Positions 1-46,041 of a DNA stretch of 46,041 nucleotides are shown in pieces. Numbering within the stretch: position 1 is the first letter of the stretch; the number at the start of each line of letters is the position of its first letter. The DNA lies in assembly GCA_016198165.1 (NCBI GenBank), contig JACQJF010000039.1:1-46041 (forward strand), given 5' to 3'. The position numbers were made by a program, and so were the translations under genes. The notes below the pieces were generated by a model. It was not told the origin of the DNA. It saw only the letters and a program-made list of their open reading frames with translations, and ran no database searches. This DNA is from Candidatus Iainarchaeum sp. Lineage in GTDB: Archaea; Iainarchaeota; Iainarchaeia; Iainarchaeales; GW2011-AR10.

Positions 1-462
1 TAAAATTATTATTAAAAATAGTGCAATCCACCAACCATTATCCTTAATCAAAGGAAATAACCAACAGGCTATATCTGGGTGTAATAGGTTAACATAATAA
101 TAAACAACGGCAGCAAATCCAAAATAAATCAAAGCTAAACAAGTTAAGACTCTGACTATTTTTATTTCAGATTCTTGGTTTGAATTTGTTACTAAAAAAA
201 CAATAAGGGCAATTAGTAATAAGACAAAACCAAGTCCTTGAATAAATAATGGAACTCCATACATTGTTTCGTTAAATGTTTTTGTCTTTTCTTGTATTGA
301 AACTTCATAGAGTGTCTTGTTGCACTTCATAGTATTTTCATTTTGAGGAATAAAAAAATCTTCTCGAGAACTAAAAAAACCAAACATTCCTGAACCAATC
401 AACAATACAATAGAAACTATCGCCATGACATGTTCTCTTTCCATGTCATTTTTATCTTTCAT
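1..462 (-). CDS. partial multi-pass membrane protein (3' end runs off the left edge)
   Basis: Absent from the ORF track because no stop lies in the window. In the minus-strand frame of ATG 462..460 I find no stop codon down to base 1 (154 codons). Product MKDKNDMEREHVMAIVSIVLLIGSG... has several hydrophobic helices. The region is very A+T-rich. Confidence 0.5.
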   Translation of the reverse strand, partial: MKDKNDMEREHVMAIVSIVLLIGSGMFGFFSSREDFFIPQNENTMKCNKTLYEVSIQEKTKTFNETMYGVPLFIQGLGFVLLLIALIVFLVTNSNQESEIKIVRVLTCLALIYFGFAAVVYYYVNLLHPDIACWLFPLIKDNGWWIALFLIIIL

Positions 463-723
463 ATAAAACACTTGTTTAGAGTCGTTCCGAGAGAAACCTT
501 TTACCCGCTTTAGCGGGTAAATGAATCGAGGCTACGGTATGGGGCAGACAAGTTTTTGGTCTTATTTTGCTCTAATATAAATCATTTTCATCCACACTGA
601 ATTAATGTGCAGAAATATTGATAAATGTGCAAAAGTAAATAATTATGCAAGGCCGGGAAAACAGAAGGCTGGAAAATAGCCTTAAAAACCATTGTTATAA
701 TAAATTATAATTGGTGTTTTTTC

Positions 724-933
724 ATGCAGGTTTTTGAAACAAAGCTTAGAAAAGTTGGAAGTTCGTGGGGCGCCCTGATTCCACGCGAGGTTGTTAAACA
801 GGAAAAAATCGGGGAAGGCGAGAAGATACAGTTAGCTGTTATTAAAAAGGATTTATCTTTGCTTGAAAAAGCATTTGGGTCGGTAAAGCCGCCGCGGCAT
901 TTCAAGCGGGATCACAAGGACAGAGTGTTTTGA
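724..933 (+). CDS. vapB: AbrB/SpoVT-fold antitoxin (VapB-like)
   Basis: 69 aa. The N-terminus MQVFETKLRKVGSSWGALIPREVVKQEKIGEGEKIQLAV is typical of AbrB/MazE swapped-hairpin antitoxins. Its stop (931-933) abuts the GTG start of the PIN gene. Confidence 0.75.
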   Translation: MQVFETKLRKVGSSWGALIPREVVKQEKIGEGEKIQLAVIKKDLSLLEKAFGSVKPPRHFKRDHKDRVF

Positions 934-1302
934 GTGATTCTCGACACATATGCCTGGATAGAGTTGTTCAATGGGACAACTAAAGGCAAAAAAGTAAAAG
1001 AACTCATAGCTTTAAACCAGTGCTTTACAAGTGCGATTTCTATTGCAGAGTTAAGCGAATGGGTAGAAAAAGAGAAGCTTGACAGAAAACAGGTTTTTCA
1101 CACGGTGAAAAACCTTTCAACCCTCATTGAGATAAGCCAAGATGATTTGGAGCTGGCGGGAATTTTGAAAACAGAAAAAAGAAAAACTGTAAAAGACTTC
1201 GGCATGATTGATTCAATAATTTTGGCGACAGCAAAAAACTATAAACTAAAAATTGTGACAGGGGACAAACATTTCAAAGGCGAAAACACGATAATGCTGT
1301 AA
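934..1302 (+). CDS. vapC: PIN-domain toxin (VapC-like ribonuclease)
   Basis: 122 aa. It has the N-terminal acidic motif ILDTYAWIE and the C-terminal DSIILATAKNYKLKIVTGDKHF characteristic of PIN domains. The start is immediately adjacent to the antitoxin stop. Confidence 0.8.
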   Translation: MILDTYAWIELFNGTTKGKKVKELIALNQCFTSAISIAELSEWVEKEKLDRKQVFHTVKNLSTLIEISQDDLELAGILKTEKRKTVKDFGMIDSIILATAKNYKLKIVTGDKHFKGENTIML

Positions 1303-1308
1303 ACCATA

Positions 1309-1581
1309 TTATTTTTTCCGAAACTCGTTTAACACGCCGATTCCTTTTTCAGTGATTTCCAGGTAAACCGGTTTGCCGTTTGGATTGATTTCGCGCGCGT
1401 ATCCTTCTTCAATCATCAGGTCCAGGTGCTTTTTCACTGCCACGTGCGAGACCCCGACTTTTTCCGCCAGCATGTTGAGGTAGCAGGGTTTTTGTTCAAG
1501 CCCCGCCTTGTGAATCTCGTGCAGGAGTTTCACGCGCATTGCGGCACCTTTTCCCCAGTAGAAGAGAATGGATTTTGGCAT
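1309..1581 (-). CDS. winged-helix transcriptional regulator (ArsR/MarR-like)
   Basis: 90 aa. HTH segment CYLNMLAEKVGVSHVAVKKHLDLMIEEGY is followed by a wing (NPNGKPVYLEITEKG). Confidence 0.65.
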   Translation of the reverse strand: MPKSILFYWGKGAAMRVKLLHEIHKAGLEQKPCYLNMLAEKVGVSHVAVKKHLDLMIEEGYAREINPNGKPVYLEITEKGIGVLNEFRKK

Positions 1582-1582
1582 T

Positions 1583-1885
1583 TCATTCCTCTAACTCCAA
1601 TGCCGTTTTCTCGCGGATTTTTTTCATCGAAGAATACAAGCCGTATGCGGCGTAGGCAAACGAGAACGAGCCGATTGCCTGGGCAAGCAGTTTAACCTCT
1701 CCCGTCAGGGGCTGTGAAAACAGGAAGTTTTCGGAAAAAAAACCCGCTGCAAAGGCAAGCGCGGAGGCAAAGAAAAAAACCCAGAACCTTTCCCCGCCCG
1801 TTTCGCGCGACAAGAGAAAGGAGAAAACCACGGCACAAAGAAAGAACACGCCTGTTAAAAAAACGAAGAAAAAGTCAAAAGCCAT
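1583..1885 (-). CDS. small ~3-TM membrane protein coupled to the wHTH gene
   Basis: 100 aa, very hydrophobic (FFFVFLTGVFFLCAVVFSFLL, FWVFFFASALAFAAGFF, AIGSFSFAYAAYGLY). Its stop lies 1 nt from the downstream wHTH start. Confidence 0.5.
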   Translation of the reverse strand: MAFDFFFVFLTGVFFLCAVVFSFLLSRETGGERFWVFFFASALAFAAGFFSENFLFSQPLTGEVKLLAQAIGSFSFAYAAYGLYSSMKKIREKTALELEE

Positions 1886-1961
1886 GTTTTTTTCCGCAAA
1901 AATTGGTTTGGCGTTAGGTTTAAAAGCACCTATTACAATAAGGTTACATTAAGGTTTCTTA

Positions 1962-2258
1962 ATGGCTGAGTGGTATCTTTTTTTTGGTTTTGCCGTAATA
2001 ACGGGTTTCATGGCTTTGGGGCTCTTCAGTTCAATAAATGCTTCTGATTCCACGCAAGGCGTGGACGTGGTTGTTTCTCTTTCCGAAGACGGGGCACTCA
2101 GGCACGTTTCTTCCCAGAATGCACAGCTTCAGGCAATCCGCAATGCCTCACCGGTAATAAACTTTTCCACCGCAGATATTGACGAGTACGCTTATTTTTC
2201 AGTGCAGGGCATTGAATGCCAATTGTCCTGTGCGAAAAAAGAACAAAAGGAGGACTGA
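1962..2258 (+). CDS. small N-terminally anchored or secreted protein, unknown function
   Basis: 98 aa with an N-terminal hydrophobic helix (YLFFGFAVITGFMALGLF). It ends 7 nt before the DsbA-like gene, and a GGAGGA sits at its 3' end in front of that gene's ATG. Confidence 0.4.
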   Translation: MAEWYLFFGFAVITGFMALGLFSSINASDSTQGVDVVVSLSEDGALRHVSSQNAQLQAIRNASPVINFSTADIDEYAYFSVQGIECQLSCAKKEQKED

Positions 2259-2265
2259 ATTTTAA

Positions 2266-3066
2266 ATGACTACAGAGACTACAGGGAATAACAAGGGTTT
2301 TTCAGACAGCATGATGCTTTCAGTAAGCATTTTACTGTCAACACTGATCCTTTCCGGGACGCTTTTCTGGGTTGGTTCAGAACTATCAAACAGCCTAACC
2401 GGCTTAGAAATAGCAACGACTGGCAACAGCGGAAACACTGGGGGTACAGTGCAGACTGCGCCATCGCAGAATCCATCGCAGGCGCCGTCTCAAAACCCGG
2501 CAAGCCCCCCACAGGGTGGGACAGTTAAAATGGCTGATTTGCTTGCAGGCGCGTCAGGAACTGACGGTGACCCTAATGCACCGGTAATAATAGTAGAATT
2601 CTCCGACTTTGAATGCCCGTTTTGCGGCAGGTTCCACGATGATTCGGGGCTTCAGATAAGGGAAAACTATGTCAAAACCGGCAAGGTCCAGCTTGTCTAC
2701 AAGGACTTTCCACTGAGTTTCCATCCAAGCGCCCAGCCTTCAGCGGAAGCCGCGAGGTGCGCCGCGGAGCAGGGAAAATTCTGGGAAATGCACGACAAGC
2801 TCTTTGAAAACCAGCAGGCCCTCTCAGACTCTGACCTGAAAGGCTATGCTGTAGGAATAGGGCTGAATGCCGAGCAGTTCAACTCGTGTTTTGACTCGGG
2901 AAAATACACTTCGGCTGTCGAAGCGAATTTCTCCGAAGGCAGCAGGGTCGGTGTAAGCGGCACGCCTAGCTTTTTCATAGGGAAAAGGGACGGCACGGGC
3001 CAGATAATAGTCGGTGCACAGCCTTACTCCAATTTCAAGAGCATCATTGACGGGCTGCTCCAGTAA
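2266..3066 (+). CDS. membrane-anchored DsbA-like thiol:disulfide oxidoreductase
   Basis: 266 aa: an N-terminal TM helix, a Pro/Ser/Gln-rich linker, and a thioredoxin fold with active site FSDFECPFCGRFH (CPFC). The cis-Pro loop motif GTPSFFIG is near the C-terminus. Confidence 0.8.
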   Translation: MTTETTGNNKGFSDSMMLSVSILLSTLILSGTLFWVGSELSNSLTGLEIATTGNSGNTGGTVQTAPSQNPSQAPSQNPASPPQGGTVKMADLLAGASGTDGDPNAPVIIVEFSDFECPFCGRFHDDSGLQIRENYVKTGKVQLVYKDFPLSFHPSAQPSAEAARCAAEQGKFWEMHDKLFENQQALSDSDLKGYAVGIGLNAEQFNSCFDSGKYTSAVEANFSEGSRVGVSGTPSFFIGKRDGTGQIIVGAQPYSNFKSIIDGLLQ

Positions 3067-3068
3067 GT

Positions 3069-3100
3069 AAAAAAAACCGGGGAATTTTCCCCTTTTTTTT
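3069..3100. terminator. bidirectional terminator-like hairpin flanked by an A-run and T-runs
   Basis: aaaaaaaa-ccgggga-atttt-cccc-tttttttt lies between convergent genes (2266..3066 + and 3159..4106 -). Two further T-runs of 10 or more follow at about 3104-3123. Confidence 0.5.
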
Positions 3101-3158
3101 CCTATTTTTTTTTATTTTTTTTTTACTATTTTTCTTTAAAAAAAAGGAACTGTTTTTT

Positions 3159-4106
3159 TCACTTTATTTTTTCCGCGAGTTTTTCAAGCATGTCTTTTGT
3201 CATCGAGGCCAAATCGTATTTTGGTTTCCAGCCCCACTCCCTGCGCGCAGTGGAGTCGTCAAGGGATTTTGGCCACGAGTCCGCGATTGCCTGGCGGAAA
3301 TCAGGCTTGTAGTCTATCATGAATTCCGGGATATGTTTTTTGATTGACTCGGCCTGTTCTTTCGGCGAAAAGCTCATCGCGTTCACGTTGAAGTCGCAAT
3401 GGTGTTTTAGTTTTGAAATCGGGGCTTGTGCCAGGTCCATGATTGCCTTGAGGGCATCCGGCATGTACATCATGGGCAGGTAAGTGTCGGGCTTCAAGAA
3501 ACAGGTGTAACTTTTTTTCTTCAGCGCTTCGTAATAAATTTCAACCGCGTAATCGGTTGTCCCGCCGCCGGGGAGCGCTTCGCTGCTGATTATTCCCGGG
3601 AACCTCAACCCCCGCACGTCAAGGCCAAATTTTTTGAAGTAATAATTCCCCAGGAGCTCTCCTGCGACTTTTGTCACGCCGTACATGGTTGTCGGGCGCT
3701 GTATGGTCTCGTTTGGCGTGTTGTCGCGCGGCGTCTCGGGGCCGAATGCTGCAATGGAGCTTGGCATGATTATCCTTTCAAGTGGCAATTCGCGTCCGAT
3801 TTCAAGTGCATTGTATAACCCGTTCATGTTCACGTTCCACGCAAGGCCTGGGTTTTTTTCCCCGCTTGCAGAAAGGATTGAAACCAGGTGGTAAAGCGTG
3901 TCAATGCCGTGCTCTTTTATTTTTCCCTCAAATGCTTTTTTGTCAGTGACTTCGACAGAGTCACAGGGGCCTTCCATGAGTTTTTCCGATGGCTTGCTTT
4001 TATGCCCGATTGCAACCACGTTTTCGTTGCCGTATTTTTTCCTCAAAGCAGGCACCAATTCCGACCCTATCTGCCCAAAAGCTCCCGTCACCATGATTTT
4101 CCTCAT
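3159..4106 (-). CDS. NAD-dependent epimerase/dehydratase family, L-threonine 3-dehydrogenase-like
   Basis: Start taken at MRKIMVTGAFGQIGSEL (Rossmann GxxGxxG). The catalytic YGVTKVAGE (YxxxK) and the LRFPGIIS...PGGGTTDYAVEIY block are typical of extended-SDR TDH. The 76 codons upstream in the tracked ORF look non-coding and overlap repeat A. Confidence 0.8.
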   Translation of the reverse strand: MRKIMVTGAFGQIGSELVPALRKKYGNENVVAIGHKSKPSEKLMEGPCDSVEVTDKKAFEGKIKEHGIDTLYHLVSILSASGEKNPGLAWNVNMNGLYNALEIGRELPLERIIMPSSIAAFGPETPRDNTPNETIQRPTTMYGVTKVAGELLGNYYFKKFGLDVRGLRFPGIISSEALPGGGTTDYAVEIYYEALKKKSYTCFLKPDTYLPMMYMPDALKAIMDLAQAPISKLKHHCDFNVNAMSFSPKEQAESIKKHIPEFMIDYKPDFRQAIADSWPKSLDDSTARREWGWKPKYDLASMTKDMLEKLAEKIK

Positions 4107-4154
4107 TTTTCCACACCACTCCATTTTTTTTTCCATTGGAAGGATTTTCCAAGG

Positions 4155-4250
4155 TATAGCAAAGAGCATAAATATTTGAACTTTATAATTGCTCTTTGCA
4201 TAATAGCAAACTGCACCAAAAATGTTCAAAAATATAAGCAGTTTGCTATA
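4155..4250. repeat. double-hairpin repeat, copy A (96 nt)
   Basis: Hairpin 1 is gcaaagagca/tgctctttgc (10 bp) with a loop containing TTTGAAC. Hairpin 2 is atagcaaactgc/gcagtttgctat (12 bp) with a loop containing GTTCAAA. The outer ends are tatagca...tgctata. It is the reverse complement of 15746..15842 apart from a 1-nt indel. Confidence 0.85.
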
Positions 4251-4279
4251 TTTAAAACTGCAAAAATCTATTAAATGCG

Positions 4280-4816
4280 TCAGCGGCGCAAATGCCTGCG
4301 CTTTCTTGTGGCAATATTTATATTTCCAGACCACGTTCTGGAAATTTTTTCCGGTAGTTCTGGGGCTGGGGTTTTGCGGTTCCTGCCAAAGTGCCTCCGC
4401 GGGTATTCCCTCATTTTTTCGGCAAGGCTAAGCATTTCCGGGCTTTGATCATACCTTCTTATCCTGAACCCTTTTTTTCTTGCCATGCCTATGAGCCTGT
4501 AAGTCATTTTTGTCGCAATGCCCTGCCTTCGCAAGTTGCCCTCCACGACGTGTGTCATAGTTGTAACGATTAATTTTATTTGAGGGTGTTCAGAGTACGA
4601 GATTACTGCAACCGGTTTTGTGCCCAAAAACCCGAGCAAAAACTTGGCTCCTTGTTCCGCATCTTTTTTTATGCCATCAATTAGGTTTTGGAGGTGCCCT
4701 GCTGATGCTTCTGGAGTGTAGCCTTCTGCATAGGCTATTTTTCTTGCCTGTTCGTCTGTTATGCTTCCCTCGGCTACCTGGTAATGCAGGCTGATTCTTT
4801 TTTTCCCCGGCTCCAT
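4280..4816 (-). CDS. GNAT-family N-acetyltransferase
   Basis: Start taken at MEPGKKRISL (ATG 4816), 1 nt after the stop of the upstream 68-aa ORF. The acetyl-CoA motif region is VVEGNLRRQGIATKMTYRLIGMARKKGF. The Arg-rich C-terminal tail looks atypical. Confidence 0.7.
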   Translation of the reverse strand: MEPGKKRISLHYQVAEGSITDEQARKIAYAEGYTPEASAGHLQNLIDGIKKDAEQGAKFLLGFLGTKPVAVISYSEHPQIKLIVTTMTHVVEGNLRRQGIATKMTYRLIGMARKKGFRIRRYDQSPEMLSLAEKMREYPRRHFGRNRKTPAPELPEKISRTWSGNINIATRKRRHLRR

Positions 4817-4817
4817 T

Positions 4818-5024
4818 TCACTGCCTGTCGATTGTCTTGAGGAAATCGTGTTTTGCGCGCTCAAGCATGCCGACGACCATGTGGAGTTCTGCCTTTGACA
4901 TAGTGCTTGAGACAAAGCGCGTGTCGTCGCCTTCCTTAAAGGCAAAGAAAAAATACAGCGGCTCTACGCCCTGTTCTTTTGCTTCTTTTGAAAGCGCTTG
5001 TTTTAGTTTGTCTGCGTTTGACAT
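4818..5024 (-). CDS. small protein co-transcribed with the GNAT gene, unknown function
   Basis: 68 aa. GGAGGGAGA lies 6-8 nt upstream of its ATG and an A/T-rich box (ataatataaa) lies further upstream. The stop is 1 nt before the GNAT ATG. Confidence 0.45.
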   Translation of the reverse strand: MSNADKLKQALSKEAKEQGVEPLYFFFAFKEGDDTRFVSSTMSKAELHMVVGMLERAKHDFLKTIDRQ

Positions 5025-5133
5025 TTGAAGTCTCCCTCCTTTTTTGTAACAATCTATTTTTGGATTAAACTTTATATTATTGCCCCGTTGAAAACGGGGT
5101 ACGTATGCGTCGCGGGCTCACGCAAGGGCCCGT

Positions 5134-6681
5134 TTAGTTGAATGTAAGGTTAAAGCTTTTTGACTCTTCCACGCGCAGTGGCGCGATTTTCCGTGGGTTG
5201 TCAAAGGTTGCAGTCACGGAGCAAATCATCACGCTTCCGCTGTCGATGCTTGAGGGGGCCTGGATGATGTAGTTGACCTGCTTTGTTTCCCTGGGGTCGA
5301 CCTGGGCAATGAACGAATCGCCTATGATGACCCATGGGGCTGGTTCGTCGCTGCATTCCACAGAAAGCGACAGGTTCTGTATCACGAGGCTGCCGGTGTT
5401 TCGCAGTGTGAGCGTGCCGGCTTTTGTCTGGTAGGAGCCCGTGTCGTCGTCAAACTGTATTGTCTGGTTCGACAGGCCTGAAAGCTCTATGCTTGTCGAG
5501 CTTTTTGACGCAACCAGGTCAAGCTCTTTCGCGATTTCGAAAAAAGATGTTTTAAAGACAATCTGGCCGCCGATGTTTTCAGTGCCTGCACCCGGCGGGA
5601 AATTTATTTCCCCGACAGGCACCGTGACGCGTATCCCTATTTCCTGTGAAGCTCCTGCACGAATCTCCGGTATGGGGACTTCCCTTGAGAAAGTGAACCA
5701 GTTTCCGACGTCTTCTATGCTCGAGTATTGCACGTCGTTGATTGCAATCACTATGTCGAGGTTCTCGATGTCAAGGGCTGTCTGGTTTCGGATGGTGAAC
5801 CTTTTTTCGACAAGCGCGGAGCCCTCCTCGATTGTCCCGAAGTTGGTTGTCCCGCTGATTGTGACTTTTCTCTGGTCGAATGAAAGCAGGTCAAACGAAA
5901 CTGTTTTTTTCGCACCCGCACTGTTGAGGCCCTTTACCCTGATTGTGCCTAAAAGCCCGCTTTTTATCTCCGAGTTTGACAGGTCTGTTTTGACCTGGAG
6001 AGTCACGGGCACTGTTTTCTGCCCCGGCGGCACGCTGACAGGCTTTTCGTACGACGCGGTCATTATTTTTTCGCCAAGGCTTCCCTCAAACACGAGTTCG
6101 ATTTCCTCTGTGGACTGTGAATCGTTTTTCAAGAGGACGTTCACGGTTTCAATCTGGCCAAGCACGAGTTTCTCCGGGAACTGTTCCTCAAGCGACAACT
6201 CAACGTCCAGGTTTTTTTCCAGTATTGCCGTGATTTCCGCATTGTCGGCTACTTCAAACGCTGTCTTTGCCGGGGTCTTGTACCCGCCTGCAATTACTGA
6301 ATAATGATACGCGCCTTTCCTGAGGCTTGTTTTTCCCCCGCTTTCAACCGTTGCAATCGTTTTCCCGTCGGCTCCGAGTATTTTCACCGAAGCGCCACTC
6401 ACTTCGATGCCCTCGGTGTCATTGACAATGAAAGTGATTTCTTTCACGCTTCCAATGAAAAAATCGTAGAGCAGAAACAGTGCAAGCAGGCCAATGACAG
6501 CTATCGCGATTTTTTTCTTGTGCGCCTTTAACACGTCGAGGATTTTGAGGCCTGTTTCTTTGGCCTTGTCAAGGGGGCTGTCCTCATAGACGCCTTCCAT
6601 TTCATCCCCGCTTGAAGGGGAGTCATATTTGCCGGATTCTTCAGGCTTGTCGTACAAAAAAAACCACGCTTTTGATTGCAT
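5134..6681 (-). CDS. type-II-anchored surface protein with CarboxypepD_reg-like and repeated Ig/CARDB-like beta domains
   Basis: TM helix IAIAVIGLLALFLLYDFFIG is followed by ITFIVNDTEGIEVSGASVKILGADGKT...YHYSVIAGGYK and then several beta-rich modules. Start chosen at ATG 6681 (MQSKAWFF) because TTTTTATTATT lies about 20-28 nt upstream. The tracked ORF extends to 6771, so the start is uncertain. Confidence 0.6.
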   Translation of the reverse strand: MQSKAWFFLYDKPEESGKYDSPSSGDEMEGVYEDSPLDKAKETGLKILDVLKAHKKKIAIAVIGLLALFLLYDFFIGSVKEITFIVNDTEGIEVSGASVKILGADGKTIATVESGGKTSLRKGAYHYSVIAGGYKTPAKTAFEVADNAEITAILEKNLDVELSLEEQFPEKLVLGQIETVNVLLKNDSQSTEEIELVFEGSLGEKIMTASYEKPVSVPPGQKTVPVTLQVKTDLSNSEIKSGLLGTIRVKGLNSAGAKKTVSFDLLSFDQRKVTISGTTNFGTIEEGSALVEKRFTIRNQTALDIENLDIVIAINDVQYSSIEDVGNWFTFSREVPIPEIRAGASQEIGIRVTVPVGEINFPPGAGTENIGGQIVFKTSFFEIAKELDLVASKSSTSIELSGLSNQTIQFDDDTGSYQTKAGTLTLRNTGSLVIQNLSLSVECSDEPAPWVIIGDSFIAQVDPRETKQVNYIIQAPSSIDSGSVMICSVTATFDNPRKIAPLRVEESKSFNLTFN

Positions 6682-6810
6682 TAAGAAAAGATAAAAGAAT
6701 AATAAAAAGGTTTGTGCCCCCGCGCCCCCAAAAACAGGGGTTTTTTTGCCAGGGTAAAGGATATTATTCATTTATTTCATTAAATACTATTGATAGGGTG
6801 TATTTTTTCC

Positions 6811-7203
6811 ATGGATAATCGCAAGGTTTTTGCGGGCCTTTTGCTCCTTGTAGCGGGCCTTTTGCTTGCTTTTGCCTTTCTTTCAATTGCCGGCCGTAGC
6901 ACGAGCGGTTTTTCGGAGGCCTTTTTGCAGGGGCATTCAACGCGTGTTGAAGGCAATAAGGTTTTTTTTTCTTTCAGGCTTGAGAACCACGAGGGCCGGG
7001 GCATGGAGTACTTTTACAGTGTTTTTTTTGACGGAAAAAAAGTCCTTGAAAAAAGCCAATTTGTCGAAGATGGTTATTTTGTAGAAACGGCCGAGACAAT
7101 TGCAGTGGAAACTGGTTTTAGCGGGAAAAAGAAAGTTGCCGTGGAAATATCAAGCCCCACTAAACCGGTTGGCTTGTCGTTGTTTTTCTGGGTTTACCCG
7201 TAA
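6811..7203 (+). CDS. N-terminally anchored small protein, unknown function
   Basis: First ATG of the ORF (MDNRKVFAGLLLLVAGLLLAFAFLSIAG = signal or anchor), followed by a beta-rich approximately 100-aa domain. Confidence 0.45.
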   Translation: MDNRKVFAGLLLLVAGLLLAFAFLSIAGRSTSGFSEAFLQGHSTRVEGNKVFFSFRLENHEGRGMEYFYSVFFDGKKVLEKSQFVEDGYFVETAETIAVETGFSGKKKVAVEISSPTKPVGLSLFFWVYP

Positions 7204-8272
7204 CGTTTTTTTCCCGCTTCTTGCCTTCAAGCCGTTGTATGTACTTGTCTTTTGTGGAGATTATTTCCTTGAGGCTGTCCACAAGCTCCTGTTTTTCCGC
7301 CAGTTGTTTGCTCAGAAAGCTTATTTTTTTCCTGAAGTCTTCCTGTGCCTGGCTGCGCGCGTTTGTTTTTTCCTCTTCAAGCGAAAGAATCTGTTTCGAA
7401 TAAGCGTTCCTGAGTTTGAGTGTCTCGTTTTCAATGTCAAGCACTATGCGCTTTGCATAGTCGCGCTCTTTTTTCAGGGCCGTTGAGAGTTCAAGCATTT
7501 TTCCCCCCAGTTGCAGCTCGAGCTCTTCAAGGGTGCGGTGCTTTTCAACGGCCATTGAATGGGTTTGTTCAAGCTGCTCCATTGACCGGCGGTGCGATTC
7601 AAGTGATGCCTGTAAAAGTTTTTGTTCCTCGCCAAGCCTGCGGGACAAAATGCTGATGTCTTTTTCCATGTCCTGGCTCGTGTTGTCTTCAATGCGCGCA
7701 AGGTAGGAGTGTTTCCTGATTTCCTCGTATTTTCCGCGAAGAAGCTGGAGCTCTTTTTCTTTTTCCTCCAAGAGCTCGAGTATTTTTTTCGCGCCTTTTC
7801 CTGGTGCGTAATCAGGAGTGGTTTCCCTTCTTTCAAGGATGCTAAGCCTTTCGACAATGAACCGTGTCTTGAGCAGAACCGCAAGGACTTTCTGTTCAAG
7901 CGACGAATAGTTTTCAGTGTTCGTTATTTCATCCGCAATCAGGCCTATCCCTCTTTGCATGGTTTTTTTTGCCACGCTTTGCTCGATTTCCCTGTTTCTT
8001 TCGAGTATCTGCATGGTGGAACCGATTTCCTGGATATGGGTGTCAAGGCCTGCAAAGCTTTTTCCATCTTTTTCGAATGCCACGGCGGCTTCGCTGAACA
8101 TGCCCTTTATCTGTTCCAGCGAGTGGATTGTGTTTATGGCGGAATAAATGAACGAGGCGCGCGAGTGGTCTTTCCACTGCTTTGCATTAAGTCTGTCCTG
8201 CAGCCTGTCCACGGCCCCGGTTATTTTGTCCGAAACTGTTATTGAAAGCGCCATTTTTGACCAGAAATACAT
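7160..8272 (-). CDS. long coiled-coil protein, unknown function
   Basis: 370 aa, rich in E/K/L/Q heptad-like sequence (LEEKEKELQLLRGKYEEIRK, LEELELQLGGKMLELSTALKKERDYAK). An alternative start is ATG 8254 (MALSITVSD). The opposite-strand ORFs are F-rich and low-complexity. Confidence 0.6.
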   Translation of the reverse strand: MYFWSKMALSITVSDKITGAVDRLQDRLNAKQWKDHSRASFIYSAINTIHSLEQIKGMFSEAAVAFEKDGKSFAGLDTHIQEIGSTMQILERNREIEQSVAKKTMQRGIGLIADEITNTENYSSLEQKVLAVLLKTRFIVERLSILERRETTPDYAPGKGAKKILELLEEKEKELQLLRGKYEEIRKHSYLARIEDNTSQDMEKDISILSRRLGEEQKLLQASLESHRRSMEQLEQTHSMAVEKHRTLEELELQLGGKMLELSTALKKERDYAKRIVLDIENETLKLRNAYSKQILSLEEEKTNARSQAQEDFRKKISFLSKQLAEKQELVDSLKEIISTKDKYIQRLEGKKREKNVTGKPRKTTTSQPV

Positions 8273-8344
8273 TGGGCGTTGTATTATTTATTTGTTTTTG
8301 GGAATCAAAAATTTATTATACTACTTTGAATTGGATATTAGCGG

Positions 8345-9538
8345 ATGAAAAATTTGCTTTTGTTTTTCCTGGCCGCTCTTGCAGTGCTTTTGGCGGGCTG
8401 TCTTGGGGGGAATATCTCGGGTTCTGCGTTCAGTGCAGACCCGTCTTTTTCAGTTGAAAAAGTGAGGCAGCTCATAAACGACCCCAACGTGCTGGTGACG
8501 GAGAAAACCCTTGGCGGAGCGGCGATTTCCGCAAGCCTTAACGGCGCGGCCGCAGGTTGTGTCGGCTTGCTTCCCGAAAAACAGTATGTCCTGGTAGAGG
8601 CTTCTGCCCCGGCGACGAATTATTCGATTGTGCTTGACGGCGACAAAGTCATGTGCGTCATGCGCAAGGAAAGGCTGGCTGACGAGTGCAGCACTGCCGG
8701 GGACTGTGATGACGGCCTGTCTTCAACGACTGACTCGTGCAGCGGAACGCCAAAAATCTGCCTCAGCCAGAGGACAACTGAGTGCAAAAGCGGGGATTCT
8801 TTTTGCCCCGCTTCCTGCCTGAAAGGCACTGACTCGGATTGCGTGAGGGAATGTTTCGTGGATTCCACGTGCGATGACTCGGACCTGACGACAAAAGATT
8901 ACTGCGGCGGGGCACTGCAGCGCTGTATCCACGAGAAATTGTTTGTGGGGGGCAAGGAAGTGATTGCATGCTCTGCTGACGAGGAGTGCGTTGCGGAAAA
9001 CGTGTGCAGCACGGGGTCATGCGTTGAAGGCCTGTGTGTTTTTGGTGTCAAGCCAAATGGCACGGTGTGTGATTCCTCCAAGGACATGGAGTGCTTTGAC
9101 GGGGAGTGCGTGAAGGCAACTGAAAATCCCATTCGCCTGGTTAAAACAAAACTTGAATGGGTTAATGATGATAGCCCTGCCGGGAAAGTCTTAGTAACTG
9201 CCAATGCAAGCAAGTTAAGTATTTTTGAGGGCAAGTATGGAACGGATTTATCCTTCATGAAATCGGTTTTTGACGTTGAATGTTCAACCGGGGCATGCTT
9301 CAAGAGAACCAGCATTGATCACTCGGTTGAATTCACGGACCTCGTAGTGGCACAAGAATATTATTATACTATTTTTGCATTCGGCTTGTCAGAGTTAACC
9401 GTTTCCAAGACAGAAACTTTGTCGTTTTTTACCTGCCCCGGTCGATGTGATGACTCTGACGAGTGCACTGCCGACTCGTGCGATATTTCAACCGGAAAAT
9501 GTGACTACAAAAAGGATGAACAAAACCCTTCCTGTTGA
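8345..9538 (+). CDS. secreted Cys-rich lipoprotein-like protein
   Basis: Signal peptide with a lipobox-like LLAGC. Three CDDxxxxTxDxCxxxxxxC motifs are present (CDDGLSSTTDSCSGTPKIC, CDDSDLTTKDYCGGALQRC, CDDSDECTADSCDISTGKC), plus a CxxGxC-rich stretch and a beta-rich middle domain. Confidence 0.7.
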   Translation: MKNLLLFFLAALAVLLAGCLGGNISGSAFSADPSFSVEKVRQLINDPNVLVTEKTLGGAAISASLNGAAAGCVGLLPEKQYVLVEASAPATNYSIVLDGDKVMCVMRKERLADECSTAGDCDDGLSSTTDSCSGTPKICLSQRTTECKSGDSFCPASCLKGTDSDCVRECFVDSTCDDSDLTTKDYCGGALQRCIHEKLFVGGKEVIACSADEECVAENVCSTGSCVEGLCVFGVKPNGTVCDSSKDMECFDGECVKATENPIRLVKTKLEWVNDDSPAGKVLVTANASKLSIFEGKYGTDLSFMKSVFDVECSTGACFKRTSIDHSVEFTDLVVAQEYYYTIFAFGLSELTVSKTETLSFFTCPGRCDDSDECTADSCDISTGKCDYKKDEQNPSC

Positions 9539-9596
9539 AGTTTTAAAATGTTTTAAGGCGATTTTTAGCGAAAAAACAATGCCTTCCAATCCCCCG

Positions 9597-9610
9597 AAAA
9601 TAATATAAAT
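9597..9610 (+). promoter_or_regulatory. TATA-like box upstream of the giant gene
   Basis: aaaataatataaat lies about 28-40 nt upstream of ATG 9638. Confidence 0.4.
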
Positions 9611-9637
9611 AACAAGAGATATTATTTTGGGCTATAC

Positions 9638-12600
9638 ATGAAGAGATTATTGCTGGTTTTTTCACTGTTTTTATTTTTCGGCCTGACTTCAGTGGCCCAG
9701 AACTCCTGCACTTACGAAAATTACTGGTATTGTTACTCGCAGGGCGAGTGCACGGGCGTTGGGCGCAACTGGTGCAGCACTTATTGTTCCTCAAGCGAGT
9801 GCCCCACTTGTTCTTCCCAAACCCCTTGGAATTGTTATGACCAGCCTTCGTGCACTGGTGCGGGCGGTTACTGGTGCAACAATTATTGCCAGTCTCAAGC
9901 ATGCCAGACTTGTTCATCACAATACCCTTCTTACTGCACTACTGAAGCAACCTGTACTTCTGCAGGCCTTTACTGGTGCAACGGATACTGCCAAAGTTCC
10001 TCGTGTGGCGGTGGAGGAGGTGGTTACTGTGGTGACGGCACGTGTAACAACAGTGAAACTTCCGGTTCGTGCCCTTCAGACTGCGGGGGAAACACATGCA
10101 GGGTAGGCTATTCTGGTTATTGTTACACTCAAGCAGATTGCACAGGCATAGGTGCCAATTGGTGCGGCAGTTGGTGTACAACCGGCAGCTGTCCCACTTG
10201 TTCTTCCCAAATGCCGGGTAATTGCAGCACGCAGTCTACTTGCACGGGGGCAGGCGCCAACTGGTGCCAGGGCGGCTCGGATTATCACTATTGCACTTCG
10301 AGTGTGTGCCCTGTCTGCTCAAGGGAATCTACGGGAAATTGTTATACCGAGGCTCAATGCACCACTGCGGGAGCCAATTGGTGCAGTGCGGGTAATAATG
10401 GCTGGTGCACTACGTCTTCGTGCCCCGTTTGTTCTTCTTCAACCCTGGGAAATTGTTATGACTCTGCCGCGTGCACCAATGCCGGTGCTTACTGGTGCAC
10501 TTCAAGCGGTGGTGGCGGTGGCTGGTGCAATAGTTCCCAGTGCCCGACCTGCAATTCCTCGAACCTGAGTTACTGCAGCACGCAGACTGACTGCACGACC
10601 GCGGGCGGCGCGTGGTGCAACGGGTATTGCTCGTACTCGTGCGGTGGCGGGGGGTACAACTACACATGCAGTTCGAACAACCCAAGCTATTGTTACTCTG
10701 AATCAGAATGCAGCACTGTTGGCGCACAGTGGTGCAAGTCAAGCGGTGGTGGCAGTGGCTGGTGCTCTTTTTCATGCCCTACTTGTTCTTCTTCGTCTGT
10801 CTGGAACTGTTATGATTCTTCTTCATGCAGTGGTGCCGGCGGCAACTGGTGCGGTTCCGGCAACAGTGCCTGGTGCAGCAGTTCTGCCTGTCCCGTTTGT
10901 TCTTCAGGCAACTATTGGAACTGTTATGACCAGGGTTCATGCACTACTGCCGGTGCACAGTGGTGCACGTCTTCTGCTGGCGGCAGTGGCTGGTGTTCAA
11001 ACTCGTGCCCTGTGTGCTCCAAGGATTCGGCGTGGAACTGTTATACCCAGGGCGAGTGCAGCACTGCGGGTGCACAGTGGTGCACAAGCGGTTATGGCTC
11101 CGGTTGGTGCTCGACTTCCTGCCCGGTCTGCTCCTCTTCTTCAACCTACAATTGTTACACTGAATCGGAATGCACTACAGCAGGCGCAGAGTGGTGCGGC
11201 ACTTACTGTTCCTCGTCATGCCCGGTTTGCAACAAGGAGCAGCCCTGGAGCTGTTACAACAAGGACGCCTGCACGGGAGCGGGGGCGCAGTGGTGCGGCA
11301 CTTATTGTTCATCCAGCTGCCCGACTTGTGCAAACTCCCAGTTGTGGAATTGCTATGACGAGTCCTCGTGCACTGGTGCAAGCGGGAGCTGGTGCGAGTC
11401 ACAAAGCATGTCCAGTTATTCTTATTCTTCGGGTTGGTGTTCATCTTCCTGCCCGACCTGCTCTTCTTCAAGCGCGTGGAATTGTTATGACGAGTCCTCG
11501 TGCACTGGTGCGAGCGGCAACTGGTGCAAGTCAGGCGGCGGCTATGGCTGGTGCTCGACTTCCTCGTGCCCTGTCTGCAGCAAGGACCAGACGTGGAGCT
11601 GCTACACCAAGTCAGACTGTACGACTGCGGGGGCCAATTGGTGCGGTTCGGAGGCAAGCGGGTGGTGCTCGACTTCCCAGTGCCCGACATGTTCTTCAAG
11701 CAATTACTGGAACTGTTATGATGACTCCTCCTGTACAAGTGCGGGTGCGAAGTGGTGCCAGACAAGCAGCGGCTCTGGGGTTTCTGGCGGCAGTTCGGGT
11801 TATTGTTCTTCAAACTGCCCCACGTGTTCTTCTTCCAGCACGTGGAATTGTTTTTCCGAGTCAACCTGCAAGGCGGCTTCCGCCAATTGGTGCACGGGCA
11901 AAGGCGGTTACGGGTGGTGCTCCACCTATAACTGCCCGTCATGCGGCAAGTCAAGCCCCGGCAACTGCTCCACGCAGGGCCAGTGCACGGGCGCGGGCCT
12001 TGAATGGTGCGATTCAGGCAGCGGTTCGGGCTGGTGCAGCACGTCCTGCCCCAAGTGCTCTTTGGAGAAACCGGGCAATTGCCTTAACCAGTCAAGCTGC
12101 ACAAGCGCGGGTGCAGAGTGGTGCGGCTCGTATTGTGTCGCGGACTCGTGCCCGTCATGTGACCTTTCAAGCCCCTGGAACTGCGTGACCGAGAGCACGT
12201 GCGCCGGCGCGGGGGGAAAATGGTGCTCTGACGCAAGCGGTGAAGGCTCTTTTTGCGGAACTTCCTGCAAAGTGTGCGAGGTTTCAAACCTCGCCAACTG
12301 CCTCTCAGAAGACTCGTGCGTGAATGTCGGGGGCAATTGGTGCGGTTCCTGGTGCAGTGACACTGCATGCCCATTGTGCGACCCGGATAAGCCCGAGAGC
12401 TGCCAGACAAAAGTCGACTGCGAAGCGGTTGGCGCCAAGTGGTGTGCGTCAAAAGACGGGGCTTTTTACTGCAGTGAAACCTGCCCAGTGTGCAATGAAA
12501 GCGAGTTGTACAATTGCTCTGACCAGGCTACCTGCAACAGCGTTGGCGGAGATTGGTGCGGTTCATATTGTTCAACAGAATGCCAGGTGTGCTCTGACGA

Positions 12601-15301
12601 GTCCCCGTGGAGCTGCCTCTCGCAGGGAGATTGTGATGCCTCCGGCGGCGAGTGGTGCGGAAGCCAGGCAGAGGGCTGGTGTTCCGAGTCATGCACGGAA
12701 TGCACCGCCGATGACTTTGCAAGCTGTGCCACCCAGTCAGAGTGCCTTGAAAGCACTGGCCAGTGGTGCGTTGACCCGGCAACAGGGACAAGTTATTGCG
12801 CAGCTTCATGCGGTGCATGTTCAATTGAAACCCCGTGGAACTGCCTTGGCTCCGCCGACTGCGGGGCGACAGGCGGGACCTGGTGCGGTTCTTATTGCTC
12901 GGCAGGTTCCTGCAGTGAATGCAAACAAGACCACCCGTGGAACTGCGCAAGCTTTAGTTCATGCGAGGAAATAGGCGCGAATTGGTGCCTGCCACAGGGA
13001 AGCGGGTATGGCTACTGCTCCGGCGAAGAATGCTCCAAGTGTTCCACTCAAACGCCATGGCTTTGCCTTGACGAGACAAGCTGTGTTGAAAACAGCGCCA
13101 ATTGGTGCGGAACCTACTGTTCAACCGGTTCCTGCCCTGTGTGTGACCAGCAAACACTTTCCAATTGCTTTACCAAGGAATCCTGCCAGGAAACGGGCGG
13201 CGATTGGTGCGTTTCAGCCACCGCAAACAACGGCTGGTGCTCGAATTCCTGCCCTGTGTGCGACAAGGATTCCCCGTGGAACTGTTACTCTGAACAGGAG
13301 TGCCTCGGGGCAAACGCGCAATGGTGCGCAAGCAGCGGCAGTTCAAGCGCCCAAAACACTTCTTATTACGCCGGTTCCTCCTATTGTTCCAATTCTTGCC
13401 CGACCTGTTCAACCGAAACCGCTTGGAATTGCGGCGACAAGGACTCGTGCCTCTCAAACGGCGGCAACTGGTGCGGGAATTACTGCTCCACTTCTTCGTG
13501 CCCGATTTGTTCTCCCGACTCGCAGTGGTACTGTTACACGGAGCAGGCCTGCCAAACGGCAGGCGGCAATTGGTGCAACTCGCACTGCTCCTCAAGCACA
13601 TGCCCGGTTTGCACAGGCGAAGACCCGTGGAGTTGTTACAGCCAGGAATCCTGCACAGAAGCAGGAGCCCAGTGGTGCGGAACCTATTGTTCTACAAACT
13701 GCCCTTCGTGCAGCAATGATTCCTCGTGGAATTGCTCCACGAAAGAAACCTGCCTTGGCGTCGGCGCCAATTGGTGCGCCACTTATTGTTCCACCCAGGC
13801 GTGCCCCCAGTGCACAGGCGAAAACCCCTGGGCATGCACGGACGAAGAAACCTGCGGTGGTGTGAGTGGCAATTGGTGCCAACCCACTTGGGAGGGAGGG
13901 AAAGGATGGTGCACGGATTACTCGTGCCCCGCTCCGCAATTGTACGCGGTGTGCGGTGACGCGGCATGTGAAAGCGGCCTTGGCGAAAACAGCCTTAACT
14001 GCTCCAGGGATTGTGAAGCACAGCCGCCAGTGACTGCTTCCCTTGACTGCCGTGACGTGCTTGACGAGGCAACAGGCTTCACCAGGACAGAGTGCACAGG
14101 CGGGCCAGTTGAAGAGCACGTGTGCTTTGAAGAACCCCAAGGAGTGCTTGATACTTGTTTGTCTGTAGGTGGAATACCGGAAAACCTGGTTGACGAGTTC
14201 GGCTGCCCACTCACAAACTGCGTCCTGCCTGGTGCGACAGAGGAGATTTTCCTTGAAAAAGAATGCCTGCCACAAGAACAGGTAGACTTGTTTGTTTCCG
14301 AGTGTGAAAAAAACGGGTTAAAACCGGTGGTTGAGGCGGGCATTGACGGGTGCTTTGAACCGCGCTGTGAAGGGCATGAAGAGACGCTCACAGAGTCATG
14401 CAGGCAATACACGCCGGAAGAAATAAGCGAGGCGGAAAACAATTGCGCAGTGCAGTTAGGTGCCCTGGATTACAGGTTTAACGAGAACGGCTGCAAGGAA
14501 CCTATGTGTGTCACGCTTAACGAGAACCTGTGCTACCAGGTTCCAGAGGGGGCAAAGAAGCTCTGTGCGGCAGACGGCGGGGAAATGGTTGAAGTAAGGG
14601 ACGAGGCAGGGTGTGTGACTTACTCATACTGCCTGGGCAGTGCAGGCAGTGACTTTGAATTCGAGCCTGTGAAACAACTGCCCTCGCGCGAAGAAATAGA
14701 CGCAGTGATTGACGAGCTTGCAGGGCTCCAGGCGGCAATAGAAGTAGTCGCGGAAAAACTCGGCACCCTGAAGACATTTTTCGAATCCGCGTCAGACACC
14801 ACTAACATGCACAAGGTTGAAGTCGCAAAATCAATGCTTGAAGGCTCTGCGGAATCCCTCCGGGAAATGAGGGAGTTTTTGTTCCAGAATTCCTCATCCG
14901 TCACGGTTGAAGAACTCTCGGGATTCAGGGCGGAACTTGGGAACATAAGCAAGTCGCTTGAAAAAGCCCTCGGAGTCCTACTCGGGGCATTTGGCACTGG
15001 CACTGCGGAGGAAAACAATTGCGGCTCGAACATGGATTGCCTCCAGGATAACTTGTCGACCTGCACGCCATCAACCGCGACCCTGTTTGACACTGGAGTA
15101 ACTTTCAACGTTTCAATCGAAGGCATTGAAGGGCAAAGATGCTCCATGAACGTTGACGCGGTTGTGGATAACGAGCCATTGTCAATGGCCTGCAGGTATG
15201 CCGGGTATGCCAACGGCGCCCTGGGCGGAGAGGACACGGAAGGCTTTTTGGATTCATGTGAAGGCACTCTTTTGGAGTACATGCTCTTGAAGGTAGAGTG
15301 A
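9638..15301 (+). CDS. giant secreted cysteine-rich tandem-repeat protein (1887 aa)
   Basis: Sec signal MKRLLLVFSLFLFFGLTSVAQ, then about 36-38 modules of 33-49 aa with the pattern C-P-x-C-x7-C-x5-C-x7-(W)C-x3..17-(W/Y)C. These are followed by four 4-Cys modules, a helical Cys-free stretch and a terminal Cys-containing domain. It is the only frame with a coherent repeat architecture. Confidence 0.85.
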   Translation: MKRLLLVFSLFLFFGLTSVAQNSCTYENYWYCYSQGECTGVGRNWCSTYCSSSECPTCSSQTPWNCYDQPSCTGAGGYWCNNYCQSQACQTCSSQYPSYCTTEATCTSAGLYWCNGYCQSSSCGGGGGGYCGDGTCNNSETSGSCPSDCGGNTCRVGYSGYCYTQADCTGIGANWCGSWCTTGSCPTCSSQMPGNCSTQSTCTGAGANWCQGGSDYHYCTSSVCPVCSRESTGNCYTEAQCTTAGANWCSAGNNGWCTTSSCPVCSSSTLGNCYDSAACTNAGAYWCTSSGGGGGWCNSSQCPTCNSSNLSYCSTQTDCTTAGGAWCNGYCSYSCGGGGYNYTCSSNNPSYCYSESECSTVGAQWCKSSGGGSGWCSFSCPTCSSSSVWNCYDSSSCSGAGGNWCGSGNSAWCSSSACPVCSSGNYWNCYDQGSCTTAGAQWCTSSAGGSGWCSNSCPVCSKDSAWNCYTQGECSTAGAQWCTSGYGSGWCSTSCPVCSSSSTYNCYTESECTTAGAEWCGTYCSSSCPVCNKEQPWSCYNKDACTGAGAQWCGTYCSSSCPTCANSQLWNCYDESSCTGASGSWCESQSMSSYSYSSGWCSSSCPTCSSSSAWNCYDESSCTGASGNWCKSGGGYGWCSTSSCPVCSKDQTWSCYTKSDCTTAGANWCGSEASGWCSTSQCPTCSSSNYWNCYDDSSCTSAGAKWCQTSSGSGVSGGSSGYCSSNCPTCSSSSTWNCFSESTCKAASANWCTGKGGYGWCSTYNCPSCGKSSPGNCSTQGQCTGAGLEWCDSGSGSGWCSTSCPKCSLEKPGNCLNQSSCTSAGAEWCGSYCVADSCPSCDLSSPWNCVTESTCAGAGGKWCSDASGEGSFCGTSCKVCEVSNLANCLSEDSCVNVGGNWCGSWCSDTACPLCDPDKPESCQTKVDCEAVGAKWCASKDGAFYCSETCPVCNESELYNCSDQATCNSVGGDWCGSYCSTECQVCSDESPWSCLSQGDCDASGGEWCGSQAEGWCSESCTECTADDFASCATQSECLESTGQWCVDPATGTSYCAASCGACSIETPWNCLGSADCGATGGTWCGSYCSAGSCSECKQDHPWNCASFSSCEEIGANWCLPQGSGYGYCSGEECSKCSTQTPWLCLDETSCVENSANWCGTYCSTGSCPVCDQQTLSNCFTKESCQETGGDWCVSATANNGWCSNSCPVCDKDSPWNCYSEQECLGANAQWCASSGSSSAQNTSYYAGSSYCSNSCPTCSTETAWNCGDKDSCLSNGGNWCGNYCSTSSCPICSPDSQWYCYTEQACQTAGGNWCNSHCSSSTCPVCTGEDPWSCYSQESCTEAGAQWCGTYCSTNCPSCSNDSSWNCSTKETCLGVGANWCATYCSTQACPQCTGENPWACTDEETCGGVSGNWCQPTWEGGKGWCTDYSCPAPQLYAVCGDAACESGLGENSLNCSRDCEAQPPVTASLDCRDVLDEATGFTRTECTGGPVEEHVCFEEPQGVLDTCLSVGGIPENLVDEFGCPLTNCVLPGATEEIFLEKECLPQEQVDLFVSECEKNGLKPVVEAGIDGCFEPRCEGHEETLTESCRQYTPEEISEAENNCAVQLGALDYRFNENGCKEPMCVTLNENLCYQVPEGAKKLCAADGGEMVEVRDEAGCVTYSYCLGSAGSDFEFEPVKQLPSREEIDAVIDELAGLQAAIEVVAEKLGTLKTFFESASDTTNMHKVEVAKSMLEGSAESLREMREFLFQNSSSVTVEELSGFRAELGNISKSLEKALGVLLGAFGTGTAEENNCGSNMDCLQDNLSTCTPSTATLFDTGVTFNVSIEGIEGQRCSMNVDAVVDNEPLSMACRYAGYANGALGGEDTEGFLDSCEGTLLEYMLLKVE
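9707..13925 (+). repeat. in-frame tandem array of ~100-150-nt coding repeats
   Basis: The codon series TGCCC(N)(N)(N)NTG(C/T)... recurs, encoding CPxCS...WNCY...C..AGa.WC...GWCS.S. Neighbouring units can be near-identical over about 45 nt (for example 11351-11400 vs 11484-11533). Confidence 0.8.
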
Positions 15302-15306
15302 AAAAA

Positions 15307-15708
15307 ATGCGCCAGGTTGAATTGTTTGGCAGGAAAGTCGACGCGATTGTCATAATAGCAGTAGTCACGATAATCGCGGGCCTCGCTTTTTATGCTTACA
15401 CCGGCTTGTCCCCAAAGCAGGGAAAACCGTCAGGGGAGCTTGAGCAGCAGATAGCGGAGAGGATAAAAGCCGGGATTTCCGTGGACTCAAAGGAGGACGC
15501 GCGCGACTCGATTGCCTCAATCAGCCAGGAGCTGGAAAACCTCCGCGGAGCGGTCTCAAAAGCAAACAATGGCCTTGAAGGAAAACCATCGACCGGCCCC
15601 ACGGGCCTCGTGTTCTTTGCGCAAGTCGCGATAACCCTGGCAATCCTTGCCTCGCTTGCCGCACTCCTATTCCACTTCGCAGTCACGCGCGGAAAAAACC
15701 TCAAATAA
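15307..15708 (+). CDS. two-TM membrane protein (N- and C-terminal anchors)
   Basis: ATG 15307 lies 6 nt after the giant gene's stop; the tracked ORF starts at GTG 15298, overlapping that stop. It has an N-terminal helix AIVIIAVVTIIAGLAFYAY, a hydrophilic helical middle, and a C-terminal helix LVFFAQVAITLAILASLAALLFHFAV plus a basic tail TRGKNLK. Confidence 0.6.
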   Translation: MRQVELFGRKVDAIVIIAVVTIIAGLAFYAYTGLSPKQGKPSGELEQQIAERIKAGISVDSKEDARDSIASISQELENLRGAVSKANNGLEGKPSTGPTGLVFFAQVAITLAILASLAALLFHFAVTRGKNLK

Positions 15709-15709
15709 G
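15670..15709 (+). repeat. 40-nt direct repeat, copy 1 (3' end of CDS 15307..15708)
   Basis: ttccacttcgcagtcacgcgcggaaaaaacctcaaataag differs at one position from 16681..16720. The last 31 nt are identical. Confidence 0.9.
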
Positions 15710-15745
15710 TTTTTATATTTGGCCCAATAACAAACCGCCAGTATC

Positions 15746-15842
15746 TATAGCAAACTGCTTATATTTTTGAACATTTTTGGTGCAGTTTGCTATTTATGCA
15801 AAGAGCAATTATAAAGTTCAAATATTTATGCTCTTTGCTATA
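15746..15842. repeat. double-hairpin repeat, copy B (97 nt; inverted relative to copy A)
   Basis: It is the reverse complement of 4155..4250 with one extra t (gctatttatgc vs gctattatgc). It lies between convergent gene ends, 37 nt after direct-repeat copy 1. Confidence 0.85.
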
Positions 15843-15863
15843 TGTCTACCCTTATTTTCACTT

Positions 15864-16250
15864 TTATGCAATAGCTTTTATTTCCGCCAGTTTCTTAGGC
15901 TTTAGATTTACGAGCGGCAGTATGAGAATCTCTTTTGTAACTTTTGGTAGAATGTTTTTTCCTTTCTTTTCCAGTTCAATTATGCGGAATTTTTCCAATA
16001 GTTTCAAATCCCTTAAAACAGCGCTAAGCTGTCTGCCAGTCAGCTCACTTAGTTTTGTGGCATTTTTTGGTTTTTTGGCCTGGATCAGCCTCACCAGTTC
16101 CAGTCTTTTCTTTGTGAAAACTCGTGTTATCTCATCATCAGACAGGCTAAGCAAAATGCCCTCATCCGGGTACTTGCCCGGGTTTTTGAATACCCTGTCA
16201 AGGTAGTGTTTTACTGAATTCCATCTTTCATCAGTCATTTTATACGCCAT
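15864..16250 (-). CDS. HTH DNA-binding protein (putative antitoxin/regulator)
   Basis: 128 aa. A winged-helix segment is RLELVRLIQAKKPKNATKLSELTGRQLSAVLRDLKLLEKFRIIELEKKGKN. It starts 6 nt after the stop of the upstream 109-aa gene. Confidence 0.6.
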   Translation of the reverse strand: MAYKMTDERWNSVKHYLDRVFKNPGKYPDEGILLSLSDDEITRVFTKKRLELVRLIQAKKPKNATKLSELTGRQLSAVLRDLKLLEKFRIIELEKKGKNILPKVTKEILILPLVNLKPKKLAEIKAIA

Positions 16251-16256
16251 TTTTTT

Positions 16257-16586
16257 TCACCTCAGCTTCATTCTATCTAAATAATATTTTTTGTATCTTT
16301 CAAAGTTTTCTTTTATTTGATCCAAATAAAAATTGAAAATGTCATTCAAGTCCTTTCCCATGGCCGGAATAGGGATTGGCTCTGGCGTAATCCAATATCT
16401 TTGTTCATGCAAAAACCCATGTGCAGTGTCAACCCTGTAAACCTCGTAAAAACTTTCCTCTATTTTTGTCCTGTAATTCAGCGCAAACGCTTCCACTATA
16501 TTGTTTTCAATTTTGAGTTTTACGTCGAGGAAATCCATTGAAGTCAAGGGGATTGTAAACTTTTTCCACTTTATCACGACAACCAC
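16257..16586 (-). CDS. small protein, putative toxin partner (DUF6516/TumE-like is only a guess)
   Basis: 109 aa with a GTG start. The motif YRVDTAHGFLHEQRYW and the pairing with a downstream HTH gene resemble type II TA layouts. The family name comes from memory of the motif style only. Confidence 0.4.
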   Translation of the reverse strand: MVVVIKWKKFTIPLTSMDFLDVKLKIENNIVEAFALNYRTKIEESFYEVYRVDTAHGFLHEQRYWITPEPIPIPAMGKDLNDIFNFYLDQIKENFERYKKYYLDRMKLR

Positions 16587-16595
16587 GCATATTAA

Positions 16596-16612
16596 TATAC
16601 ATTAAATGTATA
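16596..16612. promoter_or_regulatory. perfect 8-1-8 palindrome in the cassette promoter
   Basis: tatacatt-a-aatgtata lies 10-26 nt upstream of the GTG at 16586 (minus strand). It is a candidate operator and/or TATA region. Confidence 0.35.
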
Positions 16613-16653
16613 GTATTGTTTTTAAACAGTTCTGTAATTTAGGGGTTGTTTAA

Positions 16654-16719
16654 AAAATTGTCTCCATTGCAGCGCTTTTGTTCCACTTTGCAGTCACGCG
16701 CGGAAAAAACCTCAAATAA
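16654..16719 (+). pseudogene. displaced 3' end fragment homologous to the C-terminus of CDS 15307..15708
   Basis: It encodes KIVSIAALLFHFAVTRGKNLK*, compared with the intact ...ASLAALLFHFAVTRGKNLK*. Upstream of the 40-nt repeat the differences are mostly synonymous (gca gcg ctt ttg vs gcc gca ctc cta). It is preceded by an in-frame TAA and has no start codon. Confidence 0.6.
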
Positions 16720-16720
16720 G
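16681..16720 (+). repeat. 40-nt direct repeat, copy 2
   Basis: ttccactttgcagtcacgcgcggaaaaaacctcaaataag. See copy 1. Confidence 0.9.
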
Positions 16721-16755
16721 CTTATATACCAGTTTAACCGTTTTTTTTTTTTTGC

Positions 16756-18603
16756 ATGAAGAATTTGTTTTTCCTCTTTTTACTGTCATTTGTTTTTTTT
16801 GGTTGCATAACCGATTCCGCTTTTACAGGACAGGGCTTGGCTCCAACCAGGAACCTTGCTCCGTCTGCCCAGCCTGATAGCACTCTGGAAAATTATTTGG
16901 TTCCGGCTTTAGAGCCAGTGAACCCGCCACAAGAGCCTGAAACTGAACAAACTGTTTCTGAGGAAGAAAACGTTTTAACTGGTGAATTTGAGGAGCCATT
17001 CAGAATTTCAATAGATGATTTGATAGCAGAGACAGGCTATGTACCGGATCAAACCGGTGGAGAAAGTGAACCCATAAGAAAGCCTAGTACGCCACCACGT
17101 CACTTGTGGAATGCATATGCATTGGAAGGGGTTTCTAATAGTACTTTTACAATGCCGAAAGTCGCTGACTTGGATGGTGATGGTACTAAAGAAATTGTTT
17201 CTGCTTTGATGAGTGCTGATAATACGGGGTATTGTCATGAGGTAATTAAGCAGGGTATTTATACGTGGGATGAACAAGGGCAACTTTTGGAAGGTTTTCC
17301 TGTTTATCTTGAAACACTGAATTACCCCGATAATTGTGGCGGTCTTTCAATCGTAGGAATTGCAGATGTTATCGGCAGCAACAAACTTGAAATTGTGGTT
17401 GCTACTGGGAATGGGTCCATGCCGCGAGGTGGGGTTTATGTCATATCGAACACTGGAAGAGTTATTAGTAAAATCGCCACTAACGTACATTTTTCAGGTG
17501 GTGATATCTGGCACCCTATTTTAGTTAACTTGGATGAGGATGAGAAAAAAGAAATAGTTGCAATAAGACCTCAAAGACCTCTACAAATTAATGGTAAAAT
17601 ATATGCCTGGAATGGAGATGGAACCACTCTTGATGGCTGGCCAGTTTCATTTTTAGGAGAAGATTATGTTTATGATGGGGCAGCAGATGATGTAGATGGT
17701 GATGGGCAAATAGAGCTTTTTTTTCCATCATCGTTTCGTATTGACGATGCTCATTTTGGTGCTCGTCTAAGATCTTACCAGCCAAATGGTACGTTGAACT
17801 GGGTTGTAGATCTTCCCTTTGGGGGGGTTTCTCCGGGGAAAATCATCTTAGCAGATGTAGATCAAGATGGCTCAAAAGAACTGATTATAACGGTGTTCAG
17901 ACAACGTGAGCCAAACGAACATTCTGAAAAGTTAATTGCAATCATTAACTCTGCTGATGGCAGCCTAAAAAATTTTTGGCCGAATCTTAATGGTTATAGC
18001 TATTACGGTAACTTAGCCGTTGGGAATATGGATTCAGACAAAGAGTTAGAAATATTGTATACTGATGTTTACAACATATACGTAGCCGATGCAAATGATG
18101 GCACTCAATTGCCGGGATTTCCAAGGCATTTATGGGATGATGGTTCTTCAGATCCTCCAAATTGGGACATACCTGCAAAAGATTGTGTTGGAAGACCACC
18201 TTATTGCTATGCAACTTCTATAGGAGTTGCTGACCTCATTGGTGATACTAAACAAGAAATATTTACTTTTGCATATAGTTATCTGCCCAGTAATAGACGG
18301 GAGCCAGAGTCTTATTTTATGAGTTTTTTTGCTTTTGACAGCAGTGGTCATACTCTTCCAGGCTTTCCATTTCACTTGAAAAACTATGTTTACGTTCCCG
18401 ATAATGTAGGGTATAGTTGGGGCGAAATAGCTCCTCCAACTTTCACAAATTTAGGTAATGATGGCCTCTCAGACATTGTAACCTCTAAAGGGTTTGGCAG
18501 AATAGAGGCATTCACCATTAACAACACTTATAACGAATCTTTAGCAATTGTTCCGGAATTTGGTGTTGACAGGCAAAATACAAGAACCGTAAAACAGAAT
18601 TAA
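16756..18603 (+). CDS. secreted FG-GAP/VCBS-repeat beta-propeller protein
   Basis: Signal peptide plus FFGC. Seven Ca-binding-like repeats are present: DLDGDGTKEIV, NLDEDEKKEIV, DVDGDGQIELF, DVDQDGSKELI, NMDSDKELEI, DLIGDTKQEIF, NLGNDGLSDIV. Each is preceded by GFP/GWP motifs. Confidence 0.8.
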   Translation: MKNLFFLFLLSFVFFGCITDSAFTGQGLAPTRNLAPSAQPDSTLENYLVPALEPVNPPQEPETEQTVSEEENVLTGEFEEPFRISIDDLIAETGYVPDQTGGESEPIRKPSTPPRHLWNAYALEGVSNSTFTMPKVADLDGDGTKEIVSALMSADNTGYCHEVIKQGIYTWDEQGQLLEGFPVYLETLNYPDNCGGLSIVGIADVIGSNKLEIVVATGNGSMPRGGVYVISNTGRVISKIATNVHFSGGDIWHPILVNLDEDEKKEIVAIRPQRPLQINGKIYAWNGDGTTLDGWPVSFLGEDYVYDGAADDVDGDGQIELFFPSSFRIDDAHFGARLRSYQPNGTLNWVVDLPFGGVSPGKIILADVDQDGSKELIITVFRQREPNEHSEKLIAIINSADGSLKNFWPNLNGYSYYGNLAVGNMDSDKELEILYTDVYNIYVADANDGTQLPGFPRHLWDDGSSDPPNWDIPAKDCVGRPPYCYATSIGVADLIGDTKQEIFTFAYSYLPSNRREPESYFMSFFAFDSSGHTLPGFPFHLKNYVYVPDNVGYSWGEIAPPTFTNLGNDGLSDIVTSKGFGRIEAFTINNTYNESLAIVPEFGVDRQNTRTVKQN

Positions 18604-18827
18604 GCAACTCTAAGTCAACATTTTTTTCCCCATTAGATTTTTATGCTTCTTTCCAGCTTTCTATTTTCCTGCTTTCTGCGTGCATAAGCGCGGGCTGCCA
18701 AAAAAACTTTTTCAGTCCAAAAGCTTTTATATGTATTTTTACATATGGTTGTATGTATTTTTACTAGTGGTGTTTTTTTGTGGAATTTGGCGAAACGGAT
18801 TCAAAGGTTCCAAAATCAGGAATAGCT

Positions 18828-19280
18828 ATGGAAAGAGCCCTAAATGGCTGCATCAAAAGAAAGAGAATCCAGGGCTTCTCCAAAGAGGATGCCAAGACTT
18901 TTTTGGCCAAAGCACATTATCATTTGCAGACAGCAGAGTCTTTTGAATCTGACAGTTTCTTGGACTGGGCAGTAATTGCTTATTATTCCGGCATGTACAT
19001 GGCGGCTAAAGCTTTTACCGCGCATTTTTCTGGCACTGCTGCAAAAGACCATGGCTGCACTATCGCCTTAATGCTCCAGGTTTTGAAGGGAAAAAAGTTT
19101 GCCAAAAAGCTTGGCAGCGCGAGAAAAAAATTTGAGCAGGAGATAGAACTGCTTGGAAAAGTAAGGCAGTACCGGAACAGCGCCTTATACACTGTCACTG
19201 AGGTTAAGGAAAACGACGTGAGAAAAATTGCAAAGAATGCTTTTGAATTCGTGGAAGAGATTGATAAACTGTTGAAGTGA
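18828..19280 (+). CDS. HEPN-domain protein
   Basis: The helical protein has AKAHYHLQTAESF... and the conserved late motif RQYRNSALY. It overlaps the downstream MNT gene (GTGA at 19277-19280). Start uncertain: ATG 18828 or GTG 18780. Confidence 0.7.
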   Translation: MERALNGCIKRKRIQGFSKEDAKTFLAKAHYHLQTAESFESDSFLDWAVIAYYSGMYMAAKAFTAHFSGTAAKDHGCTIALMLQVLKGKKFAKKLGSARKKFEQEIELLGKVRQYRNSALYTVTEVKENDVRKIAKNAFEFVEEIDKLLK

Positions 19281-19900
19281 GCGAAAAAATGCTGTTGCAA
19301 AAGTCAAGACAAAGGGTTCTTTCTGCAATTCTCCGGAACCCAGGCATACATGTAAATGGGCTGATAAGGCTGGTGGGTTCGCTTAGAGGTATCAAGGGAA
19401 TTTTGGATGAACTTGAGAAAGCCGGGTTGATTTATTCAAAGCACGTTGGAAACATAAGGCAGATTTTTCCATTGCTTGGCAGCTCTTTCAGCGTTTCAAC
19501 TTTTGAATTGGTTGAAGAACAGGAAAAACAGGGTGTCATGTCAAAGTTTTCAATAGCTAAAAGTCTTGTCGGGCGTATTGATTTATTCAAAAAGATTTTT
19601 GGCCAAGAACTTGTTTCCATTGCGCTTTTTGGTTCAATAGCGAGGGGGCATTTAACTGAAACATCCGACATAGATATATTGTTCATTGTCAAAAAGGAAA
19701 AAACAGTGCAAAAAAACAAATTGGTCAAATTGTTTCAGACAATCAGCCTCAACACTGGCCGGGAAATAAACCCCGTAATAATTGAAGAAGGCGAGTTCAA
19801 AAAACAGTTGACCAAAGACAGTTCTTTTGCAAGGCAGGTGCAAAAAGAAAGGATAATACTGTGCAATCCAAAGGAATTCCTGTCACTGCAAAACATTTGA
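19277..19900 (+). CDS. wHTH + minimal nucleotidyltransferase (MNT) protein
   Basis: An N-terminal wHTH (RVLSAILRNPGIHVNGLIRLVGS...LEKAGLI) is followed by the NTase signature LFGSIARGHLTETSDIDILFIV. An alternative ATG start is at 19289. Confidence 0.8.
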   Translation: MSEKMLLQKSRQRVLSAILRNPGIHVNGLIRLVGSLRGIKGILDELEKAGLIYSKHVGNIRQIFPLLGSSFSVSTFELVEEQEKQGVMSKFSIAKSLVGRIDLFKKIFGQELVSIALFGSIARGHLTETSDIDILFIVKKEKTVQKNKLVKLFQTISLNTGREINPVIIEEGEFKKQLTKDSSFARQVQKERIILCNPKEFLSLQNI

Positions 19901-19972
19901 AGGTTTGCCTTATTCGGGCTTTTTTTTAGCCTGCATACTTTTTTATACTTCCTTCCCGCTTATCTATTTCCA

Positions 19973-20959
19973 ATGCTTTTGCTTGAAAAAAACGGCGTGT
20001 GCCTGAGTGCCGGCAGAGAAATTTTCGTTGACGCCACAGGTGTGCAGGAGCAAAATGTCCTGGTTACGCACGCGCACTCCGACCACTGCAGGCTGACTTC
20101 TTCAAACAGTTATTTCATGACGCCAGAGACACTTGCACTTGCGTCGCCGAAAAAAAACGTCAACGTACAGGTAAAAGAGTTCGGGGAAAAATTCATGGTG
20201 AACGGCTTTGACGTTTCAATGCACCCGTCAGGCCACATTCTTGGCTCTGCACAGCTTGCCATTGCAAACGGAGTTGAAGCAGTAATAACTTCTGACTTCA
20301 AGTTACAGGAAAGCCTTTTGCTCAAGCCCGCAGAGATTTTGCCGTGCGAGGTCCTGCTCATTGAAACCACTTTTGGCCTGAGGGAATTTTCTTTTCCACC
20401 CCGCGAAGAAGTTTACACAGAAATGGCGAAATGGGCAAAGGAAAAAATTGCCAGCGGTGCTTTTGTAGTCCTTGCTGGCTATGCCACGGGAAAAGCCCAG
20501 GAGCTCACGCGCTTTTCCAACGACTACTTATCAACCGCGCCTCTTGTGCATTCAAGCGTGTTTGAAAAAAACATGTTGGCAAAAAAAGCGGGTGCAAGGC
20601 TTGGGGATTTTGTCGAACTTGACCATAACTTGGGTGACTCGAGCGTTTTGATAATCCCGCCAAGCCTTTTGAACAATTTTCTTTTAGAGGCGCTGTCCAT
20701 GCAGCTTGGGAAAAAAGTGGAGTGCGCGGTTGCAACTGGGTGGAAACGCAGCCGTTTCAAGACTTTTCCGCTTTCAGACCACGCGGACTTTAACCAGTTA
20801 TGCGAGTACGTGAAAAACGCACAGCCAAAGCTCGTGCTCACGCATCATGGTTTTGACAGGGAATTCGCCTCCTCGGTCACAAAAGAGTTCGGCATCCCTG
20901 CAAGGCCCCTGAGCGAGGCGGGGCAGAAAACCCTCTCGGAATTCCTAAATCAGGCCTGA
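19973..20959 (+). CDS. metallo-beta-lactamase-fold (beta-CASP-like) nuclease
   Basis: 328 aa with the HxHxDH motif VTHAHSDHC, a later H (SGHILGSA), and the C-terminal PLSDHADFNQL...LTHHG typical of MBL/beta-CASP exonucleases. Confidence 0.7.
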   Translation: MLLLEKNGVCLSAGREIFVDATGVQEQNVLVTHAHSDHCRLTSSNSYFMTPETLALASPKKNVNVQVKEFGEKFMVNGFDVSMHPSGHILGSAQLAIANGVEAVITSDFKLQESLLLKPAEILPCEVLLIETTFGLREFSFPPREEVYTEMAKWAKEKIASGAFVVLAGYATGKAQELTRFSNDYLSTAPLVHSSVFEKNMLAKKAGARLGDFVELDHNLGDSSVLIIPPSLLNNFLLEALSMQLGKKVECAVATGWKRSRFKTFPLSDHADFNQLCEYVKNAQPKLVLTHHGFDREFASSVTKEFGIPARPLSEAGQKTLSEFLNQA

Positions 20960-20967
20960 CCGTTCCA

Positions 20968-20990
20968 TTTTTTATTTTCTTTATATTTTA
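20968..20990 (+). promoter_or_regulatory. TATA-like box for the aspS operon (near-leaderless)
   Basis: ttttttattttctttatatttta ends 12 nt before ATG 21002. Confidence 0.35.
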
Positions 20991-21001
20991 ATTGTCTCTT
21001 A

Positions 21002-22774
21002 ATGGAAAGGACTCATTATTGCGGGAATGTCCGGGCAGTGGACGCGGGAAAGGGCGTGGTTATTTTTGGCTGGGTTAGCAACAAGCGCGACCACGGGGGC
21101 CTGACCTTCATTGACCTGCGCGACAGGGCTGGTTTTGTCCAGGTCGTGTTTAACGGCGAGAAAAACCACTCAATCCACGGGCAGGCCAAGGGGCTTTCGG
21201 CCGAAGACGTGATTTGCGTCCACGGCTCTGTCCTGAAAAGGCCCAAAGGCACGGAAAACAAGGGCCTGCCCACTGGGGAGGTCGAGGTGGAGGCAAAAAC
21301 ACTTGAACTATTGAACAAGTCGCTTCCTGTGCCCCTTGAGGTCACCGAGCACGTCAATGCAAGCGAGGAAACAAGGCTCAAGTACCGTTTTTTGGACCTG
21401 CGAAGGCATTCAATGCAGGAAAAACTCCTGCTCCGGCACAAGCTAACAAAGGTCGTACGGGACTATTTTGACTCGCACGGCTTTTTGGAGATAGAGACCC
21501 CGATTCTTGCCAAGTCAACTCCTGAAGGGGCGCGCGATTACCTTGTCCCAAGCAGGGTTAACCCGGGCAGGTTTTTTGCCCTCCCCCAGAGCCCCCAGTT
21601 ATTCAAGCAACTCTTAATGGTTTCAGGCTGCGACCGGTACTTCCAGATAGCGCGGTGTTTCCGCGACGAGGACCTGCGCGCCGACCGCCAGCCGGAATTC
21701 ACCCAGATTGACGTTGAAATGAGTTTTATTTCCGAGGAAGACATTTTTGAAATCGTCGAGGGCCTCGTGAAAGAAATTTTTTCAAAGACAATCAACGTTC
21801 AGCTCAAACAGCCGTTTCCGCGGATGTCTTATGACGAGGCAATGGAGCGCTTTGGAGTTGACGCCCCAGACACGCGCTATGGCCTTGAGCTTGTGGATGT
21901 TTCAAAAGAAGTTGAAAATTCCGATTTCAATGTTTTCAAGGACTGCCTCAAGTCCGGTGGCATGGTCAAGTCAATCAACCTCAAGTCGTGCGGCGGTTTT
22001 TCGAAAAAAGAAATCGAGGAACTGACCGAGTTTGTGAAAATCTACAAGGCAAAGGGCCTTGCATGGCTCGTGCATTCAAAGCAGGGCTTTGACGGCCCCG
22101 TTAAAAAGTTTTTTCCCAAAAAAACCCTTGACTTGCTTGCAAAAAAACTCGGCGCAGGCGAAAACGATTTATTGGTTTTTGTCGCAGACAAGCCTTCAAT
22201 TGTAAATCCTGCGTTGGGGTATCTGCGCAAGCACGTGGCAAAAAAAACCGGGCTTGTGAAAGAAAACGTTTTCAACTTTGTCTGGGTGTACGAGTTCCCA
22301 CTTTTGTTTTTCAATGAAGAAGAAAACCGCCTTGAGTCAATGCACCATCCTTTCACTTCTCCAAAACCAGAACACGTTCCACTCCTGGAAAAGGAGCCAT
22401 TGAAAGTTCGGGCGCGCGCATATGACCTCGTGCTCAACGGCATTGAATTGGGGGGCGGGAGCATCAGGATACACTCAACGGAACTTCAGCAGAAAATGTT
22501 TGACGTGCTTGGAATTTCCAGGCCGGAAGCCGAGGCGCGCTTTGGTTTTTTCCTCGAAGCACTAAAATACGGTACTCCGCCGCATGGTGGAATCGCGTTT
22601 GGCCTGGATCGGATTGCAATGCTCCTTGCAGGCGCTGACTCTATCCGCGAGGTCATTGCTTTTCCAAAGAACAAGTCAGCGGTTTCGCTCATGGATGGCG
22701 CGCCAAGCGAGGTTTCAGAAAAACAGCTTCGCGAACTTCGTATAAAGCTTGATTTTTCACAGAAAAAGGGGTGA
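21002..22774 (+). CDS. aspS: aspartyl-tRNA synthetase, bacterial-type (with insertion domain)
   Basis: 590 aa: an OB-fold N-terminus, class II motifs (FFALPQSPQLFKQLLM, FRDEDLRADRQPEFTQID, GGGSIRIH, PPHGGIAFGLDR) and an approximately 130-aa insertion between motifs 2 and 3. Confidence 0.9.
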   Translation: MERTHYCGNVRAVDAGKGVVIFGWVSNKRDHGGLTFIDLRDRAGFVQVVFNGEKNHSIHGQAKGLSAEDVICVHGSVLKRPKGTENKGLPTGEVEVEAKTLELLNKSLPVPLEVTEHVNASEETRLKYRFLDLRRHSMQEKLLLRHKLTKVVRDYFDSHGFLEIETPILAKSTPEGARDYLVPSRVNPGRFFALPQSPQLFKQLLMVSGCDRYFQIARCFRDEDLRADRQPEFTQIDVEMSFISEEDIFEIVEGLVKEIFSKTINVQLKQPFPRMSYDEAMERFGVDAPDTRYGLELVDVSKEVENSDFNVFKDCLKSGGMVKSINLKSCGGFSKKEIEELTEFVKIYKAKGLAWLVHSKQGFDGPVKKFFPKKTLDLLAKKLGAGENDLLVFVADKPSIVNPALGYLRKHVAKKTGLVKENVFNFVWVYEFPLLFFNEEENRLESMHHPFTSPKPEHVPLLEKEPLKVRARAYDLVLNGIELGGGSIRIHSTELQQKMFDVLGISRPEAEARFGFFLEALKYGTPPHGGIAFGLDRIAMLLAGADSIREVIAFPKNKSAVSLMDGAPSEVSEKQLRELRIKLDFSQKKG

Positions 22775-22783
22775 AATTTTTTT

Positions 22784-23077
22784 TTGGAAGAAAAAGTGTC
22801 GCGGGAATTGCTCCAAAAAGTCGCAAAAAATGCACGCCTCAGGCTCTCGGATGCAGAACTGCAAAAGCTTCTTCCGCAGTTTTCCGAAATGCTTGAAACG
22901 TTCAGGAAAATCTCCGAGCTTGACGTGAAAGGCACTGAGCCTGCACTCCACCCCGTTGAAATGAAAAACATTTTCCGCGAAGACAAAGTCGGAGAATGCC
23001 TGCCACAGGACAAGGCTTTTGCAAACACTGTGCACAAAAAGAATGGTTACTTCAAAGGCCCGCGGGTGGTGCAGTGA
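22784..23077 (+). CDS. gatC: Asp/Glu-tRNA amidotransferase subunit C
   Basis: VAKNARLRLSDAELQKLLPQFSEMLETFRKISELDV...PVEMKNIFREDKV is a typical GatC. TTG start at 22784, with an alternative GTG at 22796. Confidence 0.8.
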   Translation: MEEKVSRELLQKVAKNARLRLSDAELQKLLPQFSEMLETFRKISELDVKGTEPALHPVEMKNIFREDKVGECLPQDKAFANTVHKKNGYFKGPRVVQ

Positions 23078-24522
23078 AAGCCATTCCTGTGCATGAACTC
23101 CGTGAAAAAATTTTGAGCGGAGAAACCACCTGCGAAGAACAATGCCATGCGCTGCTTGAGGAAATAAACAGGGCAAACAAAAAGTTCCACCACTTCTGCA
23201 TGGTTTCAGAAAAAATTGCGCTTGCACAGGCGCGTGAACTTGACAAAAAAGTGAAGAAGGGCTTTCGCGGCAAACTCTTGGGCGCGGGTCTGTCAGTCAA
23301 GGATTCAATCTGCGTTGAAGGCGTTGAGACGCGCGCAGGAAGCAAAGTCCTGTCCGGTTACATTCCGCCAAGCAGTGCGACAGTTGTCCAGCGGGCACTT
23401 GGCGAAGGCGCTTTTGTCCTTGGCAAGACCAGCCAGGACGAGTTTGGCTTTGGCTCCTACAGCGTGAACGTCGGAGTGGGTTTTGAAGTTCCACGCAATC
23501 CTTTTGACGAAGGCCGCGCATGCGGCGGCTCAAGCGGTGGGAGCGCGGGCTTTACTTCGCTCACAAAATTTACGCAAGTTTCATTTGGGGAGAGCACGGG
23601 TGGAAGCATTGCATGCCCTGCGAGCTTTTGCGGCAGCGTAGGCCTCACCCCGACTTATGGCAGGCTCAGCCGCCATGGTTTGATTGATTATGGCAACAGC
23701 CTGGACAAAATCGGGCCAATGGCAAAAACCGTTTCCGAGGCAGCATTGCTTTTGGGTGTATCCGCGGGCGCGGACCAGAAGGACTCGACGTGCGTGGACA
23801 AAAAAACCGATTCATTTGAATCGTTTGCAGGCAAAAGCATGAAGGGAAAGACAATCGGCATAGTAAAGGATTTTACCGGGGACGACCTTGACAAGGGAGT
23901 TGCATCCGTTTTTTTCGACACAATCTCTTTTCTCGAAAAAGAGGGAGTGAAAACAAAGGAAGTTTCCCTTTCCATGAACAAAAAATTCGCCATTCCGGCA
24001 TATTACCTACTTTCAACGCCTGAGGCATCCACAAACCTCGCGCGCTACTGCGGCATGCGCTACGGCCTGTCAAATGATTTTTCAGGCAAGAGCTTTGACG
24101 GGTATTTCTCCGAGATACGGAGCAAGGGCTTTGGAATGGAGGCAAAAAGAAGGCTCATGCTCGGCACGTTTGCGCGCATGAGCGGTTTTCGCGACGCGTA
24201 TTATCTGCGCGCATTGAAAGTGCGCAGAAAACTCCTTGGTGAATTCAAGGGGCTTTTCAACAAAGTCGACTTCGTGGTTCACCCTACAATGCCTTTCGTG
24301 GCCCCGACTTTTTCCGAGATTGAAAAACTCACGCCGCTAGAGCATTATTTCGCGGACATTTTCCTCACGCCGTCAAACCTCGGCGGGTTCCCGCACATAT
24401 CCGTGAACGCGGGTTTCCACAAAGGCATGCCCGTGGGGTTCATGTTCACCGCAGACCATTTCGAGGAGCCAATGCTAGTAAGTGCCGGTTCCATGGTTGA
24501 GGGGTTGGCGAAAAATGCTTGA
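23074..24522 (+). CDS. gatA: Asp/Glu-tRNA amidotransferase subunit A (amidase)
   Basis: GTG 23074 overlaps the gatC stop (GTGA). The amidase signature is GGSSGGSA with the catalytic region KDSICVEGVETRAGS. The upstream part of the tracked ORF overlaps gatC and is rejected. Confidence 0.9.
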   Translation: MKAIPVHELREKILSGETTCEEQCHALLEEINRANKKFHHFCMVSEKIALAQARELDKKVKKGFRGKLLGAGLSVKDSICVEGVETRAGSKVLSGYIPPSSATVVQRALGEGAFVLGKTSQDEFGFGSYSVNVGVGFEVPRNPFDEGRACGGSSGGSAGFTSLTKFTQVSFGESTGGSIACPASFCGSVGLTPTYGRLSRHGLIDYGNSLDKIGPMAKTVSEAALLLGVSAGADQKDSTCVDKKTDSFESFAGKSMKGKTIGIVKDFTGDDLDKGVASVFFDTISFLEKEGVKTKEVSLSMNKKFAIPAYYLLSTPEASTNLARYCGMRYGLSNDFSGKSFDGYFSEIRSKGFGMEAKRRLMLGTFARMSGFRDAYYLRALKVRRKLLGEFKGLFNKVDFVVHPTMPFVAPTFSEIEKLTPLEHYFADIFLTPSNLGGFPHISVNAGFHKGMPVGFMFTADHFEEPMLVSAGSMVEGLAKNA

Positions 24523-25291
24523 AAAGGAATTCAGAGCCGCGTCAAAGGCATCCGCAGAGGCGGGGAAAATAATGCTCAAATATTTCCGCAAAGATTTTTT
24601 CGTGAAAAAAAAAGGCAGGATAGACATCGTGACCCAGGCTGACCTTGAAAGCGAGAAAAAAATCCACGAAATTATTTCCAAGAGCTTTCCGCGCGATTCT
24701 TTTTTGGAGGAAGAGAGCGGAAAAAGCGGTTCCGGGGAGGGGCGAGTGTGGGTTGTCGACCCGATTGACGGGACCATTAATTTCGCGCATGGCGTGCCAT
24801 GGTTCTGCTCCTCAATCGCTCTTGTCGTTGAAGGAAAGCCTGTTTTGGGTGCCGCGTTCAACCCGGTGACAAATGACTTTTTCCACGCCGTGAAAGGCAA
24901 AGGCGCTTTTTGGAACAATGAACAAATCAGTGTCTCAAAAAACACGGAGCTCATTGAGTGCGTGCTTGCAACCGGTTTTCCGTATGAGCGCGGGGAACTT
25001 GCAAGAAAAACGATTGCAGGCATTTCGAGCCTGATTGGGGGGACGCAGGGAATCAGGCAATGCGGTTCCGCCGTCCTGGACATGTGCCTTGTCGCAGCCG
25101 GCAGTTTTGACGGTTATTTTGAGCACAAGCTTTTTCCCTGGGACGCCGCGGCAGCGATTCTGATAGTGGCTGAGGCAGGCGGGGTAGTCACGGATTTTTC
25201 CGGCAAAAAAGCCACTCCGTTTAGCGAAGCGTTCGTGGCGTCAAACGGCCTGATTCACGGAAAACTGTTGGAACACCTGGTGAAGCCATGA
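24515..25291 (+). CDS. inositol monophosphatase / FBPase family protein (SuhB-like)
   Basis: Motifs FLEEESG, WVVDPIDGTINF and a C-terminal WDAAAAILIVAEAGG. ATG 24515 overlaps the gatA end by 8 nt, and its stop overlaps the gatB ATG (ATGA at 25288). Confidence 0.8.
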   Translation: MLEKEFRAASKASAEAGKIMLKYFRKDFFVKKKGRIDIVTQADLESEKKIHEIISKSFPRDSFLEEESGKSGSGEGRVWVVDPIDGTINFAHGVPWFCSSIALVVEGKPVLGAAFNPVTNDFFHAVKGKGAFWNNEQISVSKNTELIECVLATGFPYERGELARKTIAGISSLIGGTQGIRQCGSAVLDMCLVAAGSFDGYFEHKLFPWDAAAAILIVAEAGGVVTDFSGKKATPFSEAFVASNGLIHGKLLEHLVKP

Positions 25292-26697
25292 ACAGCGGGG
25301 GCGCAAGGACAATCATCGGCCTTGAAGTGCACGTGCAGTTAAACACCGCTTCAAAGCTATTCTGCCCCTGCCCCACAGATGCAAGTGGGCCAAACACTGC
25401 AGTATGCGGGACCTGCCTTGGCCTGCCCGGAAGCAAGCCCTTTCTCAACCAAAAGGCAGTGGAAATGGCCGTGCGAGTGGCCCTTGCACTCAACTGCAGG
25501 CTCAACGCGGAGTTTTTTTTCTCGAGGAAAACATATTTTTACCCCGACCTGGCAAAGAACTACCAGATTACGCAGTTTGAAAAACCCGTCGGGGAAAACG
25601 GGTTTGTGGCCCTTTCAAGCGGAAAAAAAATCAGGATACGCCGCCTGCAGCTTGAAGAAGACCCAGCATCCCTGGTGCACGAGGGGAGTGCACAGTCGAG
25701 TTCCTTTTCCCTCGTGGATTATAACCGCTCCGGGATTCCCCTTGTCGAGATAGTCACAATGCCTGACATGGACGGGCCGAAAGAGGCGCGCGAGTTCCTA
25801 AACGCGCTTACAGTCACGCTGGATTACCTTGGGGTTTTTGTGCACGGGAAAAACGCGCTCAAGGCGGATGCAAACATTTCAATCGAGGGAAACAACCGTG
25901 TCGAAGTGAAAAACGTCACTGGTTTTCGGGCGGTTGAAACCGCGCTGCTTTCAGAAGATGAAAGGCAGAGAAAAATCATTGCCATGGGGGAAAAAGTCGC
26001 GAGGGAAACGCGCGGCTTTGACGAAAAAACAGGCTCTACTTTCTCCATGCGCGAAAAAGAGGCCGAGGAAGACTACGGATACATTTTCGAACCCGACATC
26101 CCTGTTGTTTCCTTGTCCGAAGAATATATCGCAGGGCTTAAAGAGTCGCTGCCCGAGCTTTTTCCACAAAAAGTCGAAAAATTCAAAAAATTGGGCTTGC
26201 CAGATTATGATGCACGCGTCATTGCGTCCGAGCCCGTGATTGCAGGCATTTTTGAACAGGCCATAAAGCACGTCAAGCCCCAAACAGCCGCGAAGTTTCT
26301 GACGCGCGAAGTCATGGGGATACTCAACTACAACAAAATCACCCCCAGGGAAGCAGGCCTGGAGGAAAAACCCATTGTGGAGCTTTTGAAAATGATTGAG
26401 GGCGGCAGGGTGGGGGAAAAAAACGCCAAGGAAGCGATGATTAAGCTCGTTCTTGAAAAAAAAGACCCCCGGGAGTTCCTCGAGAAGAGCGATTTGCTGC
26501 TTGACCTGGATGAAAAAGAAATATTGAAAGCACTTGAAGAAGTCCTGGCAGAAAACCCCCACGCAGTTGCAGACTTGCGTGCCAGCAAGGCAAAGGCAGT
26601 CAATTTCATTGTAGGCCAGGTTGTGCGCAGGACAAAAGGAAAAGCAAACGCGAAAATCGTGCAGGAAATGCTTGCAAAAAAAATCAAGGGCATTTAA
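25288..26697 (+). CDS. gatB: Asp/Glu-tRNA amidotransferase subunit B
   Basis: IGLEVHVQLNTASKLFCPC..., YFYPDLAKNYQITQ, LQLEEDPASL, and a C-terminal YqeY-like tail (NFIVGQVVRRTKGKANAKIVQEML). Confidence 0.9.
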   Translation: MNSGGARTIIGLEVHVQLNTASKLFCPCPTDASGPNTAVCGTCLGLPGSKPFLNQKAVEMAVRVALALNCRLNAEFFFSRKTYFYPDLAKNYQITQFEKPVGENGFVALSSGKKIRIRRLQLEEDPASLVHEGSAQSSSFSLVDYNRSGIPLVEIVTMPDMDGPKEAREFLNALTVTLDYLGVFVHGKNALKADANISIEGNNRVEVKNVTGFRAVETALLSEDERQRKIIAMGEKVARETRGFDEKTGSTFSMREKEAEEDYGYIFEPDIPVVSLSEEYIAGLKESLPELFPQKVEKFKKLGLPDYDARVIASEPVIAGIFEQAIKHVKPQTAAKFLTREVMGILNYNKITPREAGLEEKPIVELLKMIEGGRVGEKNAKEAMIKLVLEKKDPREFLEKSDLLLDLDEKEILKALEEVLAENPHAVADLRASKAKAVNFIVGQVVRRTKGKANAKIVQEMLAKKIKGI

Positions 26698-26814
26698 TGT
26701 AGAAAAAAACGGGAATACTTTTTTAAAAGAAACCATTATTCTAGTTATTCAAATCCCCCCAAAAAAATAATATTTTTTGAATTTTTTTTTTCCACAAAAA
26801 CAAAAAATTCAGAG

Positions 26815-27141
26815 GTGAATGTGGTGTCAGTCGAAGATAACTCTATTGAAGAGATTAAAGAAACGGTTTCAGTGCGTGTAAAGAAAAAATTCTTTTACTC
26901 GTTTTTTGTTTTCCTTTTCCTCTTTGCCGTCTCAAGAAGCTGGGTGGAAAAAAAGTCAGGCCTTGCGTCAAAAGTGCCTTTTGTTTCAAGCATTTTTGCC
27001 GTGCTTGCCTCCCTGTTCTTCGTAGCCCTCGTCTTGGCCCTGGGTTTTGTTTCCTGGCTTTCAAGGCTTTTCAAGGCAGCAAAAAAAAGGGTTTTTGGGA
27101 AAACCAAGGGTTATTCAAAAATTGCCCAAAACACGGGTTAG
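26815..27141 (+). CDS. small 2-TM membrane protein, unknown function
   Basis: 108 aa with a GTG start after AGAGG. Two hydrophobic helices (FFYSFFVFLFLFAV; IFAVLASLFFVALVLALGFVSWL) are followed by a basic tail. Confidence 0.4.
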   Translation: MNVVSVEDNSIEEIKETVSVRVKKKFFYSFFVFLFLFAVSRSWVEKKSGLASKVPFVSSIFAVLASLFFVALVLALGFVSWLSRLFKAAKKRVFGKTKGYSKIAQNTG

Positions 27142-27217
27142 CTTGGCTATGGCCATCTTTTATATTTTTTACCGTCCTATTTTCTCATAAGGTTTTTTTT
27201 TCAAAAGCTTTTCGGGG

Positions 27218-27619
27218 ATGGTTTGCTTGGCAGGGGTTTTTTCGGATTTTTACAAAAACAAGATGATGAAAAAACAGTTGGTTTTGGAGCTGGAGGAAAA
27301 CGACAGCGTGCTGGATTCCATAAAGCTTGCAATGAAGAACCACGGAGTCAAAGAATGCACGGTTGACTACATGGATGGCACAATAAGGTCGGGCAAAATG
27401 ACCGCAATGGTCGGCCAGAACTTCAAGACCCTTAACTTGAAGGATTCAAAAGTCATCCACGCAAGCGGGGGCTTCAAGCTCAGTTTTGACGAGTTGTTCG
27501 GCTCCATGCACATCATGGCCCGCGTTGGCCGCCCCGAAACCGGGACACTTGCAAACGGTACTGTCGCAGCAGGGACTGTCATAAAGCTCGGGTTCTACAC
27601 GGAACCGGAAAAGAAATGA
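27218..27619 (+). CDS. PPC/DUF296-like small protein (tentative)
   Basis: A beta-rich approximately 120-aa protein (…ECTVDYMDGTIRSGKM…VIHASGGFKLSFDELFGSMHIMARVG…GTVIKLGFY) resembles PPC-domain proteins. An alternative start is ATG 27263. Confidence 0.4.
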   Translation: MVCLAGVFSDFYKNKMMKKQLVLELEENDSVLDSIKLAMKNHGVKECTVDYMDGTIRSGKMTAMVGQNFKTLNLKDSKVIHASGGFKLSFDELFGSMHIMARVGRPETGTLANGTVAAGTVIKLGFYTEPEKK

Positions 27620-27621
27620 GT

Positions 27622-28131
27622 TCACTCTGTTTCCGCCCAGATTTCCTCGAATTCCTCCAAGTACTTTTTCACTGTTTTTGTGTCCGAAAGAAAAACCAGG
27701 TTCTCGTCGTTTGACTCGTCCGCATTGCGCGAATAATTGAACGAGCCCGTGCCGATGACCGCTCCATCAACCACTATGAACTTGTTGTGCATGATTCCCC
27801 CGCTTTTTCGCACTGTTTTCACTTCCACGCCGTTTTTTGCAAGCCTTTCGTCTTCGGAATACTTGTTTTGTGCCTGGGTGAAATCCACAAGCACCCTTAC
27901 TTCCACCCCTTTTTTCCCAGCCCTTATGAGCGCGTCCGCGATTTCGTCATGCGTGAAAGAATAAACCGCTATGTCAATGGTTTGGGTTGCCGAATCGATT
28001 TTTTCAATCAGGTGGTCTGCGCAATTGTCCTCTGGGCAGAAAAAGACTTCCGGGGCAACCGTTGCTTCCTGTGTCGCGCAGGCGGAAAAATAGAGCCCCA
28101 AAAGCAGGATTACGGCGAGTTTTTTTTCCAT
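27622..28131 (-). CDS. secreted phospholipase-D-family endonuclease (Nuc-like)
   Basis: Signal peptide MEKKLAVILLLGLYFSACA. The single HKD motif HNKFIVVDGAVIGTGSFNYSRNADESNDEN and the approximately 170-aa size are typical of Nuc. Confidence 0.75.
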   Translation of the reverse strand: MEKKLAVILLLGLYFSACATQEATVAPEVFFCPEDNCADHLIEKIDSATQTIDIAVYSFTHDEIADALIRAGKKGVEVRVLVDFTQAQNKYSEDERLAKNGVEVKTVRKSGGIMHNKFIVVDGAVIGTGSFNYSRNADESNDENLVFLSDTKTVKKYLEEFEEIWAETE

Positions 28132-28290
28132 TTCTCTTTCACTAAACTGTTTTTTTCGCTTTTTGTTCTATATTCGTGTTTGCACTAAACAACTGATAAT
28201 TTGGCTATTGTGTTGGTTATCGCCACATTTTGTCCATTTTTTTGTGGCGTCAACCCAGTTTTTTCACACGGGGCAAATTTGAGTTTTTTT

Positions 28291-29238
28291 TCAATGTTTT
28301 TGTATTTGCCTGTAATTTTCTTTGATTTGTTCCACTAAAAACTTTGTGAAACCTTTATAGTTTTGGTTGTGCCCTTCTTCCTGGGCTTGGAAGTATTCAT
28401 CCCTTTTTTTTACGGGTATATTAGTGAACGGAAACCCGTTTTTTTGAAGTATATAATTCATCAGGAGTCGTGCCATTCTGCCGTTCCCGTCAGCGAAGGG
28501 GTGTATTGTTGTGAATGAACAGTGAAGTTTTGCCGCTAGTTCCACTGGATGAACCGATTGTTTCTGTTTGTTGTATTGTTCAATGAGCTTTTTCATTAAA
28601 GCGGGCACATGCTTGAAGTGGGGGAATTCAAATTTGCTTGTTCTTATTTCCACGTCAACAGGCCTCCATATTCCTTTGTACTTGTCATAATCGGGAACCT
28701 CGTTGAGCAGAATATAGTGGAGCTGAAGAATCATCACGTCGTCAATTTTCCTGTCGATTTTTAGGTATTGGTCATACCGTTCAAGGCATTTTTCCATATT
28801 CAGGACTTCCAGTCTTTCCCTTTCACTGCCTATTTTGATTTTTTTGTGGAGTATTTTTTTGGTTTCGTCAAGGGTCAGGGTTGAGCCTTCTATTGCGTTG
28901 GTATTTGTGATGAACTTGTCCCTTTCAGCTTCAAGCCACTTTTTTTTCTCGCTTGTACTGAGGCCTTGTATGAACTCTGTGGTTTCTTGTTTTATCCTTT
29001 CAAGTGATTTTGCTGTTTTAACGTCGATGAATTCAGTGCCCTGCTTGACCAATTCGGTCTGGTAGTACTCCTCAATTTGCTTTCGGATGTTTTTTTCATG
29101 GCCCCCAAGCGTTGTTTTTGTGGGTTTTTTGTGTCCAAGATATTCTGAGAATTTTTTGAATTCTTTTCCTATCCTGATGTTTTGCTCCAGGTAGTAATAA
29201 GTTTTGCCTTTTACTTTCCTGCTGACTAGATAGGCCAT
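28291..29238 (-). CDS. Fic/DOC-family protein (AMPylase-type motif)
   Basis: Fic motif HPFADGNGRMARL. The N-terminus MAYLVSRKVKGKTYYYLEQ is paralogous to the second Fic protein. A TATA-like ttttataaatt lies about 27 nt upstream of ATG 29238. Confidence 0.85.
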   Translation of the reverse strand: MAYLVSRKVKGKTYYYLEQNIRIGKEFKKFSEYLGHKKPTKTTLGGHEKNIRKQIEEYYQTELVKQGTEFIDVKTAKSLERIKQETTEFIQGLSTSEKKKWLEAERDKFITNTNAIEGSTLTLDETKKILHKKIKIGSERERLEVLNMEKCLERYDQYLKIDRKIDDVMILQLHYILLNEVPDYDKYKGIWRPVDVEIRTSKFEFPHFKHVPALMKKLIEQYNKQKQSVHPVELAAKLHCSFTTIHPFADGNGRMARLLMNYILQKNGFPFTNIPVKKRDEYFQAQEEGHNQNYKGFTKFLVEQIKENYRQIQKH

Positions 29239-29294
29239 AAAAGTTATAACCACAAAACAATTTATAAAAGGTGGTGATAACTTGTTCAGATTGG

Positions 29295-29423
29295 TCAGTC
29301 TACTGCGGTCAGGAAGTTGTAAAAGAAAAGCATCATTCCTGTGAACGCATACAAGTAAAGTGCGATAAAAATAATCCCCACAATTATGCTCGCTCCCAGC
29401 ACTATTTTGAAAATTAACCCCAT
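29295..29423 (-). CDS. 42-aa hydrophobic mini-protein (below the ORF-track cutoff)
   Basis: MGLIFKIVLGASIIVGIIFIALYLYAFTGMMLFFYNFLTAVD. Its ATG overlaps the last 10 nt of the upstream PLC-like gene. I translated it by hand, so it is only a candidate. Confidence 0.3.
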   Translation of the reverse strand: MGLIFKIVLGASIIVGIIFIALYLYAFTGMMLFFYNFLTAVD

Positions 29424-30100
29424 AAGTATCGCTCTAGTGTTTGCAGGCAAGTTTCTATTGCGGTTTTTTTGAACTCTTTTAAGTAACTGCTTAAATTATT
29501 GTTTTTGTCAATCAGTTGTTTTATCAGTGATTCCTCAACATGGCTTGGGGAGAAGCTTAAGGTGTCTATTCCAGGTTCTCTCATGTAAAGTGCGGTTCCT
29601 GCCCTGTAAAGTTGAATGTCACTTTGGCTGTATCCAAGTTGCCGTAAAACACTTGTGTCATTGGCTCTTGAAATATTTCCGGCGCATTGGAATTGGAAGA
29701 ACCAGTCTGCCTCTCCCTGGAAGTAGTCATCTACTGCCAAATACAAAGCAAGCTTATGAACGGTGTTATTTGGATTGACACCGTAATTTTCGTAAATGCT
29801 TTTGCTCATCGAGTTATTGTCATTTGCCCAAATGGTATCCACTACTAAGTGGGTTTCATATCCTGCCATGAAAGGCATTGAGGTGCTGCTTGCTTTCAGT
29901 GCTTCAAAAATCGATTTTTCCCCTAATGGTTTGTGGGTAATTTCTCTTGGGGTGTTGTTGATGTATCTTATGTCGGGTGCTATTGCGCCGAAAAAATAAT
30001 CGTCAATGTTCTCGTATTTTGAAATAAAGTTTCTCTTTGAAATCTTTTTCAGGACAAGGTTCGCAATCCATTCGTGAGTCAGCAATCCGGCCAAATGCAC
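29414..30100 (-). CDS. zinc-dependent phospholipase C-like (PLC/S1-P1 fold) protein, tentative
   Basis: 228 aa. Features are the N-terminal HLAGLLTHEWIA, FGAIAPDIRY, THKP and ETHLVVD histidine/aspartate pattern reminiscent of PF00882-type proteins. It sits 29 nt downstream of the Fic gene stop. Confidence 0.45.
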   Translation of the reverse strand: MHLAGLLTHEWIANLVLKKISKRNFISKYENIDDYFFGAIAPDIRYINNTPREITHKPLGEKSIFEALKASSTSMPFMAGYETHLVVDTIWANDNNSMSKSIYENYGVNPNNTVHKLALYLAVDDYFQGEADWFFQFQCAGNISRANDTSVLRQLGYSQSDIQLYRAGTALYMREPGIDTLSFSPSHVEESLIKQLIDKNNNLSSYLKEFKKTAIETCLQTLERYLWG

Positions 30101-30129
30101 TACCTCTCATACAAAAATGCTTTTCAGGA

Positions 30130-31134
30130 TTATAAATTCTTTTGGTGCGTTCCTGTGCCGGTGTTTGTCTTCTTTGTCATCTTTTCCAGAATTGCCTTTT
30201 TGTTTTCTGTGATTATTTTTCCTATTTCCTGTGCTCTTTTTTCGAGGCAGAGGCAAATGAATTTTGAAAATTTATTGTACTCCCTGTTTATTTGCACTCT
30301 TTCAAGCAGTGCTATGTAGCTTTCCCTGTTTTCAAGGTTTATTATTGCCTTGGGATAACCATTAAGCCTTAGCATAGTATTCAGTATTTCCCTGCCTGTT
30401 CTCCCGTTGCCGTCATTGAATGGGTGAATTTCCTCAAATCTTGCGTGGAATTCTGACGCCAGTTCCACGGGGTGTATTTTTGCCGTATTTTTTCCAAGCC
30501 ACTCAAAAAGTGTGCCCATCCCTTTTTTGATTTTGTCGGCTGATGGCGGTTTAACTTCGGACGCAGTTATGAACATGGGGCCTGCCCTGTATTCTCCAGG
30601 GGTTTTTTCATCAAATCCATTCATGATTGCTGAATGGATTTTTTTTATGCCCCGTTCGTTTACTTCCATGAGTTTCCCTGAAACATCTGCTGCAAGTTTC
30701 ATATTTTCCATTTCCCTGATTTCCTCGATTTTTTTTCCTGCAACAGCCACCCCTTTCTCCAAGACTAGCGCCGCTTCCTTCTGTGTCAGGGAATTTCCCT
30801 CGACTGATGCGCTTCCTTGGGCGTATCGTATGAACTCGTCTTCTTTGAATGCTTCAAAGCTCTGCGGAAAAAAAGCCTGCAAAAGCCCATAATCGACTTT
30901 TAACCTTTCAAGTGTCAATTGTTCACTAATTGACAGGATATTCGTTTTGAATTTTTTTTGCGAGATTTTCAGTCTTTCCAGCGTGGTTTTTTGGGTTAAT
31001 TCATCAAATGCACTTTCAATACCGCCTGAAACTCTTTCTTTTCTTCCCAGTGAAATGCTGATGCGTTTCCCGTTTACACGGTCTTCCAGGTAATAATAGC
31101 TTTTTCCGCTGATTTTTCGCTTTGAAATAAACAT
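30130..31134 (-). CDS. Fic/DOC-family protein
   Basis: Fic motif HPFNDGNGRTGRE. The N-terminus is MFISKRKISGKSYYYLED. A TATA-like tatttttatag lies about 27-33 nt upstream of ATG 31134. Confidence 0.85.
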   Translation of the reverse strand: MFISKRKISGKSYYYLEDRVNGKRISISLGRKERVSGGIESAFDELTQKTTLERLKISQKKFKTNILSISEQLTLERLKVDYGLLQAFFPQSFEAFKEDEFIRYAQGSASVEGNSLTQKEAALVLEKGVAVAGKKIEEIREMENMKLAADVSGKLMEVNERGIKKIHSAIMNGFDEKTPGEYRAGPMFITASEVKPPSADKIKKGMGTLFEWLGKNTAKIHPVELASEFHARFEEIHPFNDGNGRTGREILNTMLRLNGYPKAIINLENRESYIALLERVQINREYNKFSKFICLCLEKRAQEIGKIITENKKAILEKMTKKTNTGTGTHQKNL

Positions 31135-31199
31135 AAGAATAATTAACACCAAAAACTATAAAAATAGTTATTTTGTACCAAGTTGGTGTTAACTGAGGA

Positions 31200-31772
31200 T
31201 TGGTCAAAATTCCCAAAAATACCCTGAAATTGTTAAAAACGACCTTTTCTGTACAAAAACCTGTGCAGTTTATCGTTATTGTACCAAAATACCTTTATAA
31301 AAAGCCGGTGATAATTACTCTAGTCATTAGAAGTTTTTTTGAAAAAAAGGCGATAAGCGAAAAACCTCCTTTCATTCACCTCACAAAAAAAAGGGCTTTT
31401 TTTTCCTTTCCTGCCCTTTTTTTCTTTTTATTGGTATACCACTTATTTCAACAAAATGGTGTTTTTTTGACGTATTTCTGGGACTTTTTAAGGCCTTTAA
31501 GCGATATAGCCGTCCAGGCGGACCCCTTGGTCAAAATACTGGTATTTTTGCTTTCAGCGGCCTTTTTTGCCGTGGCCTTCATGGCTTACCGCAAAAACCC
31601 GTCCCAAAAGCTTATTTTTGTTTCTTTGGCCTTTTTGTTTTTTGCCCCCAAATGGCTTGTAAAGCTGATTGACCTTTTTTTCTCCCCCGGCACGTTTCTT
31701 GCGGACTCAAGCGAGAATGTTTTCGAGCTGATAATCCTGGGCTTCTTGTTTTTCGCTATCCTGAAAAAATAG
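31200..31772 (+). CDS. polytopic membrane protein coupled to a wHTH regulator (start uncertain)
   Basis: The C-terminal two thirds are hydrophobic (ILVFLLSAAFFAVAFMAY, LIFVSLAFLFFAPKWLV, VFELIILGFLFFAIL). The ORF opens at TTG 31200; an in-frame TTG at 31431 is an alternative. The stop lies 1 nt before the next gene. Confidence 0.4.
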   Translation: MVKIPKNTLKLLKTTFSVQKPVQFIVIVPKYLYKKPVIITLVIRSFFEKKAISEKPPFIHLTKKRAFFSFPALFFFLLVYHLFQQNGVFLTYFWDFLRPLSDIAVQADPLVKILVFLLSAAFFAVAFMAYRKNPSQKLIFVSLAFLFFAPKWLVKLIDLFFSPGTFLADSSENVFELIILGFLFFAILKK

Positions 31773-31773
31773 G

Positions 31774-32316
31774 GTGTTCAAAAAAATGGAAGAGGAACTC
31801 AGGGGAGTCTTGTCCCTGGAGTCTCGACAAAAAATCTATGACCTGGTCCAGTCCTCGCCCGGCCTGCATTTCCGCGAAATACAGCGCAGGACAGGCCTTG
31901 CAACAGGAAGCCTCCAGTACCACCTGGAGTACCTGGAAAAAAAGCACCTCATACGCCAGGTGAAGGAAAAAAAGTTTTCCCGTTTTTACCTTGTCCGAGA
32001 GCCGTTTCACGAGGAAAAGGAAATGGGGGCGTTGCGCCAGGAAAGTTCCAGAAAGATAATACTTTTTTTGCTCCGGAAAAAAAGGGGGGCTTCAAACAAG
32101 CAGATTTCAAAAGAAATCGGCCTGAGCCCGTCAACCACGTCCTGGCACCTGGATAATCTTTTTGAAAAAGGCCTGCTTGGGAAAAAAAGGCGCGGCAAAA
32201 AAATCATTTACTCGCTTGTCGACCCGCAAAAGGCCGGTGAAGTACTTGTTTCATATCAGAAGAGTTTCCTTGATGAAATGGTTGACAACTTTGTGAATGT
32301 CTGGGAACAAATCTGA
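31774..32316 (+). CDS. tandem winged-helix (2x wHTH) ArsR-like regulator
   Basis: Two HTH units are present: SRQKIYDLVQSSPGLHFREIQRRTGLATGSLQYHLEYLEKKHLI and SRKIILFLLRKKRGASNKQISKEIGLSPSTTSWHLDNLFEKGLL. Start is GTG 31774 or ATG 31786. Confidence 0.65.
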   Translation: MFKKMEEELRGVLSLESRQKIYDLVQSSPGLHFREIQRRTGLATGSLQYHLEYLEKKHLIRQVKEKKFSRFYLVREPFHEEKEMGALRQESSRKIILFLLRKKRGASNKQISKEIGLSPSTTSWHLDNLFEKGLLGKKRRGKKIIYSLVDPQKAGEVLVSYQKSFLDEMVDNFVNVWEQI

Positions 32317-32331
32317 ACTAGGGTTTGCCCG

Positions 32332-32967
32332 ATGGAACCAAAGGAAAAAGCCGCCCTTGTTTTGCAGAAATTAAAAAAGCTTTATCCCCGCGTGAAAACC
32401 GCGCTCAATTATTCTTCGCCCTGGCAGTTGCTTGCCGCAACCATATTGTCGGCGCAGTGCACGGACAAGCGCGTGAACATCGTGACAAAAACATTGTTTG
32501 CAAAATCCCCCGGCATTGATGACTTTGCATCCTTATCGCAAATGGAGCTTGAAAAGGAAATACGCTCCACAGGTTTTTACCGCGCCAAGGCGAAAAACAT
32601 CCTGGCAACAGCCAAAAAAATAAAACAAGAATTTGGCGGAATGGTGCCGCGGACAATGGAGGAGCTTGTCACGCTGCATGGCGTTGGCCGAAAAACCGCA
32701 AACATCGTCCTCTCGGCTGGTTTTGGGAAAAACGAGGGCATGGCCGTTGACACGCACGTCAAGCGCCTGTCTTACCGGATTGGGTTGACCAGGCACACTG
32801 ACCCGGTCAAAATAGAAAAAGACCTGACCGCACTCATCCCGCGCAGGGACTGGGACAAATTCTCGCTCTTGCTAATCCAGCATGGGCGGGAAGTGTGCAC
32901 TGCGCGCAGGCCCAACTGTGCAGCCTGCGTGCTTAACAAAGTGTGTGACTCGGCTTTCAGAGTTTAG
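32332..32967 (+). CDS. nth: endonuclease III (DNA glycosylase/AP lyase)
   Basis: HhH-GPD signature LVTLHGVGRKTANIVL, catalytic K/D context, and a C-terminal 4Fe-4S cluster loop CTARRPNCAACVLNKVC. Confidence 0.9.
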   Translation: MEPKEKAALVLQKLKKLYPRVKTALNYSSPWQLLAATILSAQCTDKRVNIVTKTLFAKSPGIDDFASLSQMELEKEIRSTGFYRAKAKNILATAKKIKQEFGGMVPRTMEELVTLHGVGRKTANIVLSAGFGKNEGMAVDTHVKRLSYRIGLTRHTDPVKIEKDLTALIPRRDWDKFSLLLIQHGREVCTARRPNCAACVLNKVCDSAFRV

Positions 32968-33137
32968 ATAGTTAGGCATTTTCACCCTTTTTTGCACCTG
33001 TTGCCTGTCCACACAAACATCAAAAGATTATTTCACCTACTGAATAATTCAGTAACTGAATATGGCTTTAACTCCCTTATGGGGGGGCCATGTTGCGGTG
33101 CGCTCAACAAAGGCATGCGGCTTGGCGTTTTCAGGGT

Positions 33138-34508
33138 TTAGCCGCTCCAGGTAATCTTGCAGCAGACCGCGTAAACAACTCCTGACCCCAGGTTTTGCAA
33201 TTCTCCCGCCCATCTGTTATTCGGCATATCTGGGTAACTGTCGCGCAGAATGCCTGCGTCTGAGTTAACTCCCCCGCCTGTGACCTTGTATCCAGTTCCT
33301 AGAGTGTCACAGTCTGCATATCCCTGACTTCCATTGTTGATGCTTGTTTGTACTGATGAGCAACTCAGTCCTGCTGTTGAGCAACCCCACTCGCCAGTTG
33401 CTTGTTTTCTTAGTACCTGGTCGTTACTGCATACTTCTGAATTTGGCACTATGTCTCCGTCAAACTGTAAGCCCCCTGTTTTCACGAAGGAACTGGCATA
33501 GAGTTGCGTGCATGTACCATCTATCGTGCAGTTTTTCCAAATAGAACTTATAGGATATTTACGCATGCCAACCCCAGTGGCAAGAGCAACTTGGTCACTT
33601 TGGCTCGGCGTGCCGCCCTGAGTTAACTTGCTGACGTCCAAATACAAATTTACCGCGCCTTCATCATCGCCTCCCGTAAGACCACTTAAATCGGAAGTGT
33701 TAACGGCAGTAATATCGCCGCCCCCGCCGCCGCCAGGAATTGTGCATGTTGTGTTGGGGTTACTATCTATGCAAGTCACACCATCGCCCGTGAATCTTAG
33801 AATTGCACGCTTTGTGAGTTGTAGGCTCTCATCTTGGATTCGGTCGTAACCTACTCCATCCCCTGTGGCGTTTACCAGAAAATCAATTGTGTCAGTTGAA
33901 GAGTTTCCTGTTATTGTGAGACTGCCATCTACTGAAGTCAGGTTCAGCGTGTCGCTTGAAGAATCAGCCTGTGGGTCTGAACCGCTTGGCGTGTCGATTG
34001 TCACAAAGCTGTTCCCGCCCCCGCCGCCGACGTCATCGGGTTCGCAGGCATCAACTCGGCCTGTGTTTAAGTTTAGTACTCTTATGGATGAGCCTTCTGC
34101 ACAGGAGTAGACTCCTCCACCTCCGCCGCTGTTGTCGTTTGCGCAGATCCATGCGCCGCCAGTGAATTTGAGAATTTGGTCATCGCCACAGTTTGAAATA
34201 AGCGAAAGTGTCACGTCCCCCTCATCTTTACCTCCCTCAAGACCGCTTCCTCCAGGGGTTCTAACTGCCGTGATGTCTCCTAACCCGCCGCCCTCGCCAC
34301 CGAAAAAGCCTTCATCTATTGCTTTCTGGAGTGTCATTTTTTCCCCATCGCTGTCTGGCACTTTTACATCTAATTCGTCCGCAGAGTGCCCGAAACTTTC
34401 TGGGTCTCCAGTTAAACCAGTAAAATCCCTGTTATATGCTCCAGTGAAACTGATAAACGAAACCACTGCAAGAAAAAATGCTATTCCAATCAAAACGACT
34501 TTGTTCAT
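33138..34508 (-). CDS. secreted/anchored fibre-like surface protein, paralog Y2
   Basis: N-terminal anchor MNKVVLIGIAFFLAVVSFISF. It shares blocks with Y1 (LSLISNCGDDQILKFTGGAWICAND, NSFVTIDTPSGSDPQADSSSDTLNL), Gly5-6 runs and Cys pairs. Confidence 0.7.
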   Translation of the reverse strand: MNKVVLIGIAFFLAVVSFISFTGAYNRDFTGLTGDPESFGHSADELDVKVPDSDGEKMTLQKAIDEGFFGGEGGGLGDITAVRTPGGSGLEGGKDEGDVTLSLISNCGDDQILKFTGGAWICANDNSGGGGGVYSCAEGSSIRVLNLNTGRVDACEPDDVGGGGGNSFVTIDTPSGSDPQADSSSDTLNLTSVDGSLTITGNSSTDTIDFLVNATGDGVGYDRIQDESLQLTKRAILRFTGDGVTCIDSNPNTTCTIPGGGGGGDITAVNTSDLSGLTGGDDEGAVNLYLDVSKLTQGGTPSQSDQVALATGVGMRKYPISSIWKNCTIDGTCTQLYASSFVKTGGLQFDGDIVPNSEVCSNDQVLRKQATGEWGCSTAGLSCSSVQTSINNGSQGYADCDTLGTGYKVTGGGVNSDAGILRDSYPDMPNNRWAGELQNLGSGVVYAVCCKITWSG

Positions 34509-34640
34509 TCAAAACCACCCTTTTTTTTCTCCATTAACTTTTGTTCTTTTCTTTAATTTAAGCTTTTCTCGGGGTTCTGGGCCTATTATGAAGAGCACGC
34601 CAAGCGTGATAATTACGAAACAGGTCAAGGTGACGCCTTG
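34509..34640 (-). pseudogene. relic of the C-terminal TM anchor of a second copy of gene X
   Basis: The minus-strand frame reads QGVTLTCFVIITLGVLFIIGPEPREKLKLKKRTKVNGEKKGWF*. That is homologous to the X C-terminus ...LIVLIAFGVLFIIGGNAKKKLKLEKKQKLVEEKKRSGFE*. There is no start codon and an in-frame TGA lies upstream. Confidence 0.55.
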
Positions 34641-34673
34641 TCAACGGCCTGACTCGTCAAAAGAGCTATAATT

Positions 34674-36065
34674 CTATAGAATACAAATTACCGCGCACGA
34701 AGCGTTTTGAATGGTGATTGTCCAATTGGTTGGAGTGTCACCAGGCGTTCCATTAAGATCGCAAGCTGGCTTGGCAATTCCGCTTGCTTCATTTACTGTT
34801 TTTAAGAAACAGACCCGGGCATCAAAACCAAGATCAAATGTGTCAGAAAAGCCTGTGTGTGTTTTGGTATACGTGCCATAACTTAAATCCAATTTAACGG
34901 TGGTAACCGCGTAGTTTTCGATTTTTCCAGTAGTAATCGCGCCGTCACCAATATCATCCTTGGTAATCGTATTATTAAAGATTTTAATACTGGTAACCGC
35001 GCCAGAATCAATATTCCACGTGCTACCACTGTTTGAAACAGTAATATCTCCCTTATCGCCGTCGGTCACGCCGCCTGGCATGTCCACGCAGTCCCAGTCG
35101 TCATCTCCATCTTTTTGGAGTATTTGCTCATCAGTACACTCTGTTCCATCCGGTTTTATTTCCCCGTGAAACGTAAAATCTGATGGAATGACGTTATTTC
35201 CAACTTGAAAGTTTTCTGTGGTGTATATTAAGTCGCCATTTAAGTTTTCAAATTTTGTAGTATCAACCTTGGTACTGGCGAACAAGTTTGTGCAATTTCC
35301 AGGACTTGTGCAGTCCGGCCCCCCGTCATCCGTTTCACAGGTCACGGTTCCATCCTGGTTGATTACCCTTATCGAGTTGCCTGCAGCACAGTTTCCCGTT
35401 ACCCTTTGCTGTGTTGCAGTGGGGTTAAGGCTGAAAGTTATCTGGTCACTTGCAGAGTCTCCGGTAATTGTCAGACCGTTTGTTATTCCTGCGACAATCA
35501 GTTTCAGCGTGTCGCTTGAAGAATCAGCCACTGGGTCTGAACCGCTTGGCGTGTCGATTGTCACAAAGCTGTTTCCGCCCCCGCCGCCGCCAGTGTCATC
35601 TGGTTCGCAGTATTGTACTCGGCCGTCTTTAATGTGTCCGATTGAAGAGCCAGGTGCGCAGTAATACTCATTGTTTCCTCCTCCTCCTTGCTCGTCGTCG
35701 GCACAAATCCATGCGCTGCCATTGAATTTGAGAATTTGGTTAAGGTTACAACCAGAAATAAGGGAAATTTTGCCTGTGCCTGTTATTGGGTTTGGCTCAA
35801 GCCAAACTCCGCCCAAAGGGCCTTCTTCAATTTCAGTGACGGTTCCGCTCCCTTCGAAGTCACCTTCGTTAATCGCTTGCTGAAGCGTCTTGAGGGTGTT
35901 ATTTATAAAAATGTTTGTTTCGTCCCCAGAATGCCCCATTATTTCTTTTGTCTTAGTTGTATCTTGTAAGTTATCTGGAAAATCCGGGTTATACGCGTTT
36001 GTAAAGCTGACAAAAGAAACCGCTGCAATCAAAAAAACTATTCCAATCAAAACGACCTTGTTCAT
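34674..36065 (-). CDS. secreted/anchored fibre-like surface protein, paralog Y1
   Basis: N-terminal anchor MNKVVLIGIVFLIAAVSFVSF, ISLISGCNLNQILKFNGSAWICADD, QRVTGNCAAGNSIRVINQDGTVTCETDD, and tail-fibre-like ITKDDIGDGAITTGKIENYAVTTVKL. Its ATG overlaps the stop of gene X (ATGA). Confidence 0.7.
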   Translation of the reverse strand: MNKVVLIGIVFLIAAVSFVSFTNAYNPDFPDNLQDTTKTKEIMGHSGDETNIFINNTLKTLQQAINEGDFEGSGTVTEIEEGPLGGVWLEPNPITGTGKISLISGCNLNQILKFNGSAWICADDEQGGGGNNEYYCAPGSSIGHIKDGRVQYCEPDDTGGGGGGNSFVTIDTPSGSDPVADSSSDTLKLIVAGITNGLTITGDSASDQITFSLNPTATQQRVTGNCAAGNSIRVINQDGTVTCETDDGGPDCTSPGNCTNLFASTKVDTTKFENLNGDLIYTTENFQVGNNVIPSDFTFHGEIKPDGTECTDEQILQKDGDDDWDCVDMPGGVTDGDKGDITVSNSGSTWNIDSGAVTSIKIFNNTITKDDIGDGAITTGKIENYAVTTVKLDLSYGTYTKTHTGFSDTFDLGFDARVCFLKTVNEASGIAKPACDLNGTPGDTPTNWTITIQNASCAVICIL

Positions 36066-37174
36066 TCAAAACCACTCCTTTTTTTTTCCTCCACTAATTT
36101 TTGTTTTTTCTCTAATTTAAGCTTTTTCTTGGCATTCCCCCCGATTATGAAAAGGACTCCAAAGGCAATCAGCACGATAAGCAATGGGCTTGTTTCGGGA
36201 ATAGTGGTCCCGGTAGTGCCCAAGAGAATTGTTATATATGCTATGTCGTGGTTGTTTTCCGGTACCGGGTCACTTGGGTAATTTGCAACGGCTTCCAAAA
36301 TATAGGAATCCGACTGGACGTTTTCCGGGATTGAAAGCTCCACATTGAGAATGTTTTGCCCTGGGTCAAGCACGGCGTTTTCTATCGTTCCTTTGATTTC
36401 TGGTTCTGTGTCCTTTACATAGTACTCAATTCTTGCCATGCCTGGAACAGTTATTTGCTCGCCGGTAAAATTGGTGACAGCCAATTCGAGGTAAATTGTT
36501 CCGGGCGTGTAAAAAGTGGTTGTTTCCCTCCTGTCCGGTTCTCCCGGCGGGCCGTTAAATGCTTTAAGGGAAAGTTTCAGCATGTCCTCCTCTATTTCGG
36601 TTTCGTCAGTGCAGTACACTTTCAGAAAACCAGGTTCAGTTGGTGTCCGGCCGCACGCGTAGACATGCGCATTGTTTTCAGAAGAGAGGCCAAAGACACA
36701 CTCGCTTGCAGAAAAATTGCCAGGAGGCGTGTCAGAGGATTGGTGTGCTTCGCAGCGGATTTCGCCTGTGGAGTTCATGCACAATGGATAGTCATAGTTT
36801 TCGCCCCACTTAAAAGTGTTGTCATTGTCTATTGGAAACTCTGCGTGCGCGTTTGACTCGTCGGACAAGGCAGTGTATGTCGATTCAGGCTGGCCAATGC
36901 AGGCATAGTCAAGCACCTTGTCCCCGTCTAAATCGTCGAGCGTGGTTTTGGTTGCCCTGCAGCACACGCCTATGTCATAAATCGGGTCGGGGCCGCTGTA
37001 GTCCGGCATTTGGGCATGGGTGTTTAAGGTGTCATACATGCGGAGCACTAAAAGCGAGCCAGGCAAGGCATCGTCACAGCTCTGGCCAGGGTCCGTAGTC
37101 CTGCATTCAAGGAGCGCGCTTGCATTAATGGATAGGTAAATTGCCAGGAGCAGGAAGAATGCCTGTTTTTTCAT
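36062..37174 (-). CDS. surface protein X: signal peptide, Cys-containing domain with three N(T/A)HA motifs, CARDB-like domain, C-terminal TM + Lys-rich tail
   Basis: Start taken at MKKQAFFLLLAIYLSINASA (ATG 37174). Motifs LNTHAQMP, ESNAHAEFP and ENNAHVYAC are present. A CARDB-like segment is ELAVTNFTGEQ...VPENNHDIAYITIL, and the anchor is LLIVLIAFGVLFIIGG + KKKLKLEKK. Confidence 0.7.
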   Translation of the reverse strand: MKKQAFFLLLAIYLSINASALLECRTTDPGQSCDDALPGSLLVLRMYDTLNTHAQMPDYSGPDPIYDIGVCCRATKTTLDDLDGDKVLDYACIGQPESTYTALSDESNAHAEFPIDNDNTFKWGENYDYPLCMNSTGEIRCEAHQSSDTPPGNFSASECVFGLSSENNAHVYACGRTPTEPGFLKVYCTDETEIEEDMLKLSLKAFNGPPGEPDRRETTTFYTPGTIYLELAVTNFTGEQITVPGMARIEYYVKDTEPEIKGTIENAVLDPGQNILNVELSIPENVQSDSYILEAVANYPSDPVPENNHDIAYITILLGTTGTTIPETSPLLIVLIAFGVLFIIGGNAKKKLKLEKKQKLVEEKKRSGFE

Positions 37175-37294
37175 CGTTATTATTAGTGTTTTTTGTTTTA
37201 AAAAACCCACTGGAGGCCTTATTTTTTAAAGGCTTTGAGGCAAAAAATTTTTCTTGAGCCAAAAGTCAACAACATGCCTTTTGCACGAGTTTTT

Positions 37295-37383
37295 GGGCCC
37301 GTAGCTTAGCCTGGTGGAGCATCCGACTGATAATGTTTAGAGCGGTGATCGGAAGGTCCTCTGTTCAAATCAGAGCGGGCCCA
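37295..37383 (+). tRNA. tRNA-Ile (anticodon GAT) with a 15-nt intron at the canonical 37/38 position
   Basis: Hand fold: acceptor GGGCCCG/CGGGCCC, D stem GCTT/GAGC, anticodon stem TCCGA/TCGGA, loop CTGATA[intron ATGTTTAGAGCGGTG]A, variable AGGTC, T arm CTCTG-TTCAAAT-CAGAG, discriminator A. No CCA is encoded. Confidence 0.85.
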
Positions 37384-37431
37384 CTTTCTTTTTACACCAA
37401 GTTTTACACTTGGGTTTTTGGGATCCCTTGC

Positions 37432-37524
37432 TATAGCAGGCGACATTAATTTTTGAACACTTATTGTCGCCTGATAGATAGCAAATGACCTTATTTTGTT
37501 CAAACGTTTTTGTCATTTGCTATA
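37432..37524. repeat. double-hairpin repeat, diverged copy C (93 nt)
   Basis: It has the same architecture as copies A and B. Hairpin 1 is caggcgaca/tgtcgcctg (9 bp, loop with TTTGAAC). Hairpin 2 is atagcaaatgac/gtcatttgctat (12 bp, loop with GTTCAAA). The ends are tatagca...tgctata. It lies 48 nt after the tRNA, between convergent gene ends. Confidence 0.8.
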
Positions 37525-37563
37525 TTTTGTTTTTTTTGAAGCCTTTGAATAAGTCTTTTTGGT

Positions 37564-38349
37564 TCAGTATTCTTTTTTCACTAAAAACCGGTCCCGGATT
37601 TTCAGGCTTATAAAGTCAATTGCAAGGACAGCCAAAAAAACCACTAAGAGGAGCGAAAAAACCTTGTCGTATTCGAGAAATCTCAGGTAAGCGCTGATGT
37701 AAAAGCCGATTCCACCGGCGCCCACAAAACCGATTATTGTTGATGCCCGTACGTTGTATTCGAACATGAATAAAAGCTGGCTTAAAAGGCTGTTTGCGGC
37801 TTCCGGAATGACTACAAAGCGGACAAGCTGGAGCTTTTTTGCTCCCACGGCATGGATTGCTTCAAGCACGTCGGGATTTATCCCCTCGATTGCCTCGTAC
37901 TGGAGCTTTGCAAGGTACCCGACAGTGTAAAACGCTATTGCAAGAACCCCTGCAAAATTCCCGAAACCCACGACTATGACGAAAATTATCGCCCACAAGA
38001 GGGACGGGATTGTCCTTACCGCGGCAAGAAAAAAACGGGTGACGGTAAACACCTGTTTGGGGGAAAGGTTTCGTGCGCTTAACACTGCCAGGGGAAAAGA
38101 GACAATCGCCCCAAAAACCGTTCCGACAAAGGCTATCTGGATTGTCTCAACCAATGAAATTAACCCCACTTCCATGACACTTGTATCCGGCGGGATGGAA
38201 TCAGAAACGAGGATAACCAGGTTTGGAAAGCCTTCAATCAACCTGAAAACATTGATTCCAAGAGAGTTAACCGAGTATGCAAAAAAAACAATTGCAAATA
38301 AAAAAAACAAAAAATGAATATTTTTTTCTTTTAACAAGGGAGGGTTCAT
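37564..38349 (-). CDS. phnE: phosphonate ABC transporter permease
   Basis: 261 aa and about 6 TM. It has the PhnE-type EAIEGINPDVLEAIHAVGAKKLQLVRFVVIPEA loop and is last in the D-C-E gene order. Confidence 0.85.
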   Translation of the reverse strand: MNPPLLKEKNIHFLFFLFAIVFFAYSVNSLGINVFRLIEGFPNLVILVSDSIPPDTSVMEVGLISLVETIQIAFVGTVFGAIVSFPLAVLSARNLSPKQVFTVTRFFLAAVRTIPSLLWAIIFVIVVGFGNFAGVLAIAFYTVGYLAKLQYEAIEGINPDVLEAIHAVGAKKLQLVRFVVIPEAANSLLSQLLFMFEYNVRASTIIGFVGAGGIGFYISAYLRFLEYDKVFSLLLVVFLAVLAIDFISLKIRDRFLVKKEY

Positions 38350-38378
38350 TTGAATCTTTTTGAAAAAAGTGTGTACTC

Positions 38379-39059
38379 TTAATTTTTTCTTTCCAATAAA
38401 GTGACTTTGTCAGAAAACTTTTTAACGTATTCCTTGTGGTGGTCGACAATAATCAGCGTCAACCCGTATTGTTTTTTCATTTTTTCAAGGAGTTTCATTA
38501 TATGTTTTACGTTTTCATAGTCGAGGTCTGAAACGAATTCGTCGGCAAGAAGTATTTTCGGGTTCTGCATTAAAGCCCTTGCAATTGCCACCCTTCTTTT
38601 TTCACCGCCGCTTAAAAGCCCTGTTTTCTTGTTTAAAACGTGTTCAATTCCAAGGGATTTTGCAATTTCCGCTGCGTTTGTTTTTTCTTTTTCCGGAAAG
38701 CCTGTCAGTGTGTCGGTGAACTTTATCCTGTTAAGGCAGCCAAGCAGGATGTTTTGGATTGCCGGGCTGTTTTCCACGAGGCCCAGGTTTTGTGGAATGT
38801 AGGCAATTGTTTTCCTCGCTCTCTCAACGTCTTTTTTGTTTTCAAGGTTTTTTTCAAAAACGGTTACTTTTCCTTTTTTTGCTTTAATTATCCCGCCCAT
38901 TATTTTCAGCAAAGTGGTTTTTCCCGCACCGCTTTGGCCGACTATTATATGCGTGCTTCCTTTTGCAATGTCAAGGCTGAAATCGTCAAGGATGTTTTTT
39001 TCGCTGCCATAGCAAAATGATATTTTGTCCACCGAGACCGCGTTCATTTTTTTTTTCAC
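38379..39059 (-). CDS. phnC: phosphonate ABC transporter ATP-binding protein
   Basis: Walker A GQSGAGKTT, signature LSGGEKRRVAIARAL, Walker B ILLADEF. Confidence 0.85.
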   Translation of the reverse strand: MKKKMNAVSVDKISFCYGSEKNILDDFSLDIAKGSTHIIVGQSGAGKTTLLKIMGGIIKAKKGKVTVFEKNLENKKDVERARKTIAYIPQNLGLVENSPAIQNILLGCLNRIKFTDTLTGFPEKEKTNAAEIAKSLGIEHVLNKKTGLLSGGEKRRVAIARALMQNPKILLADEFVSDLDYENVKHIMKLLEKMKKQYGLTLIIVDHHKEYVKKFSDKVTLLERKN

Positions 39060-39105
39060 CCGGTTATTTTATAGTTTGCCATCATTCCTGCAGTAATGTG
39101 GTCTG

Positions 39106-40083
39106 TCACGTGGCAGTGTAAATTATTGTCCCCCTGGATTCCGGCTCCTTGTCTTTGTCAAGAATTGCATCCTGTGCGCCTGTCAAGGCGTCAATTTTTT
39201 TACCCAAGTCCCCAAGGTGCTCTTGTGTAGTGGTTTTCACCAATCCGTCGACGCCGTAAATGTCTTTTAGCAATTGCACGTTTTCCGGGTTGTTTAGTTC
39301 AAGCATTGCGTTTACAAACTTTTCCCTCATCTCCTGGCTGACGTGCTTTCCCACAAGGACTGGGTGTGATGGGACTCTTCCAAGGTCTTCAAGCACCCTT
39401 ATTTTGCCTTGCTGTTCTTCTGAAAGGAATTGTTGCGGGGAATCGTCTGCTCCTCCGGCCACGTCGACTTTTCCGTCAGCTAATAATTCAAGTGATTGTT
39501 TGTAGCCGCCTGAAACACTGTAGGCTTCAAACGCTTGTGCGATTCCTTTTTCAAGGCCCGCAAAATCATCCCCCAAAGGCGTGATTATTCCGCGTTTCAC
39601 CATTTCGCCGACCGGCATTACAAAACCGCTTGAACCGGTCCAACTGGTAAAAGCGATTTTTTTGCCGGAAACTTCTTCCAAAGAATCAATGTCAGAATCG
39701 CTTCTGACAAAAACAACTGCATTGTAATAAGTCCTGCCATCCGCTCTCTTTTCGGCAAGAACTACTTCTGCACCGGCTTTTTTGTAGGCAATCCAACCTG
39801 GTCCGCCGTCAGCGTATATGGCGTCAAGCTGTTCAAACCTCAGGCCTTCAATCAGGGGCTCATAAGAAGTAGGCACAACCGCCTTGACCGGCACGCCCAT
39901 TTTTTGGCTTAAAAACTCTGCAATCTTTTCGGCCTTTGGGGAAACCTCGCTTGCTTTTTCAGACGGGATGAAACCAATCCTGAATTCTTTTGCTTCACTT
40001 GTTTGTCCGGACAGATTTTGAATGCAGCCAAAAACAAGGAATGCCGCAATTAAAAAGAAAAAAATAGTTGGAAATGCCTTCAT
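39106..40083 (-). CDS. phnD: phosphonate/phosphite-family substrate-binding lipoprotein
   Basis: Signal plus VFGC lipobox. The PhnD-like core is FRIGFIPSEKA...YEPLIEGLRFEQLDAIYADG...YYNAVVFVRSDS...KKIAFTSWTGSSGF. Confidence 0.8.
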   Translation of the reverse strand: MKAFPTIFFFLIAAFLVFGCIQNLSGQTSEAKEFRIGFIPSEKASEVSPKAEKIAEFLSQKMGVPVKAVVPTSYEPLIEGLRFEQLDAIYADGGPGWIAYKKAGAEVVLAEKRADGRTYYNAVVFVRSDSDIDSLEEVSGKKIAFTSWTGSSGFVMPVGEMVKRGIITPLGDDFAGLEKGIAQAFEAYSVSGGYKQSLELLADGKVDVAGGADDSPQQFLSEEQQGKIRVLEDLGRVPSHPVLVGKHVSQEMREKFVNAMLELNNPENVQLLKDIYGVDGLVKTTTQEHLGDLGKKIDALTGAQDAILDKDKEPESRGTIIYTAT

Positions 40084-40107
40084 TAAAAAAACCCCCCCAA
40101 AATGTTT

Positions 40108-40141
40108 TTAGCTTGCACTAACAATTATTAGGCGCACCTAA
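40108..40141. promoter_or_regulatory. two adjacent TTAG(C/G)-N4-(A/C)CTAA palindromes, candidate DtxR-family operator
   Basis: TTAGCTTGCACTAA (40108-40121) and TTAGGCGCACCTAA (40128-40141) lie 20 nt apart in the divergent phnD / DtxR-like intergenic region. The half-sites TTAGG/CCTAA match the outer arms of the classical DtxR box. Confidence 0.3.
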
Positions 40142-40238
40142 GTTGCTGTGTTGCGTATGGTTTAAAAACCCGTGCGTGAAGCCGAGTTCACGCGTGTAAT
40201 TGTTTATATATTTGCTTTTATGCCTTATATTAGTGCCT

Positions 40239-40670
40239 ATGCCTGGGGAAAAGTGCAGTGTTCTTTTGGAGAAAAGCTCTGAGAACGAGGAAATGTACCT
40301 CAAGGCCGTGTGGCTTGTCGAGGAAGAGGGGAAAAACCCGGTTCATGCAGTGGAGGTTGCGCGCATGCTTTCGGTTTCCCTGCCGTCTGTTGTGGGCATG
40401 TTTCGGAAACTGGAGAAAAAGAACCTCCTCAGGTATGATGGCAGGAGCGGCGTTTCCCTCATGCCTGTAGGCCGTGAAATGGCCGAGAAAATCGTGCGGA
40501 ACCTGCGCCTCACGGAGGTGTGGTTTCGCGACGTGCTGAAAATCGACTATAACTCGACTGACCCCTGCCGCTTTGAGCATGTCATGACTGACGCTGTTGC
40601 AAAGTCCCTTTCGCGCGTCTTGGGCTATCCCAAAACCTGCCCTCATGGGAAAAAAATTCCAAAAGCATGA
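40239..40670 (+). CDS. DtxR/MntR-family metal-dependent repressor
   Basis: Start at ATG 40239 (MPGEKCSV...). The segment EEMYLKAVWLVEEEGKNPVHAVEVARMLSVSLPSVVGMFRKLEKKNLL... plus the dimerisation/metal-site region (RLTEVWFRDVL, FEHVM) is typical. A TATA-like tttatatattt lies about 30 nt upstream. Confidence 0.8.
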   Translation: MPGEKCSVLLEKSSENEEMYLKAVWLVEEEGKNPVHAVEVARMLSVSLPSVVGMFRKLEKKNLLRYDGRSGVSLMPVGREMAEKIVRNLRLTEVWFRDVLKIDYNSTDPCRFEHVMTDAVAKSLSRVLGYPKTCPHGKKIPKA

Positions 40671-40718
40671 TTGTTTTGGGGATAATCACTTGCTGACTTT
40701 AATGGAAGAGCTGTGCAA

Positions 40719-41984
40719 ATGAGTCCAAAAAAATTTTTGTTAATAATCTTGTTCATTGGTGTTGCATTTAGGCTCGTTTTGAGCCAGATAACCCCGATCT
40801 GGGTTGGCCCGGACGAGCCTGCGCATTTTACCTTTATTAAGCATCTTTCAGAGACCTGGCAATTGACTGAATTGAAACCCACTGCTGAAGTATTGAATAC
40901 TACCTGGTATTCTACAATACAGCAACCTCCATTTTTCTATGCCCTGCTTGTTCCATTCTATCGGGGCATTTCAAGTCTTTCAGTTGATTCACTTGTCCAC
41001 ATTTTGAGGCTTTTAAGTGTCTTGATTGGGGCTGTCCACGTTTTTTTGGTTTACAAACTTGCAAAAGAGATTACCACAAGGGAGGATTTTGCCCTTTTAA
41101 GTGCGGCTTTTGTTTCTTTTTTGCCAACCCACATAGTCGTCAGTTCGGTAATCAATAATGGGCCGCTGGTGTGGGTGTTTGTCACTGCCAGCGCTTTGTT
41201 TATGGTTTATTCGATAAAAAACAACTATAACTTCATGCAGGCTTGCCTTGGCGCCCTGTTTTTTGGATTAAGTGTTTTCACAAAATACACTGCATTGAGT
41301 CTCCTAATTTCTTTTTTGATTTTCTGGATTTGTTTTTTTAAAAAATCCCAAAGCTCAATTGGAAAAAAATTTTTTCTTTTGGTTTTCCCGTTTTTTATTT
41401 TTGGCCCGATTTTTTTGAGGAATTTTTTTGTTTACGGAGCGTTCATTCCGACACAGGAGGTTTCAATTACAAAACTTGATATTAGCTGGCTTGTCTATTA
41501 TATCATTCATCTTTTTCCAGGTTACTGGGTCCAGGAATATGGCACTGCATACATTCCTGACATAAGGTATTTTTTCTTTGCCGTGTTTGGAGTTTTTTCA
41601 CTCGTTTCCCTTGTCGGTTTGATCTTTTTTTTGCTTAAAAGAAAAACCAAGTTGTTAGAGTTGGTTCGTTCAAGCAAGTTTTTTGACAACAAAAAGGCGG
41701 TTTATTATTCCATAATTTTAAGTGGGCTTTTCTTGAATTTTGCCGGCCTTACCTGGCTTAACACCAAGTGGCTTTTTCCTGATGCAAGGCTGATGTTTGA
41801 AACACTGTCTTTTTTTGCATTGCTGTTTGTACTTGGCACTTTCCATTTTTGGAGCGGGCTTGGAAAACAAAAACTGTTCAAGCCGTCTCTGTATATCCTC
41901 CTGGCTTGCCTGCTTTTTTTTGACTTGATTCTTTTGGTGAACCACAATAGCGTGCTGCCAAAAGTTCCTTGGCCGCTTCTTTAA
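40719..41984 (+). CDS. GT-C fold glycosyltransferase (PMT_2/ArnT-like, family 39-like)
   Basis: About 12 TM helices. The first extracytoplasmic loop carries the GPDEPAHFTF (DE-x-x-H) motif characteristic of ArnT/PMT-type lipid-linked sugar transferases. Confidence 0.7.
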   Translation: MSPKKFLLIILFIGVAFRLVLSQITPIWVGPDEPAHFTFIKHLSETWQLTELKPTAEVLNTTWYSTIQQPPFFYALLVPFYRGISSLSVDSLVHILRLLSVLIGAVHVFLVYKLAKEITTREDFALLSAAFVSFLPTHIVVSSVINNGPLVWVFVTASALFMVYSIKNNYNFMQACLGALFFGLSVFTKYTALSLLISFLIFWICFFKKSQSSIGKKFFLLVFPFFIFGPIFLRNFFVYGAFIPTQEVSITKLDISWLVYYIIHLFPGYWVQEYGTAYIPDIRYFFFAVFGVFSLVSLVGLIFFLLKRKTKLLELVRSSKFFDNKKAVYYSIILSGLFLNFAGLTWLNTKWLFPDARLMFETLSFFALLFVLGTFHFWSGLGKQKLFKPSLYILLACLLFFDLILLVNHNSVLPKVPWPLL

Positions 41985-42099
41985 GAGGGGCGTTTAAACG
42001 CTGAAATTTTTGCCATTTTTTTCCTTGCATCTGCAGGTGCAGGCCCTGGTGAAAACCCAGGTATAGCCAAAGGAGCGTGAGTCCTATTCTTGTTGTGAT

Positions 42100-43842
42100 T
42101 TAGTCTGTGGCCATTTTTTCGCTGTCCCAGAGGTCTTTTGGGTTGTCAATTCTCTTGATTAAACAGTTTTCCATTGCAAGGTAATCAATGCCAGTGCCCA
42201 TCATGCACTTGTAGGCATCGTGTGGCGTGCACACGATTGGCTCTCCGCGGATGTTGAAAGAAGTGTTTATCATTATCGGGACTCCGGACAATTTTTGGAA
42301 TTCTTGTACTGTCTGGTAGTATAGTGCATGCTGTTCTTTTCTGATTACCTGCAGTCTTCCGGTTCCGTCAACATGTGTGACCGCAGGAATGATTTTTCTT
42401 TTTTCTTTTCTGACCGGGTAAACCATGAGCATGTAGTCTGCAGCTTGCGGCAACGGATCGTCGCATTCAAACCATTTGTTTACTTCTTCAAACAGGACCA
42501 CTGGTGCGAACGGCCTGAATTTTTCGCGGTGCTTGACTTTTAGGTTCAAAATGCCCTGCATTTTTGGGTTTGTAGGGTTTGAAAGGATGCTTCGCGCTCC
42601 AAGCGCACGCGGCCCCCACTCCATTCTGCCCTGGAACCACCCCACGACAAAATTGTTGTTTACAAGTTCTGCCGTTTTTTTCGCTATTTCTGCACGCGAA
42701 CCAAACTTATAATATTTTATGCTGTTTTTGTCCAGATAGTCCTGGACTTCTTTGTCCGAAAAAGAAGGGCCTAAAAAAGCCGAATTCAGCACAAACTGCC
42801 GGGGATTTTTCATAATGGAATTGTAAACAAATAGTGCAGCCCCCATTGAAGTTCCTGCATCTCCTGCGGCAGGCTGGATGAAAATTCTTTTGAAGGGGGT
42901 TTTTGAGAGGATTTTTCCGTTTGCAGCGCTGTTTAGAGCTACCCCGCCTGCCATGCAGAGGTTTTCGAGTTTTGTTTCACTGTAAAGGTTTTCAAGGAGG
43001 TGGAAAAGGACTTCCTCTGTTTTTGCCTGAAGGGACGCTGCGACATCCTTGTGAAACTGGGTTATCTGGCTTTCCTTTTCGCGCGTTTTTTCGCCAAAAA
43101 GCCCTTCTAGTTTTTTTGAAGGCATTTTTTTTTCGTGCGTGTAAGCAAAGTAATCCATGCCAAGTTCAAAGCTCCCATCGTCAAATGTCCTTATAAGTTT
43201 GTCAAATTCTTCTTTGTAAACAGGTTTTCCCCACGGCGCAAGCCCCATGACTTTGTACTCTGAATTGTTGACGGTAAAGCCAAGATAAGCGGTAATCGTG
43301 CTGTAAAGCAGTCCGAGTGAGTGGGGGAAATGGATTTCCTTGAATAGTTCTATTTCTGTGTCATTGCCTGTTGAAAAAGTCGTGGTCGCGAATTCCCCCA
43401 CGCCGTCAACCGTGAGTATGGCGGCTTTTTTGTAGGGCGAGCACAGAAAAGCAGATGCAGCGTGGCTTAAGTGGTGCTCCAAATAGTAAACTTTTCCATT
43501 GTACCCCAAGTCCTTGATGTTTTTTGGCACTAATAGTTTTTCTGAAAGCCAGCTTGGGATTGATTCTACAAACACGCTCATTGAACGCGGAAAAGTGTCA
43601 ATGAACTGCATTAAAAGCCGTTCAAACTTCAGGTAAGGTTTTTCGTAAAAGGCAACAGCGTCAAGTTGTTTTGCACTGATTCCTGCTTCGTTTAGGCAAT
43701 AGTTAACTGCATTGACTGGAAAGCAAAGGTCGTGTTTTTTTCTTGAAAACCTTTCCTCTTGCGCTGCAGCGATTACTTTTCCGTCCCTGACGATGCAAGT
43801 AGAAGAGTCATGGTAATAAGCTGAAATTCCAAGAATGTGCAA
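42100..43842 (-). CDS. carbamoyltransferase (NodU/CmcH family)
   Basis: 580 aa: N-terminal ILGISAYYHDSSTCIV, HHLSHAASAF, a Kae1/ASKHA-like domain and a C-terminal YrdC-like region (VNTSFNIRGEPIVCTP). Confidence 0.9.
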   Translation of the reverse strand: MHILGISAYYHDSSTCIVRDGKVIAAAQEERFSRKKHDLCFPVNAVNYCLNEAGISAKQLDAVAFYEKPYLKFERLLMQFIDTFPRSMSVFVESIPSWLSEKLLVPKNIKDLGYNGKVYYLEHHLSHAASAFLCSPYKKAAILTVDGVGEFATTTFSTGNDTEIELFKEIHFPHSLGLLYSTITAYLGFTVNNSEYKVMGLAPWGKPVYKEEFDKLIRTFDDGSFELGMDYFAYTHEKKMPSKKLEGLFGEKTREKESQITQFHKDVAASLQAKTEEVLFHLLENLYSETKLENLCMAGGVALNSAANGKILSKTPFKRIFIQPAAGDAGTSMGAALFVYNSIMKNPRQFVLNSAFLGPSFSDKEVQDYLDKNSIKYYKFGSRAEIAKKTAELVNNNFVVGWFQGRMEWGPRALGARSILSNPTNPKMQGILNLKVKHREKFRPFAPVVLFEEVNKWFECDDPLPQAADYMLMVYPVRKEKRKIIPAVTHVDGTGRLQVIRKEQHALYYQTVQEFQKLSGVPIMINTSFNIRGEPIVCTPHDAYKCMMGTGIDYLAMENCLIKRIDNPKDLWDSEKMATD

Positions 43843-43860
43843 TCAAACACCTTTCTTTTG

Positions 43861-44250
43861 TCAAAACATTTCCTCAAAGTTCCGTTTTTTTTGGGAAACG
43901 TCAACCCATGAACTTTTACCGCTGGGCCTTATTCTCAGAAAACTTTTGCCGGTTATTCTTGAAAAAAACCACGTTATTCCGACTCCAAGCGTGTAAACAA
44001 CAACCAATGCTATGCTTACAATCATAAAGTTTGCTTTTTTCCCGAAATCATGAAGGCCATCGTGAAAATCTGAGAAAAACTGTTTTTTTTGAAATATTTT
44101 TGGGAATATTAACCCTCCAAGCAGATTAACCAAAAAAAGTGCCGCAATTACAGGGAGTGCTTTCTCAACCGTTTTGGCCCAGACTGCTCCAAGCATTGTG
44201 AAAAGCAATAAACTGCCGCAAAAAAACCCAACTGCTTTTGGAATAGTCAA
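43861..44250 (-). CDS. SxtJ-like small membrane protein
   Basis: 129 aa, 3-4 TM, C-terminal ...ITGKSFLRIRPSGKSSWVDV. It lies directly upstream of the carbamoyltransferase, as in many bacterial loci. The family assignment is from memory. Confidence 0.45.
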   Translation of the reverse strand: MTIPKAVGFFCGSLLLFTMLGAVWAKTVEKALPVIAALFLVNLLGGLIFPKIFQKKQFFSDFHDGLHDFGKKANFMIVSIALVVVYTLGVGITWFFSRITGKSFLRIRPSGKSSWVDVSQKKRNFEEMF

Positions 44251-44376
44251 AACAATGCCCCTTTTTTTCTAAACTAAATGGGTTTTTACGTGCTTTTAAA
44301 GATATTTAAGGTATTGGCTTTATTCAGGCTTTTTAATATTTTTGTGGGAATATGGGAGTTGAGGGGGGTTTTGTCC

Positions 44377-44535
44377 ATGAACTTCTTGACAGTTGCAAAG
44401 GATTTGCTCCGTTTTTTGTGGAAAAAGAAAGCCTGGTGGCTTGCGCCAATCATTATAATGCTTGCAATAGTTGTTTTCCTGATATTCTTCACACAGTCAA
44501 CAACACTCTCCCCCTTTGTGTATGCATTATTTTAG
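44377..44535 (+). CDS. DUF5989-like mini membrane protein
   Basis: Start at ATG 44377 after GAGGGGGG. The 52-aa MNFLTVAKDLLRFLWKKKAWWLAPIIIMLAIVVFLIFFTQSTTLSPFVYALF matches the remembered DUF5989 pattern (...KKxWWLxPIIxxL...xPFIYxLF). Confidence 0.6.
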   Translation: MNFLTVAKDLLRFLWKKKAWWLAPIIIMLAIVVFLIFFTQSTTLSPFVYALF

Positions 44536-44549
44536 AGTAATGATTGCCA

Positions 44550-46041
44550 ATGAAGCTTGATTTTATTAACCCCCAAGATTTTTTTAAAAATTTTGTTGTT
44601 TTTATTTTGGGAATTCTGATTTTTTTAGTGTTGTTTGAAGTTTTTCTGCTTTTCACTGATGCGCCGGCTCAGCAAGAACAAGGGATAGATTCCTATCTGA
44701 AGAATTATAAAAGATGCTCTTTTGGGGTGAATCAAGCAGAATCAGGGGGCCAAATTCTGGATAACGCCGCAATTTTATTTGAAGAAGGAAAAGCGGCAAA
44801 AGCAAAAGGCGATATTGAGTTAGCGTTATCAAAATTTCAAGAGGCAGCCAAGCTTGCTTCGCAGGTATCAGAATTATATGAAGAAAAAGCAAGAACGGAA
44901 TTTATTCTTGGAATGTCTGGTGAAGCAGTACTTGATGCACAGAAGGCAATTGAACTGTGTGAAAAAAATTACCGGGCGCATATTATTGCCGGCGATGTTT
45001 TCTATGCGGCAGGGTTGAAAGTCCTTAGCTCAGTGGATAGTTCACAATTTGAGTTTGTTGAAGGGGATTATGCTATAAATGGGGAGTTATCTGAAGAAGT
45101 TGAAAATGCTCTACAAAACATAAACGCGGGAACACAACACTACAATACTGCTAATTTCATAAAAAACAGTTCTGTTTTATTCCCATTATGTGCTTTCAGA
45201 GATGACACTGTTACTGATTATAGTTTGTTGCCTAATTTCAGGACGGCAGTTCTCCTTGAGAAAATACTGTATTTTGTAAAAACTAATTCAATCGGGATAA
45301 GGGCTGATGAAGAATTCAAAGAAGAAAAACAGCAGGCAATTACAAGAGTTTTTTTTATGGGTGACAGTTACAGTTTTGGGTGGGGAGTGGACAGAAGTAA
45401 AAGCATGCCTTTTTTGCTTGAACAAAAACTGAATCAAAGCACAGGTGTAAAAAAATTTGAAGTAATGAATCTTTCAGTCCCTGGTTTTGACCCGATAAAA
45501 GAAAACCTTTTTTTTGACAAATTTTCGAATTTCAACCCCGATGTAGTTATAATCGGGTTTAATGGGACTGACATAGTAAAAGGCAATGAAGCACAACAGG
45601 ACTGCGTAAGCGTAACCAAGAATGGCTGCCTTTACAATAAAGAATGCAAATTGAGCGAAGAACACGGTTTTTTGGATGAATTTTTAGGGTGGTCTCATGC
45701 ATACACTTTTTTCAATAAAAAAATTAAGGATGTCACTGAGCCAAATAGTGCTTGGTCAGAGCAAAAAAGCGCATTAACCAGTTTAATTGAAAAAATAAGG
45801 TTAAAAAATGCTGTTCCGGTTATAGTTTTTATACCGTTGGTGGAAGTTCTAAGTGACAGGGATGCCTCCGACAGAAAGCTGGCTTTAGTTAAAAATCTTT
45901 CAAACGAAAAAAATGTTTTTCTGATTGATGTCAGTGATTCAATAATAGAAAAAAGTCATGCCCAAAAACTTTACTATGAAGTATTTGACGATCACACCAA
46001 TGCTTACGGAAATGAGGTAATTGCAGAAGAAATAGCCCGCA
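44550..46041 (+). CDS. partial TM-anchored TPR-like + SGNH/GDSL hydrolase (runs off the right edge)
   Basis: Not in the ORF track because there is no stop in the window. My hand translation from ATG 44550 is open to base 46041 (497 codons). It shows an N-terminal TM helix, the GDS block RVFFMGDSYSFGWG and the C-terminal DDHTNAYGNEVIA (DxxH) block. Confidence 0.7.
   Translation, partial: MKLDFINPQDFFKNFVVFILGILIFLVLFEVFLLFTDAPAQQEQGIDSYLKNYKRCSFGVNQAESGGQILDNAAILFEEGKAAKAKGDIELALSKFQEAAKLASQVSELYEEKARTEFILGMSGEAVLDAQKAIELCEKNYRAHIIAGDVFYAAGLKVLSSVDSSQFEFVEGDYAINGELSEEVENALQNINAGTQHYNTANFIKNSSVLFPLCAFRDDTVTDYSLLPNFRTAVLLEKILYFVKTNSIGIRADEEFKEEKQQAITRVFFMGDSYSFGWGVDRSKSMPFLLEQKLNQSTGVKKFEVMNLSVPGFDPIKENLFFDKFSNFNPDVVIIGFNGTDIVKGNEAQQDCVSVTKNGCLYNKECKLSEEHGFLDEFLGWSHAYTFFNKKIKDVTEPNSAWSEQKSALTSLIEKIRLKNAVPVIVFIPLVEVLSDRDASDRKLALVKNLSNEKNVFLIDVSDSIIEKSHAQKLYYEVFDDHTNAYGNEVIAEEIAR

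Follow-up and report, generated by a model that had tools for sequence, protein, structure and literature searches.

Bacterial genomes are shaped by small palindromic repeats such as REPs, BIMEs, and REPINs, whose enzyme partner has been studied in detail; reports of such systems from archaea are lacking. REP doublets (BIMEs and REPINs) are non-coding, extragenic, multicopy elements of ∼100 bp that leave no target duplication, and their hairpins are kept paired by compensatory changes. They are mobilized by RAYT (TnpA-REP), a Y1 HUH enzyme whose gene, in REPIN/BIME systems, is present once in the same genome and as a rule has REPs on both sides. IS200/IS605-type transposons are common in archaea, where only classical IS200-type Y1 transposases have been reported (Quentin et al. 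2018; PMC6006769). SMR-A and SMR-B of the archaeon Haloquadratum walsbyi are described, in the parts of PMC3119063 devoted to them, as elements of 80–110 bp with prominent terminal inverted repeats unlike those of known transposons, without target duplication, and too short to encode a protein. Integrons are also known from archaea (PMC9668308). The genomes of DPANN archaea rank among the smallest and most streamlined of any cellular organisms, and a repeat found there at several copies per 50 kb therefore needs explaining.

We studied such a repeat in a 46,041-nt stretch of DNA from a Candidatus Iainarchaeum sp. (the whole of this stretch is referred to as the window). The window's only tRNA gene, tRNA-Ile(GAU), has a 16-nt intron at the canonical archaeal position, and several of its proteins match families named for Haloferax proteins in Pfam scans; by these sequence features the window is archaeal. 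The original prediction described a double-hairpin element present as two near-identical inverted copies 11.5 kb apart (Copies A and B, Table 1). A repeat search bore this out: The inverted arms 4155–4203 vs. 15794–15842 and 4202–4250 vs. 15746–15794, 49 nt each, are 100% complementary, and the sole difference between the copies is one extra A/T in the linker between the hairpins (ATAA vs. ATAAA). Homology stops exactly at TATAGCA and TGCTATA, beyond which the flanks are unrelated. Refolding the + strand of Copy A returned the two perfect hairpins that had been predicted, with stems of 10 bp and 12 bp and loops of 21 nt and 23 nt (−31.5 kcal/mol, z = −4.8; 0/200 shuffles were as stable), and the words TTTGAAC in the first loop and GTTCAAA in the second, like the TATAGCA/TGCTATA ends, lie where they had been placed. 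A covariance model of the element matched exactly three copies in the window, with near-equal scores on either strand; the E-values of ∼1e-14 for A and for B are far beyond chance. The third match, Copy C, is a diverged copy that had been missed before. Its stems (CAGGCGACA/TGTCGCCTG and GCAAATGAC/GTCATTTGC) are wholly unlike those of A and B, and its ends, loop words, and spacing are the same.

Table 1. Positions of the three element copies in the window and of their parts
Feature	Position	Strand	Description
Copy A	4155–4250	.	96 nt; beta-alpha orientation on the + strand; TATA at 4155–4158; covariance model R1 score 100.7 bits on +, 99.1 bits on −
Copy A, hairpin 1	stem 4159–4168 / 4190–4199		loop 4169–4189, TTTGAAC at 4175–4181
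Copy A, linker	4200–4202
Copy A, hairpin 2	stem 4203–4214 / 4238–4249		loop 4215–4237, GTTCAAA at 4224–4230
Copy B	15746–15842	.	97 nt; alpha-beta on the + strand; reverse complement of A plus one extra linker base; covariance model R1 scores 98.3 and 96.7 bits
Copy B, first stem	15747–15758 / 15782–15793		TTTGAAC at 15766–15772
Copy B, second stem	15798–15807 / 15829–15838		GTTCAAA at 15816–15822
Copy C	37432–37524	.	93 nt; subfamily different from A/B; covariance model R1 scores 84.2 and 83.0 bits
Copy C, first stem CAGGCGACA	37437–37445 / 37465–37473		loop with TTTGAAC at 37452–37458
Copy C, second stem ATAGCAAATGAC	37478–37489 / 37512–37523		loop with GTTCAAA at 37498–37504
Bipartite 27-bp terminal repeat	4155–4181	+	TATAGCA, exactly 13 nt, then TTTGAAC
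Six half-sites of the terminal repeat	4155–4181, 4224–4250, 15746–15772, 15816–15842, 37432–37458, 37498–37524		outside to inside, both ends, 3/3 copies

The spacing TATAGCA-N13-TTTGAAC is identical in all six half-sites of the window, and the pattern TATAGCA-N13-TTTGAAC-N(34-52)-GTTCAAA was therefore used to scan public genome, metagenome, and viral collections. In the genome collection 50 loci matched, ∼30 of them from DPANN archaea, including several Candidatus Iainarchaeum MAGs, the complete genome of archaeon GW2011_AR10, and archaeon E14_maxbin.202. Further hosts were Micrarchaeia and Bilamarchaeaceae MAGs and two MAGs labeled Woesearchaeota and Thaumarchaeota. The metagenome collection added 18 loci, and ∼45 loci with the architecture were recovered in total from DPANN genomes and metagenomes, with hosts that cover two phyla of the NCBI taxonomy. 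We take the family to be specific to Iainarchaeota and Micrarchaeia. Matches in Nostoc and Rhizonema were treated as unrelated: They come from one or two loci conserved in Nostocales, are built as one long inverted repeat, and score <30 bits with the covariance model. The remaining matches in the genome collection were isolated chance matches. No true member was found in viral contigs, where the full pattern matched once, by chance, and a half-site scan gave 36 single matches, 0 with hairpins (best 27.8 bits, fold z-score of +0.44).

The AR10 genome holds at least eight copies in the ∼43 kb sampled, and AR10-like DNA shows clusters of as many as six elements within 12 kb. Many lie at contig ends (L019, L062, L014, L064, and L065); the elements break MAG assemblies. 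The closest relative of the window organism is E14_maxbin.202, with 84%–88% nucleotide identity over 5 kb and one protein that is 90% identical. Taken with the further copies in the contig and in related genomes, which support the original view of a repeated non-coding element with probable mobility, these data make it almost certain that the copies belong to a dispersed repeat family of DPANN archaea. Full-text literature searches found no earlier description of this repeat family, which as far as searched is new to the literature and apparently the first with REP-doublet anatomy in archaea.

All members are 92–97 bp long and share the outline TATAGCA-N13-TTTGAAC ... GTTCAAA-N13-TGCTATA. The first half of every member reads (T/A)ATA-GCAAA-stem-(loop with TTTGAAC)-stem'-TTTGC, followed by a linker of 2–6 nt, and the second half reads GCAAA-stem-(loop with GTTCAAA)-stem'-TTTGC-TAT(A/T). 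Each hairpin is composed of a conserved foot (TATA-GCAAA), two to five freely covarying stem pairs, and a heptamer placed 13 nt from TATAGCA in a loop of 19–23 nt. The foot has the form (T/A)ATAGCAAA. Across 31 non-redundant members the heptamers and the foot-to-loop spacing are invariant, and more than 20 distinct stem sequences occur, all of them paired. Two kinds of hairpin can be told apart, alpha (TT before TTTGAAC; loop ...TTTTTGAAC) and beta (TA before TTTGAAC; loop ...TATTTGAAC), and 28/31 elements are alpha/beta heterodimers; with one hairpin of each kind per element, the doublet therefore has polarity.

Covariation among the 31 non-redundant elements distinguishes between two possible folds. 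When the element is folded as a double hairpin, 94.7% of cells are paired vs. 74.7% after shuffling (0/500 shuffles reach the observed value), and slid partners, as a control, give at most 45%. Changes on both sides are seen in 17/19 stem pairs, the covariation score is 0.593 vs. 0.193 shuffled, and all four Watson–Crick pairs occur at two or three central stem positions. Clean compensatory switches are seen within subfamilies (for instance, CAGGCGACA/TGTCGCCTG vs. CGGGCGACA/TGTCGCCCG), and two of this kind separate the two copies at L004, which lie only 400 bp apart. The alternative is a long hairpin with TTTGAAC opposite GTTCAAA and the inner arms paired. The loops could indeed pair with each other, as originally suggested, but the long hairpin built on that pairing shows no covariation: Pairing reaches 83.1% of cells against 83.9% in shuffles, a 2×2 mismatch is constant, and of the 31 sequences 22 and 25 have mismatches at the variable positions. 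Folding with DNA parameters gave the double hairpin as the energy minimum in 56/62 strand-folds, with a mean energy of −19.6 kcal/mol vs. −14.0 kcal/mol for the forced long hairpin. Since the double hairpin covaries, the long hairpin does not, and the energies favor the former, selection acts on two separate hairpins. Either strand scores about equally with the covariance model and nearly all pairs are Watson–Crick, with G·U-type pairs very rare, which points to an element that acts at the DNA level.

The elements are always intergenic. At an open reading frame cutoff of 90 aa, the spacers of 27 elements were 8 convergent, 10 tandem, and 9 divergent, compared with 21%, 59%, and 20% of background spacers; the sole deviation is a mild avoidance of tandem, operon-type spacers (p ∼0.03). 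A preference for convergent spacers seen at a 70-aa cutoff was gone at 90 aa with a proper background. The original prediction placed both copies just 3′ of gene ends. This holds for Copy B, which is flanked by convergent genes, and partly for Copy A, which lies 29 nt past the stop codon of a weak GNAT-like gene (4280–4945, minus strand) but at the same time precedes by 48 nt the start codon (4106) of an NAD-dependent epimerase gene (3159–4106, minus strand), and hence is not simply at a gene 3′ end. The spacer counts speak against such a position as a trait of the family. A long ORF that crosses Copy A (3159–4334) was dismissed as an artifact because the Pfam domain begins at residue 5 of the short version. 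Copy C lies 48 nt past the 3′ end of the tRNA-Ile gene on one side and 39 nt past that of a phnE-like permease gene on the other; a tRNA gene is present in 5/42 loci and in none of these adjoins the element, so the position of Copy C next to tRNA-Ile is coincidental. Elsewhere, the L013 element lies 39 nt upstream of a Pfam-verified N terminus.

The polarity of the doublet relative to flanking transcription is mixed, as are the orientations of neighboring elements (window A vs. B; L030), whose spacing ranges from 0.1 to 11 kb. Neighbors are housekeeping genes (RNA polymerase subunit, GTPases, aminoacyl-tRNA synthetases, ribosomal proteins). One ORF family that recurred at four loci was set aside, being a generic SAM methyltransferase. 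At L004 and L030 the elements bracket small ORFs; these encode unrelated small hydrophobic peptides.

The ends of the element had been thought compatible with a TA target duplication, and 26/31 elements read TA-TAGCA...TGCTA-TA. One subfamily (L004, L013, L015, L022, and L025, from three MAGs) always has AATA on the beta side and TATA on the other; because this asymmetry is fixed, the terminal bases belong to the element and are not made at insertion. No target duplication of 2–9 bp was found at any boundary checked, and the proposed TA duplication was abandoned on both grounds. Neither flank shows a strong target motif; on both sides there is just a weak A at −3 and a scarcity of G at −1.

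Positions are not conserved between related genomes. In the syntenic pair L009/L011 (66%–76% nucleotide identity), the L011 element occupies a 150-nt spacer between gene2 and gene3, the orthologous spacer of L009 is ∼35 nt long and has no element, and conversely nothing in L011 corresponds to the L009 element. Some copies are broken and carry internal duplications (L030:3264-3381 and L059:682-788), and the existence of such decayed copies implies that the stems are not kept paired automatically. Copy C is 93%–95% identical to AR10 copies, variable stems included, in flanking DNA that does not align and in a genome whose orthologous protein is 42% identical to that of AR10. A and B are identical to each other, bar the linker base, yet only ∼85% identical to E14 elements, and were therefore copied after the split from E14.

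Empty sites had been suggested as a way of defining the exact ends, and none clean at nucleotide resolution was found among the loci compared. Two candidate comparisons were set aside: The L049 element lies inside a 1.7-kb stretch missing from the window, and the indels between L056 and L060 (13 and 51 nt) exclude the elements. A test for orthologous sites through the phnE-like gene beside Copy C was likewise dropped; the nearest homolog is ∼60% identical, and there is therefore no usable synteny at that copy.

We looked for a partner enzyme in the window and around the family. Among ∼40 window ORFs scanned with Pfam, none matched a transposase, an integrase, or an HUH protein, in keeping with the original report of a window free of transposases. 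No transposase family recurs among the 185 ORFs neighboring elements. The RAYT or IS200/IS605 TnpA that had been proposed as a target for searching did not appear: A six-frame regular-expression scan of ∼339 kb for HUH...Y and Y1 signatures gave one match, which was unconvincing, and neither tnpA nor tnpB genes were found near elements. Tyrosine recombinases were absent from the window and not recurrent beside elements, and no solitary half-elements flanking a gene were seen in the family loci examined.

We lean toward the view that the family is a duplication-free, hairpin-dependent, non-autonomous mobile repeat, which fits the dispersed near-identical and decaying copies, the non-conserved positions, the identity across lineages, the strand symmetry, and the selection on two hairpins. 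The element would insert in intergenic DNA without duplicating its target, and its copying would need both hairpins intact. An enzyme encoded elsewhere would mobilize it in trans, reading the foot and the loop heptamer together on a substrate of folded DNA, most likely single-stranded, in an action that may resemble that of HUH/Y1 enzymes on REPs, IS200/IS605 ends, or rolling-circle origins. In each hairpin a loop word and a foot, both conserved, stand a constant distance apart, and the stem between them is free to vary. HUH enzymes recognize substrates of that kind on folded single strands, and for this reason we favor mobilization in trans as single-stranded DNA. The lack of target duplication argues against DDE transposases, including IS630/Tc1, and leaves HUH/Y1, serine, and DEDD enzymes. 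A specifically HUH-type single-strand mechanism, suggested by analogy, is offered as a tentative possibility. Several observations count against a mobile reading. The loci compared gave no clean empty site, the searches described above gave no partner enzyme, and the Y1 transposases reported from archaea are all of the classical IS200 type. A host function could account equally well for a heptamer, a spacing, and a length that do not vary between two phyla, and the absence of the element from viral contigs leaves no vector for horizontal spread at hand.

It is also conceivable, though doubtful, that the family is the first REP/REPIN-type system in Archaea, with long-lived, mainly vertically inherited doublets kept throughout Iainarchaeota and Micrarchaeia by a conserved single-copy enzyme that binds the loop. 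In that case the enzyme could represent a new class or derive from an HUH protein by domestication, and its specificity would lie in the loop heptamer and the fixed foot-to-loop distance, not in the stem. Among the REPIN/BIME traits, the elements show the size, the intergenic location, the copy number (three in the 46-kb window), and the inverted palindromes, but the long hairpin is not their conserved fold and the GTAG/CGTC tag is absent.

Because the motif is invariant across phyla, the main rival to a mobile repeat is an exapted role in RNA or in DNA binding. As a structured cis-acting RNA, the element, transcribed within the mRNAs of its neighbors, could be a bidirectional terminator or 3′-end stabilizer like bacterial REPs, or else a small RNA gene, and such a function would be what maintains the copies. 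Strong stem covariation with conserved loops is typical of functional RNAs; the family is conserved across phyla, a T-rich loop is met first from either side, and in the window B and C come after the 3′ end of a gene or tRNA. G·T mismatches also outnumber A·C mismatches on the alpha-first strand (14 vs. 2), but this excess is mostly inherited within subfamilies, and the rarity of G·U pairs argues against an RNA. So do the equivalence of the strands in model scores, the mixed orientation to transcription across all three spacer types, the copies just upstream of start codons (Copy A and L013), and the presence of decayed copies at non-conserved positions. No Rfam family comes near threshold either: None of the families in Rfam 15 reached it on the element (best sub-threshold score 30 bits vs. 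a gathering threshold of 70), and in a scan of the window tRNA alone passed. We therefore consider a cis-acting RNA unlikely as the primary explanation; a secondary, exapted RNA role beside mobility is possible.

Somewhat less likely again is a host DNA-binding array, in which a conserved DPANN architectural or regulatory protein would bind TATAGCA-N13-TTTGAAC or a cruciform, and the sites would have spread by recombination or gene conversion. The two words start a constant 20 bp apart, which is about two helical turns. This spacing, the dyad symmetry, the invariance of the words in both phyla, the housekeeping neighbors, and the failure to find a transposase all suit such an array. Duplex binding, however, would not need the stem complementarity that is clearly maintained, and an array accounts poorly for whole elements that are near-identical, variable stems too, where an orthologous protein is only 42% identical, or for decaying copies and non-conserved positions.

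A reading as a classical MITE, belonging to a DDE transposon of the IS630/Tc1-mariner type with duplication of a TA target, is very improbable. The size is typical of MITEs, the terminal inverted repeats of ∼27 bp have two sub-sites, and most elements read as though bounded by TA; against this, the AATA at the beta end of five elements is inherited with the element in three MAGs, other duplications of 2–9 bp are absent at every boundary, and a DDE mechanism leaves the covarying internal hairpins unexplained.

There is very little to recommend an integron-type cassette system with attC-like sites whose functional form would be the single long hairpin. The heptamers do end in AAC and begin with GTT like attC R boxes and are perfectly complementary. 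A two-gene toxin–antitoxin-like unit, itself placed between the 3′ end of a gene and a 71-nt duplicate of that end, has Copy B at its own 3′ end, and elements bracket the small ORFs of L004 and L030. But attC sites are defined by a single imperfect hairpin with R''/R' and L''/L' boxes and extrahelical bases (PMC9668308), a fold that is not conserved here, the double hairpin being the one selected. The heptamers misfit RYYYAAC/GTTRRRY by two positions each, and the conserved outer arms have no attC counterpart. Arrays of attC sites are co-oriented, with short ORFs between them and intI adjacent, whereas the elements described here are in mixed orientation at irregular spacing, with no tyrosine recombinase found in the window or recurrent near elements.

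It is hardly credible that A and B, instead of belonging to a dispersed family, merely bound an 11.5-kb segment that can invert, a composite transposon, or a segmental duplication: Identical inverted copies at that distance could support inversion, possibly as a consequence of the repeats and not their explanation, but the homology is limited exactly to the element ends, a third copy and dozens of relatives lie elsewhere, and between A and B there is no transposase, nor does the composition of this stretch mark it as an island, one GC-rich repeat gene excepted.

In a REP/REPIN-type system as sketched above, the elements may have secondary host roles, through TATA-containing ends beside promoters or as cassette boundaries, for example at Copy B. 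On the practical side, they can be used to mark the Iainarchaeota and Micrarchaeia lineages. With over 20 stem variants around an invariant loop word at a fixed distance, the family is also a very clean natural experiment: The natural stem variation defines what a partner protein must recognize and makes the search for it tractable.

Of the systems with which the family can be compared, the stem-loop origins of HUH Rep proteins (in CRESS-DNA viruses, geminiviruses, and rolling-circle plasmids) likewise have a conserved loop, a freely covarying stem, and a motif at a fixed position relative to the stem. They are single hairpins, one per replicon, located beside a rep gene, whereas here there are dozens of chromosomal doublets with no rep gene. 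PATEs and the ends of IS200/IS605 elements, which move as single-stranded DNA by the peel-and-paste action of the Y1 enzyme TnpA, resemble the family in having a palindrome near each end, no target duplication, and a hairpin needed for recognition. PATEs, however, lack terminal inverted repeats and carry direct palindromes on one strand, in contrast to the 27-bp bipartite inverted ends and reverse-complementary loops described here, and IS200/IS605 elements and their derivatives insert 3′ of a specific 4–6-nt target on the left side only, in contrast to flanks with no one-sided target motif. Of the two likenesses originally drawn, the one to IS200/IS605 ends consequently fails on the inverted hairpins and the target, and the one to REP/BIME anatomy stands.

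Among archaeal elements, the SMRs of Haloquadratum fit best as a descriptive category. All their descriptive traits (size, terminal inverted repeats, no duplication, non-coding) are shared, a likeness of description only, as far as the account in PMC3119063 covers them. According to the same account, SMR-A targets the palindromes of IS605-type elements, whereas the family described here enters ordinary intergenic DNA; a double hairpin with covarying stems and a loop motif is not mentioned for SMRs in the relevant parts of that account.

The nearest bacterial analog in anatomy is the REP/BIME doublet, found in Bacteria where the present family is archaeal. Both consist of two inverted palindromic units, often of two variants (Y and Z in BIMEs, alpha and beta here), both keep their hairpins paired through compensatory changes, and both have housekeeping-gene neighbors. 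REP doublets depend on RAYT, of which no sign was found here in ∼339 kb and 185 neighboring ORFs. In REPINs the doublet folds as one long hairpin whose REPs are separated by a variable spacer, whereas the hairpins here are adjacent and separate, joined by a short linker. Finally, REPs have conserved stems and a 5′ GTAG or CGTC tag, whereas in the archaeal family the invariant motif is carried in the loops.

Copy B of the double-hairpin family element and a toxin–antitoxin-like gene pair lie within ∼940 bp enclosed by a 71-nt direct repeat, whose two copies are 85% identical. The left copy coincides with the 3′ end of a gene; the C-terminal peptide of that gene (AALLFHFAVTRGKNLK*) remains encoded in the right copy, which carries synonymous changes. 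Copy B and the gene pair thus look like a cassette inserted at the 3′ end of a gene, with that end brought along or regenerated. An element-bearing insertion was found in archaeon E14_maxbin.202, the closest relative of the window's organism, where 1.7 kb (L049:2106–3840) separate two convergent genes whose window counterparts abut (27619/27621). This insertion contains a family element (2505–2598), a 61-aa open reading frame (ORF), and a 228-aa ORF that is RNase H-like or exonuclease-like.

Elements of differing subfamilies were found in groups, a few hundred bases or less apart, in AR10 (the complete genome of archaeon GW2011_AR10) and an AR10-like contig (L030:2734–3517; L067:3275–5659 and 10763–11546). 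These mixed clusters also contain degenerate copies, and the arrangement suggests either insertion hot spots or insertion beside pre-existing copies.

Several other genes in the window are summarized in the table. The giant 1887-aa ORF consists of dozens of diverged ∼34–38-aa repeats rich in Cys and Trp, with the pattern C..C......W.C......C......W-C; GC content in this region reaches 58%, and a Pfam search with the ORF returned no match. Homologues lie close to family elements in AR10 and in one LacPavin MAG. Three tandem paralogues likewise had no match in Pfam, and the first two share stretches of 75%–96% nucleotide identity with a period of 1560 nt. Toxin or defence-type genes are densely present (934–1302, 18780–19900, 28291–29253, and 30130–31152), comprising a PIN domain, a HEPN and nucleotidyltransferase pair, and two Fic/DOC genes. 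ARAGORN called the tRNA next to copy C as tRNA-Tyr(ata), an assignment we rejected: in the Rfam alignment the anticodon loop CUGAUA is followed by a 16-nt insertion, identifying a tRNA-Ile(GAU) with an archaeal intron at the canonical position.

Coordinates of window features discussed in the text
Feature	Position	Remark
397-aa ORF	8345–9538	upstream of giant repeat ORF; weak Dictyostelium-type Cys repeat
Giant repeat ORF	9638–15301	1887 aa
Gene ending in left repeat	15298–15708	
71-nt repeat, left	15647–15717	
HVO_A0114-family gene	15864–16250	toxin–antitoxin-like pair with DUF7718 gene
DUF7718 gene	16257–16586	toxin–antitoxin-like pair with HVO_A0114-family gene
71-nt repeat, right	16658–16728	
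Tandem paralogue 1	33138–34508	456 aa
Tandem paralogue 2	34674–36065	463 aa
Tandem paralogue 3	36062–37210	382 aa
tRNA-Ile(GAU)	37295–37383	

A look-alike was observed at a conserved cyanobacterial locus in Nostoc (L002, L003, L005, L010, L021, and others), Rhizonema, and Scytonema (L036, L037, L041), where a ∼100-nt inverted repeat carries the family words at identical spacing (TATAGCAAT-N-TTTGAAC ... GTTCAAA-N13-TGCTAT). Unlike the double-hairpin archaeal family, this repeat forms a single long hairpin, and the archaeal covariance model gives it less than 30 bits; the word match probably reflects chance, which orthology then amplified.

Follow-up and report, generated by a model that had tools for sequence, protein, structure and literature searches.

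What does an archaeon do with a giant protein in which 13.5% of the residues are Cys? This question is raised by an open reading frame at positions 9638..15301 (+ strand) of the 46,041-nucleotide stretch of Candidatus Iainarchaeum DNA analysed here (the window), which runs without an internal stop for 1887 amino acids and would yield a product of ~190 kDa. The initial annotation, made from the letters alone, had described a secreted protein built of tandem Cys-rich modules and had proposed a disulfide-locked or metal-binding fibre, coat or adhesin. Our analysis favours a disulfide-stapled, secreted surface fibre whose C-terminal helical bundle would be held by a membrane partner, a reading to which we give a probability of roughly 0.5.

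The array consists of 37 six-cysteine modules

The N-terminus of the translated product, MKRLLLVFSLFLFFGLTSVA (aa 1-20; 9638..9697, + strand) followed by QNS, reads as a Sec-type signal peptide, as had been claimed, in which a basic n-region precedes a hydrophobic core of 13 residues and a V-x-A site; cleavage probably occurs before QNS. The signal peptide is conserved in a complete ortholog from an unrelated sequencing run (locus L041).

Beyond it, the strict core pattern C-x7-C-x5-C-x7-C occurs 37 times from aa 24 to 1414, whereas shuffles of the same composition contain it 0.9 times on average and never more than 5 times. All 37 copies are part of complete six-Cys units with the natural phase Ca-x7-Cb-x5-Cc-x7-Cd-x3-19-Ce-x3-4-Cf, and these units explain 222 of the 226 Cys present in aa 1-1431. 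Core pattern and phase analysis place modules 1-3 at aa 23-123 (9704..10006, + strand) and modules 4-37 at aa 153-1431 (10094..13930, + strand), the latter joined by two-residue Cf-P-x-Ca junctions except for an 8-residue spacer after module 8. The natural phase begins one Cys later than in the CPxC-initiated unit first proposed, and the "CPxC" is therefore the inter-module junction Cf-P-x-Ca rather than a motif for metal binding or redox chemistry. Among relatives the spacing of this junction varies from 1 to 7 residues. Within the window protein a CxxC stands ahead of 34 of the 37 modules and is lacking ahead of three, including the first; the last module closes with a lone Cf. The initial count of about 36 CxxC units plus two degenerate ones was right in giving about three dozen, but the actual count is 34 plus 3, exactly 37, and each has all six Cys.

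Other parts of the initial description also came through with modest changes. Module length is 33-49 aa as claimed, and the x7/x5/x7 core is as described, but the variable loop spans 3-19 residues rather than 3-17. Two of the three Cys thought to be directly preceded by Trp or Tyr are so, with Trp before the fourth core Cys (Cd) in 37/37 modules and an aromatic residue before the following Cys (Ce) in 36/37, whereas the third is actually W-N-C, where the Trp is one residue removed. Every module thus carries three or four conserved aromatics. Cys accounts for 15.8% of aa 1-1460, matching the "one residue in six" noted for the array, and the reported scarcity of Met, Ile, Lys, Arg and His is seen in a frequency below 2% for each over the same span, with just 3 His in 1409 residues. 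Modules 9-20 are Ser-rich and modules 23-37 carry more negative charge (net -2 to -7), just as had been said of the central and distal units. Finally, the two CGDxxC...C(P/S)xDC motifs were located but do not bracket the array: the first (CGDGxC...E...CPxDC, aa 131-149; 10028..10084, + strand) follows a Gly6 linker between modules 3 and 4, and the second (aa 1439-1459; 13952..14014, + strand) lies at the boundary between the array and the C-terminal region. Family members have 0-10 copies of this motif, for which a Pfam and NCBIfam scan gave no match.

The modules are old and do not form a fast-shuffling locus, with a mean DNA identity between modules of 53% and a maximum of 81%; Tandem Repeats Finder reports no DNA tandem repeat in the array. 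The greater DNA similarity initially noted for central units holds only to a slight degree; the most similar pairs come from modules 2 and 10-19. Purifying selection acts on the array, as seen in a pN/pS of 0.19 with synonymous sites saturated, conservation of 149/149 Cys and 52/52 Trp, and two indels in 923 codons. We also considered a rapidly varying contingency locus, and rejected it because orthologs share the same module number and show positional orthology.

The module is predicted to fold as a helix and a hairpin

An AlphaFold model of three consecutive modules (modules 10-12; pLDDT 92.4, pTM 0.64) shows a short helix and one beta-hairpin per module. No known relative of this unit was recovered. 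Whole-protein searches found no Pfam family at E <= 0.1 and no NCBIfam family, and single and triple modules gave nothing in either library that covers the repeats. A PDB sequence search with a single module found no match and a module profile found none at E <= 10, while Foldseek comparison of the module model returned nothing better than E = 7.6 from the PDB and nothing significant from the viral BFVD library. A literature search for the module or the gene pair described below found no description of either. The initial statement that the module resembles no named repeat is upheld by these searches and, judged from them, the six-cysteine mini-domain is previously undescribed.

The best functional analogy would be the tandem EGF-like and cbEGF arrays of proteins such as fibrillin and Notch, in which dozens of ~40-residue modules with six Cys and three disulfides are joined by short linkers into an extracellular rod. 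The likeness does not extend to detail: the spacing here is x7/x5/x7/x3-19/x3-4 with no C-x-C (C4-x-C5), the predicted fold is a helix and a hairpin instead of the two hairpins of EGF, there is no calcium-binding consensus, and no EGF-family profile (EGF, EGF_CA, hEGF, EGF_2/3) matched one or three modules at E <= 10. The variant-specific surface proteins (VSP) of Giardia are likewise Cys-rich and extracellular with many CxxC, but there the CxxC lies within the repeat whereas here it is a variable-spacing junction between modules, and the positional orthology and purifying selection seen here are unlike antigenic variation; VSP and furin-like profiles in Pfam gave no match. Among DPANN archaea, the giant nanohaloarchaeal SPEARE proteins are also very large, secreted, encoded in small genomes and proposed to act in cell contact. 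To judge from titles and abstracts, the present protein differs from SPEARE proteins in having no protease, lectin or nuclease domains, and it is not known to resemble them in sequence.

A C-terminal region and a small membrane protein define the family

The array is followed by a C-terminal region of ~430 aa, which has 30 invariant columns in our family alignment (A1) and consists of three parts. Part 1 (aa 1470-1666; 14045..14635, + strand) opens with a beta-hairpin and continues with four units, each made of a helix plus a hairpin and holding four invariant Cys; AlphaFold modelled this region at a pLDDT of mostly 60-85. Part 2 (aa 1684-1782; 14687..14983, + strand) contains three long, coiled-coil-like helices (229-262, 266-295 and 302-327 in AlphaFold model numbering; pLDDT 80-93), and part 3 (aa 1798-1886; 15029..15295, + strand) is a small alpha/beta domain with invariant Cys. 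Scans of these three sub-regions against Pfam and NCBIfam returned nothing, and Foldseek found no fold match in the PDB for the model of the C-terminal region. A C-terminal profile hit only generic coiled coils among PDB sequences, all of them in the three-helix part, which is similar in sequence profile to a designed four-helix coiled coil. A distinct tip domain is absent from the window protein.

Directly downstream is a gene for a small membrane protein (15298..15708, + strand), recognised by a leave-out HMM, with the junction read directly from the sequence. It starts either at a GTG at 15298, giving a 4-nt overlap with the stop of the giant gene, or, likelier, at an ATG at 15307, and the two genes are probably translationally coupled. 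Its product has an N-terminal transmembrane helix and a conserved amphipathic helix (VDSKEDARDSIASISQELENLRGAVSKANNGLEG); the version found in this lineage has a further transmembrane helix at the C-terminus. In 15 of 15 distinct loci with a visible 3' end (16 entries, of which L021 is the same contig as L001) a small transmembrane-protein gene begins -8 to +23 nt from the stop, and the leave-out HMM picked the partner reading frame as its sole match among the 610 open reading frames of the window (E 6.7e-5). Partner proteins across the family are 64-136 aa long with an N-terminal anchor. The transmembrane helices have basic residues next to their cytoplasmic sides, and because of this we read the conserved helix as facing outside the cell. 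In a sister subfamily the three-helix bundle is the only shared part of the C-terminal region, and the partner gene is present. From this co-occurrence and from gene adjacency we propose that the partner helix may dock onto the three-helix part; the giant protein is probably anchored by the small one. Some relatives carry hydrophobic C-terminal tails of their own and may need no partner. On the upstream side, a gene for a 397-aa protein (8345..9538, + strand) that is rich in Cys and has Dicty_CTDC-like motifs and a lipobox-like LAGC shows synteny with the close ortholog locus L041 and not with distant loci.

Both the C-terminal region and the downstream partner are defining features of the family that had been missed by the initial annotation. 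Among 1.84 billion proteins, 135 clusters match the module, and there are 15 full-architecture homologs with 2-22 modules, all sharing the C-terminal region; a local jackhmmer comparison of the window C-terminal region with the family gave E 1e-110 to 1e-141 for these relatives (P0001-P0015). We define the family by the six-Cys array, the ~430-aa C-terminal region and the small transmembrane partner, all of which are found at the window locus. Module number across the relatives ranges from 2 to >27, as compared to 37 in both the window protein and its L041 ortholog. A genome scan using a degenerate DNA pattern of the module, constructed by hand, found multi-module loci in DPANN archaea only, including the complete genome GW2011_AR10, and the strict form of the pattern recovered about two dozen species-level genomes. 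Outside DPANN archaea the full architecture does not occur, and the source of the window is itself, as initially suggested, a small-genome archaeon of this kind. The family is found in several DPANN phyla, where it is patchy and not a universal structure.

More distant relatives exist outside this family. Secreted proteins that do not belong to the DPANN family contain tandem four-Cys repeats of the form C-x7-C-x5-C-x3-GG-x-W-[YF]-x3-C, which are true distant relatives of the module core (profile E down to 1e-23). These repeats differ in forming short runs of 3-10 and in lacking Cd and Cf, and therefore should have two disulfides; the proteins that contain them lack both the C-terminal region of the DPANN family and its partner gene. 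In these proteins, too, the repeats are covered by neither Pfam nor NCBIfam.

A proposed disulfide-stapled surface fibre and its alternatives

The protein is most likely a rigid cell-surface fibre. After removal of the signal peptide, the 37 mini-domains would form a stiff, strongly acidic rod rich in Ser, Thr and Gly, where the helix and hairpin of each mini-domain would be locked by three disulfides and successive mini-domains would be separated by two-residue linkers. The rod would project from a C-terminal base made of the four 4-Cys helix-hairpin units, the three-helix bundle and the small alpha/beta domain. This base would be kept at the membrane by the co-encoded small protein, the extracellular amphipathic helix of which would pack onto the three-helix bundle, and the assembly would serve as a spacer or contact fibre, either adhesin or stalk, on the cell surface. 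Rigidity, fibre length, partner docking and adhesive role are what we infer from the sequences and models. A bolder version, in which a new fold forms part of a hitherto unrecognised attachment apparatus common to DPANN phyla, with a fibre of tens of nm stapled by 111 disulfides, a partner that completes a four-helix bundle, and contact with host cells or surfaces as its function, seems to us improbable in its entirety. The initial suggestion of a role in contact between an episymbiotic archaeon and its host found no support in this analysis.

One could instead regard the two proteins as a surface layer or coat, with the giant protein as outer lattice and the membrane protein as stalk, like SlaA and SlaB of the Sulfolobales, where a large secreted outer protein likewise occurs beside a small membrane-anchored helical protein thought to tether it. 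SlaB is ~400 aa long with a C-terminal anchor, quite different from the much smaller, N-terminally anchored partner seen here, and there is no sequence relationship between the two systems. Conservation of such a gene pair across DPANN phyla and the acidity of the giant protein do speak for a coat, as does the proposal of a stalk-type anchor for a DPANN S-layer protein (10.1101/2021.04.28.441871). However, classical S-layer proteins have few sulfur-containing residues, are 40-60% hydrophobic and are heavily glycosylated (10.1101/2021.04.28.441871), whereas the present protein is 13.5% Cys with an array poor in hydrophobic residues, and it has fewer N-glycosylation sequons than expected (13 against 21.7 +/- 3.9). 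In addition, no Pfam or NCBIfam S-layer model (e.g. TIGR01564/TIGR01567) matches it, the wide range of module number among relatives would be odd for a lattice unit, and the family is patchy in DPANN genomes. We consider a surface layer unlikely.

A multivalent carbohydrate-binding array, lectin- or CBM-like, is a second alternative, and a doubtful one. Its targets would be glycans of a partner cell, extracellular polymers or mineral-associated organic matter. This idea overlaps with an adhesin reading of the fibre and gives the binding role to the modules themselves. The conserved aromatics of every module could be viewed as binding residues, size and composition recall CBM1 and hevein, which are small disulfide-rich carbohydrate-binding modules, and the four-Cys relatives adjoin F5/8 type C, NedA-like galactose-binding, BACON, PPC and fn3 domains. 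Nevertheless, no sequence or fold match to a carbohydrate-binding family was found, with hevein/CBM18, CBM1 and other small disulfide-rich carbohydrate-binding modules giving no Pfam, PDB-profile (E <= 10) or Foldseek match. The invariant Trp immediately precedes a Cys and may be packed against a disulfide instead of being exposed, and the repeats of the other proteins could equally be spacers.

The 34 CxxC motifs and 254 Cys could also point to metal binding or to redox chemistry through CxxC, with the protein acting as a sponge for metal or as a buffer of electrons or thiols outside the cell. This is very unlikely given that the CxxC is a module junction of variable spacing, that it is absent before the first module and reduced to a lone Cf at the end of the last, and that His and Met ligands are lacking; the sole weak Pfam line was the Rad50 zinc hook at E = 1.7. 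Loss of Cys in relatives argues in the same direction. Modules with Cd are followed by two Cys in 439 cases and by one in 0, while modules without Cd are followed by one Cys in 217 cases and by two in 17. This joint loss of Cd and Cf in four-Cys variants is as expected of a disulfide pair, and we therefore read Cd-Cf as one. The remaining pairings, Ca-Cb and Cc-Ce, are only suggested, tentatively, because a distantly related family (P0016/17/119/130) lacks both Ca and Cb. The protein is secreted, and a membrane-anchored DsbA-like thioredoxin with a CPFC active site is encoded nearby (2266..3066, + strand; Pfam Thioredoxin_4 6.8e-35 and DSBA 1.2e-20, NCBIfam Rcas_1661 family 1e-43). This enzyme is a plausible catalyst of extracytoplasmic disulfide formation and may act on the giant protein. 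Thus, between the two options of the initial annotation, a secreted disulfide-type repeat protein is supported and metal binding is not, and we infer that the array Cys are in the disulfide state.

Integrity of the gene and its place in the record

The initial annotation had asked whether the array could be an assembly artefact or be interrupted by frameshifts or stops, and neither was found. Assemblies from two other sequencing runs agree with the window, one with 100% identity across 6,180 bp that include the giant gene (L004) and the other with 99.96% identity at the giant gene (L003). The L041 ortholog is 79% identical, has the same length and retains 254/254 Cys columns. A further contig with a near-identical AspRS (L040) stops short of the giant gene, and a search of GTDB species representatives with the single window sequence found no close relative.

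No called gene on record matches the 1887-aa product exactly, because the frames were mis-called: on two Logan contigs the automatic gene caller picked alternative-frame open reading frames (115-514 aa), the translations of which are Ala/Arg/Pro/Gly-rich shadow products. That these are the real genes, or that the array is an assembly artefact, has a negligible chance of being correct in view of a frame open over 5.6 kb, the agreement of the other assemblies, an ortholog of equal length and module count, a pN/pS of 0.19 in the 1887-aa frame, 15 homologs of the same architecture and the shadow-like nature of the alternative products.

Shadow open reading frames have thus replaced the giant gene in public assemblies. 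Since automatic callers mis-call the gene, the family is under-represented in protein databases, which instead contain spurious deposited proteins. The module profile also ties to an unnamed four-Cys repeat, making curation as a new domain family possible. DPANN archaea account for much of archaeal diversity, most of them are thought to live attached to other cells, and to our knowledge their surface molecules are almost entirely uncharacterised. The family described here offers a concrete, conserved and testable candidate for such a surface molecule, in which a new mini-domain is predicted with good confidence and both the base and the membrane partner are defined.

Integrity and conservation of the giant gene

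The ORF at 9638..15301 (+) runs through 1887 codons without an internal stop, and the N-terminus of its product (MKRLLLVFSLFLFFGLTSVA, then QNS), as read from the sequence, contains all three regions of a Sec signal peptide. The region recurs in two Logan assemblies made from other sequencing runs, L004 with 100% identity across window 9584-15763 and L003 with 99.96% identity across 10589-15717. A complete ortholog (L041) of 1888 aa with 37 modules and 79% identity comes from a third run and another organism; in it 254 of 254 Cys columns are kept, indels do not exceed 5 residues and the genes upstream of the giant gene form the same set. The gene model of the initial annotation thus withstood the check for artefact, frameshift or stop. 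In a fourth relative that is truncated by the contig end (L005), the array is orthologous to that of the window module for module, with Cys kept at 149/149 positions, Trp at 52/52, just two small indels across 923 codons, and a pN/pS of 0.19 at saturated synonymous sites (pS 0.84). Within the giant gene the module cores share a mean DNA identity of only 53% (maximum 81%), and Tandem Repeats Finder reported no DNA tandem repeat. Because assemblies agree, orthologs match, and both pN/pS and within-gene module identity are low, the array is old, stable and under constraint. An assembly artefact is ruled out by the independent assemblies, the 37-module ortholog and the purifying constraint, as is a fast-shuffling locus by the positional orthology, few indels and low inter-module DNA identity.

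The full 1887-aa product is not on record because the automatic gene caller used on the Logan contigs picked other ORFs, replacing the long frame with alternative-frame ORFs of 115-514 aa and a 423-aa C-terminal fragment. The alternative-frame ORFs called as genes on these public contigs, all on the + strand, lie at 9759..10106 (115 aa), 10152..10568 (138 aa), 10644..12188 (514 aa), 12324..12974 (216 aa) and 13008..13865 (285 aa). Their products, rich in Ala/Arg/Pro/Gly, are spurious database entries.

Number and phase of the six-cysteine modules

The strict pattern C-x7-C-x5-C-x7-C occurs as 37 cores within residues 24-1414, relative to a mean of 0.9 and a maximum of 5 in 1000 same-residue shuffles. 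A CxxC directly precedes the core in 34 of the 37 and is absent in three, so that the earlier count of about 36 CxxC units plus two degenerate ones was near in total and is adjusted in its division. The fourth core Cys has a Trp immediately before it in 37/37 modules, and for the Cys after that the preceding residue is aromatic in 36/37, in line with the near-invariant Trp or Tyr noted at these positions in the initial annotation. The loop between these two cysteines is exactly 3 residues in 16 modules ('WCG[ST]YC') and 7-19 residues in 21 ('...G.GWC'). The described composition, Ser-rich centre, acidic drift (modules 23-37) and two CGD-type motifs were all found. However, the first CGD motif sits between modules 3 and 4 and these motifs therefore do not bracket the array as had been proposed.

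The phase of the repeat also differs from that first assigned. Module 1, which follows the signal peptide directly, lacks a leading Cys; modules 3 and 8, each located before a Gly-rich spacer, have a lone terminal Cys; and the last module ends in '...GWCTDYSCP'. These lone-Cys starts and ends indicate that the natural module begins one Cys later. In the resulting phase, Ca-x7-Cb-x5-Cc-x7-Cd-x3-19-Ce-x3-4-Cf, 37/37 modules are complete and 222 of the 226 Cys within residues 1-1431 fall in modules, with the remaining four in the first CGD motif. Thus, the 'CPxC' taken to initiate each module is a two-residue inter-module junction, Cf-P-x-Ca, that in relatives is 1-7 residues long (e.g. CPSYTC, CPTYEC).

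Disulfide bonding versus metal binding

We tabulated Cys co-loss for modules by the core pattern with Trp before Cd, using the family and wider profile matches. When Cd is present there are two Cys before the next module in 439 modules and one Cys in 0; when Cd is absent there is one Cys in 217 modules and two in 17. Modules without Cd retain a Cys with Ce-type spacing and a preceding aromatic. Since loss of Cd and loss of Cf coincide and the kept Cys is Ce-type, Cd-Cf behaves like an accessory disulfide added to a four-Cys core. Only 3 His are present in 1409 residues. The gene at 2266..3066 (+), 6.5 kb upstream, encodes a DsbA-like thioredoxin of the Rcas_1661 family (E = 1e-43) that is membrane-anchored, has the active site CPFC and is a plausible catalyst of oxidative folding for the many secreted Cys-rich proteins of this region. 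Taken together, the Cd/Cf co-loss, the 3 His, the secreted location and the DsbA-like protein favour disulfides over metal binding.

A separate family of database proteins (P0016, P0017, P0119, P0130) is built of four-Cys 'C-x7-C-x8-10-WC-x6-8-CP' modules that resemble Cc..Cf minus Ca and Cb, after which comes a C-terminal coiled coil of great length. This family is a distant relation of the module and hints at pairing of Ca with Cb.

Predicted structure

A three-module AlphaFold model built on an alignment of 45 rows (mean pLDDT 92.4, pTM 0.64) predicts that each module folds as a short helix followed by a beta-hairpin. Foldseek found no counterpart of this model in the PDB (best E = 7.6), nor was there one in a viral structure library; the module sequence profile had no PDB match at E <= 10, and Pfam and NCBIfam do not cover the repeats. 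The proposed novelty of the module held across these searches. The C-terminal region was modelled with moderate confidence (pLDDT 71.6) as, in order, a hairpin, four helix-plus-hairpin units with four Cys each, three long helices (region residues 229-327, pLDDT 80-93) and a small alpha/beta domain. Comparison with PDB folds gave nothing significant. Sequence-profile matches were of coiled-coil type only and confined to the three helices; a designed single-chain antiparallel four-helix bundle scored best.

Relatives and distribution

Among 5.8 billion proteins searched there were 17 matches, none named, and 15 of these share the whole design: a signal peptide, variable N-terminal parts, 2-22 six-Cys modules, 0-10 CGD motifs and the C-terminal region of ~430 residues, with 30 invariant columns that are Cys in most cases. 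The window protein and its L041 ortholog have the longest arrays found, 37 modules each, so that module number varies from 2 to 37 across the family. Homologs with an extra tail or insert are P0006, P0009, P0010, P0014 and P0015, and P0007, P0023, P0027, P0037 and P0057. Some members have a short hydrophobic-plus-basic C-terminal tail (e.g. ...GLVSFFNLFGRK), absent from the window protein, that may serve in sorting or anchoring; others have a Kazal-like 'PVCGxDGxTYxNxC' insert at the boundary of array and C-terminal region. In the Iainarchaeum MAG JACPKT01, one of two separate contigs (L028 and L007) ends inside an array after at least 27 modules and the other begins inside an array, with 8 modules and then the C-terminal region; these are probably a single gene of at least 35 modules split in assembly.

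A three-module profile run exhaustively against 1.84 billion cluster representatives recovered just 135 proteins at E <= 1e-3, of which 56 reached E <= 1e-10. Matches outside the DPANN family contain a four-Cys repeat, C-x7-C-x5-C-x3-GG-x-W-[YF]-x3-C, in short tandem runs adjoining F5/8 type C, NedA-like, BACON, PPC or fn3 domains, or nothing recognisable; no Pfam or NCBIfam family covers it. The module core was also written as a degenerate DNA pattern, which matches 14/37 window modules and 0/100 shuffles and which detected 34 loci over 185,579 species-representative genomes. Loci with at least two matches occur only in DPANN archaea, namely Iainarchaeum, Woesearchaeota, Nanoarchaeota, Aenigmatarchaeota, Parvarchaeota and the complete genome GW2011_AR10, whose gene codes for 24 modules plus the C-terminal region. 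Nine bacterial loci were rejected as chance, as each had a single match and no matching ORF. No close relative of the window organism was found among the species representatives; an AspRS at least 90% identical to that of the window is present in another MAG, labelled 'archaeon'.

A membrane-protein gene accompanies the giant gene

Among distinct loci with a visible large-gene 3' end, 15/15 have a small ORF (64-136 aa) that starts -8 to +23 nt from the large-gene stop codon (the window, L001, which equals the L021 contig, L002, L005-L007, L010, L012, L017, L023, L026, L027, L029, L030 and L038, plus L035 of a sister subfamily). Each product has an N-terminal TM helix, in some with a lipobox-like 'GC', then a variable linker and a ~34-residue ungapped amphipathic block ending L-x-D-[IV]-[DN]-x-x-L-G. 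As identity among partners is low, homology was tested with an HMM from which the window and L005 sequences were left out; against all 610 stop-to-stop window ORFs its sole significant match was ORF 15262..15705 (E = 6.7e-5; next best E = 3.2). The window partner, at 15298..15708 (+), has two candidate starts: GTG 15298 overlaps the giant-gene stop codon, and ATG 15307 is the more probable. In the window lineage there is a second, C-terminal TM helix. The TM helices are flanked by basic residues at their cytoplasmic ends, and this places the conserved partner helix outside the cell.

In the sister subfamily (L023, L035, P0039, P0061) the Cys-rich middle is of another kind and the terminal alpha/beta domain is missing. 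The proteins nevertheless finish with helices that match the three-helix part of the profile (domain E = 4.8e-4), and the subfamily retains the partner gene, indicating that the helical bundle is a feature common to partner-associated proteins.

Neighbouring genes

The gene directly upstream, 8345..9538 (+), is syntenic at the L041 locus; its Cys-rich product of 397 aa has a lipobox-like signal (LLAGC) and carries CxDSDxCTxDxC motifs of Dicty_CTDC-like type. With the FG-GAP gene (16756..18603), the NPCBM_assoc-like gene (5134..6771, -) and the giant-gene region, it forms what looks like a surface-protein island. Window 15718-16680, between the partner and FG-GAP genes and containing ORF 15864..16250 (-) of 128 aa, is a strain-level insertion or deletion: these ~960 bp are missing from L003, otherwise 99.96-99.98% identical, which joins 15717 to ~16681.

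Toxin-antitoxin or defence-type genes lie at 724..1302, 18780..19900, 28291..29253 (-) and 30130..31152 (-). By eye, a 69-aa ORF resembles an AbrB/SpoVT-type antitoxin and the following 122-aa ORF a PIN-domain toxin; Pfam identifies a HEPN plus nucleotidyltransferase pair, whose slot in relative L040 holds HVO_A0114 and DUF7718 genes instead, and two Fic/DOC genes. At 21002..26697, in this genome labelled archaeal, genes for GatC/GatA/GatB and an inositol monophosphatase adjoin that of an AspRS which is of bacterial type and has a GAD insertion domain; synteny of this block extends to L005 and L040. A 90-nt tRNA at 37295..37384 (+), confirmed as a tRNA by Rfam, was called tRNA-Tyr with the odd anticodon 'ata' by ARAGORN; an intron is probably present and upsets the anticodon assignment.

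Proposed role

The giant protein is most likely a disulfide-stapled surface fibre. Its N-terminal array would form the distal rod and its conserved C-terminal region the base, with the small membrane protein as anchor through packing of its extracellular helix on the three-helix bundle. Its cysteines are presumably oxidised, and the rod would be stiff, could serve in adhesion and, by our own estimate from tandem EGF domains, might reach tens of nanometres with 37 modules. Glycan binding by the modules is a candidate role compatible with this fibre. The host contact of an episymbiont that the initial annotation suggested finds no support in any of these results. A two-component S-layer is possible, but relative to published composition criteria (10.1101/2021.04.28.441871) the protein is unfavourable, with 13.5% Cys, few hydrophobic residues and depleted sequons, and a module number of 2 to 37 and a patchy distribution also argue against it. 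A metal or redox role of the Cys, given their pattern of co-loss, and an artefactual array, given its orthologs, are both very unlikely.

The searched domain and structure libraries and literature gave no description of the module family, the C-terminal region or the partner gene. The class of function is a familiar one, an extracellular rod made from tandem disulfide-rich mini-domains, and the finding is relevant to DPANN cell-surface biology and to domain curation.

What the first reader, a model, noticed from the sequence alone, without database searches (positions are those of the whole stretch)
15670..16720. ~1-kb cassette bounded by 40-nt direct repeats that duplicate the 3' end of the two-TM gene
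The last 40 nt of CDS 15307..15708, plus one base past the stop, recur 1011 nt downstream with one mismatch; the 31-nt core is identical. Upstream of the second copy the reading frame still encodes ...SIAALLFHFAVTRGKNLK*. It differs from the intact gene mainly by synonymous changes, so it is a displaced real gene end and not a random repeat. A T13 run follows it, which looks like the original terminator. Between the repeats lie double-hairpin copy B and a two-gene TA-like pair with its own palindromic promoter. This is the classic footprint of site-specific integration into a gene's 3' end, where the incoming DNA supplies a replacement end. The cassette carries no integrase. It is either a remnant or is mobilised in trans.
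Basis: partly seen in the sequence, partly recalled or inferred. Interest (0 to 1): 0.7.

Follow-up and report, generated by a model that had tools for sequence, protein, structure and literature searches.

The report
Mobile two-gene cassette duplicating gene end
A 1-kb, recombinase-less two-gene module sits in a DPANN archaeal genome between two copies of the neighbouring gene's 3' end, and about a quarter of this module's relatives elsewhere are framed the same way by different duplicated targets, so it looks like a self-contained mobile cassette that inserts with a long target duplication.

Summary
The 71 nt at 15647-15717 recur at 16658-16728 (85% identity). A 31-nt core is identical, and 40 nt match with one mismatch. 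The second copy is a dead gene end, KIVSIAALLFHFAVTRGKNLK*.

Between the copies lie:
- a DUF7718 gene and an ArsR-like wHTH gene (PF24839 and PF25212), with a palindromic promoter;
- a 97-nt double hairpin. This is a later MITE-like insertion, because relative L099 has the same cassette arm without it.

A Logan contig (L001) that is 100% identical in both flanks joins the gene end directly to the T-run and FG-GAP gene, which is an empty site. One caveat applies: the core length equals Logan's k of 31.

Among 55 non-redundant DUF7718-wHTH loci, 12-16 have flanking direct repeats of 20-110 nt, all different. They include the ends of a DEAD-box helicase gene and of 23S rRNA. Position-shifted controls gave 1 of 115. 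No integrase, transposase or conserved cassette terminus was found.

"Insertion into a gene end with regeneration of that end" is therefore supported. A dedicated site-specific integrase is not.

The closest precedent is "insertion with long target duplication" of restriction-modification systems in bacteria. The mosaic repeat favours Campbell-type homologous crossover of a circle carrying cassette plus gene-end fragment. That step is inferred, not shown.

The parts
15307..15708 (+). Target gene: 133-aa protein with two hydrophobic segments. The intact copy ends ...LLFHFAVTRGKNLK*.
   Evidence: ORF. No Pfam hit. Homologues of 77-87% identity were found.
15647..15717 (+). Direct repeat copy 1 (attL-like): the last 62 nt of the gene plus 9 nt downstream.
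   Evidence: family D20; alignment.
15679..15709 (+). The 31-nt block identical in both copies (15670-15709 if the single C/T mismatch is allowed). This is the inferred crossover region.
   Evidence: In relative L099 the mismatch position is T, as in copy 2, so the ancestral identical block was at least 40 nt.
15718..15745 (.). Left cassette arm. It is shared with L099 and continues at 15843-15863 on the far side of the MITE.
15746..15842 (.). A 97-nt double-hairpin, MITE-like element (copy B). It is a secondary insertion into the cassette arm.
   Evidence: I1/I2; copy A at 4155-4250 differs by one T; an 84.5% copy lies in L008. Fold z = -5.4. Empty MITE site in L099.
15864..16250 (-). 128-aa winged-helix regulator (PF25212 HVO_A0114; ArsR/SmtB-like). 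Second gene of the module.
   Evidence: E = 2e-15; NF033788, 2e-6, below cut-off.
16257..16586 (-). DUF7718 protein (PF24839), 106-109 aa. First gene of the module. Predicted as a five-strand sheet plus a long C-terminal helix.
   Evidence: 1e-12; 52 homologues; AF2 pLDDT 91.7; no PDB fold match.
16596..16612 (.). Perfect 17-nt palindrome TATACATTAAATGTATA in the module's promoter region. It is conserved in L007 and AR10 and is a presumed operator.
   Evidence: alignment.
16613..16657 (.). Right cassette arm, up to the junction with the gene-end fragment. The same junction occurs in L007.
16658..16728 (+). Direct repeat copy 2 (attR-like): the displaced gene end. Its frame is open only at 16654-16719 (KIVSIAALLFHFAVTRGKNLK*).
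   Evidence: Its allele type matches L004 and the L007 remnant, not the resident gene.
16741..16753 (+). T13 run that follows the gene end in the empty-site form. It is a likely archaeal oligo-T terminator.
16756..18603 (+). FG-GAP repeat protein gene, the right-hand neighbour of the insertion site.
4155..4250 (.). MITE-like double hairpin copy A, inverted relative to copy B.

Best explanation
The 1,011-nt period is the footprint of a small mobile module: DUF7718, an ArsR-like wHTH, and their palindromic promoter, about 750-850 nt in all. The module inserted into the last 60-70 nt of the two-TM gene with a long duplication of the target.

Shown:
- The duplication itself.
- The dead second copy.
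- The module's presence at the same site in two other lineages and at unrelated sites in many genomes.
- Significant flanking direct repeats, of different sequence, around about a quarter of its relatives.
- The absence of any recombinase gene or conserved terminal motif.

Inferred:
- The module travels as a non-replicating circle (or equivalent fragment) that carries one copy of a host gene end.
- It enters by a single Campbell-type crossover with the homologous gene end of the recipient. The crossover here lies within 15670-15709. It is probably made by host homologous recombination rather than by a dedicated integrase.
- The module leaves by recombination between the two repeats, which regenerates the empty site seen in L001.
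- By analogy with restriction-modification and toxin-antitoxin modules, the gene pair is probably an addiction-type selfish unit that stabilises itself once inserted.

The 97-nt double hairpin is an unrelated MITE that landed in the cassette arm later.
For: 1. Repeat and remnant.

2. Empty site: L001 equals window 10589-15709 joined to 16690-21239, with 100% identical flanks.

3. The same cassette at the same site in other lineages:
- L099 (two-TM protein 87% identical) has the same left arm and no MITE.
- L005 (84%) has the cassette 10 nt after the stop codon.

4. Cassette and remnant travel together. L007/L008 has the identical cassette/remnant junction, but there the remnant sits in front of the 328-aa gene, as the intact two-TM gene does in L004 and L006.

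5. The repeat is a mosaic.
- A 31-nt perfect run among 11 mismatches in 71 nt has P of about 0.011 under uniform decay.
- The remnant's variable part is the allele type of L004 and L007. The resident gene is the allele type of L005, L006 and L099.

6. The pattern is general.
- 12 of 55 dereplicated DUF7718-wHTH loci score above every one of the 275 mismatched-locus controls, and 16 exceed the 99th percentile. The inverted-repeat control reached at most 13.
- 14 of 56 real positions score at least 20, against 1 of 115 position-shifted controls.
- Repeats are 20-106 nt and all different.
- Targets include the stop-codon region of a DEAD/DEAH helicase gene (L072), a 135-aa gene (L073) and the 3' end of 23S rRNA (L026).

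7. No recombinase or cassette-end motif.
- No integrase or transposase in the window.
- No shared motif at cassette ends.
- Minimal inserts are about 750 nt.

8. Precedent: restriction-modification units inserted with long, variable target duplications, often spanning start or stop codons and with no mobility genes (PMC2853133, read).
Against: - The empty-site contig comes from a k = 31 de Bruijn assembly, and the identical core is exactly 31 nt. It has no SNPs relative to the window, so a graph short-cut cannot be excluded.
- No circular form or attP-type junction was found.
- About 75% of related loci, AR10 among them, show no flanking repeat.
- A circle plus homologous crossover explains spread between relatives that share the target. 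It does not explain how the first duplication arises at each new target.
- L007 lacks a left repeat copy, and L005 has a different left arm.
- Toxin or addiction activity of DUF7718 is untested. It has no fold or family match to known toxins.
- A later allele replacement of the region left of 15679 could also produce the mosaic.
Confidence: 0.55

Rival explanations
1. This is site-specific integration by a tyrosine or serine recombinase encoded elsewhere and acting in trans. The cassette would then be an integrase-less satellite, or a decayed integrative element (CIME-like) flanked by attL and attR.
For: - The repeat length (40-71 nt) and its position in the 3'-distal part of a gene are typical of archaeal integrative elements. 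Crenarchaeal att sites are 29-69 bp, and 14 of 68 thaumarchaeal iMGEs sit in the 3' ends of protein genes (PMC6563490).
- A sharp identical core flanked by diverged similarity looks like an att core.
- An empty site exists.
Against: - No integrase in the cassette or in the 46-kb window.
- Relatives of the same cassette carry at least 11 different repeat sequences, 20-106 nt long, in both orientations.
- No conserved cassette-end sequence that a recombinase could recognise.
- Repeats hug a 750-nt two-gene unit in many independent loci. Random decay of larger elements would not produce this.
Confidence: 0.13
2. The target duplication was made in situ. The cassette was joined into a staggered double-strand break, or copied in by template switching (MMBIR-like), which created a perfect 71-nt duplication at the moment of insertion. 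The present mosaic arose later, when the GC-rich region to the left (up to about 15678) was replaced by homologous import from another strain.
For: - Variable repeat length and sequence among loci is what staggered breaks or template switches give.
- This explains new targets without needing a pre-existing gene-end fragment in the cassette.
- It is the mechanism class proposed for restriction-modification units (PMC2853133).
- The window has a strong GC step, from 52-59% left of the repeat to about 40% right of it, compatible with an imported left segment.
Against: - L007 and the window share the same cassette/remnant junction but differ in their outer contexts. This is easier to explain if cassette plus remnant move as a unit.
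- The remnant's allele type differs from that of the resident gene.
- No enzyme for staggered cleavage has been identified.
Confidence: 0.22
3. The cassette is not mobile here. The arrangement is ancestral, or a one-off local rearrangement. The "empty site" contig is a de Bruijn graph artefact through the shared 31-mer, and flanking repeats at other loci are unrelated coincidences.
For: - The core length equals Logan's k, and L001 has no distinguishing SNPs.
- L002 and L003 cross the same 31-mer into the cassette, which shows that the graphs in those runs are incomplete.
- No Logan contig encodes the cassette's DUF7718.
Against: - Relatives L004 and L006 lack the cassette, while L099, L005 and L007 carry it.
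- AR10 has the module in an unrelated neighbourhood.
- The excess of flanking repeats is strong against two kinds of control.
- Several repeats duplicate gene ends through the stop codon, exactly as here.
Confidence: 0.05

Closest known systems
Insertion with long target duplication of restriction-modification gene complexes (Nobusato et al. 2000, Gene 259:99; Furuta, Abe & Kobayashi 2010, NAR 38:2428, PMC2853133)
   Same: - A small selfish-type gene unit with no transposase or integrase.
- Flanked by long direct repeats (over 30 bp) of variable length and sequence that duplicate the target.
- Repeats often span a neighbouring gene's stop or start codon.
- An empty site exists in a related genome.
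- A proposed life cycle of insertion, then release through the repeats.
   Different: - The cargo here is not a restriction-modification system. It is an uncharacterised DUF7718 plus wHTH pair.
- The hosts are DPANN archaea; Furuta et al. state that no archaeal case survived their screen.
- One gene family shows the signature repeatedly (about 25% of loci).
- The repeat here is a mosaic of two allele types, which points to homologous crossover with a carried gene-end fragment.
Integrase-encoding archaeal integrative elements that target 3'-distal regions of tRNA or protein-coding genes (e.g. thaumarchaeal iMGEs, PMC6563490)
   Same: - Direct repeats of tens of nt (att sites) bracket the insert.
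- The target is a gene's 3' end, which stays intact.
- A displaced partial copy lies at the far junction.
   Different: - No integrase.
- The insert is only about 0.8-1 kb.
- Related cassettes do not share an att core.
Type II toxin-antitoxin modules with the toxin gene first and an HTH antitoxin second (higBA- or mqsRA-like organisation)
   Same: - Two small co-directional genes 6 nt apart.
- The second gene encodes a DNA-binding wHTH.
- A palindromic operator lies in the promoter.
- Patchy, mobile distribution.
   Different: DUF7718 matches no known toxin family or fold. Toxicity and neutralisation are untested.
MITEs (this applies to the double hairpin only)
   Same: - A short (97 nt) non-coding element with terminal inverted repeats (TATAGCAAA...TTTGCTATA).
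- Near-identical copies in one genome and a diverged copy in a relative.
- An empty site in L099, at a TA-rich target.
   Different: - No parent transposase was identified.
- The target-site duplication (TA or TATA) is ambiguous.
- Only two or three copies were seen.

Membership tests
Integrase-mediated site-specific integrative element | Direct repeats (attL and attR) flank the insert, and a single copy occupies the empty site. | tested here: met
   Caveat: the empty site comes from a k = 31 assembly.
Integrase-mediated site-specific integrative element | The element encodes a tyrosine or serine recombinase, or one is demonstrably supplied in trans. | tested here: not met
   No recombinase Pfam hit in the cassette or in 30 window ORFs. 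The rest of the genome could not be examined.
Integrase-mediated site-specific integrative element | Related elements reuse the same att core or target (site specificity). | tested here: not met
   At least 11 different repeat sequences, 20-106 nt long, flank related cassettes.
Insertion with long target duplication (criteria of Furuta et al. 2010) | The target duplication is longer than 30 bp. | tested here: met
   40 nt with one mismatch and 71 nt at 85% identity.
Insertion with long target duplication (criteria of Furuta et al. 2010) | The insert is under 20 kb and carries no other mobility genes. | tested here: met
   The insert between the repeats is 940 nt. It holds two genes and a MITE, with no transposase or integrase.
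Insertion with long target duplication (criteria of Furuta et al. 2010) | A related genome has an empty site whose sequence aligns with the repeat. | tested here: met
   L001. An assembly artefact is not excluded.
Insertion with long target duplication (criteria of Furuta et al. 2010) | The insert contains restriction and modification gene homologues. | tested here: not met
   The cargo is DUF7718 plus an ArsR-like wHTH. So it works like this class but is not a member as originally defined.
Type II toxin-antitoxin system | Two small adjacent co-transcribed genes, one of which encodes a DNA-binding autoregulator. | tested here: met
   A 6-nt gap between the genes, a wHTH, a conserved palindrome, and the pair conserved in about 75 of 80 loci.
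Type II toxin-antitoxin system | The toxin belongs to a known toxin family or fold. | tested here: not met
   No NCBIfam, PADLOC or PDB fold match for DUF7718.
Type II toxin-antitoxin system | One product arrests growth and the other neutralises it. | not testable with these tools
   This needs expression experiments.
MITE (double hairpin) | A short non-coding element with terminal inverted repeats, several near-identical copies, and an empty site in a relative. | tested here: met
MITE (double hairpin) | A defined target-site duplication and a cognate transposase family. | tested here: inconclusive
   The TA or TATA at the junctions is ambiguous. No transposase was found.
Integron gene cassette | An attC recombination site at the cassette end and an integron integrase/attI platform. 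| tested here: not met
   No conserved cassette-end element and no integrase. The flanking repeats are target-derived.

The most novel reading that the evidence does not exclude
The DUF7718-wHTH pair is an autonomous minimal mobile element. On this reading, DUF7718 is a small protein of novel fold with invariant D50, H53, H57, E58 and several Tyr residues. It would itself cut or join DNA and so drive insertion of its own 750-nt cassette with a long, variable target duplication. That would be a new, recombinase-independent class of archaeal mobile element, and the first enzyme linked to "insertion with long target duplication".
Probability: 0.1. Interest if true: 0.85.

Novelty: new variant of a known kind. 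Interest (0 to 1): 0.6.

Why it matters
How toxin-antitoxin-like and other small selfish modules move between genomes without any mobility gene is poorly understood. The one described signature, long target duplication around restriction-modification units in bacteria, has no known mechanism and no archaeal example.

Here a single uncharacterised gene family in DPANN archaea shows that signature repeatedly. It has different targets, among them 23S rRNA and helicase gene ends. In this window it also has a probable occupied/empty polymorphism within one population and a mosaic repeat that maps a crossover.

This gives a concrete, compact system of about 750 nt to test whether such modules spread as circles by host homologous recombination or by an activity of their own. 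It also flags DUF7718 as a protein worth characterising.

Tried and rejected
- Exact-product look-ups of the cassette proteins (128-aa and 124-aa wHTH, 109-aa DUF7718) found nothing on record. The DUF7718 cluster of the window has one member on one contig. The presence of the cassette in the three Logan runs therefore could not be checked.
- A back-translated FHFAVTRGKN pattern found nothing in JGI metagenomes and only L007 in the GTDB species representatives.
- Viral contigs hold no DUF7718 relative and no copy of the core, so no viral vehicle was identified.
- None of the 99 loci has terminal overlaps, so there is no circular contig.
- AR10's copy has no flanking repeat.
- Pfam scans of 30 window ORFs found no integrase or transposase.
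- I considered an HUH or Rep-like reading of DUF7718 motifs (FSLNY, LHEQ). I dropped it because the AF2 model (five strands plus one long helix) has no PDB match at all.
- Rfam finds nothing in the cassette or the double hairpin.
- The literature search returned no paper for DUF7718 or HVO_A0114.
- Integron, IMEX/Xer and casposon readings were rejected. The repeats are target-derived, variable, and unaccompanied by attC, dif or TIR features.
- I considered that the whole GC-rich block to the left, rather than the AT-rich cassette, is the insert. I rejected this as the primary explanation, because L001, L099 and L005 show the cassette itself is the variable unit.
Full report
**1. The observation**

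Reading the window and the repeat finder (family D20) confirm the reported repeat.
- 15647-15717 recurs at 16658-16728: 71 nt, 85% identical, period 1011 nt.
- A 31-nt block is identical in both copies (15679-15709 = 16690-16720).
- The 40 nt from 15670 and from 16681 differ at one position (C at 15678, T at 16689).
- The repeat runs through the stop codon of the 133-aa gene 15307-15708 and 9 nt beyond it.
- In copy 2 the frame is open only from 16654. It reads KIVSIAALLFHFAVTRGKNLK*, against ...ILASLAALLFHFAVTRGKNLK* in the intact gene. It has no usable start codon and lies in no larger ORF.
- T13 (16741-16753) and the FG-GAP gene (16756-18603) follow.

**2. What lies between the repeats**

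Two minus-strand genes lie 6 nt apart.
- 16257-16586 is DUF7718 (PF24839, E = 1e-12).
- 15864-16250 is an HVO_A0114-type winged helix (PF25212, E = 2e-15). It is ArsR/SmtB-like by NCBIfam, though below that model's cut-off.

A perfect 17-nt palindrome (16596-16612) sits just upstream of the pair. It is conserved in relatives.

An AlphaFold model of DUF7718 built from 26 homologues is confident (pLDDT 91.7). It shows five strands and a long C-terminal helix. It has no fold match in the PDB; the best E-value is 0.7. Neither protein matches a PADLOC defence model convincingly. "TA-like" therefore rests on architecture alone.

The 97-nt double hairpin (15746-15842) folds strongly as DNA (z = -5.4). 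It is the inverted twin of 4155-4250, from which it differs by one T. A copy 84.5% identical lies in a related genome.

**3. Relatives of the locus**

The two-TM protein has few homologues. Their contexts differ.

| Locus | Source | Two-TM identity | What follows the two-TM gene |
|---|---|---|---|
| L001 | Logan, SRR12113384 | 100% | Directly the T-run and FG-GAP gene (see below) |
| L002, L003 | Logan, SRR12113383 and SRR12113385 | 100% | The filled left junction; both contigs stop inside the hairpin |
| L099 | ENA groundwater | 87% | The same left cassette arm, then straight into the wHTH gene, with no hairpin |
| L005 | Logan | 84% | The wHTH gene, 10 nt after the stop codon |
| L004 | Logan | 77% | Directly the 328-aa beta-CASP-like gene (window 19973-20959); no cassette, FG-GAP, HEPN or MNT |
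| L006 | ENA | 85% over the 56% of the query covered (75-aa called product) | As L004 |
| L007/L008 | a GTDB MAG | no intact gene seen | See below |

- L001 equals window 10589-15709 joined directly to 16690-21239, with both flanks 100% identical. That is an empty site: gene end, then T-run, then FG-GAP.
- L099 shows that the hairpin is a later MITE-like insertion at a TA-rich spot.
- L007/L008 has the cassette and exactly the same cassette/remnant junction as the window. There, however, the remnant lies in front of the 328-aa gene. On the other side an FG-GAP gene ends 8 nt from the wHTH stop codon, and there is no left repeat copy.
- AR10 (Ca. Iainarchaeum, CP010424) carries an 86% identical module in an unrelated neighbourhood, without flanking repeats.

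The lineage is therefore DPANN (Iainarchaeota-like). The space downstream of the two-TM gene is a hot spot of variable content.

**4. How far the empty site can be trusted**

Logan contigs come from a k = 31 graph, and the identical core is exactly 31 nt. L001 has no SNP that distinguishes it from the window.

If every cell carried the cassette at equal coverage, the shared 31-mer would have two entries and two exits, and a contig should break there. That L001 runs through it for 9.6 kb suggests the empty form dominates in that run.

Against this, L002 and L003 also run through the same 31-mer, into the cassette. The graphs in those runs are therefore incomplete, and an artefact cannot be excluded. 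I put the reality of the polymorphism at roughly two in three. Read mapping would settle it.

**5. The repeat is a mosaic**

With 11 mismatches in 71 nt, a perfect run of 31 nt or more has P of about 0.011 if differences were scattered uniformly.
- The variable part of the remnant (..IVSIAALL..) is the allele type of L004 and of the L007 remnant ([IL]VS[LI]A..).
- The resident gene has the L005/L006/L099 type (LA[SG]LA..).
- The core of the window's remnant is identical to the resident gene. It differs at 5 of 31 positions from the L007 remnant, whereas the part to its left differs at only 2 of 33.

The simplest reading is a reciprocal crossover inside the conserved block. One partner is a resident gene end. 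The other is a foreign gene-end fragment that arrived attached to the cassette.

**6. The same signature in the wider gene family**

A profile of 26 DUF7718 proteins retrieved 80 loci from metagenomes. The wHTH gene follows DUF7718 in about 75 of them.

I compared the 500-600 nt upstream of the pair with the 500-600 nt downstream.
- 12 of 55 non-redundant loci had direct-repeat scores above the maximum of 275 mismatched-locus controls.
- 16 exceeded the 99th percentile of those controls.
- Inverted-orientation controls never exceeded 13.
- With pseudo-cassettes shifted by 2-3 kb in the same loci, 1 of 115 reached a score of 20, against 14 of 56 real positions.

The repeats are 20-106 nt long and all different in sequence. 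The one exception is two genomes that share one target. Several duplicate a gene end through the stop codon, exactly as in the window.

| Locus | Target | Intact end versus remnant |
|---|---|---|
| L072 | 542-aa DEAD/DEAH helicase gene | ...KIVKRMARRNG* versus KIVKRMANRRG* |
| L073 | 135-aa gene | ...KKMKEKKGAVNED* versus KKMKEKKGTLEVD* |
| L026, and probably L027 | last ~58 nt of 23S rRNA plus ~50 nt downstream; RNase P RNA lies beyond | (RNA gene) |

Further features of these loci:
- In L026 the cassette is co-directional with its target. In the window it is convergent.
- Inserts are as small as 746-825 nt, that is, the two genes and their promoter.
- The cassette-internal sequences next to the repeats share no motif.
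- No integrase or transposase was found in the cassette or in any window ORF tested.

**7. Interpretation**

"Classic site-specific integration" does not fit. One two-gene unit has many different, variable-length, target-derived repeats, no conserved ends and no recombinase.

The pattern matches "insertion with long target duplication". This was described for restriction-modification units in bacteria by Nobusato et al. (2000) and Furuta et al. (2010; PMC2853133). Their criteria were an insert under 20 kb, no mobility genes, a duplication over 30 bp and an empty site in a relative. They noted that the repeats often span start or stop codons, and they proposed a virus-like cycle of insertion, amplification and release. 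They found no archaeal case, and the mechanism is still unknown.

Archaeal integrase-bearing elements also target the 3'-distal parts of protein genes, with att sites of similar length (PMC6563490).

**8. Most likely mechanism (inferred)**

- Recombination between the flanking repeats releases a circle. The circle carries the cassette, its arms and one hybrid repeat.
- In a cell whose orthologous gene end is unoccupied, a single homologous (Campbell-type) crossover in the conserved block re-creates the duplication.
- This explains three things: the mosaic repeat, the junction shared between the window and L007 despite their different outer contexts, and the lack of any recombinase.
- It does not explain how the first duplication at a new target is made. 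For that step a staggered break with fill-in, or a template switch, remains the best candidate.
- An addiction-type function of the gene pair would explain why it persists. This is an analogy, not a result.

**9. Verdict**

This is a new variant of a known but rare and mechanistically unexplained kind. It is the first such case I can document for an archaeal, non-restriction-modification module, and it recurs across one gene family. Interest 0.6.

Noticed in passing
window 9638-15301 (+): A giant 1887-aa cysteine-rich protein built from dozens of ~34-aa repeats (CPxCS..WNCY..C..AG..WC). It is GC-rich (55-59%) compared with its surroundings and lies directly upstream of the two-TM gene.
   Followed up: no
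window 4155-4250 and 15746-15842; L008 826-919; L099 ~520-535: A 97-nt double-hairpin element with terminal inverted repeats (TATAGCAAA...TTTGCTATA). The window holds two near-identical inverted copies and a related MAG holds an 84.5% copy. L099 shows the unoccupied site. This is a MITE-like family with no identified transposase.
   Followed up: partly
window 16756-19900: The FG-GAP gene and a HEPN-nucleotidyltransferase pair (about 40% GC) are absent from relatives L004 and L006, where the two-TM gene abuts the 328-aa beta-CASP-like gene. The intergenic space is a hot spot for accessory genes.
   Followed up: partly
window 28291-31152 (-): An AT-rich block holds two Fic/DOC-domain genes and a Zn-phospholipase-C-like gene. 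The otherwise syntenic stretch of L004 lacks it, so it is probably another island.
   Followed up: no
window 33138-34508 and 34674-36065 (-): Two tandem paralogous genes (456 and 463 aa) contain stretches 75-96% identical at a 1560-nt period. Neither has a Pfam hit.
   Followed up: no
window 37295-37384 (+): This tRNA gene is 89-90 nt long. ARAGORN calls it Tyr with anticodon ATA, and Rfam confirms a tRNA. The length suggests an intron or a miscalled anticodon.
   Followed up: no
L026 302-4975: In another archaeal contig the same two-gene module sits between the 3' end of 23S rRNA and the RNase P RNA gene. It is flanked by a ~106-nt duplication (59 nt exact) that includes the last ~58 nt of the 23S gene.
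   Followed up: partly
L007/L008 (JAUSEO010000043.1), locus L007 3548-4410: The cassette and two-TM remnant have the same junction as in the window. On the other side, however, an FG-GAP gene ends 8 nt from the wHTH stop codon, with no left repeat copy. This MAG holds no other copy of the FHFAVTRGKN-encoding pattern, so no intact two-TM gene with that C-terminus was detected. This arrangement is not explained.
   Followed up: partly
DUF7718 family (alignment A1; model m9f8471b86be9): The AF2 model is confident (pLDDT 91.7) but matches nothing in the PDB. Invariant residues include D50, H53, H57, E58 and several Tyr, which may form an active site.
   Followed up: partly

Follow-up and report, generated by a model that had tools for sequence, protein, structure and literature searches.

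A probable IS630-derived MITE family with a double fold-back architecture in DPANN archaea

Three copies of a short non-coding element that folds into two hairpins lie in a 46,041-nucleotide stretch of Candidatus Iainarchaeum sp. DNA, referred to below as the window. We conclude that the element is very probably a non-autonomous MITE of IS630-family (IS630/Tc1/mariner) origin, presumably mobilised in trans, because what had been described separately as "conserved ends" and "loop motifs" are two parts of one IS630-type repeat. Any particular role for the hairpins is proposed with low confidence.

Results

Three window copies have a common two-hairpin layout

We read the three copies directly in the window, where they occur at a density of 3 in 46 kb. 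The features needed below are as follows; bit scores of the copies refer to our covariance model R1, and TIR stands for terminal inverted repeat.

4155..4250 (+): MITE copy A, 96 bp, AAGAGCA/ACTGC subfamily; TIRs at 4155-4181 and 4224-4250; 110 bits
15746..15842: MITE copy B, 97 bp; TIRs at 15746-15772 and 15816-15842; 102 bits
37432..37524: MITE copy C, 93 bp, GGCGACA/ATGAC subfamily; 98.7 bits; core TAGCA...TGCTA with TA on either side at 37432-37433 and 37523-37524
37432..37458 (+): left TIR of copy C, TATAGCAGGCGACATTAATTTTTGAAC, which includes the hairpin 1 5′ arm and TTTGAAC
37498..37524 (−): right TIR of copy C, reading TATAGCAAATGACAAAAACGTTTGAAC on the minus strand
37465..37473 (+): hairpin 1 inner arm of copy C, TGTCGCCTG, which pairs with 37437-37445, CAGGCGACA
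37478..37489 (+): hairpin 2 inner arm of copy C, ATAGCAAATGAC, which pairs with 37512-37523
37295..37384 (+): tRNA gene (Rfam tRNA, 55 bits), context outside the element
37564-38349 (−): phnE-like permease gene, whose 3′ end faces copy C

The layout that the earlier note had proposed was borne out. In all three copies, hairpin 1 consists of TATAGCA(AA), a variable stem, a TTTGAAC loop, the complementary stem and TTTGC(T)ATA, and hairpin 2 of ATAGCAAA, a variable stem, a GTTCAAA loop, the complementary stem and TTTGCTATA, so that TTTGAAC or GTTCAAA is located in the loop of six of the six hairpins. Copy B is the reverse complement of copy A, save for one 1-nt indel. Copy C differs from copy A in the stems. 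Its hairpin 1 has GCAGGCGACA/TGTCGCCTG-A where copy A has GCAAAGAGCA/TGCTCTTTGC, with five consecutive pairs swapped and the terminal G-C pair gone, and its hairpin 2 has AAATGAC/GTCATTT where copy A has AAACTGC/GCAGTTT, with three pairs swapped. Thus, all eight stem differences are compensated and only the terminal pair of hairpin 1 is lost, exactly as the earlier note had it. As single-stranded DNA, either strand of copies A, B and C folds into two hairpins, with z scores of −5.3 to −7.6. A search for TTTGAAC-N(10-40)-GTTCAAA, in which the gap allowed is smaller than the spacing in copies A and B, gave one match in the window, copy C, against 0.07 expected by chance.

The element is dispersed among DPANN archaea

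Scanning a genome collection with a stem-agnostic pattern gave 20 loci (numbered L below), all of them in MAGs given as DPANN archaeal; the hosts are Woesearchaeota, Nanoarchaeota, Iainarchaeum (including the complete GW2011_AR10), Micrarchaeota and one MAG labelled Thaumarchaeota. Covariance model R1 added further copies, clustered in L001 and L015, and a metagenome scan with the outer 27 nt alone returned at least 120 loci, about 20 of the 120 matches listed being chance matches in coding DNA, which were removed. Element length ranges from 93 to 105 bp. GW2011_AR10 has at least 17 exact repeat matches dispersed over the chromosome, and many of the contigs from Hainich groundwater stop inside the element, as expected of a high-copy repeat.

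Several stem types coexist in one genome, with two subfamilies in the window and at least three in GW2011_AR10. The GW2011_AR10 copies in L015 and L019 match copy C at 95% identity, and outside the element these two loci have no nucleotide similarity to the window; copies A and B are about 80% identical to another GW2011_AR10 subfamily. Copy C belongs to a separate subfamily, with its nearest kin in GW2011_AR10, and did not arise by divergence from copies A and B.

Of the units that we counted, 97 were doubles whose partner was canonical and 27 were doubles whose partner was degenerate; the other 7 were solo hairpins. One hairpin type was found with differing partner hairpins, and in L114 (985-1094) the second unit is flipped, such that its TTTGAAC-type motif lies on the same strand as that of the first, in a head-to-tail rather than head-to-head arrangement. 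Partner exchange and the flipped unit hint at modularity.

Some loci hold more than one element. Two complete MITEs abut in L079 (5412-5601), with one TA in common, and small palindromic repeats are nested in or beside the MITE in L110 (405-569), L109, L077/L135, L103, L113, L039 and L057/L059. One nested repeat has the ends TGTCAAGAACCA...TGGTTCTTGACA; another kind consists of paired short GC-containing hairpins with 4-nt loops, such as GCAAAAGCGAGGCTTTTGC. These nested repeats appear to be further MITE-like families targeting one another. Clustering and nesting of MITEs are known in bacteria (PMC10969869), and a Woesearchaea genome is among those with the highest archaeal MITE densities in a census, at 105 per Mb (PMC11602168).

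Stem pairing is maintained across dozens of variants

Scans of related genomes, which the earlier note had proposed as a check, yielded more copies, and their covariation proved to be far above that of shuffled data. Alignment A2, drawn from DPANN archaeal genomes and metagenomes, comprised 79 distinct copies, none of them from the window. Under the two-hairpin model 93.8% of the cells are paired, versus 33-42% when the partners are slid; double-change cells number 275, versus 68±7 after shuffling; and the covariation score is 0.436 versus 0.131, a value matched in none of 500 shuffles. RNAalifold, run on the 20 loci, found compensatory double changes in 12 of 20 pairs, with lineages differing in their stems while complementarity is kept. 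The structural observation of the earlier note was upheld, with complementarity of the stems far above chance in dozens of variants, for which the decay of a dead repeat is no explanation.

We also considered a competing fold, in which the left half pairs with the right half (TTTGAAC:GTTCAAA). It scored 0.117 versus 0.105, which amounts to conservation without covariation, and its variable 5-nt positions are mostly unpaired. The variable 5-mers occur in 32 distinct combinations in 71 copies, and they are complementary inside the hairpin in 85% of cases but identical between the halves of one element in only 48%. Folding within each half is favoured over pairing between the halves because the variable 5 nt are unlike in the two.

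Within subfamilies the inner arms differ at 0.05 per site and are as conserved as the outer arms, whereas the inner loop segments differ at 0.19-0.21 per site, about four times the value of the inner arms. The outer part of each loop has a fixed geometry, and its inner side varies in length and sequence: 4-9 unconstrained nt are followed by the first ~12-14 nt of the repeat itself, inverted, such that each half has a potential 10-13-bp stem with the inner repeat motif in the loop. The inner arms are frequently without the exact terminal TGCTA followed by TA (for example, TTTGCATA and CCTGATAGA).

Strong covariation in both stems and stable folding of either strand would suit a structured non-coding RNA or an RNA-level cis element (a bidirectional terminator, a stabiliser or a small RNA), whose UUUGAAC/GUUCAAA loops might kiss; two of the three window copies also lie between converging 3′ ends, and hairpins formed by MITE transcripts are known to influence mRNA processing (PMC10969869). 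We nevertheless consider an RNA function very improbable, and the folded RNA of the earlier note found no support. The tRNA is the sole match in the window above an Rfam gathering score, and the best Rfam E-values in the element, 0.17 and 0.81, are far below gathering scores. G·U accounts for 26 of 1735 cells in the 79 copies, versus 108 other non-pairs, so there is no wobble enrichment. The two strands score within ~10-25 bits of each other under model R1, and copies occur in all orientations and contexts, including directly 5′ of start codons. The loop heptamers do not vary, let alone covary, and are accounted for as a transposase repeat in common with an insertion sequence (see below), and near-identical copies with unrelated flanks are unlike the evolution of an RNA gene.

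Copies have the signature of mobile DNA

Copies A and B are near-identical, mutually inverted and set in unrelated flanks, and the same holds within other genomes, such as those of L001 and L006. Since the flanks of copy B are unrelated to those of copy A, what was copied is the element and nothing more. Within subfamilies, the flanks have a diversity of 0.70-0.78, where random sequence gives ~0.75, versus 0.02-0.08 for the repeats. The element is thus small, non-coding and multi-copy, with exact boundaries at unrelated sites, as a MITE should be. In nearly all MITE copies, as in the insertion sequence (IS) copies described below, TAGCA...TGCTA has a TA directly at either end; a few copies have a TA that is displaced by one base or mutated (AATAGC...).

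We looked for empty sites. A flank-joining BLAST over all loci gave filled alleles only. L022, a syntenic relative whose threonine-dehydrogenase-like neighbour is 90% identical to that of the window, is without copy A, and no copy occurs in 16 kb of it. Its 5286-5351 segment is a 66-nt spacer only, from which both the GNAT-like ORF (window 4280-4800, −) and copy A are absent, and we rejected L022 as a clean empty site for copy A because the adjacent ORF is missing as well; the GNAT-like gene and copy A may have arrived together or successively. The phnE neighbour of copy C has no close relatives (top match, 59-64% identity), so that no empty-site comparison was available there, and exact-protein look-ups with the window genes by copies B and C returned nothing beyond a 2.7-kb fragment of the same organism. 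Two scans of viral contigs gave no matches.

The ends match those of an IS630-family insertion sequence

Each end of the MITE consists of TATAGCAAA, exactly 8 nt and ATWTTTGAAC, 27 bp in all, with a geometry that is fixed in every copy. A fixed outer geometry with a variable inner side of the loop reads as the signature of a terminal inverted repeat. In the metagenome loci L138 and L142, which carry the same element, the 27-mer at one end recurs 1.1 kb away in inverted and slightly diverged form; the IS so delimited runs from TATAGCAAAAGACATATATATTTGAAC to GTTCAAATACTTAGGTCTTTAACTATA, with TA outside both ends. Its interior holds two overlapping ORFs that meet at an A8 run (L138 612-619) and match NCBIfam NF033545 "IS630 family transposase" at model positions 2-133 (86 bits) and 139-293 (91 bits), as well as Pfam HTH_33/HTH_23 and DDE_3.

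A search with the fused protein found nine homologues, all of the N-terminal ORF and on contigs of ~1.1 kb. The three contigs that we fetched (L145, L146 and L147) have the same repeat 16-20 nt 5′ of the transposase start, a match that is independent of the DNA pattern, since protein similarity alone led to these contigs. The contig from Hainich groundwater, L146, holds a complete IS of 1093 bp with the ends TATAGCTAATGATTTATATACTGGAAC and TATAGCTAATGATTTAAGTATTTGAAC and TA flanks; in L145 and L147 the repeat reads TATAGCGAATrATTTATATATTTGAAC. The terminal repeats of the MITE thus match an autonomous IS630-family element in L138/L142, L145, L146 and L147, and copy C has the same fixed spacing as the IS ends in L138, L145, L146 and L147. 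In the parent IS there is no fold-back; the 27-bp repeat runs directly into the transposase start.

In every copy seen, a conserved poly-A run, which in L147 is an A9 ahead of the DDE part, divides the transposase into two ORFs. This suggests a programmed frameshift rather than decay. A tblastn search for the transposase in the window and in ~890 kb of MITE-bearing loci found none besides those of L138/L142 and L145-L147.

The IS link changes what the loops are. The earlier note had regarded TTTGAAC and GTTCAAA as candidate contact sites on a folded RNA or single-stranded DNA, and they turn out to be one part of the 27-bp TIR, TATAGCAAA-N8-ATWTTTGAAC, that bounds a DDE-type IS. It likewise argues against the HUH/Y1 transposase that had been put forward as a candidate, given that the ends match a 1.1-kb IS630-family (DDE) IS with TA flanks. 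An element of the REP/REPIN or IS200/IS605 type, mobilised as single-stranded DNA by a hairpin-recognising HUH/Y1 transposase, would be in keeping with two imperfect inverted palindromes, which resemble REP doublets (REPINs/BIMEs), and its DNA hairpin would suit strictly Watson-Crick covariation on both strands. It is extremely improbable here. The ends are those of a DDE and not of an HUH element, and a GTAG/CGTC tag is missing from the hairpin foot in the alignment. The IS200/IS605 elements make no duplication, whereas TA is present at both ends of ours, and their end hairpins have the same orientation on one strand, whereas ours are mirror images. No Y1 transposase was evident either in the tblastn search of the window and all loci, for which the query was the IS630 transposase and which matched IS copies only.

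Other candidates were dropped, as they fit poorly and the IS link explains the motifs. For attC-like sites, RYYYAAC/GTTRRRY does not fit TTTGAAC; replication-origin boxes, C/D or H/ACA guide RNAs and a tRNA T-arm mimic (GTTCAAA) misfit in motifs, loop sizes or copy pattern.

Genomic surroundings of the copies

Copy A is located between the 3′ end of the GNAT-like ORF and the start of the threonine-dehydrogenase-like gene, and copy B between converging gene ends. Copy C begins 48 nt past the tRNA, between converging gene ends, a position that we confirmed. No systematic association with tRNAs was found in the 20 other loci, and the tRNA neighbour of copy C is incidental, since the other copies do not adjoin tRNAs. 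Converging, tandem and diverging intergenic contexts all occur across the loci.

The tRNA gene itself is 90 nt long, with the anticodon loop CTGATAA and a ~15-nt intron 3′ of the anticodon; in our own reading it is probably an archaeal intron-bearing tRNA-Ile(GAU), and we judged the ARAGORN call of Tyr(ata), obtained with bacterial settings, to be a mis-call. On its 3′ side are a small hairpin and a T-run (37397-37413, then GTTTTTGGG), which may be the tRNA terminator.

Several copies end 17-30 nt 5′ of start codons. In GW2011_AR10 L015 (2700-3540) there are three elements, each ending ~18 nt before a start codon; both genes of a diverging pair are included, and one of the three elements is degenerate with an internal duplication. 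The outward ends of the element, ...TTTGCTATA(TA), are TATA-like. As a side effect of insertion, in the manner of Correia elements, the MITE might thus replace or supply archaeal promoters.

This proximity to start codons, three times at ~18 nt in L015, and the TATA-like outward end would also be expected of a host cis-regulatory module, that is, a promoter or an operator for a dimeric transcription factor, in which half-sites co-evolving with the protein would produce apparent covariation. We regard such a module as very improbable, because about one-third of the copies (B and C of the window among them) are flanked by converging 3′ ends and have no gene start nearby, and because several stem types per genome, together with the unlike halves, would need multiple factors per site. 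The unrelated flanks, the exact boundaries and the identity of the ends to IS ends also speak against it.

Two further features of the window caught our attention. A single ORF of 1887 aa at 9638-15301 (+) contains dozens of diverged Cys-rich repeats of ~33-39 aa each, with the pattern C-P-x-C-S...W-N-C-Y...C...AGA-x-W-C, and dominates the direct-repeat output; the L022 contig ends within a homologue, and the L023 counterpart has 1866 aa. At 33138-34508 and 34674-36065 (−) are neighbouring paralogues of 456 and 463 aa, in which stretches of repeat families D17 and D19, 82-96% identical in nucleotides, recur at a spacing of ~1560 bp, indicating a probable recent tandem duplication.

Discussion

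The new MITE family that we have described in DPANN archaea is very probably IS630-derived, and its double fold-back architecture is unusual. We propose the following mechanism for its spread. The transposase, with two HTH domains and DDE_3, would be produced from two ORFs by frameshifting on the A run and would bind the 27-bp repeats as double-stranded DNA, each repeat presenting terminal TA and TAGCAAA, exactly 8 variable nt and the inner ATWTTTGAAC. It would then excise the element and insert it at a TA dinucleotide, which would be duplicated; the family hallmark and the conserved TA both point to such a duplication. The MITE would presumably be moved in trans by a transposase of this IS630 type.

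What the standard IS630/Tc1-mariner mechanism does not explain is the strong maintenance of the inner arms. No hairpin requirement is known for transposition in this superfamily. The arms would presumably be maintained by selection on the propagation of the element itself rather than on a host RNA function. Template-switch correction of quasi-palindromes is an established mechanism, and correction between the arms might contribute. We rejected the idea that the inner arms are extra or spare cleavage ends, as their terminal bases are often degenerate. The variable 5-mer is unlikely to be a determinant of transposase specificity, because it is unlike in the two halves of the same element, and recognition by a protein alone is not a good explanation for the matching of the arms. 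The strictly Watson-Crick, strand-symmetric pattern seen in all subfamilies fits a DNA hairpin or cruciform that serves the spread of the element.

A stronger form of this idea is that the fold-back arms are a required cis feature, with the transposase acting on cruciforms or transient single-stranded DNA hairpins, or that each ~47-nt hairpin is a minimal mobile module that recombines, flips and re-pairs. The data are compatible with such a dependence on structure because the inner arms, though absent from the parent IS, are conserved like the repeats, and because of the strict Watson-Crick covariation on both strands, the exchange of partners and the flip in L114; we hold it to be rather unlikely all the same. 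If it is true, there would be a structure-dependent form of IS630/Tc1-mariner transposition, a process otherwise believed to read double-stranded repeats only.

Several known systems invite comparison. RUP of Streptococcus pneumoniae is attributed to IS630-Spn1, and SM1 of Sulfolobus solfataricus to ISC1048. Like RUP, ERIC/MITEEc1 and SM1, the DPANN element belongs to a class of ~80-130 bp, AT-rich, intergenic, multi-copy and non-coding sequences with stable folding, TIRs that match an IS630-family IS and TA at both flanks. Unlike in these elements, its interior is neither a leftover of the IS nor one long palindrome but consists of two separate stem-loops, whose stems covary over ~30 subfamilies, and its hosts are DPANN archaea. 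ERIC is listed as MITEEc1_IS630 (PMC11602168), and SM1-SM4 are archaeal MITEs (PMC10969869).

With Stowaway MITEs and Tc1/mariner elements it has in common the transposase superfamily, small size, the potential for DNA secondary structure and, probably, TA target duplication, but in the eukaryotic Stowaway the hairpin forms between the two ends of the element, whereas here one forms within each end. The Correia element of Neisseria is similar in its ~100-150 bp, 26-bp repeats, frequent location just 5′ of genes and, probably, TA duplication; it can supply promoters, and its transcripts fold and are processed (PMC10969869). It differs in being bacterial and in having no established parent IS, a single hairpin over the whole element and an IHF site. 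REP/REPIN-RAYT and IS200/IS605 systems also have inverted pairs of imperfect palindromes in which stems outweigh loops, but our element lacks a GTAG-type tag and has the ends of a DDE element and TA flanks.

A conspicuous, covarying "structured element" is thereby explained as selfish DNA, which guards against the annotation of such sequences as RNA genes or riboregulators in DPANN genomes. The MITE family defined here is widespread in MAGs of Woesearchaeota, Nanoarchaeota, Iainarchaeota and Micrarchaeota, its parent IS630-type element has been identified, and the search pattern and covariance model can be used for masking these assembly-breaking repeats. Near-identical copies in different DPANN genomes suggest that mobile DNA is exchanged among these symbionts. 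The puzzle that the family poses is why a fold-back arm is kept at each end of a cut-and-paste DDE element; if the arms are important for transposition, a very well studied transposon superfamily would gain a structural requirement.
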